Below, piece after piece: positions 1-64,000 of a DNA stretch of 64,000 nucleotides. The stretch spans positions 41,912,001 to 41,976,000 of the forward strand of contig CM060734.1 of assembly GCA_030704615.1 (NCBI GenBank), written 5' to 3'. How positions within the stretch are numbered: position 1 is the stretch's first letter; each line of letters opens with the position of its first letter. The DNA is from Takakia lepidozioides. Its lineage: Eukaryota; Plantae; Bryophyta. Below the pieces are notes generated by a model. That model ran no database searches and was not told where the DNA came from. It saw only the letters and a program-made list of their open reading frames with translations. The position numbers were made by a program, and so were the translations under genes.

Positions 1-23
1 AACACCAGCCCCAGCAACTGGGC

Positions 24-620
24 CTTGAGGGGGAAAATAAACCTCTTTCAGAGCCATGGAGGCATTGTAGGCCTCAGAATTTTGTGTGGCCTCGTCGTAA
101 TGAGGCCGCAGGTGCAGAGGAAACAGAACCTGACAGCGGCCCCGCTACATTAAAAGGATCCCTATTCCCCTGTTCCTCTTATATATCGAAAAAACGTCGA
201 GCTGTTGCCAAGACGGAGGTTGTGGTCTGGTGGTAGGTCGATGGCTGTAGGTCTCGGGTTCCATTCCTTGAACGTAGTTCCGGTGGTTGTCGCTTAATGA
301 AACTACCTCCATGGAGGTGGTATGCAACTACTCTCATGCAGGTAGTTCAGCTTGGTTTTGCAACTACCTTCATGTAGAAAATCCTAAAACTACCTGCATG
401 GAGGTAGTTGTAAAATTCATTCTAAGTCCTTTACGCATGAAGGTAGTTTGCTCCTATATTAATGAGACGGCCTGACGGTCGTCTGACCAGCCTCATAACG
501 ACGAGGCCACACAAAATTCTGAGCGGCATTGTAGGGGCAGAGCCGCACAGATGACAGGGGTTTCGAACCTCAGACCACAGGTCGTCATACGATTGGCTTA
601 CCACCGGGCCACAGCCGCCC
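24..620 (-). repeat. tRNA-derived SINE-like repeat, interrupted by the MITE at 71-525
   Basis: Minus strand has an A-box-like TGGCCCGGTGG and a B-box-like GGTTCGAAACC. The tail ...GAAAGAGGTTTATTTTCCCCCTCAAGG resembles the copies at ~15.0, 15.5 and 20.0 kb. Confidence 0.5.
71..525. mobile_element. MITE with ~33-bp TIRs and 9-10-bp TSD (Mutator-like)
   Basis: CTCAGAATTTTGTGTGGCCTCGTCGTAATGAGG (73-105) is the near-perfect reverse complement of 491-523. GCATTGTAG is duplicated at 62-70 and 526-534. Confidence 0.8.
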
Positions 621-3601
621 CTGTGGTATACCTTTTTTCTTTTTTTCTTTTTATATTGGAGATGAGATGAGATTGAGATTGCAGTGCAGAGTGTGAAAAT
701 AGGTCATTTGGCGTCGGGGCGGGCGTGGAACGGTCACCGGAATAATAGCTGCAGGACCGGTGACGTGGCATACTTTTTGCTCTCGAGACACTAGGCCCTA
801 GTGACTAGTGAGTCACTAACCTACTATCCGTCCCCTGTTTTCTTTCTGGGCGCCCGTGTGCGTGAGCGTGTGAGGGAGAGAGAGAGAGAGAGAGAGAAGA
901 GTGAGGACGCGTTTTGGCAGCGCTGCTTTGGAGCAGGCATCATCGAATCTGCAATTGTTCTTTCAATTATGCGGAGGGGTCTTGCATGGAAGGTTAGGTC
1001 ATGCTTCTCTCTCTGTGTCTCTCTCGCACTGTTTGCTCTGCTAGCCGTGTGTTGTGTTCCTGTCGTCTTTCAATGTTTTTTCACCAACGTGTATCTGTCC
1101 TTCATTGACGCCAGGTTAGCTGCTTTTTCTTGACCCCTGTTGCTCCCTCTGTTTTGCCGCTCTCTGCTTGCCGCTGTGGACACCTTTCTAGGCTTACTCA
1201 GCTCTTGAAGGCGCTGTTTGTGGTGAGGGAGCTGCAGAGATGGCTCCCGAAAACCGATCGTCTGGAAAAATCTGGAATTCATGGGCTGGAGAAGGGTTTT
1301 GGAAAACCTCCACCAGTATTAAACTTGCGTGGATTCCTTCGGAAGAGTTCCTCGCTTCGTTTTAATTCTACCTTATCTGTGCATTTGAACTCCGCGGTGC
1401 GGTTCTTATGTTTCCTCTCTGATTATGTGTTCATAGAATTAATTTCATTTCCTTACCTATTTCCCTCCGCCAAATTGAAGCTCTACCTGTGCTTAACTGC
1501 GGCTTGGGTCCTTCATTCACGGATTGGCATAGGTGGATAGATTTGCGCTGACCATTTCCTACCAAGCACGGAACTGTGAAGGGAAAAGTATCTTCCCCTT
1601 TGTGGTGTCTGAGCTAGCACCTGATGCTAACACCTGGCTCGTCATTATCATGAAATATTCTGTTGGGTGTGTCTCGTTCTTCTCAAACTGCTTGGCTGTT
1701 TCGTTTCCACCTTGAATGTGTTACTCCACACTCAACGTTCTTGTCTAGCAAAATTGTAGTTGCGTTTTGAGTAAGTCTGATCTTGTAGAGTTTCCTTGTA
1801 CAACAGACTCCTCTCCCCCCCTCTGCATGTGTTCTCTCCAGAGGTAGTGAATCTGCTTCCTATCTTATTGCATGAGCATAGGAGGGGCGGGAATTTGTAG
1901 TGTGTATGTATCTGCTTTGGATAACTTCCAGTTTTGACAAGCTCAGAGGAACAGGTATGGCCAGGCTGTCTGGTTTTGCAGAAAGGTCCCATTGTGTTTT
2001 ATTTCAACATGATTTTCCTCAAATCTTTCTCATTCCCCTCCTCAGCAATTACAGCTTCACAGTATGTTTGAGAGCAATTAATTGTACCAGTCAAATGTAG
2101 AGACCCAATAAACAGAACCATTTCCTGTTTCCCTAAACCTTTGATTTTTTTGTCCTTCAGCTTACACGTCCCATTTCCTCAAAACCCTGCAAGGGGGAGA
2201 ATGAAGCAGAAATCGGCTCTAGAAATACAACTGTAACTACATTGTGGTGCCATTTCAATCATTTCCGTGTGGCCACTTAGAGATGACAGGTATGGAGACG
2301 TCTGAGAATTTCGAGGTGCAAAGATAGCTCTGCTTTTGATGCCAATCAATCTTACTTCCAGGCATTTTCAGCTCTTGTGCACTTGTTACCTTCTTTCTGC
2401 TGTTTGATTATATACTGCAAGGCCATAGAGCCAAAGGAGTAGGTACGACAGTTATGGTTGGATCCTTTTCATTGCTTAGTGGAAGGTCTGACCACGAGTT
2501 TAGGCTGGTGTTATTGTGAGATTGGCATGTGATGGCCTTCTTGTTGACCCAAGGAAAATCCTGTACAGGGTATCTTGTATGCTCAGGTGGTTTCTTTCAA
2601 ACTTATCCTTCTTGACCGGTGTCTCAGTCTTTATTTTCTTCCTATGGGATCCTGGTGTTGTTTTCTGGCATTTTCTAGGTTTCTCCATGTTATAACTAAC
2701 TTTGTCAAGTCTAGTGAGCATATTGCATGCAAATGTTCCCATTCAATGAGGAGGTGTTTCGGAACTCAAAATGAGGGTATTTACGTCTCTCTGTCTCTCA
2801 GTTGCTTGTGGTGGTGGACTATGCTTGATTGAACTGATTGTGTGATGATATTCTGAACCCGTGTCTGGCCTGCTTGCAGGATGACTTGTTCCCGAACTTG
2901 AATCGTTCTTCAAATGAGATACTTGCCAATTTGGACTTCGAATAAATTCTGACTGTTAAAAATATAGTTTTCTTAGGGAACTTAGCGGGTCCCCAATCAA
3001 TAGCAGAGCTGAGCTAGAACTTGAGCCCAACATCACCATATTTATTTGGGTGGGTAACTGTAATCTTGGCTTGGATAGCAAGGTGACAATCTGTTACCTT
3101 CGAGCGCTGTCCATTGGCTGCTTGTGGGGCCTATTCTTTCCTTTTCTGACTTGGGTTGGTAGTACTACCTGGAAATTTTTTAAAGGTTAGTCATTAGACC
3201 TGCTTTTCATTAGAAGCTGAGAAGAGTGACTCCAGGGTGTGTACCATTGGAGAGCTTGCACCTGCCTGCAGGGTGGAGACTTAAAGAAAGGGAACGACCA
3301 GTAAGTATTTAAGCTAGCTTTGGGACTCAGGCATCATAGAAATGTCTCAGATTTGGAGTTTAAGCAGACCAGATTACCTTTTTCACCTAAGGCCATTCTA
3401 GAATCACGGGAGATTTTTCACAACATGTCTATGGAGATCTACTGCAGAGAACCACGTATGGAAATATAGGGCTGCGGCTGCCGGTGGTTAAACACCAACT
3501 TTTAGAAAGACCTTCTTCTTTCTTTTTACCTCGAATCTGTAGAATGCTCTTGATCTTTAAGCTCTCTATGCGTTTATGTTTGGAAGGTTAAGAGCGGCAT
3601 C

Positions 3602-4632
3602 ATGCAGTTTTATCACCATGCCCTCTCTATGAACAGTCAGAAGGTACGGATTGGACTGGAAGAGAAAGGCGTCGATTATTGGCCCCACAGAGTCAACCCT
3701 TTGAAGGCCAGAAACTTGGATCCCGATTTTTTTCGTCAGAATCCAAGTGGGACCCTGCCCGTGTTGAAAAATGGGAGCCTTGTGATATGTGGGAGCCTCC
3801 CTTGTGTCCAGTAAGTCTCATTCTGTCTCTGTCACACACACATTATTGGTCATGGCAATCAACGTCTTCTGAGTACATTCTCTCTCATATTATCAAGTTC
3901 CTTGCTTTTCTTGTGTACAAGAGAGGAGAGAGAGAGAGAGATGGTATTGTGTTGGCTGAGATCTTTCATGTTTGTTCTATGTTGGGTTCACATATCTGAA
4001 ATGCAGATAGAGGAGAGAATAAAGCATGATGTCCCTGTTGCAGATATGTTGACAGCATGAATGACCCATTAGGGGGGACCAGCAAAGTGAACCGTGAGAA
4101 AGTACAAGAATGGATGCAGAAAGTGGATGAATGGGATGGCAAACCCTTTACCTTGAGCCACATACCTGAAAGGGTGCTTAGCTTCTTCAGCCGGTTCAAG
4201 AGGCGTGTAGTGATTTCGAGGATGGCCAAGAATCCAGATCTCGCCAGTAAGTATCACACCAAGCTCAACAGTATGCATGCATTGGAGGAGAAATTGAAAT
4301 CCAGGGAAGCCATTGCAACCAACAAGCAACAACTGAAGGATTTGCTTGATGCAGCTGAGGCCCAGTTAGGGACTACAGAGTTCATGGCAGGGTTTGAGTT
4401 CACAATGGCCGATGCCATGCTTATGCCTGTTCTTGCCCGTATTGAACTGCTAAAAATGGATGAAGAGTTGTTTCAGTCGAGGCTACGGGTTTTAGAGTAT
4501 TGGCAGAGGATGAAGGAGCGGCCAAGTTACAAAAAAGTCATAGGGGGCTACTCATCAGGACTGAAGCAGATGAAGCTTGTCGTGCCATCCATGTTCAATG
4601 TGGGGGTACGAAATCTGTTCAGGAGATACTGA
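3602..4632 (+). CDS. TCHQD: Glutathione S-transferase, TCHQD class; exons 3602-3810 and 4044-4632 (265 aa)
   Basis: N-terminal MQFYHHALSMNSQKVR..EEKGVDY and FFRQNPSGTLPVL. GST C-domain GFEFTMADAMLMPVLAR; C-terminus RNLFRRY. A GT-AG intron (3811-4043) keeps the frame. Confidence 0.93.
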
Positions 4633-7600
4633 GAGAACCAATCAATGGAAGCCACCCATATTTGCTTTTGCTTTGCCAGTCTGGAGGGACCTTCACCCTT
4701 TATATTGGCTCACTTTCCGTGCGTATGGAGAAGCTTTTGCATAGATGCTATTTGATCCATTAAACTCAATTTATTCTCCGAGAGGGATGCACTTGCAAAA
4801 GATTAGTATATTAGGTCTGATTATACACATCAATTCAAGGGGTGAGCCACAAGTCTGGGGGGCCACCGCAATACTGTCTGGTTCAAGGATGGGTTTGCCA
4901 CTGGAAAGCCGAAAGTTACTCTGGCAAATATAGGAGAGTTAGCCTTTTGCACACGACGGTCTTCTCATTCAAGCTACAAAGGATGTAAACAAGCATAGTG
5001 TGAGTTACCTTTTATTCAGATGAATATTCCATCGTGTTCCTCTTACCAACAAAAGTCTGTTTTGGTAACTAGTGATCTTTCTCCTGATAGATGTGTTTGT
5101 TTGCAAAGTGCTGACCGACTAGGCATTTGAATGGTCTGTCGTCGGTACTCTTTTGAAATCTAATCAATCGGTGCCTTGACTGGATTCCTTTGGTGTATGT
5201 GGCTGGGCCTTCATCCTCTGGTCATGACCTTGCAGAAATGTCTAACCAGAGGAACGCCGGACATTGGCTCTTAGTAAAGATGATCATGTAGTCACCCACC
5301 TGGTACTGTACATCATGCCCACACTATACCAACTCTAGTTCATTACCAACATCAGTTTTTGAGCCCATCATTTTGGCTATCAACTTGATTCCTTGTTAAT
5401 TGTTCCTGCACTATAGAGGTTGTAGCCAGATCCAGTTAATCTGTACAGCACCACTATCCTCTGTAGCACCAATATTCTAGTGACGACAGAAGGTCGGAGA
5501 CTAGTTTAGCGTAGAGCAGGAATAGGGTGTCTTTGTGCCATGTCATCATTGCCACTTTTCATCGTTGTCAAAGTTTTTGAACCCGCCCGTACTGCCCAAA
5601 ACAAACCAAAAATAAGTTCTCGAACTGTCTGAAGCCTGAACTCTTTGAACAGATTTTCATAGAGGCGTTGAGCCCTCTTATTGCTAGCCTATGGTCTGAC
5701 AAATACAGAGAGAATGTATTCCTAAGGCATTGTTTGCTCATCGTTGTAGCCTTGTGGCCATCGATTTATGTCCAGTTTTGTGAGGAACAAAAGGAAAATA
5801 GATGCTAGCTTTGTTAGGGGCCCACTCGAGTAGTGTGACTTACCTTAGTAAAGATAATTAAGTTCGGGCTTTTGAGATCTCCATTCACAAAAACATCAAC
5901 TTGCTATGTGTGAGCTGCCTAGCAATTATACTCAACAGGGCCAGGGCTTTAGGCTCAGCCTCAAGATTCCCCTCCTGAGTTAGAATTTCAGTCTAATGCA
6001 TAGTAAGAAAGCGACAAGATTCCATGCAGACCCTTCGAGGGAATTGTCACTGGCGCTAGATTGCATAGCCAAAGAGAGCGATAAATTCTCACCATTGACA
6101 AACTGGAAGAAGGTAACATTTGCACTCTCGTAATCAAAAGGGTCGTTTCTCAGGCACCTCGACCTCCCATAGGCACAGTCATGCAGGAATACAAGCCCAC
6201 TTGAATGTGGCTTTGATAAATGCCTGTTCTTCCCTGTTCTATTGCCAGGTCCCCTTGGACCCCCACCGCAGACCCAGTAGATCCCCCTTCTCCAGCCACA
6301 CTTGCCACTGTCCAACATTTCTTAAGCAAAAACCGAATTTGAGCCTATGTTGACGACTGGATCTTTGCGGAAACCTGTCTCTATCGTGTTTCCAGGCCTA
6401 ACTGGCCCAGAAACCTGAGGACGTTGACTGCAATGCTTGTCTCAGGATGTAGGCATTTCCAGGAGACAAAGAAGAAGCAGACCCTGTTTGCATTCTGATA
6501 AAAGCCCATGTGGTCTCTGATGCATCATCAGAATGAGATCGATTAGAGACAGGAATAGGGGTGCCTACGGTTGGTGGCTGTGGAAAATCATCCAAGCAGA
6601 CAAACAGAGCAACTCATGTACACTGCTCAAGAAACAAGACGGGAGCTGAACCTCTCATAAGAGTTATGGTCAATGCTTGCCGCACTGTGGCACCTGCATT
6701 CCTTCCCGAGGCATTGCTAAAAGCTAGAGACACGAGATGATGTGGCACGCCTGTAATCGGCAAATATTTGCCTCCATGATCAGCAATGCAATCTGACTTC
6801 AATTCGTTTGAAGCTGCACTAACTGAGGTTAGATGATTACTAAGATGCATATAGAGTTCGCTGCCGACTTCTCCAAGAACAACTTCCAGCTACTTTGCAA
6901 ACAGAGTTAGACTTGATGATTTGGCATGAGGCTGGGAAAAAAACATATGTTGGATCAAATGGGCCCCAAAATTTGTATCTTTCAGTTTGACTTGTTCCTT
7001 ATCTCCCAATTCAAATGTTGGTGCCACCATAATACTAGGATTAAGGTGGTGTTGCTTCCATACGAAAAGCTACAGTTTTAGAGTTGGCTGCAGCATTTTG
7101 GCGGTAGGTGTCCAGACTGACAGTTCCCTGTGGACGTTAGCTCCGACACACAATTGCTAAGTATGGCTCAAGGAAGCTGCTAACTCTTCCAAAGCAGGTC
7201 TAGAAACACCAACCCAATATTAAAATTGACCTTGTGATAATTTGTTATATTGTGCCAAGCTTCCAATCTTCCCTTCCATATCCCTCAAAGAAAAAGCACA
7301 CAACTTTATTATCGACGAGTGGAAGAACTTCCCACATCTGTCAATTCAGGACTCTTCTCCATGTGTAGGCCTAAAACAAGCTCTATGAGAGTTCATTGCC
7401 CTTACTGAACCAGTCTAGAGCTTTCCCCCAAGTACTGCTGGCCAAAATGGAGTGGGTGTGCGATATGAAAAAGCAACCTGCACACTGATTCATGATACAT
7501 TCTTTGAATGTAATCATGAACTCTACCAGAATTGAAGAGTTCTCACAGTTTTTCGCTTGCCTGGGGGCTGCTGGATTGAAACCCACCCCTTCCACGTCCT

Positions 7601-7828
7601 CTATTTCCTTTCATACGAAATGAAACCACCTAATCTGCTATAAGCACTGTACATTGACTAAACTAGAAAGCATGCCGAACAAAACTAGACACGGCTACCC
7701 TGCTAAAAAAGAGGAGAAATCACGCTAGCAGCTAAATGTAAGGGTGACATGGTCTAACGACAGTCTGGAGATTTGATCCAGGCAATTTACGCAGGGTTCC
7801 AATACGAGAAACAGTAAAATGTCGGACG

Positions 7829-10800
7829 TCAGGAGCAAGTAGTGATAGGAGATGGAAAGGAGAGACTGAGAGATTGGAAAGGGCCTGAAACCATAGGATC
7901 GAGAAAAGAGCCTCCGTGTTCAATCTCCTCGGCCATGCCACAGGGAGAAATGGATAGTAGGAAAGGGTACTCCGACTGAAGATTCGTCCCGGGGAAAATA
8001 GAAATTTCCCTCGTTTGGTGAGCGACGTCGGGTGCAGCGTCGAGTATGCTCGCCTCCACTTTGTCGTCGTCGTCCACAGCGTCGAACCGTAAGTCCAGCT
8101 CCGTCCCCGCCGTCGATGAGGCTTGCTCGACCATCGATTTGTACAAGGACGATTGCTCCAAAAGGCTGAGGGCCGTCATCGAGGAGCTCTTCGGCGAGGA
8201 ACTTTTAGTTATCTCACCCGTCGAGTCAGTGGCCGATTGTCGAAACTCATCGTCCCTTGGCTGGGATGGTGACCATGTTGAAGACGTTTGTGGAATCTCT
8301 TCGGGGATGGTAGAAGTTGAGCTCTCTTGGAGGGTAGAGAAGGAAGCTATCGGAGCAGGTATGATATTGTTCTGTCCCGGTTGTATATCCCATCTACAAG
8401 TGAAGTAGACATTTATGATTGAAGAACTGAGACTATTAAAGATTGCAACCTGACATGTATGAGGATATCGTGCACATATGTGGTCTAAAAGAGACTCCAC
8501 GAATTTGCATGTTGAAGTTGCGAATAATCAAGGATGCTCAAATGTCTTTGAATATATTTTCTTACATTTGAATTAGTTTGGTCGTAGAAGTGTTCCAACA
8601 ATCAAGTACCTGATATAGCGGTTCACATCGAAATTTGTTACAGCATTCAGTCCCCGGTGCTCAATTGCTGCCATGTCGTATGCTGCTGCGGCCTCTTCCT
8701 GTGTACCTGCCGCAGGAAAAGGTTTCTCTCAAAGCTCAATACATGAGTGGAGTACAGTTCATCCTCGGTGGTCAACTGATTCCCAAGATATCTAGTCTTG
8801 GCCTTTCTCGTTGTATCTAGTACCTAGTAGGTAGATGTCGTGCATTATAATTACAGAACTGTGGCATAGTCCGAGAGAACTAAGTCATGGTCTGTTAACC
8901 ATTCCTGAGCACTCAAGTAAAGATTTCTATGTCACTATGAACAAATGGCATGCACCTGGTAGAGTATTCAACCTCACACCAGATCCCTGGAGAGCCAGCT
9001 ACTGGAACTATGGACTGGCGCACAGAAAGTGTCCTCTGAACGATTGATAACGTTCAGCTTTGGCCACGAAGAACTTGAAGGAGTTCCACTGCCATAGAAA
9101 TGTCAATCAAAATTCTGTTTGGAAAAACAAATTAAGGTTTATTCAACAGCATCCTGTATGTGACCAAAGGTAAGGACAAAATTGTGAATCAAATGAGAAG
9201 TCTCATTAGCATGCTGGTTACTCACTGTATGTGCCAAGGTAGAGGTACTTGTTGCCATATATTCGACCAATTCTGGCTTCCCAACGCCCATTGTGATGAT
9301 GTCTGCATAATGGACACTTCAAGTCCTTGTCAGTAGACGTGACTAGAATCGCTAAGTGATGCGAGAGAGGGATGTAGAGGTGAACACATGGAACACAACA
9401 TCAGATCCAACACGATACAGTACAAGTTTACAAGTCGTCAAGAAATTAGAGCCTTTGCCTTGTAGGCAGCTTTACCTTACAGTATCTTTTCATGGTCTCA
9501 TCATGGTCCCATTTTGGAATGTCTAAGATGTTTAGATCTGCCTAACCTAGACCAAGAAACGGCAATCTGAATGTTGCCAGTGCAACAGGTTTTGTAGGAC
9601 TACCTTGCAACACCCCGGTACTTAGACACACCTCTTGAGAAACCACTGCTTTTCCTGCACATCAATCAGGATAGGGCCTCATAATAAATATGACCGAGGG
9701 AGAGAGTGTACTCAACATCAGAGAATGAGAGCAGCTATACCGTGGACTGTTCAAATTTTAGCTCCATGATAATTCAAGAAGGTATGGCCCATATGTATAA
9801 ATACTCCAAAATGTTCAGCAATTCAATCAGGTATAGTCCCTCACACGTACCTTCGTAGAGAGGCCAGGTATTCTTCTCGTGACAAATCTTGCATTTCTTC
9901 CAGTTCCTTCGTGTAATCAGTTAACTGCCAAGAAGATATTAAGATGGAACCAAACAGCTCTGTATCAAAATTGACTGACGATGATTCTCGTTTGACAAAG
10001 TGCGGTCTCCAACAAAATTGGTCAAGTGCTACTTCTGACCACTGTCTATTCTCTCACCGCACACCCGCCCCTCACCAAAAGAAAACCCGTTTCCCCGAAG
10101 TCCCATTCCCTGTCTTTAAAGATTGAAAACGTGAGAGAAAGATTACCGGAAAGTTGATGAGGGTATTAGTACCCCAATATTTAAGTGCTGCCATGTCGTA
10201 AGCCCGGGATGCCGCTTCTTCGTCATCGTATGCACCTGTAATCAGGTTGCAAAGACATTCCCAAGACATTAGCCCTCCCACCTGTATATTCATCTCTTAG
10301 AATACAACCGTTCATGGTTGAGACAACAGTCCATGGTGCCACAATGAGGTGCAAAACTTCTCAGCTTTTACTCTTTGTATCACGCGGTCTAACTGTACTA
10401 CAGCAGTGTTCCAAGATAGCTTACTCCTTGAAGATCTGTCTTCTTTAGTCCAAAGGGAAGATAACTAGACTCTATTTCATCAACGGCAAAAGTATGAACC
10501 ACGATCCGCATGACCAGTACCAGGTCAACCTGGCAGATTCAAAAATTTCCTATTGATAAGGATGACAAGAGTTCTAGATAGATAGTGCGCAAGATCCAAA
10601 AAGAGAAAAATGACTCACCTAAATAGACTGCAGAAGCGATTGGTCCACGAACATCACCGCCAGCCACATTACATGTGGACAAACCAACAAATGGCAATGA
10701 TAGATCAGATCAATTCTCTCAGATCAGTTCTTTGAGAGATAAGAAAGTCTTTCAGAAGCAAAACCAGTTTTTGAGAGCTTTCTGGACATGAAAGTGTTGC

Positions 10801-11272
10801 ACACCAAGGGGCTGCTGGAAAATTGCACTAATGAGCCAAAAGCACTTGAGATAAAATCGGTAGTGGTCGCAAAGTATGGAGAAAGTACCTTGCTTTCCTT
10901 TCTTATTTTGAGAGTGGTTCCAACAGCTCTTGTCCCACAGATGTGCTTCATATCTCCCTGTCCATCTGTGTCTAGATTTTCCCAAGCCAACTGAATGTCT
11001 CAATACTCAACCTCTGCATATTCTAAGATTCAAGCATTGTCAAGCATTGTTGTCTTTAAACTTCAAACTTCTGTTACTGAATTGATCAATCTACAATGTA
11101 CAAATTTCCCACTGAAATAGAGAGAAAAATCCCGATACCGTGTCACGCCTCGGTATATTGAGCTTCGACGACTGGCTGAAGTGCTTGAAAGGTCTCGCTT
11201 ATCTTCCAATGTATTAGAAACCCTCCGTGTACGCTTCGCCTTTGGTTGACTTGACTTAATGGACCCCTCCAT
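7829..11272 (-). CDS. WRI1: WRINKLED1-like double-AP2 transcription factor; exons 11272-11139, 10971-10889, 10627-10619, 10235-10147, 9924-9851, 9654-9604, 9302-9226, 8706-8610, 8393-7829 (392 aa)
   Basis: AP2-R1 [49 protein letters not shown]; linker [25 protein letters not shown]; AP2-R2 [25 protein letters not shown]. All introns are GT-AG and exon phases are consistent. The short N-terminus fits the WRI/basal ANT group. Confidence 0.88.
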
Positions 11273-14200
11273 TTCCCGATTTGCTATCTGTCTCTTTCAC
11301 CTGCCAAACACATTATAGATGAGACCCTCAGCAGACAAGTGAAGGAAGATGTGATCCCCATCATGTCCTCAACAAATCGAATGTAGAAGTACTGCAATGC
11401 AACAAATAAAACGTATGATCATCTAATTCATTGCAGCTACTGCGATATAATGTAGATCTGCTCCAGCGCACAGAGATCACGCTAAAGCCTCTCGGGTACA
11501 GTAGTTTAAAAGAACCTGGAATTGCACCTGATAAAAAGTAGAAACAAAATGCAATCGATCGGTCTCAAATGCATAGTTTTCGACGAATTCTTTTGACGAC
11601 TTAATTGACAACTTCCACGCAGAGCTTTGCCACCCGAGAGCGGTGAAAGGACACGAAGAAATATGCCACCGCAGTCCAAGCACACTCCGAGACGACCATG
11701 ACAATGTCGAAAACCACACGAAGGACAGACGGATCCAAAGAAGCCACAGGCAAGGAGGACTGCGGGCTAACTTATGCGCAAGCGACGCGGGAGGTATGAT
11801 AAACTGACGAAGCAGCGATCTGTGGGGAGTGAGTGCAGGAGATGTCACGGTGCCGCGTGGCCAGTGTTGGTGTGTTGTCAAGCGCGCAGTGAAGAGGTGC
11901 TGGTATTGGCAGAGGCGTTCGCTGTGGACCGTTGGTTCTGACCACTATTCTCTACACCGCCCTTTCCCTGGGCCCAACCTAAAGTTGCCCTCCTAATTTG
12001 CGATGTCGCTATACTTAGCCTCTGATGGTCACCTAACTTACCAATACTTGCTGCCCACCATACATATTCTGGTTTGTGTCGAATTTATGGACTGGTAATG
12101 CCAAAGACTACGACAATACTCTCGATTTCGTAACTCCTTAGCATATCTTTCAGTGCCTACGCAGTTAGTAAATTGAGCAAGTTTATACTTTGTTGATTTG
12201 CAAGGTATCCAGGCCCACATCCCGAGGGGAGGGAGGGAGGGGGCCCACTCAGCACTAATGAGGAGAATAGACCTGTGGGGCGATAAATATTCCGAGCTGA
12301 ATCCTGCCGCCTGCGTTCATGATCCATACACATGCTCTGCTTTTGTAGGAGTGAACATGGAGACGAATGATACTTTCCAAAGGGGTCATAACCTAGCTCG
12401 ATAGTGTTTATTGTGTAAGCAGGAGCATCCTCTCGCAAGGGGCCTGATTTGTGAGCTGTTGCTCCCAGGTGTGTTTCCCTTAAAACAAAAGAAAAAAAAA
12501 GGGAGCATCTTTGCGATACTGATTTTCTAAAGACTAGAACAGAGTCCCTCCAAACTCCATACCCGCACAATTGTGTGAACAGGACAATGTTAATAGTGAT
12601 TTGCTGAAGTGGGAGAGGAGACGATTCCATGTAAGGTAAGTCTCCTCCTATATTAAACCTGCCCTTTAGAGAAATACGCAGCACTTGGTCTTAAGAACCT
12701 GGCTGAGAATATCCTTTGTAAATTTGCTGTCGGGAAACCCAATTCTGCAGATTGCCCTATAAATACCATGGAATATTTTTTTGCACCGGGCATTTGGCTC
12801 AGTCCCGCCGCTGGGGCACGTTTCTGAAACCAGGGAAAACACTTGGCTGGAACTTAAGGTCTTCGGGACTTTTAGGTCCTCTTACTTGCAGGATACAAGT
12901 AGCGTCTTATCAGGTTGCCTATGGTCACCTTGAAGTATAGTGTCAAAAGTGTAGGGCCCACCCTCGAAAGGGGGCAGTACTCGCAAGGCCAAGTGGCTCG
13001 TATTTACACCAGCTATGTACGGCAGGAGTCTTCTTCTTCTTCTAGTGTAAAAAGCACCTGCCCTCAATGAGTTGAGTCCGTAGTGCCTAAAAGGACACTG
13101 AAGGGGTCCCCACTTCATGGACCGGCACCACCATCACTTGCAGACGCTTCAATGGAGTTCACATAAGTACGCTTAAATGGAGTTCCAGCTGCGAATGTGG
13201 AGTCTAGAAATGGCCTGCTGGCTCCATTGAGCTAGGTCCAAAAACCTGAAACTCATTGAGGGCAGGTGCTTTACACTGCCGTGGAAATCAGCTGATATTT
13301 GCATTTACTTCATCGTCACTGGAACACTGTCATTTATGTGCCCAGTAACCAATTGTGAAATCGCCTGCCCTTCCATCCTCAAATGTGCAGGTCATGGTTC
13401 CCTCAAAAAAAACAAGCCTCAAGCGGCAATGGGGCTCTCTTGCTTGGCAAAACATAAGGGGGAGGTGAGACTACGGGTCATACTCAGCATAACAGGCCAA
13501 TCAGAGTTTTGACACGGTGTAAGGTCCTTTGACCACATTGTCTCCATTGACTTCAACATGATGCATACAATACGGTATTACCTAAGTCTTTCTAGAAGAG
13601 AGCCAACAAAAGAAAAATACTCAGCAAGTTCTTAGTTGTTAGTTGTTACGCACCTGACCAGTCCATAAAGCCTGCACCGTCCATGTCACTCGTTTGCAAC
13701 TAGATGTGATTCTACCGACATTCCATGCGCATCCAGGTCTTGCATGCAGTCTTGGCATGTGCGCCCTGCCCCAACGTGGCTCGTCAGCGAGGGCAGGTCT
13801 TGCTCTCCCAGAAACGACTCCCTGTGGAGCAACTAGGTATACGTCAAAAGGAGGAAGTTAACTTAAGGGAAATCTCCCAACCCTTTTCACATCTTTAGAC
13901 TCTTCCCCTCTTTCAATTTTATTTTGTAGTTGATGCCCGCAATGACTCAGGAATGACTCCCGGCTCTTTAGAGAAAATCTACACATTATTGCTACCGATT
14001 CGGGGTGCCAAAGCCCCCAAAGCCCCCAAAGCCCACGGTATGTTTCGGTATGTTTCACCCTCACTGCAAAATCTACACCAAATTGGGCCATTTTCATGAA
14101 TATTTAATTTCATAACTTGTCGTCAACTCAAACTTTTCTGAACCTCTGCAAATTGGTCCCCATATGGCATTGGTCCTCAAAGTAATGGAAGCAGACTTCA

Positions 14201-14978
14201 ATAGGAAGAGCAAGCCATCAAAATTTGTACATGCACACGTAGTTACATTGAAGGTTGTCCACTTGTACGTACCATGCTGCAGCATTGACCCCATTATGAA
14301 GTTGTCAAGTTTCTGAGAACCTCAAAGACATCTGATAGCTGAAGTGGGTTTTTCCAAAGAGCTTGACTAGGCAAGTGCCAGCCTGCCAGGCAGAGTAAGA
14401 AACTGCTCATTCCGTATGTTATGAAATGTCTGGTCCAAATCTTCCGATGTCAAACTCTGGCTCAGACAAAAATCTTGGAGCTGCGACAAATATGACTTCC
14501 GTGATTCCTAACCACAACTTCCATGACTTGGCCATTCGGTTCTCCCCACTCTTGGACCGCGAGCCGGATGCAAATGTCTCCCAGACAGTGCAGAGAGAGT
14601 GGCCGTAGAGCAGCAGCCTGGTGGCACCCAAGCCTTAATCTCGGGGTTGATCGCCTTCCCGGGACCCACGGCCATGAAGGCCAACCAGAGAGAGAGAGAG
14701 AGAGAGAGAGATGTTTCCAACTCAACAGTCATCTTTTGTTTTAAAAAAACCAAGAAAGGGGACTGAGGCTGTTTTACTCAATTTAAGAGGAGTCACAGGA
14801 AGTTCTTGACAGGGTTTAGGAAAGCTTGGATACCTTCCATCTCTTCCACCATTCAGGTACAGTTGAACTAGGCAGTCATTTACCCCAGTCATTCACCCTC
14901 GTTATTGAAGAAAATCAGCTTAAATTCACCATCAAATCAAATCACAGAGATTTTGATATTTGTAAAATAAGCAACATC

Positions 14979-15140
14979 GGTTGGTAGCTCAGCTGGTAAG
15001 TGCACAGTGCGTCACCTCGGTGGTTTGGGGCTCAAACCCGCTGCCCTGGCCCGTCCCTGTGTGGATTGTTCATGGCCGTCTATCTGGGCGTTGTTCGTCC
15101 TGTACGTCTCATGGCCCATAAATGAAAGGGGGTTAATTTT
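14979..15140 (+). repeat. tRNA-derived SINE-like repeat; related copies at 15225-15385 (-), 15461-15612 (+), 19960-20114 (+)
   Basis: Head GGTAGCTCAGCTGGTAAG-TGCACAG..GG(C/T)TCAAACCC. The + copies share the tail CATGG(C/T)CCATAAATGAAAGGGGGTTA(A)TTTT. Confidence 0.55.
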
Positions 15141-15954
15141 TTTTTTTTGTTTTTGCTTTTAAAGGGAAACACCTGGGAGCGATAGCTCACAAATCAGGCC
15201 CCTTAGTTATTAATTATAGTGAGAGGAAAAAATAACCTCTTTCAAAGTAACCTCTCCATGAAGGCTTTCACATGGGACACCGCCCAAGGGAAGGGTGAGA
15301 AGAACATACCACAGCCATCAAGGTAGCAGGATTTGACCCCCAAATCATCTGGGTAGCACTGAGTGCACTATCCAACTGAGCAACCAAACGTTGGTTTAAC
15401 TTTTCCCCCCTACTCAAGCTCCCAGGTTTCCTTTTACAGCAAAAGAGAAGAAAAGCACATCTCAGCGGTAAAGTGCACAGTGTGTGTCGCCCTGGTGGTT
15501 CCGGGTTCAAACCCGCTGCCCTGCCCCCTGTGTGGGATTGTTTGTGACGGTTGATCGTCCTGTAGGTCCCATGGCCCATAAATGAAAGGGGGTTAATTTT
15601 TCCCCCCTCCTCAAGTGCAAGAATGGCCTCTTCTCATATCCCAACAATATTTTTCTAACGATCTGACCTACCTGATGACATCCCACCTGCCTCCTTCATC
15701 CAATATTCCTATCCATTGACTACACCAACTAGATAAATGGGCATGCGGAACCCCATGGTAGTGGGCGGTTCACCGAACGAAGGTAATGAGTGGATGCACG
15801 CCCATCCATATAGTCCGTTAGATCTGTAGAAGCTTATTATGCCATGGATGCGCACATGGGCTTCCCAAAGGGAATATAGAATATGCATAGAGAATGGTTG
15901 GGCAATGTTTCCTACCTATGTATGAGGAACTAGCCAATTTGCATAGTTGCTGAG

Positions 15955-17109
15955 TAGCGAATTCCAAAAAGGCCTTGATGTGAAATGCATTGCAATTCAC
16001 TTGATCACCCCCTTAAAAGTGCGCAATTCAATTGAATTGCAAGGGCAATTCAATTAAACTGCTGAAACTAGCTTGAAAACAACCCTATTTTGCAATTCAA
16101 TTGAATTGTCACTACACGATTCAATTGAATTGCTGACTACAATTCAAATGAATTGTTATCTATAATTTTTAACTTATTTTTGTATATATTGTATATATAT
16201 GTACATATTTAAATTATACATATATGGATACAAAAGTATAAGCTAAAAATACATGTTGCCTGTCTATCAATCCTTTGCCCGTGGTAAGGCTTGAGCCCAA
16301 GATAAGCCTAAGGGAGAGGGAGAGAGGGAGAGAGAGAGAGGAAGTCACGAAGCTTTTGTAAAAGCAGGATTGTCCCTCTTTGTGGATGTTGGTGCCAATA
16401 TATGGCTATGTACATATACCAAACATGATACCAATGTAAGAGTATCAACGTGTAAGAGTTTGATATATTAAACTTATATGGAATACACATCCCAACTTCA
16501 ACTGATACCTTACGATATCGAAACAATATTATTTTTTATAATTCTCAAGATAAACATATCATTTGTTTTCTTTGTCCTGGGCCAGATACTAGTGTTAGGG
16601 GACTACATGATGATGCAGGGGAAACCTTTCATCAATTGTCAGGTTTGATTTTGTCTGTTTCTTTCAAAACCAGCCATGTTTCTTTTGCCATTGAATCACA
16701 GGAAGCTGCTGATCTCTCTCCCTCTTTGGCTCTCCCTTTCTCGCTGAGGGTGAGGCTGGCTTCACAACTCCACAACTTCCTCAAGGGCACAAGAAAGAGG
16801 GGCAGCAAGAATAGACGGGCAACATGTATTTTTAGCTTATACTCTTATATGTGTATAAGTATAATTTAGATATATACATATATATTATATTATTTATATT
16901 ATATACAGAAATAAGTTTAAAATTATAGATTACAATTCAATTCAATTGTAGTCAGCAGTTCAATTGAATTGCAAATTAGGGTTGCTTTCAAGCTAGTTTT
17001 AGCACCTCAATTGAATTGCCCTTGCAATTCAATTGAATTGTGCACTTTTAGGGGGGTGATCAAGTGAATTGCTATGAATTTCACATCAAGGCCTTTTTGG
17101 AATTCCCTA
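15955..17109. mobile_element. Non-autonomous foldback/MITE element with ~230-bp TIRs
   Basis: TAGCGAATTCCAAAAAGGCCTTGATGTGAAAT..., with repeated AATTCAATTGAATTG modules, is mirrored at ~16880-17109. GCTGAG flanks both ends (15949-15954 and 17110-17115). Confidence 0.8.
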
Positions 17110-17724
17110 GCTGAGGGCTTTTTTGAAGGGGAAGGATGGAGGCGAAATATAAGCAATGCATGCATCCTTGTAAAGCTACCAATAGTACATGTAAAGCTGC
17201 AGCACAGCAAATGAGGTTCAAACAGTACGGACTTGGGTAGCATTCGAGAGGAGCCCCTGCTACCCGATATAGCACCATGGTGTCGGCATGACACCTCGCC
17301 GCTGTCGCGGCTCAGTAGGTCCTGGCTCCCTGCTATATCAGGAGGCATGGGCTCCTCTCGAACGCTACCTGACATAACCGGTTTTTAGGGCACCGAGCCA
17401 GTCAGTTTACCCTTGTACGTACCTACCACCACGTTTTCTATCCATTTGGAGCTGTCATATGAAGTTTTCATCCCGGCAGCAGGTAGGTAGGTGGTTAAAA
17501 TCTAGTAAGTCGTAGAATACAACATATAGCACCCCTCCTCATATCCAGTAGAAACACGCCACGTCAGCGAGTCTGCTCTGCTCGGTAATGATCTCATACT
17601 TTTCGGCCAATCTTCCACAGCCACGAAGTCCCCTCCCACGCTCTCACATGTGGGGCGGGGCCACTTTACTTTGCAGGTCGCCAAAAAGCGGCCAATCCGC
17701 CCGTGTACCCTTTGCAGCGGCAAA

Positions 17725-20700
17725 GGTGTTTTTTGACAGGACGGCCTACCTTTTTTATGACAGATTATTTTCTTTTTGATTTTCACTCTCACATGTGCGG
17801 GCCTTTCACATGACATGTTGTCAAGTTTTTGACTCCCTTTCACAAAACCATTTCTTATCAAATTAAAAATAAAAATTGAAAAGAAATGCGAACTTCTTCT
17901 TACAATTAGTCCAAAATAACAACCCTTGGGTTTCTCATGTTGCGCCACACTTCAAACACCACCCTCCAATCCATATTTTCCAACTCCATACCGCATAATG
18001 ACAATCACATCCAAAGTATCCAAACTCTAGCAAGATTGTAAACGTCTTTTGATGGCATTATGTTTTGAGAAACCCTTCTTAAAAACTGCCCTACTTCTAG
18101 GAATCACAGGTACCTTTTGCCAAAGATGTATGAGGAGTGGCTAAATACCGTAGTACCTTGGCAATTCACAAATTATAATATTTCAAAGATTGTTGAAAAT
18201 TTTGGAAATTGATTTTGTGAAATTAAATAACTTTGTGAATGATAATAAAGCATATTTGGGAATATTCTATGTGTTGAAATGAAATTCTCAAAATAAAATA
18301 AATATTCGATAGATGATTGTTGAACTTGCCAAGGTACTACGGTAAGTATGCCAGTTGTATGTGCTTGCACAAAATTACAAAGCACTTGCTGGTATCCAAA
18401 GCACTTGCTACTTTCAGCTACTTCGCTTGGCCAAAACATGGCTAGACTTAAATTATTCAAATGACCACTTAGCCAAGATTAGTTGGGATGATAAAATAAA
18501 AATTGCGTCCTAACCAGTGTTGGTCTGGTATCTTGAATTGGAAATACCATAAGGGTCCTGGTATGCAGTGCTGAATTTAAGGCAGGTAGGTTTTCCAATA
18601 ATGCAGCCTCTGATTTTTTCAAGTATGAATCTGGTATGCATAGAGTGGTTTTAAAAAACATCAATCCGGATATGAGCAATGGTATCTGAATGTCAATAAC
18701 CTAGAAATATGAACTCGGATATGGTTTTTTTTTTTTTTTTTTTAAATGGTACTAGTGTTCAAATTCAAATTCAATATTGAAATGGCCATTTCAATATTCA
18801 AGATATCCACAAGGGAAACTTGCTCATCTCATAGGATACCATACAATTATACACTGAATCAGAATTGCATCCATAGTGTTTTGCAAATGAAAATCAAAGT
18901 GTCATAATTAAAACAGCTAGTATATGCCCCTAGCCCTAAATCTCTACTCTACATCCCAAAGTACCCTGCATCCATAATGTCTATATGTGCATATTAACAT
19001 GATACCCGAACAAACCTGCAGCGACGAGTCGAGCTATGATAGGGGGCGGGGAAAGGAGAACCCTAATCGCTGCTTGTTAGGGTTTGGGGGGCCACCGGGG
19101 AACTCGAGAACCTTCGGGTAGGGTACTACAAATGTTTACAGGAACATAGCACAACAGTAGGTTAGGTTAGGAGAGACCCGGGTTGATACCCTGCGAAACC
19201 TAGATACCAAACCAACACTCGTCCTAACTTTAGGCTGCTTAACCTTGCCACATTAGCATATTCGACTGCCACATGGACATTGGGTTTCCATTGAAAGCCT
19301 AGTCTAACATATCAACATGCTTAATGATCACCAGATTAGTCCGATGAACCACCACCACCACATTATCCCCATATTAGTATGGGGTGCATATTTTTAAAAT
19401 CGGTATAGAGGCATGTGGCATCGAAAATGAATACATAAAACTGCGTTGGAGATGCAACTTTGAGCAAAAAAATCATAGTCGAATACAAAGATTCCAACAT
19501 AATAAAAATATATGTTCAACAGTTGACATATATTAACTCGTTACTCCGAATAAAATATAAGGGTTCATCTCTATGAATGATTTGGAAGGGCAATGTTTTC
19601 ATAATGTCTTCATTTGAAGAGCAATCTGATCTGAGAACTCCTCCAGATTTGGTGCTTGGATGATTTTAGACGACCAAGGAACCGGGTTCGATGGCTGTTG
19701 CTGAGTTTTTCAGTGGTTACAAGTTTTAAACCAACTGTCTGACTAGTGAATTTAATAAGCCATTATAGGCACTTCTACCCTACTCAACTAGCCGCTTGTA
19801 AGTGTCACAAGGCATTTGACAGGCAAAAAAAGGCGAAAAAAAAAACGGCCTGTCAAAAGAAAGGCAAAAACAAAAAATTGCCTGTCACAGTGAAAGGCAA
19901 AAAAGAAAATGGCCTGTCAAAAGAAAGGTAACAATTACAAAGGAAATGTACAAGCACATCGGCTGGTAAGTTAAGTGCACAAAGCGTCGCCTTGGTGGTT
20001 CAAGGTTCAAAGCCGCTTCCCTGCTCCCTGTGGGGATTGTTTGTGGCGTATCGTCCGTTGTGCCTCCATGGTCCATAAATGAAAGGGGGTTATTTTTCCC
20101 CCTCCTCAAGGGCCTGAATTGTGGGCTGTCAGTTGCGTGTTGCATGCAGGCCTCTAGGTTGGCTTACTCTTCAGGGGATCTTGGGTTCTACCTTCAATGA
20201 AAGCTACATTGGGCCATGAGTAGAGCTCTGTGGTTTGTAGATCTTTATCATAAACCTTAACAGTGCTAACTTATCCACGTTTCAGGTGATCAGGTCTGAA
20301 GTCTTGACCATTGTTTTGCAATATGTATTTGACTCTAGCTGCTTTGGTTACACGCTCGAGCACGTCATTTCTGTTTATTGGAAGAATACAACCCCAAGAT
20401 TAGCTAGCTGAATTTCAATGATTTTGATCTTCGAAGAGTTCTCATCAGTGATTTTCTTCTTAAATTTGAAAAATAGCACGAGTGGCTATTAAGTTTTACA
20501 AGAAATAGCTATATATTCTGTTCATCCATTGAAATTTGGATAGAATCATCCTCCTATGTACTTTCATCCATTTATATCATCCTTTGTTATATTATCTTTG
20601 TAGAAGTTTGGCGATTTCATCCATGGAAAATTGGGAATTTATGACAGAATATTCCATTTTAAAATTTTAAGGTTTCGCCAAGGCAAAAAACACTGGTTCT

Positions 20701-21180
20701 CATATACTGCTCCGGGTGTGAAATGGCAACTTTAGTCATCTAGTGCTCAAGATTTACTTCAAGAAATAGGCACTTGGGCCTTAAGTTCACAACGATCTAC
20801 GTAGTAGTTTGGGAATGCAGCTATTCAGAGCCTCGCCTGCATGTAAAGACTGGTTGTCCAAGCCCCTCCGCGCTCTGTTGGATTATAATTAGGACCCCAG
20901 CAATTTGCACTTTCATAGGTGTGGTGCGCATGATCCAGGGAGTCTTCCAAGTTCCAGCAAGCAACATAGTCTAAGTGATTGAGCCCCCAAAGATGTGTAA
21001 GAAGTTCACACTTCAAACTACACACTTCTTTTCATTTTTTATTTTTTATTTCATATGACATGGTTGTGTGAAAGGTCAAAATCTTGTCAACCTGTCATGT
21101 GAAAGGCATTTTCTGAAAGTTGAAAGTCAAAAAAAAATTAACCTGTCACAAAAAAGGTAGGGCTACCTGTCAAAAAACAA
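17725..21180. repeat. Degenerate inverted repeat pair (~17725-17850 and ~21055-21180), possibly an old DNA transposon
   Basis: TTTTGACAGG..CCTACCTTTTT..TGACAG..CCTTTCACATGACA.GTTG.CAAG.TTTTGAC at 17.73-17.83 kb matches the reverse complement of 21.06-21.18 kb. Related CCTGTCA modules occur at 19.8-19.92 kb. No TSD found. Confidence 0.45.
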
Positions 21181-22288
21181 CACTCTTTGGGAAGCTCAGG
21201 CGAATTGGGTAAGGGTCCTAAACATGGTGTCAATTACGATTAAGCTTAACTTAACAAGAAAGTTTAGACTAATGAACCACCTACGAGTTTGATCTATTTA
21301 GCTTTAAATGTTGCTAAGGCCCAGTAACCTCTGCAAGAAGATGGATGCTGTAACCGCGGTGCACAGGGATGGCAAGTGAATGCATATGAACAGATGCTGC
21401 TCCCCACAGATGAAACAACGAGGTCATGGATAACGAAGCATGTGCACCAAATTGGGTCACAGGAGGAGAGAAGATTGACGTTCTGGAGCCTTCCCGAACT
21501 TCCTGTCTAACGATTATAACAAATTTCTACGTGACTTTTTATGTACTAGAGAACGGGCCGTGTTTGGCCGATTCTGCCCTGTAAGCGGCCTTTGGGCGAG
21601 TGTCTAATTTACATAAATCCTTTTTTAAAGTGCCTAAAAAGAATATTCTAAATTTAATAATTATTAGGCACTGGGGTGCCTAATCTGCTATGAACCTACG
21701 GTAATCGGCCATCCCTGCAGTAGACCCTGGGTGGCCGATTCCGCCTGAGAATTAGTCTCAAAAGTGGCAGAATACGCCACACCTGCCTTTAACGTGATTG
21801 GAAGTGGCCATCACGAGCAGCAGTGGTCCATGCAACACATTGTCATGTCTATTGTTGTTTAGTGCAGATCGGCGGCGCATGCACAGCCTTGCTGGCTGGC
21901 TGGATGCCGCTCCTTCCATAAAGTTGTGTGGTTGGAACTTGGACCCCTGCTGTTTCTTACCGTACAGGTAGGTGCCCGTTTCTAGCTGTTTGAAGGTAAG
22001 AATCCAGATATTTGTGGCAAGTTCGCACAAATTGGTAGGGTGCGGTACTGCGAACAGATCCCGAGAAAATTGGGCTCTGCTTTAGTGTGAAAACAGTGGA
22101 ATTGCTGCTGACTCGACCATGGCTGCATTGGGAGCACTGCCCTTTCTTCCACCAATTTTTCGCTAAATTTTGGATGTCTTTGGAATGTTGATCTACAGGC
22201 GTTGAGATGGGGAGAAGATGTGGTGTTAGGGTTACATAGCTTTCGACAAAGAACTAGGTGTGGCGTGGGAGGGAGGTTGGGGGGATGC

Positions 22289-23424
22289 ATGGTGGTCCAG
22301 CAGCTGCGCTTGGGCTTATGGCTGCGCTACTGGGCAGGCCTGCGCCTTGCACCTCATGTGGGCACGCCCACCCATGTTGCGAACCGCATGCTGAAGCTTG
22401 CCTCTGTGGGACATCAGGATAGAGTAATCGACCTCGGCTGCGGCGATGGTCGTCTGCTCATTGCTGGTAAGTTCTCTCTCTATGGGGTTGTGCTCGATTA
22501 ACACACTCCGGGTTTGTTTTTGTCCCCTTCGCCCTCGTCTATCATGCACCTTCTCTATCCTGTCCCGTTTCCGTTGATGGCGGTGAAATAGGGTTTGGAG
22601 TTGGTGCAATTCAATCACAAGTTGCATCATGCCAAGTGGAACATTCAATACACGACGAAGACCGAGAGAACAATCTCCTCATTGAAGCGTGCTCAATTGG
22701 CCAAACTCCATGCCCGATTTGGAGAGATAGAGGGCCTGAGAACAGTCCCAAAGGACAGATCAGCTATTTTCTTAGGAGAACTTTCTTTTTCGCACAATTG
22801 GCTTTAGCCTAGCAAGTAAGATACAGATTTTTAGGTTACTGTCAGACAAAGGGAGCTTTTGCTGTCCGTGTCTGTTTCTCTCCATATTTCCTACTCAACT
22901 AGGCACATTGGTGTTTGTGACTAGCAAATAAGCTCTATCACAAACGGCATGTATTGGCTGTTGAGATGAAAGCAGAGTGTATGTATTACAAACACATGAC
23001 TAAGGTAGGGTTTGTGATGAGAAAGCATGGGCATTATCTTGCAAGTCTTCAGGCAACTGGTAATTGGATTGTTCTTTTGCCAGCTGCAAAGCAGTATGGA
23101 GCGAAAGGGTACGGTGTGGAGCTTGACCCACATCTATTTGCAGAGGCAGAGAGAGCGGTGGCCCAGGAAGGTCTGGGGCACTTGATAACTTTAGAGCTTC
23201 GAGATGCCTTCACTGTGGACTTGACAAGGGCTTCGGTGGTTACTCTATATCTGAGTGTGAAAGGAAATAGTCGGCTTCTGCCCATGTTACAACAACAGCT
23301 ACGGGCTGACGTTCGTGTGGTTTCTTTTTGCTGGCCGTTTGAGGCCCTAGAGCCTTCCTCAGTTGCCCAAGTGGACGGGATCAATGTCTATCTTTACAGG
23401 TTTAATGTTTCCAAAGAGACCTAA
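22289..23424 (+). CDS. Class I SAM-dependent methyltransferase (FAM173/ATPSCKMT-like or bacterial-type); exons 22289-22466 and 23084-23424 (~172 aa)
   Basis: APHVGTP; motif I VIDLGCGDGRLLIAAAKQYGA; post-I GYGVELD; ASVVTLYL; RVVSF. A GT-AG intron joins the exons in frame. The start codon is tentative. Confidence 0.8.
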
Positions 23425-24149
23425 CTTTTCTTTCCAGGGGACTAAGCTGCCTTAATTTGGTAGGTGTAAAGGGGAGGGCGCAGCCAATATTTTTTTTTAA
23501 ATTTGGTGGCGCGCATTTATAAGCTTGGTTCGTGCTTTCCCGCGTAGCGACTTTCACAATACGTGTGCATCCAGCTATTTCGGGGAAACTTTGATGTGGA
23601 TGTACCATTCTTCAAGATCAGACAATCCCGAGGGAAGTGCTTTGAGCTCATATCAAGAGCACCCCGTAAAGACTATGAAAATAAGGAGATAGAAGATATG
23701 GAAAAGAATAGGCAAAGGCCCATCAAGCTGACGGAGCATCGAACAGGAGAAGGCAAGGCTTCCATTTCAGGTGAAGAAAATTGCTGGCCTGCGAGTTGTG
23801 AAATTTTTACGGTGATGAAGGGAAGTGAGTTGACAAGCTGCTCTGATTCTCACCTGCTTTCACTTTGTCCTTGGTTGGTTGGTTGAAGACGGATGCATCA
23901 CATGGTGACCTGGTACACCATCTCTTAGTTTTCTCTGCATCTTCAAAATATCTGCGCACCTCATGGGGAACAAGACGAGAAATCCCGAAATCCCGAAATC
24001 CGACTCCTCTGTCCGCATCCGGCCTAATCCCTTCTGACATCCATACACATTGAGCACGCCAGCCTTGATGCTGTAGTCTGTGTCGAACACAACCTCCAAT
24101 TTCAAGTTTGGCTATGGGAGGGTTAGTATCTAGGGCACTGCAAGTGCAT

Positions 24150-25600
24150 GTCACAGTCGTGTGTCATACTCACTTTTATCTTCGAGTTTTGAAGAAGCTG
24201 CACGAGCCACCATCAATCAGAACTGCACTCTGATATTTTTTCATCAACATCAGAGACAGTTCTCAACCTTGTGACATGATGGCTTTCTTTCACCCAAGGA
24301 GAATTCAACCAATCCTCAATCCGCAGGACCTCAGGTGTGCACTGCTTATGCCAGTAGTCTGGAAACTTAGGATTGGCATGTGGAAACTACCAGGGTGCAG
24401 ATAAGCAGCCACAGGAATAACCAAATCCACAATAGTTAGCCCTCCCAAGTACCTGCAAACTCCAGGGAGATGACCTTGCAAATGCTACTTTCAGGTCTTG
24501 TTTAGGAAGAACAACCCCAAGGAAGATACACACAGTACTGACAGTAAGAGCAGTTTTTGCAGAACAAAACCAAGATAACTTCACTGAGCAACTACGAATT
24601 TAATCCAGTCCACAGCATATGATCATACCGAGTCAGCCAATGACTGACTGCATCACTTCCTGCATGAAGATCTCCACCTTGTCACTTATTATAGTTGTAA
24701 ACGACCGGTATTGCCCCATGCTCCAGCCTTGACCTTCCTGCCATGTCAAATATAGCCAGTGTCTGAGACTACCTTGTGGGGTTCCCTTGCAGGAGTAATG
24801 CATCGATTGTTCCCTTTATCTACTGGCCAACCCACCACTTGGCTTCCAAGGATGTAGCAATTGAAGGACTTTTGAAAGACCATGCACCTTTGCTCAAGGC
24901 CCACAGCCAACAACTTTTCTACTTTCATTACAAACAGAGGATCTTGGCCGAGTCTGAAGAACTATTCCAGCCAGCGGCTTTGAGCAATTGTGGATGTTTC
25001 ACAGATCTGCGAAAGTGTTTACGTGTTTACCTTCAGAGAGCTGGTCAACAGGATTCTGCACGTTGTAGCTGTCTTCTCGGACAACTAAGCCCCCTGCAAA
25101 TCCTGTAATCTACAGACTCCGCAAACTATCGAACATTGCTTGTTATTGTACCCGGTGGCAACCAGAGGTTGGAATCTGACTCGATCCTTTCATTCCTCCT
25201 GGCGTTCTGATTTCAACTTCTATGCCTTAGTCCTACAGCTAAATTTCAACTCTGGGTCACGCTGGAGTTCTTGCCCAGTGGGGGCGACAGTCCGTGTTCA
25301 TACCCTCTGGAACATTTGGCAGGCTAGGTATGGAACACTTCCTCCCAGCACGGGGATCCCTTAGTGCCAGGCTCTCTCCTTCTGCGCTCGCCTGCTGATG
25401 GCTGCTGATGGTGACGACCCAGAAGTCAACTTGCGCCACCGCAGTCTTAGGAAAGGTGAATCTAAAGTTCAATTGTCTTTCAACATTGCTACTTGGCTTC
25501 ATGCTTCTTGGCCACTCTTTGCTCCTTGTCTCATCTCGCTTCCTCCTTGGTCACGGGCCAGTATCTCCTTTGTAAGCCTTCATCTTAACAAGGATATTTT
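24150..25600 (+). pseudogene. Highly decayed L1-type LINE ORF2 3' remnant
   Basis: Zinc-finger-like PCKSCNLQTPQTIEHC (~25092-25138) followed by TLWNIWQAR, typical of L1 ORF2 C-termini. Many stops; boundaries approximate. Confidence 0.4.
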
Positions 25601-25772
25601 TTCCTTGTACTTTTTTATTCAAAGATGTTTGGATCGGAAGGAAGGAGATGACAGATGAAGACGACAAGAGCAACAAACAACAGTGCACGAGTTGTGCTTT
25701 ACTGGTAAAAATACAAATTGAGCACATAAATGGTCTAAGTAGAAAGAATGAAGGTTCTAAAACAATGGCTTT

Positions 25773-27119
25773 TCAGATGACATAGTCAGACCACCCCTTG
25801 ATGAAGGATGTATGGTCCATGGTCTCACTAGGAATCTCCTTCAGCTTTGAAGGGCTTTTCCCGCCTACTAGTCGAGCTGGATTCCCAACAGCCGTTGTGC
25901 GTGGGGGTACATCAATCAGAACTACTGAGCAAGCCCCTATCTTTGCTCCCTCACCTATCTTGATGTTGCCAAGAATGGTTGCCCCTGCTCCTATCAAGAC
26001 TCCGTCTCCAATTTTAGGATGACGATCGCCCCCATGGGCGCCAGTACCTCCTAATGTAACATGATGCAAAATTGATACATTGTTTCCTATAGTAGCTGTC
26101 TCTCCCACCACCAAACCTGTGGCGTGATCCAACAGGATACTGGATCCAATTTTTGCAGCTGGATGGATATCGACATGGAAGACCTCAGACACTCTACTCT
26201 GTATTAGCAATGCGAGAGCGTTGCGGCCTTGGTTCCACAACCTGTGGGCTACCCTGTAAGCTTGGCAGGCAAGAAAGCCCTTGAAGTTAAGCATGCAATG
26301 TGAGTAGGAAACACATGCTGGATCCCTCTCCTTGACAGCCTTGATGTCCTCTCTGAAGGCACGGCGAATATCGGCAGATTCCATGAAAGTGTCAATTATG
26401 AGGGTGAACAGCTGCGTGCTAAGAAGAGTGCTGTTAGAAAGCTTGTTGCCAAGATGGAAAGCAAGTGCGCGTTCCAAAGACCTGTGTGATAGTATAGACG
26501 AGTTCAAGAAGCTCGCTAACAAAGGCTCCCTCACCGAGTCCCAACGTGCTTCCTCCCGCATTTGCAGCCATAGCTCGTCTTCTTCACCAAGTGCAGGAAG
26601 TTCGTCAGCAGAACTCAAATCCACATCTCTCATAAGAGAGAAATCCGCTGCATTGAACTGTAACGCTGCCTCCGCGAGCTGCCCAAAACTAGTCTCCATA
26701 CTTACACCCCGCGACTCCAAGAGGGGAATTGCAGTTCTAAGAGTCTCTCTCAACATCCTCAAATCTACACCATGACCGTTGCTGGATCCCTTTTCCTCCA
26801 TCAACACAGCCATCGGACCTAGAGGCAGTCCCACACTAGAGCCAAACCTGCTCTTCTTTGATCCCCGACTGGACACAGAACTGGTCAGCAAAGAATTCCC
26901 ACCCATGGAACCCATCGACGACAAAGGAGACGACGAGCATTCAGACCTCACACAAGAGGAGCCCCCGTCAGACCGAAGAGCTAGAGACACTGGAGCGCAC
27001 TTCACACAACCCGAAGAGCAAAACCGCGGCTTGATGGCCGTCTCGGCGGGCGTAACTGCATTAGACAGCACTACAGCATCCATCCTCGCCACAGAAGCTA
27101 AATTCCTTACCGCACTCAT
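25773..27119 (-). CDS. SAT: Serine O-acetyltransferase, intronless, with a Ser-rich N-terminal extension (likely organellar transit peptide); 448 aa
   Basis: ERDPAC, NFKGFLACQAYRVAHRLW, VDIHPAAKIG..LDHATG, LGGTG..DRHPKIG hexapeptide repeats, AVGNPAR. The C-terminus WSDYVI ends in the Ile used for cysteine synthase complex binding. Confidence 0.96.
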   Translation of the reverse strand: MSAVRNLASVARMDAVVLSNAVTPAETAIKPRFCSSGCVKCAPVSLALRSDGGSSCVRSECSSSPLSSMGSMGGNSLLTSSVSSRGSKKSRFGSSVGLPLGPMAVLMEEKGSSNGHGVDLRMLRETLRTAIPLLESRGVSMETSFGQLAEAALQFNAADFSLMRDVDLSSADELPALGEEDELWLQMREEARWDSVREPLLASFLNSSILSHRSLERALAFHLGNKLSNSTLLSTQLFTLIIDTFMESADIRRAFREDIKAVKERDPACVSYSHCMLNFKGFLACQAYRVAHRLWNQGRNALALLIQSRVSEVFHVDIHPAAKIGSSILLDHATGLVVGETATIGNNVSILHHVTLGGTGAHGGDRHPKIGDGVLIGAGATILGNIKIGEGAKIGACSVVLIDVPPRTTAVGNPARLVGGKSPSKLKEIPSETMDHTSFIKGWSDYVI

Positions 27120-28849
27120 GATCGCCCCAACCTTACACGCTCTCCCTGTCCCAAATCTCTGATCAGCTCCCAGACACCCAAATCCTCCTCAGAATTGAGC
27201 TCCACCACCAGACTAATCGCCTCCCTCACAGACGTTTTTCTCTGCGCCCCCGTGCAGCTTCCGGCTGTGGCTTGCGATTCTTGCCTCATCTAGCTGCATC
27301 TGACTACTTATAAGTTGATCCGCAGCGAGGCAGGATCAGAGTGCGACAGTGCTTGCCTGCTTCTTCTCGGCGTGCTTCCAACGCCATAGCCACACTGGGA
27401 AGCTTCCCGTTCCGCCCCGCACGCAACCCGTCCTTCGGGCTGACTCGCGCCCGCTGACGGGGAACCCACCTGTCCCCCGCTCTGGCCCCGTGTCAGCTGT
27501 GTTGGGCCGGGTTTTGCTTGACAAGTGGCCCCTCGGGAACTCGAACGGCGTCCTCGCATCTCTCAAAAGGAAATATTCGTCCTCTTCTCTTGGCCCACTC
27601 ACAGCTTCGTAGATGACCGAATAGGTAGACGGTTGGTGCACCCAAATGGCCTAAATTTACCCATTTGGAGTTCTACTCATTTGAAGATGGTTTAGGTTCC
27701 AAAGTTACATTTTCTAAAGGGGGCCTGCTTGGAGAGCCCACCAAAGTAAGGTGGAGGCGGAAGAAACCCGGTAAGCTTCTCTAACCCTTACCCTCTTTAT
27801 ATACTATCTCAAGGCCGTGGTGGAGCCTTTTAGAAGGGTTCAGGAAAGCTCTAGAACAAGGAGGGCCCACCCTCCCACTTCTAGGCTAGCCTGTACAGGT
27901 CGCCTCACATTTCAACATTCCAACATGGGTGCCCTCCTCCCCATTGGCCGCTCCAATCTTCTCCCTTTTGTCGATCTTTAGGAAAGCCCCTCCACAATTT
28001 GGGACCCTTATTTATGGAGGCCCACAAATTTTCGGTGATGAGGCACTGCGCTCTTGATGCATGTTATTGCATTTAAATGGGAGTTGTTCTTTGAAAAACT
28101 TTGAAAAATTGGACGCTGGGATATCACAAGTACCACCTCGTCTTGGACCATCACAAGGAAAACTATAACCAAATTCTTTTTGTGCATTATGAGAGAACGT
28201 GAGATGGTGAGAATGTGTATCATCTCAGAATAGATCTTGTTGTCTTGAATACTGTATGATTGTATGAACAAAGAGGCTCCAGCCTTTCCGACTAAGACCT
28301 TTTTAGCTGATGAGACTGCGGGTTGGACTTAATTAATAGGATTAAGCAACCTGCCGAGATGTTGATTCATACGACTACCGGGGGTTAGCTATCTTTCAAA
28401 CGATTACTCTGTAATCGTTTCAGAAGGCATACCTTCAGAGGTCAGTTCATAGTTAGTCACTACAGGGCAATAGAGCCCACCTACCAATGCAAAGCAAGAT
28501 CCACCACAGAGGACCTTCCAGCAATAAAATAAAATGAGATCTAAGTTGGTGAGAAATGGTGTGAACTTAGTCTTTGCCCACGATGTCTTCAGGATTACTA
28601 CTGGTCCCCGGCAGATCCCCCAACTGTCTGCAATTCAAAGTTACTCGCAACCTCTTGTAATGTTGCAGAATTTTGACCTAACACACTAGGACCTAGTTAC
28701 ATGCTGCCCGGTATTTGAGGATCAGTGGTTAACTGCCCTCTTGACCTGTAGGCATCAGTCATAGTGTGGCAGAGCCACTAATGCTAGTTTGGATCATTGC
28801 CTCCTGTGCATCTGAGTCTCTGTTTCTTTTGCCTGCTCAACGGATACAT

Positions 28850-30880
28850 CTGGTGGCCCTGATGGCATTGTCATGAGCTTATCAAGCATGGTGGTGACCC
28901 TATAATAGAGGCCCTTGTTCTTCTCTTTAACCTTACATGGAGGACTGAAATTACCCCCTTTCGCTGGCGGCAGGGGATCATTGTCAATTTTTATAAGAAA
29001 GGTGACAGAGAAGAGCCGGGTAACTATCGGGGCATCACGTTTCTTAATGCAGTTGGCAAGATATTCTACAGAGTCCAGAGGTTGATCTGGAGTCTAGAGG
29101 TTGTTTCCATGAAGGCCAAGCTGGCTTTCGGCGAAACAGGGGCTGCATGGATCATATATATCTTCACACTCAGCCAGATTATCCAGGGAAGGAAAAAAAA
29201 AAAAAAAATGAAACCTACTTTTGTCTTTTTCCTGGATGTCAAAAAGGCCTATGACACTGTGTGGGGAGACGGTCTATGGCTCCGTCTCTGGTCTTCCGGG
29301 ATCAAGGGAAATATGTGGAGAGTGGTCCATAACTTGTATGCTCACACTAAAAGTTGTGTCACTGTTAATGGACAGAAATCTAATTTCTTTGACATAGACC
29401 AAGGTGTAGCTCAAGGATGTACCCTCTCCCCTCTGCTCTTCAATGTTTTCATGAATGAACTACTGGAGGATGTGGAAAGTGAGGGATTTGGGTTAAGGGT
29501 GGGTGATGCCACCATACCAGCCCTTACGTGTTCAGATGACTTTGCAGGCATAGGGGAGACTCCTTCCAACCTCCACGGGCTGATAGATTGCACAAAGAGA
29601 TACTTTGATCTTTGGGGGCTAGAGGCCAATGTCAATACATACGCAATGGTGGCATTCAACGACCGGGGTTGAAGGAGGAGGCGACCTCAAGTGGCAGTGG
29701 GGAAGCCAAGAGATCCCTGTTCTCCCCTCCTACACCTATCTTGGCGTTGAGTTTTCCTCCAACTACAATTGGGAAGCACATATTCAAAGAGTGGTTCAAT
29801 CTGGCAAATGCAAAGCGTTGGGTCTCACTAAATTATTCCACTGCAGAGGGATCAACTCTAAAGTTTAAAAAAACCATGCTTTGCCGCGTTATCAGGCCAG
29901 CCTTGGAGTAGGCATCTGCTGTATGGGTTGATAACTCCAACCAAACTAAGTCTCTTGAATCCATCCAAGTCGGGGTGCTCAAGGAGTGCATGTCAGCATG
30001 CTCCAAAACAACTAATGTGGCTGTTCTGGGTGGGTTTGGCATTCCTCCCTTAAGCTCCCGACGCGATGAATTCAAAATCAGATGGTGGGGTCAGCTGCAA
30101 CATATGGCTAATACCAGATATCCTAAGTTAATCGACTCTATATCTTGAAAGTAGGACCGCCCTGTCAAACAGGCTAAATCCTGGCGGAAGAGGGTAGAAG
30201 AGATTTTCAAGGATCTGAATCTTAGTCCACTAGCCATGACTCTGCTGGATAAATCTGGCTTAGAAGCTGAAGTTTCCAAAGCCATGTCTATTGCCGGGAA
30301 ATTGTCTGAAGAAAATGAAGTTAGGCAGAAAACTTCCTTGACCTATTTCCAGCCTGTGACATGGGTGAGGCCATCATGGATGACCTCAAGGGTTTACCCA
30401 CCCTCGGCACTAGACTGAAATTCAAACTTAGGGCGGGTAGCCTACCTTTGAACAACAAATAGTCGCAGAGAGGAAAGGGGGATTGTAAGTGCTCGTTGTG
30501 TGGGCAACCTAAAGACAATATTCACTTCCTGATTCATTGTCCTGGGTACTCTCACCAACGGGACACCCTCTTCAATTCCATCAAGGAAATTCTTCCTCTA
30601 CCTCTGTCATCTTTGCAAATCTTGAGGTTGAGCCAAAAGCCCAGGCCCTTTTGGGATCTAGCTATTGGGCAAATCACACACATCAGATTGATGCTTGTGT
30701 GAAGGGATTTATGGAGGATATCTGGAAATCTCGGATCAACTGTTTATTCCAAGGTAAATCATACTGTACCGGCGTCAGCCTCTGACAAAGGTAGTTTCTG
30801 TCCCTTTATGCTCCGCTCAAACTGGGCGCGGGGTCAATGGCCACAAGGCTACGGCAAACAATGTCTTATGAGTACATTGT
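28850..30880 (+). mobile_element. 5'-truncated, decayed LINE (RT domain through 3' end)
   Basis: GGPDGIV, KKGDREEPGNYRGIT, FLDVKKAYDTV, GVAQGCTLSPLLFNVFM, degenerate CSDD, YTYLGV, and C-terminal CxLC..HFLIHCP. The 3' end GGGCGCGGGGTCAATGGCCACAAGGCTACGGCAAACAA is shared with the copy at 33.45 kb. Confidence 0.88.
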
Positions 30881-31511
30881 TTTGCCTGCTCAACCAACAA
30901 AGCATCCTTGTACAATGCCACAGCTTCATAAACACACTAAAGATATGGAGGATTCCAGAGGAGAGGGGCGGATGGGGGAAAAAGAGACCCATAGGTATGG
31001 CTTTGCATGCATCCCAAGATGGTCACAGCTTTCATAAGAGACAATGTGAGAAGAAAACCCTACAACCTTACATGTGATTCACTATTTCATGTAATGAACT
31101 TGCAGGCCTAACAGTAAGGGGTCTTCTAAAGAATGGAATGACATAGGTCAAAAAATTCAAGCATGGTGATATATGCCCTTCTACTTCTCTTTAACCTGAT
31201 CTGAAATCCCGGGGGGTGCACTTTTTATGAACTGTGCGTATCACGTGCGTTCGTCGCCTAATAAAAAAACCCCCTATATACGGGTCCTTGGATAATTTAT
31301 ACCCCCTCAGTACATACTTTTTGAAGATTATAAAATCCCCTCCTGTAAATATACAAAAATTTACAATTTTCGAAAAGTACCCCCTTCTGTATGTATATTC
31401 TCATTTTTCATCATTAAAAATAACCCTCCAATATGTATATGTATGTTTTTATATTATATCGAATTTATTTATTTAAAACATAATAAAATCTAACAAATTA
31501 ATTAAAAAAAA

Positions 31512-32085
31512 TTATTTGCCTTTGATAAAGTTGTCAAAGACTTTTCGGTCATTTGCATCAAGAACATATGTGTTTGACTTGACATTGTACTTTAAACATG
31601 CTAACGCGATAATGGAATCCAAATCAACCATCATGTTATCCGTCAAATCGTACGTATAGACCCCTCCTCGAATTTTTTGGTACCATGCTAACCCAATCTC
31701 CATATGAGAAGGACGCTCCAATAAATCAACAGAATCCCTACATTCTACAAACCGCTTATTGATATTCTTCCGCATTCTTTAAACCCTGCCCAAATACCAA
31801 GTGCCTTTGGTTGCTCCTCTGCAGGTTTTCCCTGGTCTACCTTTCCTGTTTGTAGTTTGGATCGCAGTCTCCCCATCAACAAAAAATACAGCACAATCCG
31901 AACCCAATCCCAAGCTCGTGGCTTTGTTGCTGGTAGTTGGTTTGTTTTCTCGGCAAAACAACATCGATGCACTTCTTACTCGTGTCAATCTATCCTTGGA
32001 TAGAGTAGGGTTGCCATTGAGTTGGCTAACCAAAGTGCTTTTGAATATGGTCTTCCTGTCTACTTTGACAAATGGAACCACTGCC
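31512..32085 (-). pseudogene. C-terminal remnant of the TIR element's own ORF (frameshifted)
   Basis: AVVPFVKVD..KSTLVSQLNGNPTLSKDRLTRVR..WYLGRV..FDNFIK, nearly identical to part of ORF 48700-49575. Confidence 0.8.
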
Positions 32086-33439
32086 AAATGAAACAGGTCA
32101 AACCAGAAGGTGCCCTCAGGCTGAAATACGTTGAAGAAGGTACCTTTCATCAGCAGTGCCTTGCTTTATCAATTGCGCTGTTGCCGCTACTGTTTCCAGT
32201 TGACCATCCACCCACATTGTCCCACCATTGACTGGGGTCAGAAAAGTGTCTCATTCCAAAGCTTCTCTTCATCTCTGTGGTGCTATTGTAGGGTGACTTC
32301 AATGCCCAAGTGGGCAAAGGGCTCCATCAGGACGATATCATTGGGTCTTCTGGTGAGGACGAGCTGAATTCTAATGGCAGACGGTTAATTAACTGTCTGG
32401 AAGAGCTTCAGCTTTTGACCTTGATTAACAAGACAAGAGGAGACCAAGTGCAGTGGACTCGTGAGAAATCCCAAACTGGGGAACGTTCCATTGTGGACTA
32501 TATCATAACGGACAAAAATTTGTTCCCCCAGTGTGCCAATGTGTTGATCGACAGAACTGATATTGGTACCTCTGACCACTTTCTGGACTGAGATCAAAAG
32601 GTGTTTTCCCAAGGCCAGAGTAGAAGAGATTCTCAAGGACCTGGACCTGGATCCGCAAGTCTTGACCCTGCTGGATAAATCAGACTTAGAGGCTGTAGTG
32701 TCCAAAGCCATGTCTATTGCCATGAGATTGTCTGATGAAAATGAAGTTAGGCATAAAACTTCCCTGAGCTTGTTTCTAGTCAGTGACATGGGGGAGGACA
32801 TCTTGGATGACCTCAAGGGTCCACCCACTCTCGGCACTAGACTGAAATTTAAACTCAGGGAAGGAAGCCTACCTTTGAACATCAAACAGAAGCAGAGAGG
32901 AAAGGGGGAGTGCACTCTCCCAAGTGAACCTGCATCATTCAGTTGGCAAGACCGTGTCTGAAAAATTGATCCATTTGAAGACACCACGGTGCAGCTGAGC
33001 ACAGCCTGACATGACAACAATTAAACATCATACTGAGACAAGAGAAGCAGTCAAGGACACAGTCATGCATATGGCAGCAAGTGATCACCCTTCAAACATG
33101 ATTGAAAACATACATGAGGTCAAAGGCAATAAGAAATCAGCGAAGGGTACTGCAGCTAACAGTTGGAGTGTCTTTAAAGACAAAGGGAAGAGAAAGAAAC
33201 ACTTCACTGGCAATGAGGGGAGGCTGTGGAAACGCCAAGAGGATGGCACAAATGATAGAAATAACAAGGCTGGGCAGAGGATCCTGCAGGAAGAAGAAAG
33301 GGTATGTCAGCATGGAAAGGACGTGCGGCTCATTCCAATAGAAAGGGGAACATTCGTGCAGTTAAGTACAACAACCAATTGCCCTTCAATTATGGCTGGA
33401 ATTTTCCAAAAGGCGAGGGATGATAAGGATGAGATTGTA

Positions 33440-36000
33440 CTCATAAGACGTTGTTTGCCGTAGCCTTGTGGCCATTGACCCCGCGCCCAGTTTCAGTGGG
33501 AACAAAATGAACAGGGCTGACGTTGGTAGTAAGACTTACCATCGTATAAGGAATTAATCTGGGTTTTCCAGATATCCTCTAGAAAACCCTTCACACAAGC
33601 ATCAATCTGTTGTGTGTGATTTGCCCAAAAACTAGGCCTCAGGAGGGCCTGGGCTTTTGGCTCAGCCTCGAGACTTTCAAAGTTGGTAAACAGGGGTACA
33701 GGCACAATTCCCTTGATAGAATTGAAGAGAGCCTCTCTTTGGTGAGAGAACCCGGACAGCGTATCAGAAAATGAATATTGTCTTCAGATTGCCCACACAA
33801 CGGACAATTGCACTCTCCCTTTCCTCTCTGCTTCTGTTTGCTGTTCAAAGGTAGGCTTCCTGCCCTGAGTTTAAATTTCAGTCTAGTGCCGAGAGTGGGT
33901 AGACCCTTGAGGTCATCCAAGATGTCCACCCCCATGTCACTGACTGGAAACAAATTCAGGGAAGTTCTCTGCCTAACTTCATTTTCATCAGACAATCTCA
34001 TGGCAACAGACATGGCCTCAGACACTACAGCCTCTAAGGTAGATTTATCCAGCAGGGTCAAGACTTGCGGATGCAGGTCCAGGTCCTTGAGAATCTTTTC
34101 TACTCTCTTCTGCCAGGACTTAGCCTGTTTGACAGGGCGGTCCTGTTTCCAAGATATAGAGTCAATCAACTTAGGATATCTGGTGTTGGGCATATGTTGC
34201 AGCTGACCCCACCATCTGACCTTGAATTCATCTCGTCGGGAGCTTAAGGATGGAATGCCAAACTCACCCCGAACAGCCACATTGGCTGTTTTGGAGCATG
34301 CTGACATACACTCCTTAAGCACCCCCACTTGAATGGATTCTAGAGACTTAGCCTGGTTGGAGTTATCAACCCATATAGCAGATCCGTACTCCAAGGCAGG
34401 TCTAATAACGCGACAAAGCATGGTTTTCTTAACCTCAGAGATGACCCCTCTGCAGTGGAAAAATTTAGTGAGCCCCAGAGCTTTGCTCTTGCCAGTTCGA
34501 ACAACTTTCCGGATATGTGCATCCCAATTACAATTGGAGGAAAACTCAACGCCCAGGTAAGTGTAGGAAGGGAGGACCGGGATCTCTTGGCTACCCCACT
34601 GCCACTTAAGATCACTTCCTCCCTCTCCTCTGTCGTTGAATGCTACCACTGCACATTTGCTGACATTACCTCTAGCCCCCAAAGATCAAAGTATCTCTTC
34701 GCGCAATTAATCAACTCCTGAGTGTGATGCCACGGTAGTTCCCCGGTTCTTCTCTGTCACCCTTCTTGTATAGACTGACAATGACCCCCTGTCGCCAGCG
34801 AAAGGGGATCATTTCAGTCTTCCAGATAAGGTTAAAGAGGAGAACTAGGGCCTCTATCATGGGATCGCCACCGTGCTTGATAAGCTCGTTGACAATACCA
34901 TCAGGTCCACCAGCTTTATATCCATTTAAATGTTCAATTGCTTCCACAATCTCAGAAGAACTAATGGGAGCGTTATAAGCCATTGAAATATACTCCAGTT
35001 CATCAGGGCTGTTTTGAATCATAGGAACAATTTTTCCAACTGTGTCCCTCCATTCAGCAGAAGACCCCTCACTGTTAGACCTAGAAGTTCTACCAAGGAT
35101 ACTGTAGTGATTTTCAAAGGTTTTGACAATGTCAACCGATGAAGTCACCACTGCACCTTTAGTAGTCTTCAGCGCTTGTACTTGCTGACCGTTTTTAGGC
35201 TTGTACAAATGTTGAAGGGCCAACCATAATTTCTTGTCATTACCACCATGGTGGTTTGAGTTTATTTCACTGTATAACTTATCCCAGTATAATTTCTTCT
35301 AAGACCTAACAAGCTGATTGATATCTTTCCGGAGCTGATAGTACCTCGCCCACAATTCTCTGTTGGTTTTCAAATTGCAGCACTCTTTATAGAGGGCTCG
35401 TCCTCACCAAAAGGCCCAATGATATCGTCCTGATGGAGCCCTTTGCCCACCCGGGCATTGAAGTCACCCAATAGCACTACCTGACCTTTGGCAAGGAACG
35501 AAGCACAGTCCAGTTTTACATCTTCGAAGGCTTTGTCTGCGTCAGCACTAAGGGTCCCCTCTGTGGGCATGTAAACACAACCCACAAAGAGGTCCTTCGT
35601 ACTCATGCCGCCCTTCAGATTCAGTTTTAGCCAGATACTATGTTCGTACCTCAAACCCTTCTTGATAATTTCACAATTATCAAACAAGAAATCACGGACA
35701 AAGAATCCAACCCCTTTTTGACCGCGTTTGGCAGAGGCTGCCTTGAGAGTACACATCCTACCTGCCCATTTATAACCATTGACATCTCCAACCAGTTTAT
35801 CCGAAGTTTCCCATGTTTCTTGCCCAGCACAGATATGAATATCATTAGTCCGAAGGACTTGTCCCACTTCGAGTTGTTTCCTTTGGTTAGTAAGCCCTGA
35901 GAAGTTGAAAGTGGCCAGCCGCAAGCCAGCCCTTTGCATGTGAATTGTTTGTCGTCTAGGTAGCTTGGGATTGCTCCTGGACGCCCAACCGTTGTGCAAA
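33440..36000 (-). mobile_element. Internally deleted LINE (APE endonuclease, RT flanks, 3' end) inside copy A
   Basis: ATFNFSGL, GQETW, VGCVYMP, LLGDFNARVG; KAGGPDGI..GNYRGITL joined directly to the post-RT region at ~34712, so the RT core is deleted. CPLC..HFLIRCP. Same family as 28850-30880. Confidence 0.88.
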
Positions 36001-38423
36001 GGGGGGACAGTTACCCCATGTGTAGATTTTGCTCGTCTTGTGTAAACTCTTGAGTACCAAATCCTTCAGATTCAGGACGTTCAGGTTCTGTACACTTAGG
36101 GGCATCTTGTCCCTCTGGCTGTTTGGATTCAATAAGGATGAGAATAGGCCTGATACAGTGAGTACAACCATTGTGTCACGCCACTCATTATTAGGAAAGA
36201 AAATAGGCCTAATGTGCTCATTACCTCTGATGACTGGGAATCTTGATGCCCATGTCCTCCTGTCATTGCTGCACAACAATCCGCCACCACACCCGCATAT
36301 CATCACCGATCAGCCCAGGCCTGCCCCACATTCCCGCGCACTTACTTCATCCCCTTCGATTCCTGCCCTCTACATACATCACAACCTCAAACCTTCTCCC
36401 AAGTCAGTGCCCTCACCACATTCTGGTGCCCTCACCACATTGTCCTACCCATGCCCTGTGGAGAGGAGGGGAGAGGAGAGGAGGAAAAAGAGAAAGCCCG
36501 CGGAAGGGAAGGCGAACGCGGGAGAGGAGGAGAAAGAAAAGAGAAAGCCGCGGGAGGTCAGGGGAGAAAGATCGTGGAGCGAAAAAAAAAAAAAAAAAAA
36601 AACAAACATACAAAACGACGATTCCACGATTCGATCCCAGGATGCATCGCGGCGGAATCGCCATTCTTACCACTACACTATCCCTAAAAACTCAACAACC
36701 CCCTCCTGTAAAATTATATTTAAGGTGTTTTAAACCCCCCTCTGTATGTATAATGTTGTACATGGGGGGGGTTTAAAATACCCCCTCCTGTGCACGCACG
36801 TGGCTGGTACATTTAATGAGGAGTGCACCCCCCGGGTCTGAAATCCAAAACCCTGTTGAGAACCAGTTATTGGCAAACAACTCAATGAACTGACTATGCC
36901 TCTCCTAGTAGGTCCCACCTCATTGGATCAGCTTGAAGATAATAGGCCAAATTGAAAAGCTGCAGTTGGTGTGTGCAGTCTTACAATTGCACCAACAAGA
37001 CAGAAAATTGTAGGACCCCGTTTATTGGTAATAATGGCTGTGAGGGAACGAAGCACAGTAAGGTGTATTGCCTTGAAGCATTTATAGATAGGGGAGATAG
37101 GGATTTTGTTTTTGTATAATGCATTGATACTGACATTGTGGATACCGCTTCTACCTCGCTTGTAATGCCAGCCGTGATAACAAATAATGGGCCGGTGTTC
37201 CAGCCTCTCTGGCGGATCGCAAGGATAAATGGTGCATATTTCTGTCGTTTTGTCTAGGGTGGAGGAGGTAGATAACGATCATGACAATTTGTAATTTCAA
37301 TGAAGTAGATGATAAGATTCGGGGATAAAGTGGCGGGTGGGGGGGTGTTGATGGGTAAGCCGTGGATAAGCAAGATGTCAGGGCATAGTTTGGCAGGACA
37401 AGTACAGGGATGTGAGTGGGGACAAGCACAAGGAAGTAGCCAATGCGGGACGGTGTGGTCTGGGGGTCTGCCTTGGTAGGCACTGGCATTAATGAGTGAG
37501 AACCATCTAGTTTCAGCGCGGTGCATGAGGAGTTTATGGATGTGCGAAATGGTGTGGTTATAACGGGTTATACGAAGTCCGTGAATGACCAGGTGGGTGC
37601 ACTGGCTGAGGAGCTAGGCCAGGTGTCCCGTTCCTGGTGGGTATGTGAACAGAGGGGGCAGTGTGGGGAAGGGAATAAATGTGGCCAAAAATGTGTTTGC
37701 GTTGGTGGCCCATATATTGAGCGTATCTGAATTTTATCTGAATTTTAATTAGCGTAATAATAGCTCTACCCCTTTTTCAAAATATTACTATTGTGGCCAT
37801 GGACACCATCACATGAGCACTAGTGAATGGGCCAATGTGCTATCCACGGATTAAGGTGAATAGTTTAGTGATAAGTTTGATGGTGTGTTGGAGCGTCAAA
37901 TTTTCCATGATACATGTGCATATAGTGAATGCCAGTTGCTAGAGCAGGTAGCCCAATGGTTGGGTGTTTGTGCCTTGTTTGTGCAGTGCATGACCTAGAT
38001 GATCTAGGGTTAAAGTGTCCATCTTCCAATGGAAGGCAGTAATCCTAGAGACACTAAGAATATAATAATGCACGACGCCTCCCTCCCGAAGGAAGTGTAA
38101 ATTATGGTGTCGAGCTTGACCCCCAAGGGCTACTTCCGGCAGGAAGGTGGACACCTTTGTGACACCAATCGGTGGATTGAACCCACAACCACTTCCAAGG
38201 TGGTATCTGCCCATTACCCACTTAAGGCTACAACTTATTGTTCTAGAGACACTATAATTTACACTTCCTTTGGATTTTGAATGCCAGATTTGAGTCATGT
38301 GCATCGGAACGCCTTCACGGCGAGGTTATTGAGAGGTTATTTTCTCCTCTCTCTATCAATGGGCCTGATTTGTGAGTTGTCGCTCCCAAGTGTTTCCCTT
38401 AAGAAAAAAAATAAAAAATCATG

Positions 38424-38996
38424 TGATGTACAACTCTTCAACAACATCTCATGTTCACTCTACACCGAGATACTTGGAATAGCATGGCTTTTCTTCAGAG
38501 TTCATCACATCATAGCATAAGTACAAATCGAATTACTTTGAGTCCACTGGATACACACTAATCACTGATACCTTCTAAGTTGCGTGCAGCCCTTTTATAC
38601 TATGCTCGAAAGAGCCGTTACAGCCTGCAGTCGTTAATGACCGTTGCCTAACTGCCTACGCAACCCCTAAAGGGTTTACCAAAAAGTGGCTCGTGGTAGT
38701 GGTCGTGACTTTTGGTCATGTGCCATAGTGGTACACGATCCACGGTCCTTCACTACTTCATCTATTAGTAAAGCCTATGCTACCGTGGCCGTGTGATATC
38801 GTGGTTCACGGCCCACTGCTGCTACACTACCCAGTACTACTCCCATGGTAGTGTACCCTTGTTCCGCCATTTGCGTGCAGCACACTTAGCATTTTCTGCC
38901 CGTGACCGGGTAGTGTAAACCAATCACTACCCGGTATGTCCCATCGTGACTCTTGTTGTCTGGCCCTTGTAGCTGTGTCATACTTAGCCGTTATCA
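38424..38996 (-). repeat. 3' LTR of the minus-strand Gypsy element (~573 bp)
   Basis: On the minus strand the PPT AAAAGAGGGGGGGGAA is followed by TGATAAC.. (38996) and the repeat ends ..TACATCA (38424). TATAAAA box at ~38593-38599. No partner LTR in the window. Confidence 0.65.
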
Positions 38997-40457
38997 TTTA
39001 TTCCCCCCCCTCTTTTGAAATTGTGTCCGCACAATTTCGTCAGTTCCTGTGTTTGTTGTGTCTCTTGGGGATGTAGGGTGGTGGCATGCCTGTCTGCTGG
39101 TTAGGAAGTGCGTCCCAGGATTATGATGGTCGTGGTGGCAGCTTCTTGTTTCTATTGTCATCACTGTCTGGTTGCTCCTGTGGTTCGTGAGTGGGCCAGC
39201 TTTCGTCATCATGGGGTTCTGCTATTCCGTCCGTGCGTACCATGTCGATTTTGGTGGTCAAGGTTTCTCGGTAGGTTTGCAGCTCCTCCTTGGTCCAAGG
39301 TACAATGTTTTTGGTCGCCCTGCTGCCCATTAACCAGTTAACAGCTTGCGTCCCTATTTCTCTGAAGGGGTGGTCTTTGTCCAGGACCAATGGTGAAAAG
39401 TGATCTTTCGTCTGGCGCCATGCTTCAGCATATAGTGGTCTGTTCGTATATGCTGAAGTGCCTGAGACTCTCTCTGGTGGCTGAAATTTGGGTAATTCCC
39501 AGTGAGTATCCTTGTCAATACTCTCATAGCGCTGCCAGCTTCATTGTGACGAACATCTGGTACAAGTAGCTGCCAATATAAAAACTTGGGCAGCCCATTA
39601 CAACGTCTACTGCCGGGGTAGGATTAATCTTCAATTGCCCCACTGCCCACGTATAAGCGACCATCTCCTTGTACTCTAGGGGAGCCTGGCGCCAAAATTC
39701 AACCAATTCTGCCCCTGACCATGTCTCCTCCCTAGCCAGTGGCCTCATCCTGTATCTCAAAGGTATGAGAGTTTGATTGAGCAGATGCAATTGACCCAAT
39801 GACCTGCAAGGGGTTAAAGCTTTGAATACCTTTTCTAGTACTTCTGGGATTTGGTGGGCTGGGAGTACCATCATTTTAAAGTATTCCTCTGAATACTTTA
39901 GCCACTCTCCATCCTGCTTGCATTACACTTCATTTGTTTTATCATTGCCCTGTTGAGTTTCTTCATTTCTAGCTCACTTCCTTCACTCAACCATGCTCGG
40001 GCAAGGTTACATACTGTTCTTGTTGTCGCCAATTCCCTCTGGTGTTTGTCTTTGATGTGGTCTAAGATCATGCTAAGGTTCTCCGGGCTTATGTAATCTT
40101 TGGCCCTATCCATGTAGGCCATTACTTGACCCAACGCTTGTATTGCCTGCAGAATTACCTTTGTGGCGTTTCTTCCAAACCTGTGTCCCATGCTGTTGTA
40201 TCCAGGACCTGTTGTGCGAGTAGTAATTCCTAATTGGAATTATTGTCTTGTTGCAGCTGACTTTGTGCCTCTTGCACCACCTGCTGTTGCTGCACCACTG
40301 TGGCTCCCTCCTTTGTTCCTGGTTGTGTGGCCTCTGCAGGTATTGTTTGCTGGATTTCGGTGTTAACATGGCCAATTTCCATGGGTGTTGTTTCATTGGT
40401 CTGCGGCTGGTCCCCTCCTTCTGGCTGTTGATTCTCTCTTTCCCTCTGCAGTGTGGA

Positions 40458-41291
40458 TCAGTCGTTGAGTTGAAAAATGTTTTTTGCCATTGCACTCGTG
40501 GTTGCTTTGTTGATCCGGGCTCTTTTTGCAAGTCCGCCCTCTTCTTCCAATTGTTGTTTTTCTTCCTCTTGACGTGTTGCCATCTCACTTCCTTCCTCCT
40601 CCATCGTGTCTGCCTCTTGCATGATTCCCAACGTTGTTTGCTCTTCGGGTGTCAAGTGTACAGTGTGTCGAATCATTTGGAGTAACAGGGGAGTAACTTT
40701 GGTAACCAAAACTTTCTTCTTCTTCTTTGTCAATCTTGTTAATTCTTGGGTTAACTTCTTCAATAAGAAACCTGCCCAATTCACGACTTGCCCATTGAGG
40801 CAAATCAACACTTGGTCGATTAGCTCGTTGGTGCAATAGCTGTGGTTTTGCCTGAGGCAAAGCAACGTGCTAAGTACCGGGGTTATCTTCTTAAAGCCGG
40901 GGTTATTGCTGTGACTGCATGTGTAGCCCTGATTGGCTTGGTTGAGATTCTTAAACAAGTCCGCAAGTACAAACCTTGGTGGTTTGCCGCTGTGCGCCGG
41001 TACGTCCAGACTGGGAAGGTGAAACACTTCCGTCAAGTACTTCTCCGTCAATAGAATATGTGTGTCACGGACATTTGTGCTTCGAGTGTTGGTGTTGTAA
41101 TTCTCCAAGAACTCCCTGCACAGCTCGTCGTGCTTAAGGTTCCAGTCCAGCATGGTGACAAAGTACCGCAGGCCAAGACTGTCCAACGTCTCCTGTGTCT
41201 CTGTGTCCTGCTTGATTTTCTGCAACGTCGGGCTGATTTTGAAATTCACTTGCACAAAAGAACTTGGTGTCTTCCGCTTAGTGCCCGCCAT
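40458..41291 (-). CDS. Extra sense ORF downstream of pol (resembles additional ORFs of Athila/Tat-type elements); probably continues, frameshifted, to ~39524
   Basis: ELCREFLENY..LTEVFHLP..VNWAGFLLKKL pattern, followed by E/Q-rich low-complexity sequence. Lies between integrase and PPT. Confidence 0.55.
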   Translation of the reverse strand: MAGTKRKTPSSFVQVNFKISPTLQKIKQDTETQETLDSLGLRYFVTMLDWNLKHDELCREFLENYNTNTRSTNVRDTHILLTEKYLTEVFHLPSLDVPAHSGKPPRFVLADLFKNLNQANQGYTCSHSNNPGFKKITPVLSTLLCLRQNHSYCTNELIDQVLICLNGQVVNWAGFLLKKLTQELTRLTKKKKKVLVTKVTPLLLQMIRHTVHLTPEEQTTLGIMQEADTMEEEGSEMATRQEEEKQQLEEEGGLAKRARINKATTSAMAKNIFQLND

Positions 41292-44200
41292 TTCCCTTAG
41301 TTTTGCTATTGCTAAAAGGAAATTGGAGCACCAATTCTTGTATCAAGAGCAGTATGAAGCACACTGGAAGTTGTGTAGATGGCAATTTCCAGTTTGCAGA
41401 AGAGGAGGTGTGGGGTTCGTTTATGGGTTTAAGTAGGGGTTCTCCTCTATGGGCTTCATCTCTAACTTCTCTCGAGGTTCTCGTGGAGGTAATTTTGTCC
41501 TGCTGTCCGCCTAGGTTTAAAGCGTAGTTAGCTTTAATTGTTGGGCCCGTGCTTACCAAGAAGCATTTAGCTTCTGGTAACGGTTTTGAGTAGACCTCGC
41601 CCCTTTTCTGGATGTGCCTGATTTTCTTCCGTTGGTGTTTTCTTCGTGGTTCGTCTTGGATTGGACTGATGGTTGTTGATGATTGTCTGATTTCGGTTGG
41701 TTTACGTTCATCCATTTTGGTATGTGGTATGTTTTTAGATGAGCGGCGTGTGCGCAGTACTTGCAGATTGGTTTAATGGCTTTGCCCTTATCATCCGCCG
41801 TCTTTTGGCAATCCGTTGGATTGCGCCGTCGTTCTTTCTCCATGTTATGATCAATGGTTAGTGGTGTATGATTACCACGGTCGGTGGGGTCATCTGGAGC
41901 GTACATCTTGGAGTTTAACACAAGCAATGACTCGTTGGCTGCTTCGTATTCGTTCACGGTTCTGTAGGGCATATGTGTTGGCCACGGTTCATCATACGGT
42001 ATACGGGGTGGTAGTGCTATCCTCCAAATGAATGGTGGTCTAAACGTAGCGGTGCCCTGAACTCGTATTGCCATTTGTCTTAGTACATGCCGATTCACCG
42101 TGTCGTAATGAATGTAGTATGCATCTGCGGTTTCACGCTCCTCATCTACAGTTTGGTCTTCCTCGTTGGCGTATAAGTCATGTATAAGGGCTCTGTCATG
42201 TATCCTTTTGTAGCCTTTTAACTTGTTAATATTTATTCGTCCCACGAATTCTTGTTCCAAGGTCTGCAAATCGACAGTTCCATTGTCATGTACCCTTTTG
42301 ATTTGAAATGGTCCCATCCATGGCATAATTTTCCTCCCAGTTTGATCTTCTTGATTTTTGGTAATCATAAAACAAATTCCCCGTCCTGGAAAGATTTTTC
42401 TTTCCCTTCGGATATTCTTTTTCTTCGTTGTTCTTGAATTCATGCCATGTTATCTGTAGCGTCTGCCCGAACTTCTTCCAGATGAAATAACTCATGTTCC
42501 CTGACTCGTAGAGTTTCTTCTAAACCCCATCGTTCATGAGTTCCGGTTCGTAGTGTGGGTATCATGCATTCAATGGGTAATAGTGCCTCTGCTCCATACA
42601 CCAGTTGAAATGGTGTATGTTTCGTGGTCACCTTGTATGATGGCCTGAATGCCCATAGTGTTGTGTTCATTTTGATGTCCCAATCTGTACGATTGGCATT
42701 TACTATCTTGGTTAAGATAGTGCATAATATCTTGTTGATAGATTCGGCCTGGCCATTTCCTTGGGGATAGTAAGCAATGCTCTTGCAATGTACGATCATG
42801 AACTCCTCCGTCAAGCATTTTATGGCATCATTTATAAAATGTGATCCTTGATCACTGATGTATTCCAGTGGGAAACCAAATCATGTGATGATGTTTTCAT
42901 ATAAGAATTTGGCTGTCGACCTGGCAGTGTTGTCTCTTAGTGCCTTGGCCTCTACCCATTTGGTAGTGTAGTTAGTGACTGTGAGGATGTATTGGTTCTG
43001 TGTGTACCTTGCTGGAGGTTCAATGTGTCCCACGAAGTCTAGTCCCCAACGTTGAAATGGTTCTGTTGGTAGTATTGGGTGCATAATACCCTTCCCAGTT
43101 CATTCTATTGGTCCCATCCTCTGGCAAACATCACACTGTTGACAGTGTTCATAAGTGTCTCCAAATACAGTAGGCCACCAGTAACCTGCTAATAATATCT
43201 TCTTTACTGTCAGGTCAGAACTGAAGTGTCTTCCTTCAATTCCTTCGTGTAGCTCTTGCATCACTGTTTTGGCTTGTTCTTTGTTCACACATCTTCTCAT
43301 TATGGAGTCAACTCCTCTTTTGTACAGAATTCTCTTGATCACTGTGTATGGCTTGCTTTTCATTGAAAGCTTTCTCCTGTCATCTTTGGTGTATTCTTCA
43401 AGAAATTTTCCTGTGTTCAGATAATATTTGATTGGCCATTGCAATCGTCCGGATCTTGATCTTGATTCTGAATGTCTTTTGATTCTTCCTTGGTAACTGT
43501 ATAAGCTCCAATACTGATATTGGCCAATTCTTGATTATTTGGCTCTTCGTTTTCATTGTCATCTTCTTCTTCTAGATCTGGCTCTTCCTCAATAATAGGT
43601 CCTTCACCAAGAGGTTCATCTTCATCTGATGAGTCCTCTTCTTCATCAGTGTCAGCCATGAGCTTAAGAGAATCTGGGAGGTCATAATCTCCTTGAAACA
43701 CTCCCAGAGTGTCTAGAGGATCTGTCTCTTCATCTTGTGCTTCTGGTTGAACAACAAACAGAAATGCGTCGGGAAGTTGATCTTCTACTCCTGTGGCTGG
43801 TTCTCCTGTAGTAATTTTTGACAGATGATCTGCTATAACATGTAATCTTCCTAGTTTATGAACAACTTCAAAATCATACTCATGAAGAAGTAATAACCAT
43901 CGAGCAACCCTGCCACCAGCTAGTGGTCGATTTGCTAAATGAACTAGAGCCTGATGATCAACAATAAACTTAAGGTGATTGCCAAGTAAATAATGCCAAA
44001 ACTTTTGAACAGCATAAATCATTGCCAATGGGAGGTGTGGGAGGTGTAGTGCCGGAGGGATCCTCGGATTTGAGGGTCAAGACTGCCACGGCGGTACCAT
44101 GGCAAGCTGTAGCTGCCAGGTTGATGGAGCTGCCAGCTAGGCCAGCCATAGAGCGCGCCATGGTGACACCTGGAGTTGTCATGTTGGACAACCAGGATGG

Positions 44201-45875
44201 CATTCTCTGTTTGAGTGGATCGGCAGGCAAGAGGTACCGGCCACTGCGGGTTTTGTTGGACTCCGGAGCTCAGCCATTGATGTTGGGCAGAGTTGCTATT
44301 GCAGGCTTGGGCCTCACGGAGGCGGATATGGAGCCTTGTCCTTTCCAGATACACACGTCTCTGGGAGGATCAGAGCAAGCTCGGGGCATGACACGGCGTG
44401 AGTTGGCTATCAGACTACAGCCGGATCATCCTACAGATGGCTCAGTGATGAGAGCCAAGGCCATTGTGACAGACGCGGTCTCGTACAATGTCCTTGTTGG
44501 TGGGGTAGTGTTGTACCCCATGGGCTTCACCCTGGATTTGTGGGAGGAGTCAGCTTCCTATAGGCCTGCATGGCAATCAGGGGAGGGCCGGCGTGTGCAG
44601 CTCCCTGTGACGTTCATAGAAGGAGTTGCGGTTGCCCAGCGAGGCAAGATGTCGACACTAGCAGCATTCACCGGCAGTGAGTTGGCCTGGAGAGTTGCTT
44701 GAGGGCAACGCTCATTCAGAGGATGTGCCACCTCCGGGAGAGCAGGATGACATGTATGGTATGGCGAAGTTGCCTACCATGGTTGCTCAGACTCCATTGT
44801 GGGGCACGAGCAAGGATTTGCAGCGGGATGCTGATCGACGGGTGCAACAAGCCTGGGTGGAGGCTTTTGTACCGTCAGGAGAGGAGGAGAGTGCGGGGAT
44901 TGCACCAGGACCACCTCAGTTGTCTCCATTGGACACCACACCTATTGTGTGGCAGTATCCGGATGAAGGCATTTGTCTTCTGGACTTGTTTGGCGGGATC
45001 AGCACCGGATTGGCTGCTGTGTTACAGGCAGGTGTACGAGTTTGGCGTTACCTGTATGTGGAGAGGGATGAGACTACACGACGCATCGCACTCCGTCATA
45101 TTGCTTAGTTGGTGCAGCAGTACCCTGAGTTATCGCCGGTGTCTGCGGTTCGTGGATATCAGCAGGCCTTGCTAGCAGACATCTCTTTGTTGGGGGCGGA
45201 GGATTTGGAGCGGGTTGGCTTCATTGATTTGGTAGTGGCAGGTTGGCCCTGCCAAGGGTATTCATCAGCTGGGCATGACAAATGGATTGCGAGACTCGAG
45301 GTCAGGTCTGTTTTGGGAGATGGTGCGGGTTTTGCGCCACTTACAGCTTCATCAGGCTGTATCTCCAGCATACATCTTGGAGAATGTGCCACTGATGGGC
45401 GATTCTCGGGTCAGGGTGATGGCAAGTATGCATCAAGTCCGGTCGTGGCTTGGGTCAGCAGTGTTGCTGGATGCAGCTGCAGTGGGGTCACGGGCTCATC
45501 GTCCACGGTTATGGTGGACTAACTTGATTCCACCCGCACTGCTTAAGCGTGCATTTGATGGGGTGCAGCGGCCAGCACACCTAACAGTGGATAGCATTTT
45601 GGACACAAGGAGGCAGTCTCAGCGTGTGAGACATGATGACCGTTTGCCTTTGGCAGTGGTCAACAAATTGGGTCAACCACGAGCAGCACTACCTACACTG
45701 CTCAGCTTCCTAGGATCGCATGCTTTCCGGGATAATGGACCTGGCCTCCTGTGGGATGCTCAGTTGCAGCAATTAGTGGAGCCTAATGCTGACGAGCGAG
45801 AGCGGGCTATGGGTTTTTCCACTGGGACCACGGCGGTGCCTTCTCTTTCTGAGGCATCACGTCGTCAGGTGTTGG

Positions 45876-48800
45876 CCCGGGGGGTGCACTCCTCATTAAA
45901 TGTACCAGCCACGTGCGTGCACAGGAGGGGGTATTTTAAACCCCCCCATGTACAACATTATACATATAGAGGGAGGTTTAAAACACCTTAAATATAATTT
46001 TACAGGAGGGGGTTGTTGAGTTTTAAGGGATAGTGTAGTGGTAAGAATGGCGATTTCGCCGCGATGCATCCCGGGATCAAATCGTGGGATCGTTGTTTTG
46101 TTTGTTTTTTTTTTTTTTTTCGCTCCACGATCTTTCTCCCCTGATCTCCCGCGACTTTCTCTTTTCTTTCTCCTCCTCTCCCGCATTCGCCTTCCCTTCC
46201 GCGGGCTTTCTCTTTTCCCTCCTCTCCTCTCCCCTCCTCTCCACAGGGCATGGTAGGACAATGTGGTGAGGGCACTAGATTCCCAGTCATCAGAGGTAAT
46301 GAGCACATTAGGCCTATTTCCTTTCCTATAAATGATTGGCGTGACACATATTGCTAATGACGCTTCCGTGGGTTCCAGGGCTGAGCATCCTTTCAGGCCC
46401 TGGCCTGGAAATGAAGCCTGCCTGAGGCAAGTTTTTGCAAAAGATGGATTGTTTGCAATACTGGTAAGAATTTTGGAGAGTGGACCACCATAGAAGGCAT
46501 AGCTTTTTGTGCTGATGGAGTTTAGGGTTTGATTTGTGCAGCAGCTCTGCTGCTATCTTTTTTGCCAAGTGGCTGCCTGCGAGGGGTGGATGCCGCTTCG
46601 AGTTGCATAGGGTCCTGATTGCTGATATGGCGTTGGAAGGCACCTCTATTGCCCGCAACTTGCAAGTGATCACTGGGGGGGAGAGTTTGGGCCAAAGAAC
46701 GGAGATCTTGGGATTGAGCACTTGATTGTTGTTGTTGCACTGGAGGGAGACCCTGCCATTTGACCCTCTAGTTTGGCTGCCCAGTGGCAGCTTGGATGCT
46801 GGAGAAAGTTTTCTCTTTCCTGTTGGGCAATCCACCTTAATGTGGAGCATTTGGCTGCAGTTGAAGCAAACTGCTGAAGAGCAGTCTTCGATTAGACGCA
46901 CTGTGAAAAAATTTCCCTTATTGTCTGTAGGAAGTCTCACATACTCAGGCAGAATGTCCTGAGCTCCACTAGCTCCGCAATCTATCGACACCTGTTGTCT
47001 TTTGGTTTTCCATGAATCGCAGGTGCGCCCAACATCCTTTCTTTTGTGTCCAATGTCCATAGATAAATACATATGGCAGTTTCGCCGCTCCTCCGTATTC
47101 TTCCGTCACTGAGTGTAGCAAACGCATTTGTAGTTCAGTTATAACTGCTGCCCCCCATACATTCTTCCCTTCACTGCACGTGGTGCTCATGCTTGACGTT
47201 TCATGGGTATGTTCTCCAGTGCTCGTCGTGTATGTTCTACTTTCGCCGTTTAGGGTTGCATTTCCGCTTGTGAGATTTATCCTTGGTTGCCTTCTCGTTC
47301 TTCCCTTGTGTAATTAGGCTCTTCACCAGTCTGAAAATAATACCCTTCTGCCTTCAAATGCACCTTTTCTTTACATCTTTCAGATCGTGTTTGAACCATG
47401 TTGATTCGGGACAGGTCTCTCTCCTCATTCACCATATGTCGCAGCTCCTTGCCAACCAGCATCCCTCGGCAGATATTCCATGCTGCCATCATGTTGCTCC
47501 ACTTACTCGTATCTTTAGTTGTAGTGACAGTTGCTTGGTTCGCCGTTGTGTTTGCAGCCCGAACATCATCCCACACCTGCTCAGCTGCTCTTCTGCTTAC
47601 TGGGTACCCCTGTTCCCTTCTTGTGATCTCTAGCATATCCCAATTAGCAGTAAGTGACCTCCTTGTGCCTCCCTTCCTTTTGCACTTGCACCGTATTACC
47701 CTCCTTTCACATACAAGGACTATAGTTTCCTTCCCTTGCTTGTGTAATTGCTGATTTCTTCAAAAGAAAGTTGTTTCATTGCCCCTAAGCAACTCACTGT
47801 ATCATGCCTATTCTCCTCCTTATCATCCCTCGCCTTTTGGAAAATTCCAGCCATAATTGAAGGGCAATTGGTTGTTGTACTTAACTGCACGAATATTCCC
47901 CTTTCCGTTGGAATGAGCTGCACGTCCTTTCCATGCTGACATACCCTTTCTTCTTCCTGCAGGATCCTTTGCCCAACCCTGTTATTTCTATCATTTGTGC
48001 CATCCTCTTGGCGTTTCCACAGCCTCCCCTCATTGCCTTTGACCTCATGTATGTTTTCAATCATGTTTGAAGGGTGATCACTTGCTGCCATATGCATGAA
48101 TGTGTCCTTGACTGCTTCTCTTGTCTCAGTATGATGTTTAATTGTTGTCATGTCAGGCCGTGCTCAGTTGCACCGTGGTGTCTTCAAATGGATCAATTTT
48201 TCAGACACTTGCTTGCCAACTGAATGATGCAGGTTCACTTGGGAGAGTGCACTCCCCCTTTCCTCTCTGCTTCTGTTTGATGTTCAAAGGTAGGCTTCCT
48301 TCCCTTAGTTTAAATTTCAGTCTAGTGCCGAGAGTGGGTGGACCCTTGAGGTCATCCAAGATGTCCTCCCCCATGTCACTGACTAGAAACAAGTTCAGGG
48401 AGCATTAACACGCATATCCGAGTTCGAGGCGAATCCAAAAGGACCCAAGTTCTCTAGAGCTCACAAGAAACAAGAACACATATGGTAGGTATCCCCCTTG
48501 CTGATTTGTCCGACTTTTCTACTGTCCAATCGGATGATTGCATTGTGGACGCTTTGAAAACTGGATTTCTAGAAGCGCAACTTTTATGCCATAAACTTGG
48601 GATGAAACCAAACAAAGCAACATACATCACGGTAAGTCATGGTAACTTTTGGTAACTTGGTAACTTCTGGTATTTACTCCTGGTAAGTTCTTCTGGGCTA
48701 TGGATTGGTGGAATGAGCCATGGACAATTGAGAGACAAATGGAGGCGGAGCTATTCAAAAGCATGGAAGAGGAGGGTGATGATGTCGATGCCATAGATTC

Positions 48801-49863
48801 TATTTGTCCTCTTAATGCAGACACACATATTCAAAATGAGGTCGTGGAAGATGAATTGGTGTGCGGGCCTTCGAATTCAATGGAGGATGTTTTGAGCCAA
48901 CCTTTGGATGATCATGCGGAAGAGGTACTTGTTCAAAGTGAATTGAGACATACTCTGGATGCTGTCATTGATGAGTTTGAACAAGAGAAAGATGGATCGA
49001 AGGCAGTGGTTCCATTTGTCAAAGTAGACGGGAAGACCATATTCAAAAGCACTTTGGTTAGCCAACTCAATGGCAACCCTACTCTATCCAAGGATAGATT
49101 GACACGAGTAAGAAGTGCATCGATGTTGTTTTGTCGAGAAAACAAACCAACTACCAACAACAAAGCCACGAGCTTGGGATTGGGTTCGGATTGTGCTGTA
49201 TTTTTTGTTGATGGGGAGACTGCGATCCAAACTACAAACAGGAAAGGTAGACCAGGGAAAACCTGCAGAGGAGCAACCAAAGGCACTTGGTATTTGGGCA
49301 GGGTTCAAAGAATGCGGAAGAAAATCAATAAGCGGTTTGTAGAATGTAGGGATTCTGTTGATTTATTGGAGCGTCCTTCTCATATGGAGATTGGGTTAGC
49401 ATGGTACCAAAAAATTCGAGGAGGGGTCTATACGTACGATTTGACGGATAACATGATGGTTGATTTGGATTCCATTATCGCGTTAGCATGTTTAAAGTAC
49501 AATGTCAAGTCAAACACATATGTTCTTGATGCAAATGACCGAAAAGTCTTTGACAACTTTATCAAAGACAAATAATTTTTTTAATTAATTTGTTAGATTT
49601 TATTATGTTTTAAATGAATAAATTCGATATAATATAAAAACATACATATACATATTGGAGGGTTATTTTTAATGATGAAAAATGAGAATATACATACATA
49701 AGGGGGTACTTTCCAAAAATTGTAATTTTTTGTATATTTACACGAGGGGATTTTATAATCTTCAAAAAGTATGTACTGAGGGGGTATAAATTATCCAAGG
49801 ACCCGTATATTAGGCGACGAACGCATGTGATACGCACAGTTTATAAAGAGTGCACCCCCCGGG
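45876..49863 (+). mobile_element. Unclassified TIR DNA transposon, copy B, inserted in DNMT motif X
   Basis: Termini CCCGGGGGGTGCACT...AGTGCACCCCCCGGG with 8-bp TSD GGTGTTGG (45868-45875 and 49864-49871). Removing it restores the DNMT reading frame. Confidence 0.94.
48402..49575 (+). pseudogene. 3' part of the TIR element's ORF (putative transposase C-terminus; open stretch 48700-49575, 291 aa)
   Basis: Long ORF abutting the right arm in both copies. Upstream decayed coding sequence LTRISEFEANPKGPKFSRAHKKQEHIW. No catalytic DDE core is present, so the transposase call is positional. Confidence 0.55.
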
Positions 49864-50595
49864 GGTGTTGGGGCAAACAATTGATCTAAATTGCTTGACG
49901 TGGATTATCAGCTTGGCTATGGCTGAGCAACAAAGAGTGCGGAGTGCACTTCCCTTGACGGTCTCTCTGCCTACCGAGACGGTACAGGCAGTGAGTGGAG
50001 GCGAGCTGGTGAGGACCACAGGGTGTAGACATCCATGGCACACGTGGGAGGTGCTCGAGGTTCAGAGGGAGTTGGCAGCCAAGGCGGCTGTGATGGATGA
50101 GGTTGGGGATTCTTCTCGGGTTGAGGAGGTCCTCAAGGATGAGATGATGGGGCAGGATGAGGCCTTGTCATTGATTGAGCAGGTAGGGAGTACTGCTCAA
50201 GAGGTTGCGGCATAGCAACTACGGGACGCGTCCTCTACCTCTAAGTCTGCTGGACTTAAGGTTGCAGTTACGAAGGGCGATTGGGAGCCTGACATTGGAC
50301 CTATTGTCACTAGAGGAGAGAGACGACGTATACGGCGGTTCCTGAGGCTTACAGGAATTGCTTTGCCTCTCATGCTATGGTGGAGGAGCATGAGAGACAT
50401 GTTCAGGTTGTGCATCGACCGGGTTTGGTCATCAGGGATGCGGATGGATTGAGTCGCAATCCATGCACGAGCCAGCAAGATGACACTGGAGTTCGGTGGC
50501 ATGGTGAGACGGACGAGGAGATGGTGCCGGGATGGCATGCATCTGCCTTTTTGTGTATCTTGGCATCGGGAGGTTAGGTTGGACCTACAACAGGG

Positions 50596-52097
50596 ATGAC
50601 TGTAGACGGAGTGTCTGAGGACCCTGAGGCTAGTGATGAGCCAGGTGGTGCCAGAGATATATATGAGGATTCGGTTGTGTTGGACTACCTCCGCACTGGA
50701 GACACGACAGCTAGTGTGACTGCCAAGGAGAGGGATCGGATCCTACAACGAGCCAAGAGGTTCAAGTGGGAGGGGATACACATGCTTCGAGTGTGGGAGG
50801 ATCGGGTGAGGATCGTGCCTCACCCAACACAGCGTGCACGGTTAGTGCGGCATGCCCATGAGGAGTTGGGGCATTTTGGAGTGCGACGCACTCATAGTTT
50901 ACTGCAGGGGCAGTATTGGTGGCGTGGTATGCACACAGAGGTACAACAGTTCGTGGCTAGGTGCACGGTGTGTGACAGGGTGCGTGCTTCATTCAACGCC
51001 CCTACACCACAGTTGCATCCTTTACCCATCATGGGATTGGGCTACAGGTGGAGTCTTGACTTCGCAGGGCCTTTGCCACTGACGATGCGTCACCACAGAT
51101 ATGTGTTGGTGATGGTGGAGCACTTCTCCAAGTGGATTGAGTTGGTTCCATTGCCCGAGGCTAGTAAGGGGGCTACGTATGCATTCCTGGATCGTGTGCT
51201 TAGCCGATTCGGTGCTCCAGCTGAGGTACTCACGGACCAAGGGAGAGAGAGAGTTCTTGGGGGAGTTTCAGGCTTTGTGTGATAAAGCCTTGATAGACCA
51301 CCGTACCACTTCTCGGGATCATCCTGAGGCCAATGGCTTGGCAGAGAGGGTGGTGCAGACGGTGAAGAGGGGTTTGCGCAAGTATGGCTTGCAAAAATGA
51401 CACCTAGGAGATTGGGATCTTCAGGTACCTTGGCTAGCCATGGGCTACAGGTTTAGCAAGCAAGCATCACTTGCCTCCTTCTCACCATATTTTCTTCTCT
51501 TTGGCCGAGAGCCAGATTTGCCTGCATCTATTCGCAGGGAGGCTGCAATAGTCCTCAACTGATGATCCGGATGTGTGGACACAAGCATGTGCCCAGCGGG
51601 CAAAGTTGTTCAAGAGAGTCATGCATATGGCTTTTGAGAATCTTGCTATTGCCCAACACCGAGACACATTGAGGTATGTCATTATACGTGGAGGGGGATA
51701 TCGGCCAGGTGTTCGGCGTTTCCACCCTGGGGACTATGTGTATCTGCAGCAAACAGCGCCTACGACCTTGGATATCACAGCAGGACGTGTGATTCTAAGG
51801 GTCAGGGAGGTGTTGCCTTCAGGAGTGTTGATTCTGGAGGGTCGAGATGGCATGGTATGGAAGGACTATGTGCGTAATTGTGCGCCATGTCACCTTCCAC
51901 ATGTGGATGAGAGGATAAATCCCAACCTTGCAGTGGTACCTGCAGGATTGCGTTGCATGCTATGTGGGCATGCTCGTGGTGCCGCCACTATGCTGGTGTA
52001 TGATCGATGGTCGAGAGGTTGGCACATGGGATGCTTGACACCACCTCTTGAGAGGGTTCCTGATGGAGATTGGTTATGTCCACATTGCTTGGGATAG
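50596..52097 (+). pseudogene. Gypsy integrase with C-terminal PHD finger (frameshifted)
   Basis: HHCC zinc finger and DDE core, then CMLC..(Y)DR(W)..WHMGCLTPPLERVPDGDWLCPHC at ~51954-52089, a C4HC3 pattern with two Cys mutated. Confidence 0.88.
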
Positions 52098-52356
52098 TGG
52101 CAGTGGATATGACTAATGGCAGCTCACAAGACATGGGAGGCCAAGCTCATAGGAGTCAATACCCAAGATCTCAGGCTCAAGTTCACAGGTTGCAAGACGG
52201 CGACTAACGATGGGGCAACTCTTGTACCCGGCCTCTTGATCTATTGAGTTTGAGTGTAGTAGGGACAGTGGTGGAGGAATTAGTGAGGCTATGACCACTA
52301 TCACATCTTGTGGCTACCTGAACTTAAAGGGACCTAAGCGCCAGCTAGGGGGCGAT

Positions 52357-52502
52357 TGTGATGGACTAGTGGCTGCACTAGTGGTGGCTAGTGGCAGCCT
52401 AGTGGTGGACTAGTGGCTGCACTAGTGGTGACTAGTGGTTGCACTAGTGGTGACTAGTGGTTGTTTAGTGGCAGCCTAGTGATGCACTAGTGATAGATTA
52501 GT
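52357..52502 (+). repeat. Start of the 3' LTR of the DNMT-Gypsy element, composed of CTAGTGG tandem modules
   Basis: TG follows a purine tract; about 11 imperfect CTAGTGG units spaced 10-13 bp apart. Confidence 0.6.
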
Positions 52503-53010
52503 GTTTGGTGTGTACATATGTTGTGTGGTTTGGACAGCGATGTAGTTGTGTAGCGATATGTATGCGCACGACAAATCCATTTTTGTGAGTTGTGTGTGGT
52601 TTATGGTTGCAATATGAGTACTTTGACAATATTGTGTCATTCTTGTGTGTTCTTTCAGTTTTACAGATTTCAGTCTTTTAGTTTACAGCTACATTTTCAG
52701 CCAGTCCCTCAGATTTTCGGCCAATCCCTCAGTTAATCAGCCAGTCTCTCACTTAATTTTTCAATGCAGATTTATCTACTACAATATCTATGAAATTTAA
52801 TTCATCCAAACATATAATTTACTATTACTATTGTTCAACATCTCTTAATTCGACGTTTCATTGCCTTGTACATTGCTTGTTTGTGTTCTTATAAGATTTT
52901 CAAAATCTTCTAATTTGGCTAACCTCCATTAATATTATTTTCTGTTATAATACAACTTGAACCTTAATTCAGTTTTTTTACAACTTTATTTTTATATCTA
53001 ATTTACTCTC

Positions 53011-56000
53011 TTGGATACAGAGATAGACTTAATATTACAATATCAGGATTTGCATCGTGTACACGATTACCATTATGTTGTTGGAGACTGTTTATTTGAT
53101 TCGGTTGCTTATTTGCTGCATTATGAAATATCATCTACAGATCTCCGTCGTCAAACCATGAAACATTTTCTGCAAACTTTACAATTGCCCACTGATGAGG
53201 TGGCCGAAATGATTCAAATCCACTTTTCTTCGGACGCCCTCTATGAGTTACGTGGTGTTCGCACAATTGATGAATTTGTTCAACAAATGTCCAAAAGTGT
53301 TGTTTGTGGAGGTTTAGAAGGTGATAATCGTGCCATTTTTTGTTTAGCAAATTATTTACAAAGACCCATTCGGTTATGGTCTCGAGTAAATAAAAGAATA
53401 ATGTTTTCTGTGGGTGATCAATTTGTTGTGCATACCCCTCTCCAACTACTTTATGACGATAGACACGCTACGAAGAGTGGGCACTTTGAATCTATTATTT
53501 TTAAAAGAACTCATTGCACTTCAAATGTTATGCCATCGACCTCGATTTCAAATTCTCAGTCGCTTTCAATTTCGGGATTTGCAACATCAGTACAACCTTC
53601 TTTGATATCACAACATGTCACTATAAAAAAGGGTCAACAACAAAATGATATTATGAACAACACCAATGTAACCCCGAAAACACCTTGTTTTCAATGGCTA
53701 CCAACTCATGATGAACACATATTCAATTTGATGGTCGAGTTTCCGTCGTCCACTCTCAAAGACATAGCACAGATCTTCTCCCATCATTATGCAACTTTGA
53801 ATATCACATTTACTCAAATTTATTCTCATTTGCGGTGAATTAATTTAAAAAAAAGTATATAGCAAAACAAAATACACCGCAAATTGATTCTCCCATTGCT
53901 CCTGAAAATTCAGTCCAACCAATACCTCTTCATTCATTGCATCATTCCAACAATAATCCCATTGAAATTCATGTCAACTCTGCTCATCGCAGTAAATACA
54001 TAGAAAAAATTGTCTGATACACTAGTGCATCCATGTATGTGTTGTCATTGACTATGTTTAAAAAAATAAATTGTTACACCGACAAACAAATTGTTAAAAA
54101 AAATAGCCGTGTATATTCCTATTGTAACAACGGAACAAAATCATGGACAAATGTTTATATGTCGAAGTTGTAAATTAATGCTTGACCACGATAAATCTCC
54201 TAAATATGTAGTTCCTAACATAATTCATCTAAATGCTTATATTAATAATGTTCAAAACCTCAATGCGCTTGAGGAAAGATTAATTGCACCACGTATGGCA
54301 TTTGCCCAAATATATCAATTGCAAGGTTATGGCCAATATGGTATACGTGGTAGCATTATAAACGTTCCATCAAATGTTAACAATACACTATCAGTTTTAC
54401 CTCACATGCCGAATGACAATACTACCATTGGAGTACTTTTAAAACGTCGTCTGGAATATAAATCTCCATATTTATCAGGAATTGTTCGTCCCAATTTTAT
54501 TATGTTGGCTTTACATGATCTTGTTACTACTCCATTATACATAGAAGCTAATGTTACCATTCGACCACAATGGTTAGGATTATTTACATTGTCCCATCAA
54601 ACAGAACAAAATTGTATAAATATCGATGGACCATTAGAAGAATTTAATGAAATATCTCAAGATGAGTTTGAGGAAGTTGTCGAAAATACTACTAGTGATA
54701 CTCTGGTACAAAATATCCTCATTTCAAATCAAATACAAGTATTTCATGATGGTCTATTAAGAGTAGCTCTTTCTCAAGACTTTAAACCATTAGGTCTTTT
54801 CCAAGATACTCATAGTGAAGAATTGATTTTCCTACTTTGTTTTTTGGACATCCTCGATCAAACACTGGTTCATTGTCTTATCAAGCCATTGCACAATGGG
54901 AACAATTACATAAATATCATGATTTCACGAGACATATTCCAAATCTTTTTTTTAAAGCTATCAAAGTACTAATTCATGGTGTTACATCATCTTCATGGAT
55001 TCGGATCTAGGCTATAGGGATTTGGAAAGATTACGAACATTGCCAAATTATTTGGCTCGTCTCCGGAAAGAGGCCTTTGCAATGATTCGACAACTAGGAC
55101 CACCAACTTTTTTTGTCACATTTACAAGTGCAGAAAGTAGATGGTCATCTTTACTGCAAACCATCCATTCGCTCAATCATAAAAAATTGGGAATTCCAAA
55201 TGACATTCAAAATTTGGAAAGTAAACACGTTGCTGAATTGGTAAGATCGGATCCCGTTACATGTGCTCGATATTATGATCATCGAATGGGTGCATTTAGA
55301 CATCTATGTATGAAAGATCATACCATTTTTTGAACACTCCGTGATTTCTTCTTTGTAACGGAATTTCAAAGCCGAGGCAGTGAGCATGATCATGGTATGT
55401 TATGGATAGCTAATGCACCAATTTACGGGGTTGATAAAAATGATATAATTGAACAATTCGTAGATAAATATATAACATCCGATAGTAATGTTCTTCCACC
55501 CATTCTACGTGAAGCTCAAACCCATCAGCACAAACGAACATGAGGAAAAAGAATCAAGCTATATGTCGTTTTCATTATCCATTGCCCCCAATGAATTCTA
55601 CCGCAATTTTGGAACCTTTAACAGAACAATTAAACAAACAACAATTGATGCATTTGAATCAAATATCAACTGTAATATTTACTAAGTTGGACAAAATGGA
55701 TATGGGTTTAGATATTACATTTAATGAGTTTATTTTATTTTTACATATTGATGAAAAAACATATATAGCTGCTTTACGTAGTAGATTACACAAACCAACT
55801 TTATTTTTAAAAAGAGCATGTAAAGACATTTGCACAAACGCATTCGGCATACATGCGGGTCCACTGTGGCAAGCTAATACTGATGCATAGTATATTCTTG
55901 ATCCTTATGCAGCAGCTAGTTACATCTTATCTAACTAAAATAGATAAAACTATTACTAATGAATTTCGCACAATCATAGAAAAATATAATTCAGAAAAAA

Positions 56001-58978
56001 TTGATGCAAATGTCAGAATCCATTATCGGGAACAACTTTTATTTTTTCATCCATTTGTGGGAAGCGAAGAATCACAAAAAAAAAGGACCATGATATCGCG
56101 ATGTTCGTTATAGTGCACATACCTAATAATATACGATTTTTGTCGTGGTTTTATATTACTTCTATCTGCATTATAATCTGCTACATATTCACTGATACTC
56201 AAGTGATGTAATGTAGTTGGTTGCTCAATATATTTATCAATAATAGACGAACATTTAATATTTGTGGACTCGGGTGGAAGACCTCGCAAATCTTTATCGG
56301 ATTTCAATACAAATGCACGTTCTTGCGGAGATGATGTATTTATGAATTTGAAAGTTCTTGATGCGTGATATAGTGGTATGGATAACACAATATATGCAGC
56401 CAATTGAGCCGACATTTGTTGTGCATTTAGGAAAATATTTCCCATTTATGCTTATTTGGTTCATAAACCAACTATATTGATGATACGTGACAAATTCATA
56501 TATAAGTTCCTAACAGAAAACACTACTATTTCAGATTGGAATACATTAGAGACAAAAGCATACGAATTAGCAAAAACCAACAATCTTAGTGTATGGATGG
56601 ACAAGTTCATTGATGTTGATATAGAACCAAACGTTTTTGAGTCTCTGACAGATTGCACAGGGATTGAAACATATGACATAACAACATAATTTCATTTGCG
56701 TCCTGAAATTGGATTGTCAACAACAATACCGGAGGCAAACATATCTACAACACCTGACAATATTATTCCTAATAAACAATTTTATGAACAGCTGCGAAAG
56801 CTTAATCCAGAACAACGTACAATTTTCGATGACTGCATACACAGAAAACAGATGTTTCCTGACAAACCCTTGCATTTGTTTCTAACTGAGGGAGCAGGAA
56901 CTGGAAAAACGTTTACTTTACTTATTATTATTCAAGGTCTGCTTAGATTTTATAATAAACATCCACAATCTGACCCACTTAAGAAAAAAACAATTCTTAT
57001 GGCTTACACTAGCAAAGCAGCCTTCAATATTGATGGAACAACCATTCATTCTGGGCTAAGCATACCTCTTAATTGCAAAGATTTGCCTTCCCTCGGATCA
57101 GAACAATTAGACACGTTGGTAAAATCATTTGATCAACTACAACTTATGGTGTTAGATGAAGTGTCTCTTGTGGATAACATGATGCTTATGTTTATTAATC
57201 AACGACTACGATCAATTAAACAAATTCATGGTATTTTCTTTGGTAATATTGATGTTATTATTACTGGAGATTTTTCGCCAGTAAGAGATTCGTGGGTTTT
57301 AAAGAAAAAACTCGGAAGTCCTGATGCTTTAGTTCCTGGTTTTTGGCAGGATTGTGTTAAATGTTACGAACTTACTCAAGTAATGCGTCAATCAGATAAT
57401 GAATTTATTGGCATACTCAATCGACTACGAACAGCAACAACAACCCAACACGATATTAATATTCTAAATCAACAATGTTGTCGCCCTCCGCCAAACAATC
57501 CAGCATTTCCACATTTATATTATACCAACAAAAATATGTTAATTCATAATCACAAAGCATTTGAGCAAATTAAAGGATTTGTATATATTTTTGAAGCTAT
57601 TGACAAATACCATGATACATGTCCATCTACTTTTAAGCTCTTGGACAGTGCAGCCAACACGGCCGGCTTACATACAACAAAAGAGATGTTAATTGAATTA
57701 TGTGCAGGAAATTATGCAACTCATGATGGTCTAGTAAATGGGGCGGATGGTATATTTAAACATACTTCCGTGTTAACAAATTCAACCCCTTTAATATGGA
57801 TACAATTTAACAATCCAAAATCTGGTGTTGCTACACGTGCAAAAAATATTCACTTATATAACTCAACAATAGGTAAGTTATGGACTCCAATTCAACCAAT
57901 TTCTAAGGAGATTCAAATAAGATCAAATACTTCACATATAATTACTAGAACCCAATTTTCTATTCAATTAGCAGCCGCTCGAGCATCGTTCTCAAGACTT
58001 AACTTTGGACTATCTAGCATTCGATCCTACAGGGGTATATAAACATGGTTTAAGCTATACAGGTTTGTCACGCATACGTAACAAAACTTATACCTCTTAG
58101 CAAATTTGCAATTGAATAATTTTCATGTTGACAATGGGGTTGCCGAGGAGATGCACGTCTACATACAAGCGCACAATGGCAGTTACTCGTTCCAACTTTG
58201 CACATATACAAACAATCACATGTAATTATGCAGCACTTGAATACAAGATCATTGTTATTACATAAAGAAGATGTTTTTGCAGACCACAACTTACAAACGG
58301 CTCATATTTTATGTTTTAGTGAAATGCACTTCAAACCTAATTCCAATATAAATCTGTTTATGGATTCCACAAAATATTAATATATCGCTGTACATGGTAG
58401 TCATGGCACCATGATGTTATATGACACAACAATGTCCTTAGTATCTCATGAAGTGTTTTTCATTCTCTGATGCTGAATATATAATGGCCACTTTCAATAA
58501 AAATACAATAAGAGCTATTCATGTAGTTACTATTTACAAACCTCCATCACTTTCTATATCTATATTTTTGTCTCAACTACAAACAATTCTTCATAAAATA
58601 CCACATTTCTGTCCCACCATTATTATAGGGGATTTCAATATAATATATTACGAAATGATTCAACCATGTCAAAACAATTGCTACAATTCATGAGGATGTT
58701 CAATATGACACTTCAATTCATGAAAACTACTACAATATATGATTCGCAGTTGGACCATATTTGGACAAATACACCTAACCAACAATGTATATCGAGAGTT
58801 GCGGAGGCATATTGGACAGATCACAAACCTATATATATAGCTTTCAATCTACCAAACCATGTTGTTAAATATCATCATTCTACAATATAGCATGTAAAAT
58901 ACTTCGTTACACACTCCACATTGGAGGGTGGAGCCATTACACACTCCACATTGGAGGGTGGAGCCATTATGCGTCTAG
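53011..58978 (+). mobile_element. Decayed Helitron/Helentron: OTU-like protease, Rep (HUH), PIF1 helicase, AP endonuclease
   Basis: OTU GDCLFDSVA..GHFE; LEERLIAPR..G.IINVP; Rep PTFFVTFTSAE, FVTEFQSRGSEHDHGMLW, TSYLTK; helicase GAGTGKT, GTTIHS, LDEVS, GDF, LTQVMRQ, GLVNGADG; EEP LCFSE, IYKPP, IGDFN, LDHIW, TDHKPI. 3' hairpin followed by CTAG (58975-58978). AT-rich compared with the flanks. 5' end not resolved. Confidence 0.9.
58907..58969 (+). repeat. Duplicated 30-bp hairpin unit at the Helitron 3' end
   Basis: TTACACACTCCACATTGGAGGGTGGAGCCA occurs twice; each copy contains a CTCCAC...GTGGAG stem. Confidence 0.85.
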
Positions 58979-59096
58979 CCGCTTGTTGCATATAAGAATG
59001 ACTTACCCTGGCCATCAGTGTAAGGGCAATCTCATGTACAAGAAATACAGCAATTGATATAGGAAACAATGATGAGGCAACTGTTGTGTTTCCCTC

Positions 59097-62500
<3,404 letters not shown>

Positions 62501-62677
62501 TGTACTATTTCTGCACCCCACACACACACAAAGTCGAGCCTCAATCGCTCCAAGTTTTCTGTCAAAAGGAGATTGTCAAAGCACTGTTGGTTGATGACTG
62601 GGGCACTGATGTGCTTGGTGCTCCCCTTACCTTCAATGAGCTCCTGCTTCTACTTCACCAAAGATGAATCCACGCAC

Positions 62678-62680
<3 letters not shown>

Positions 62681-62766
<86 letters not shown>
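62681..62766. repeat. (GA)n microsatellite upstream of the OYE start codon
   Basis: About 43 GA units. Shorter tracts at ~875-897, ~14687-14711 and ~63194-63212. Confidence 0.95.
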
Positions 62767-62769
<3 letters not shown>

Positions 62770-64000
62770 TGTGAGTTTCAGGACTAGGGAAGTTTTCACC
62801 ATGTGTAACTCACTCACCATTTGTGGACATCATTACAGTTCTCGTAGAGATCTACATGATCCTGTTACTCACTACCACAAAAGTATTGCTAGTGACAGTT
62901 GCCAACTAGGTCTCAAAACGATGTAGCAATGCCCATTGTCTTGCTTGCATCCTCGTCAACTCCCTGGTCAACACCACCTCTACCAGGGAAGATTACAACA
63001 TTACCGCACACTACAATCCTGATTAGCTATGTCCTAGTCGACACTCCCGCGAGCAATACAGATGGTGGAGCGAAAAATCCAGTATAGAATATCCCACCCC
63101 TCTCCAGGTGCTCCCTCAGGAATTCCCTCAGGAATTCGGATTTCAGAAGAAGCAGGCTATGTGTACAATGGCACTGTTCGTAGGTGCCTGAACAGAGAGA
63201 GAGAGAGAGAGAAGGGGGGTAAGTAAGAGCTAGTACATGATGACGCTACTTTATAGTTTATAGCTGGACTTAGTAGGAGAAATTAGAAGCGCACACCCAC
63301 CTTTCAGACTTCAAATCTATTGAAATCTCTTACACCTTTTTCTGCTCTCTACCGTCACCCTCAAAGTAGTTGTACTCTATCTGTTGTCTTCCATGTCTTT
63401 TAACTCCTGTAAGCCGCCTGCGGCCGTAATGCTCCTCCTCATTTCCTTTCTTTGAGCTGCGGACGTTATAGAGTACCGTTTCATTTCATTTCATTTCTTA
63501 TATCTCATCGCATTCAACTTAGAGCTACCGCGAACACAGTCACAAGAAACAAACTTACGGGATAAGTCGCAGCTGTAATGCCTCAAGTCAACTGAGCTCC
63601 AATCTTCACACCACTCCTTGAATACTCTCCTTCCTCACACTACCAGCGAGCAAGAGCGCTCTCCATCGGTGGGAACTGATATCTGGCAGCTGGGTCCCGC
63701 TGCCAGCTTCTTTATTGGCGATCCGATTCAATGAACGGCAACGTCTGATGTCTGATCACGAATGCCCGCATCTCCGTCGTTGACCTCGTAGGAAAGGCGC
63801 AATGAAGCTTCGTCAGCCCTGTGAACTCGTGCCTATTTCCGTGGTACCAGATCCTATTTCCACCACATAGACACTCAAATCAAGGAATGCCTTCCCCCAT
63901 ATAGAGAAGGAGGTAAGGAGAGAAAAGAGGGAAAGGGAGACTAGAAGGTACTCAACACATGGCTACAAATCCAAGTGGGTCTTTATCTATCCACACACTC

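Follow-up and report, generated by a model that had tools for sequence, protein, structure and literature searches.

The stretch of DNA analysed here, hereafter the window (64,000 nucleotides of the Takakia lepidozioides genome, contig CM060734.1), contains a dead member of a Gypsy family in which a DNMT3-like DNA methyltransferase (DNMT) sits between the protease (PR) and the reverse transcriptase (RT). Gypsy elements with a DNMT have already been published from Klebsormidium (2018); new here is a conserved stop between DNMT and RT in one branch of the family, which stands in a putative read-through context. As the best explanation of the whole we lean towards a leaky stop behind the DNMT, which would give abundant Gag-protease-DNMT and rare RT-RNase H-integrase-PHD. 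Family identity and architecture as described below we regard as nearly certain.

The coding parts of the window copy all lie on the plus strand. The 5' end is truncated, Gag is not present in the window copy, and near 44028 the element adjoins another truncated Gypsy, which is on the minus strand and DNMT-less. The end of the Gag-protease spacer and the protease (44029-44620) are followed by a PR-DNMT linker (44662-44940), with a frameshift near 44625-44668, and by the DNMT from motif I to the start of motif X (44941-45875). The motifs named in the preliminary description were all found on this strand: LLDSGAQ at 44253, FGGISTG at 44989, GWPCQ at 45241, ENV at 45380, AHRPRLWWTNL at 45494 and ERAMGF at 45800; the damage it reported for the DNMT, one stop (45106) and one frameshift (around 45270), was also found. 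A Pfam search of the protease piece gave no match, and the assignment is based on 44-57% identity to relatives, some of which match Asp_protease_2. Both DNMT pieces matched Pfam DNA_methylase, with E-values of 3.7e-4 and 8e-4 that are under the curated cut-off.

The DNMT is interrupted in motif X (RRQVL|GQ) by a 4-kb DNA transposon. The limits first given for this insert, 45876-49871, are exact. They span an element (45876-49863) bounded by 15-bp terminal inverted repeats and, behind it, one of the two copies of its 8-bp target duplication GGTGTTGG, which lie at 45868-45875 and 49864-49871. Judged by the length of this duplication, we take the insert to be hAT-like; its 291-aa ORF had no match in Pfam and Atlas scores that were all below 0.9. 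A second copy of the transposon is located at 31208-36836 of the window.

Behind the insert, positions 49864-50212 hold the second copy of the target duplication, the remainder of motif X and the C-terminal tail of ORF1 (Gag-PR-DNMT), which ends at a conserved in-frame stop in the TMV-type context TAG CAA CTA (50213-50221). ORF2 starts (50222-50366) with a spacer and an N-terminal stub of the RT (WEPDIGP...RRFLR, approximately 50280-50366), with no ATG ahead of the stub. The segment 50367-50437 comprises the junction of an internal deletion and, from approximately 50390, the tail of RNase H. Around 1.25 kb, covering RT and most of RNase H, is absent from the window compared to the related locus L056 (blastn), residues ~50-475 of ORF2 of locus L049 have no counterpart in the window (tblastn), and, in other copies, loose ends at the junction read as RT and RNase H sequence. 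The RT/RNase H remnants described earlier are thus real as far as the RT stub and the RNase H tail are concerned, but the RT core is absent. The integrase (50824-51950) consists of an HHCC zinc finger, a DDE core and a C-terminal part, with several breaks, and has a PHD finger at its C-terminus (51954-52088), two cysteine ligands of which are gone in the window copy. In Pfam, the window matched Integrase_H2C2 (6e-17), rve (2e-9) and PHD (2.5e-6). A 3' non-coding region with an 11/22-bp tandem array (52098-52500) leads to the terminal repeat B (52501-52573), which is 78% identical to B of L038 and L005 and ends in GCACGACA, the 3' end of the element. The end had been placed at 52502; the match to repeat B and loose ends at 52573, from where other copies run on into repeat A, move it to 52573, and B-A junctions seen in relatives support B as a terminal repeat. 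Protease, DNMT, integrase and PHD follow each other in the order first described, and the Gypsy domain order is retained as protease, RT stub, RNase H tail and integrase. Since Gag and the ~1.25 kb of RT/RNase H are missing, the PR-DNMT linker and the integrase have further frameshifts and stops, and the PHD has lost two cysteines, the description of the copy as lightly damaged is true for the DNMT only.

Relatives in Marchantia, Calypogeia, Sphagnum and metagenome loci retain the full set Gag-PR-DNMT-RT-RNase H-integrase-PHD and therewith the Ty3/Gypsy order Gag-PR-RT-RNase H-integrase. Among 80 relative loci, which come from few assemblies and include duplicates, a protease was found upstream of the DNMT in 56 of the 61 with room for it, an RT downstream in 50 of 56 informative loci and a PHD behind the integrase in 19 of 22. 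The PHD of an intact relative was matched against the PDB. Complete elements were found at six loci (five distinct insertions); they have a size of 8.95-9.67 kb, TGTCA...GACA ends and a 4-bp target duplication, a 5-bp duplication being found in none of the six. TG...CA ends with a short target duplication are therefore present in relatives, the window copy being 5'-truncated. Two identical full LTRs are not the rule: the 5' end has A alone and the 3' end B-A-B, and complete relatives with such A-coding-B-A-B split repeats are L038, L053, L064, L067 and L073, whereas the window retains a single B. With regard to a tRNA primer binding site, the only trait looked at was a TGG start behind the 5' repeat A, which was seen in none of five loci. 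For the DNMT of the window copy, an origin as one-off chimera or separate insertion has virtually no probability left and found no support, as the DNMT sits at one and the same place in relatives from liverworts, mosses and metagenomes, and complete elements share termini and target duplications; the DNMT is a standing part of the element. The branches of the family differ, with fused, stop-split and relocated versions of the DNMT: fused branches have several single ORFs of 2135-2374 aa, and one branch puts the DNMT between RNase H and integrase. A tree of RT plus RNase H, built without outgroup, was poorly resolved. None of 27 pattern matches in viral contigs was a relative.

The element's DNMT is DNMT3-like in sequence and predicted fold, as had been proposed from its motifs. 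A profile of the family DNMT searched against the PDB retrieved DNMT3A/B/C first, the top chains with 84-89 bits, while DRM (44-51) and HhaI (40 at most) scored lower; the predicted structure (pLDDT 90.7) had DNMT3A/B/C as top Foldseek matches with a TM of ~0.7. Motifs I-X are unrearranged, and PC, ENV and RxR are present, as in the DNMT3 family. The preliminary description had made purifying selection across copies a test of its reading, and dN/dS of the DNMT was indeed low: 0.135 for L049/L050, ~0.10-0.14 for the window versus the large subfamily and 0.12 for L062 versus its own subfamily; inside decayed subfamilies it amounted to 0.35-0.53. Intact relatives, whose existence had been held possible, do exist: both ORFs of L049 are free of stops.

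In one branch of the family the DNMT and the RT are separated by an in-frame stop followed by CAR, often as the full UAG-CAR-YYA, which is a type I read-through signal according to the accessible text of PMC5382211. Of 42 anchored loci, 37 (35/40 and 2/2) share the position of stop plus CAR; as a control, CAR followed 28 of 767 random stops and CARYYA none. The window is outside the loci of the anchor script, and its stop was read directly. The full CAR-YYA is present in the window, L056, L016, L048, L049, L050 and L071, even though the peptides ahead of the stop differ and synonymous sites are almost saturated; UAG, CARYYA and an in-frame downstream ORF occur together in the window, L049, L050, L056 and L048. 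In L052 and L059 stop plus CAR is off-frame, and in L057 the motif is not present. TAA replaces TAG in 7 of 35 loci, TAC and TAG TAA in one each. In other branches, the stop was found in 0 of 17 loci, and no shared stop between Gag and protease was seen in nine loci of the fused subfamily. In one protein cluster, 12 of the 15 members listed end at the same residue behind the DNMT and none continues into the RT. In a tree of element DNMTs only, the rows with the stop or such an end form one branch of 30 without a fused member (support 86, FastTree only), with P0058, P0059 and P0203, labelled as ending behind the DNMT, falling outside. Since the stop at 50213 is common to relatives, it is not damage. 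As to variation at the stop within the host species, it is only a weak sign that positions 50213-50219 do not occur among the 40 rows listed, with 241 more in the table. The proposal of one polyprotein pairing a methylation writer with a chromatin reader is not supported in that wording for the window's branch, as the stop parts the DNMT in ORF1 from the PHD in ORF2; by established retroelement biology, cleavage by the protease would part the two anyway (PMC6317226, accessible text).

Most moss copies are decayed (stops make up 1.2% of codons), as would suit an old inactivating mutation spread in a non-autonomous subfamily. This origin of the stop is very improbable and largely refuted by L049, whose two ORFs of 1369 and 1047 aa lie in one frame, are joined by TAG CAG TTA and are otherwise intact; moreover, the stop is common to subfamilies only ~50% identical in the DNMT, and dN/dS is low for RT, RNase H and integrase behind it (RT 0.05 for L049/L050). 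As judged from the stop context, the stop is probably passed by read-through. Other ways past the stop, be it Ogre-like splicing, a pol transcript of its own or re-initiation, would each still leave the DNMT at Gag level; we consider them unlikely. TAG does end in AG like a splice acceptor, Ogre elements have an intron between Gag-PR and RT (PMC6317226, accessible text), and the public Marchantia and Sphagnum gene models P0007, P0008, P0015, P0026 and P0040 join DNMT to RT. However, the 45 nt upstream of the stop are not T-rich (18-33% T versus 28% in the coding region of L049), splicing leaves CAR-YYA at +1 to +6 unexplained, and P0008 and P0040 each leave out the stop at another point, which is what artefacts of gene prediction would look like. 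Tca2 has a promoter at the junction, and its stop, which resembles read-through, may not be one. A second start is opposed by ORF2 of L049, which has no Met for 116 codons, its first being residue 117, within conserved RT sequence; but in the largest subfamily CAA CCC, off consensus at +6, follows the stop with an ATG next, two codons behind the stop, and this subfamily may therefore use re-initiation.

With read-through of the conserved stop, ribosomes would mostly stop behind the DNMT and make much Gag-protease-DNMT, and read-through at a few percent would give RT-RNase H-integrase-PHD; the DNMT is thus likely made at Gag level and RT, integrase and PHD by read-through only. The DNMT would be built into the particle at about the level of Gag and be freed by the protease. 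New cDNA might then be methylated ahead of integration, so that a new copy would arrive pre-marked, and the PHD may tether the integrase to H3 tails unmethylated at K4, by analogy to chromodomains in chromoviruses. Whether cDNA is the main substrate of the DNMT we see as evenly balanced. Alternatively, abundant DNMT could act mainly on chromosomal DNA or be a structural or decoy protein with a minor catalytic role, damping its own family or competing with host DNMT3; we give this a lesser but real chance. Output at Gag level would far exceed the need of one cDNA, and self-restraint to the benefit of the host was offered as an option by de Mendoza et al. (PMC5890265, accessible text). CpG depletion of the element did not exceed that of the DNMT-less Gypsy next to it (0.52-0.56 versus 0.60), CpG observed/expected separating the element neither from this neighbour nor from a host gene, and the lack of additional CpG loss counts for this alternative, as does the frequent EC for PC in fused branches (8 of 25 new proteins). 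Against it, the catalytic Cys, ENV and RxR are maintained across branches, and fusion of the DNMT to Gag would favour packaging. DNMT at Gag level is not needed family-wide, as other branches have no stop and one has its DNMT between RNase H and integrase. The furthest-reaching picture is only tentative: a bryophyte-wide clade with a captured DNMT3 in the capsid precursor and a leaky stop of plant virus type could place hundreds of DNMT molecules in each particle, every new copy might be fully methylated and then be brought into silent chromatin by the PHD-guided integrase, and in high-copy hosts the enzyme might add to the host methylome.

Why retrotransposons keep an enzyme that silences them has been an open question since 2018. 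The earlier hosts, Symbiodinium and Klebsormidium, are hard to work with; Marchantia polymorpha, which has the family in many copies with proteins annotated as hypothetical, is a genetic model. The stop predicts a packaged DNMT at Gag level and RT and integrase at a few percent, and the fused, stop-split and relocated DNMT versions offer a natural comparison inside the family. These elements may also inflate the number of DNMTs counted in bryophyte genomes. Split repeats combined with DDE integration would escape paired-LTR finders, which may explain the absence of the family from plant surveys. In the openly accessible literature, no paper on the family in land plants or on its stop was found; the trees of two later papers may include land-plant copies, since these papers speak of "streptophytes".

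KnitGypsy-Dnmt3 of Klebsormidium nitens (de Mendoza et al. 2018, PMC5890265, accessible text) shares the Gypsy domain set, a pol region with an unrearranged DNMT3-like domain, evidence of purifying selection and, as the relatives here, DIRS-like split repeats A-coding-B-A-B. Its host is an alga, whereas the hosts here are land plants, and its DNMT is in one ORF with RT and RNase H (peer-review file), like the fused branches here but unlike the stop-split branch of the window. A PHD is not mentioned in the main text of that paper. Protein searches returned no Klebsormidium protein among the relatives, and shared descent is therefore suggested by structure only. In yeast, no methylation was obtained with the Klebsormidium enzyme, a result that the authors call inconclusive; SymbioDIRS-Dnmt3 methylates CG de novo in yeast (PMC5890265, accessible text). 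The latter also has a DNMT3-like domain and split repeats but, unlike the family here, a tyrosine recombinase, no DDE integrase and a dinoflagellate host. EpiLTRs (bioRxiv 10.64898/2026.05.21.726589, accessible text) likewise combine an LTR element, a methyltransferase and a chromatin reader, but these are a DNMT4-sister enzyme, Dam and a chromodomain, and the authors set them apart from streptophyte Gypsy-DNMT3. Chromoviruses (Tcn1, Chlamyvir), found in mosses and algae, also have a reader at the C-terminus of the integrase, which is a chromodomain instead of a PHD; their survey demanded paired LTRs, which split-repeat elements do not have, and its accessible text contains neither PHD nor methyltransferase (PMC6317226).

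MuLV, SIRE1 and Tca2 are known to have an in-frame stop between ORFs, with read-through in MuLV and SIRE1. SIRE1 uses CARYYA. Type I read-through in TMV has UAG followed by CARYYA and an in-frame downstream ORF, as here (PMC5382211, accessible text). The stops of MuLV, SIRE1 and Tca2 are located at gag/pol or pol/env, whereas the stop described here lies between a captured enzyme and the RT, with protease and DNMT on the Gag side.

All motifs claimed in the preliminary description, those of the methyltransferase (DNMT) and the LLDSGAQ of the protease, were found on the + strand, in the order claimed, in a Gypsy copy that ends at 52573. Pfam searches of this copy gave weak matches for the DNMT pieces (E 4e-4 and 8e-4) and clear ones for integrase and PHD finger. 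The interruption of about 4 kb proposed there proved to be a DNA transposon (45876-49863); it has terminal inverted repeats and is flanked by an 8-bp target duplication. Damage to the Gypsy copy goes beyond the "lightly damaged" state described before: Gag is missing, near 44028 the 5' end adjoins a truncated Gypsy on the minus strand, and some 1.25 kb of RT and RNase H sequence was lost in a deletion near 50367-50437. The 3' end aligns with the relatives' terminal repeat at 78%, and at 52573 sequencing-run contigs from other copies diverge. The interrupting transposon has a second copy at 31208-36836, 83-100% alike in blocks and with its own 8-bp duplication; no transposase was recognisable in either. 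The first copy holds a 303-aa ORF of unknown family (48664-49575), and the second is broken up by frames of a LINE-like RT and endonuclease (about 33639-36065). The truncated Gypsy (40458-44028, minus strand; RNase H tail and integrase) stands head to head with the DNMT element and has an extra 294-aa ORF without Pfam match after its integrase (40458-41342, minus strand). Directly behind the DNMT element lies a Helitron-like remnant (53002-58042) with Pfam matches to an OTU-like protease (E 1e-4), DUF6570 and PIF1 helicase. An intronless serine acetyltransferase gene (25773-27188, minus strand; best named match Physcomitrium) grouped in a quick tree with Physcomitrium and Sphagnum (SH-aLRT 99), sampled liverworts and vascular plants being outside, which makes a moss the likely host.

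The DNMT element is real, a family trait, and belongs to a known kind. The longest unbroken DNMT piece retrieved 64 proteins of 351-2000 aa with up to 72% identity over the whole query, with named matches in Marchantia polymorpha, Calypogeia fissa and Sphagnum, and searching with a profile added 33 longer proteins, of which 26 were new. The family is highly repeated in one sequencing run, since 29,866 contig records fell on a 2.8-kb 3' part of the element, which is no copy count and comes from a run that may be the window's own source. A metagenome scan covered 34 of 64 parts, and the best 80 of 320 confirmed yielded loci with the order Gag-PR-DNMT-RT-RH-INT-PHD. The protease preceded the DNMT in 56 of the 61 loci with enough room, RT followed it in 50 of 56, and a PHD followed the integrase in 19 of 22; these 80 loci are not independent cases, since few assemblies supplied them and some insertions are present in duplicate. 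A one-off chimera, a separate DNMT insertion and a lack of purifying selection, named beforehand as what would refute the reading, were not borne out. In a second architecture the DNMT directly precedes the integrase (database proteins P0043, P0044, P0049, P0050, P0060 and P0209, the last with RT-RH-DNMT-INT-PHD); these form a single branch together with P0053 (support 98).

The family profile ranked DNMT3A/B/C first among structure chains, next DRM, and next HhaI and DNMT2, and the predicted structure of an intact DNMT domain (pLDDT 90.7) best matched DNMT3A/B/C. The family retains the catalytic Cys, ENV and RxR; EC replaces PC in 8 of 25 new proteins, mostly those with DNMT and RT fused in one ORF. 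Most fused elements have GWECQ for GWPCQ (loci L058-L080; proteins P0048, P0201, P0203-P0209), and PC is kept by the branch with a stop between DNMT and RT. DNMT dN/dS was 0.135 for the loci L049/L050 (protease 0.11, RT 0.05), about 0.10-0.14 between the window copy and the large subfamily, with dS near saturation, and 0.35-0.53 inside decayed subfamilies (RT 0.37-0.42).

The in-frame stop of the window copy, at 50213, reads TAG CAA CTA. A stop followed by CAR occupies the same site before RT in 35 of the 40 loci that anchor to the large subfamily, as it does in 2 of 2 loci of a distant one; the exceptions among the 40 are L052 and L059 (off-frame), L045 (TAG TAA), L030 (TAC) and L057 (without the motif). 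The full CAR-YYA occurs in the window, L016, L048, L049, L050, L056 and L071. In the control, 767 stops taken at random from these loci, CAR followed 28 times and CARYYA 0 times. UAG-CARYYA is described as the tobamovirus-type read-through signal (PMC5382211). L049 has two stop-free ORFs in one frame, of 1369 aa (Gag-PR-DNMT) and 1047 aa (RT-RH-INT-PHD), with TAG CAG TTA at the junction and no Met in the next 116 codons. Many database proteins stop 96-207 aa past the ERAMGF motif, and in one cluster 12 of the 15 members listed share the same last residue. In the DNMT tree (FastTree), 30 rows with the stop or such an end form one branch with zero fused members (support 86); three further rows with such ends lie outside, and the other branches are fused (stop in 0 of 17 loci) or have their DNMT placed after RNase H and before integrase. 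In P0026 (Marchantia model Mp_2g26090) the peptide CSVATI, shifted by one base, is compatible at protein level with the end of ORF1 in P0004 and TAG CAA C-A behind it.

Beside the established anatomy, conservation and stop context, we infer that the stop sets the DNMT at Gag level and leaves RT, integrase and PHD to read-through. Most ribosomes would halt behind the DNMT, so that Gag, protease and DNMT come in equal numbers, while the products encoded past the stop would depend on read-through; in MuLV, read-through is described at about 5%. Bypass of the stop by splicing or re-initiation seems unlikely, and the Met-less stretch of L049 speaks against it; the large subfamily, mostly TAG CAA CCC ATG, may possibly have switched to re-initiation. 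In its loci (L003-L055) the read-through context has lost its A at +6, and ATG follows right after. Under the read-through reading, the DNMT would be packaged along with Gag and then freed by the protease, the likeliest substrate being new cDNA, as in the model proposed in 2018 (PMC5890265). Against this stand a CpG loss in the element not greater than in compared sequence, the Klebsormidium enzyme, for which no activity was demonstrated there, the precedent of Tca2, where a stop that looks read-through may not be, and the existence of fused branches. A DNMT role other than on cDNA seems rather unlikely to us. A single polyprotein pairing writer and reader had been envisaged, but in the stop branch the stop lies between DNMT and RT and, therefore, DNMT and PHD would be on different products.

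In the structure comparison set, the PHD of an intact copy was closest to the fingers of CHD4, PHF12, PHF21A, KDM5, ATXR5 and UHRF1, which read H3 tails unmethylated at K4. This PHD would steer integration; it occupies the position at which chromoviruses have a chromodomain. Retrotransposons fused to a PHD, and elements with a DNMT plus a reader, have been published from other groups (including 10.64898/2026.05.21.726589). What is new is that the family extends to land plants, that its split-repeat ends come with 4-bp duplications and, most of all, that the stop is conserved, its leakiness being predicted from its context; the literature searched, which left most subscription papers outside, describes neither these elements in land plants nor the stop (also drawn on: PMC12344493, PMC6317226, PMC10952607, PMC2194720, 10.1101/2021.11.30.470311, PMC6453930, PMC11244446, 10.1101/363937, PMC11096116).

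At the 5' end of complete relatives stands a terminal repeat unit A of about 300 nt, at the 3' end B-A-B, where B and A are separated by two bases. L049 differs from these A-B-A-B copies: its ends (1-120, 9170-9317) are G+C-rich, and a search for direct or inverted repeats of at least 50 nt found none in this contig, which may stop inside the repeats. Six loci (five insertions) start with TGTCA, finish with GACA and have 4-bp target duplications; therefore, complete copies are inserted like DDE-integrase elements, yet their repeats are DIRS-like. The same repeat layout is reported for KnitGypsy-Dnmt3 of Klebsormidium (de Mendoza et al., PMC5890265), and this likeness in split repeats, drawn from the published description, ties the family to a known kind.
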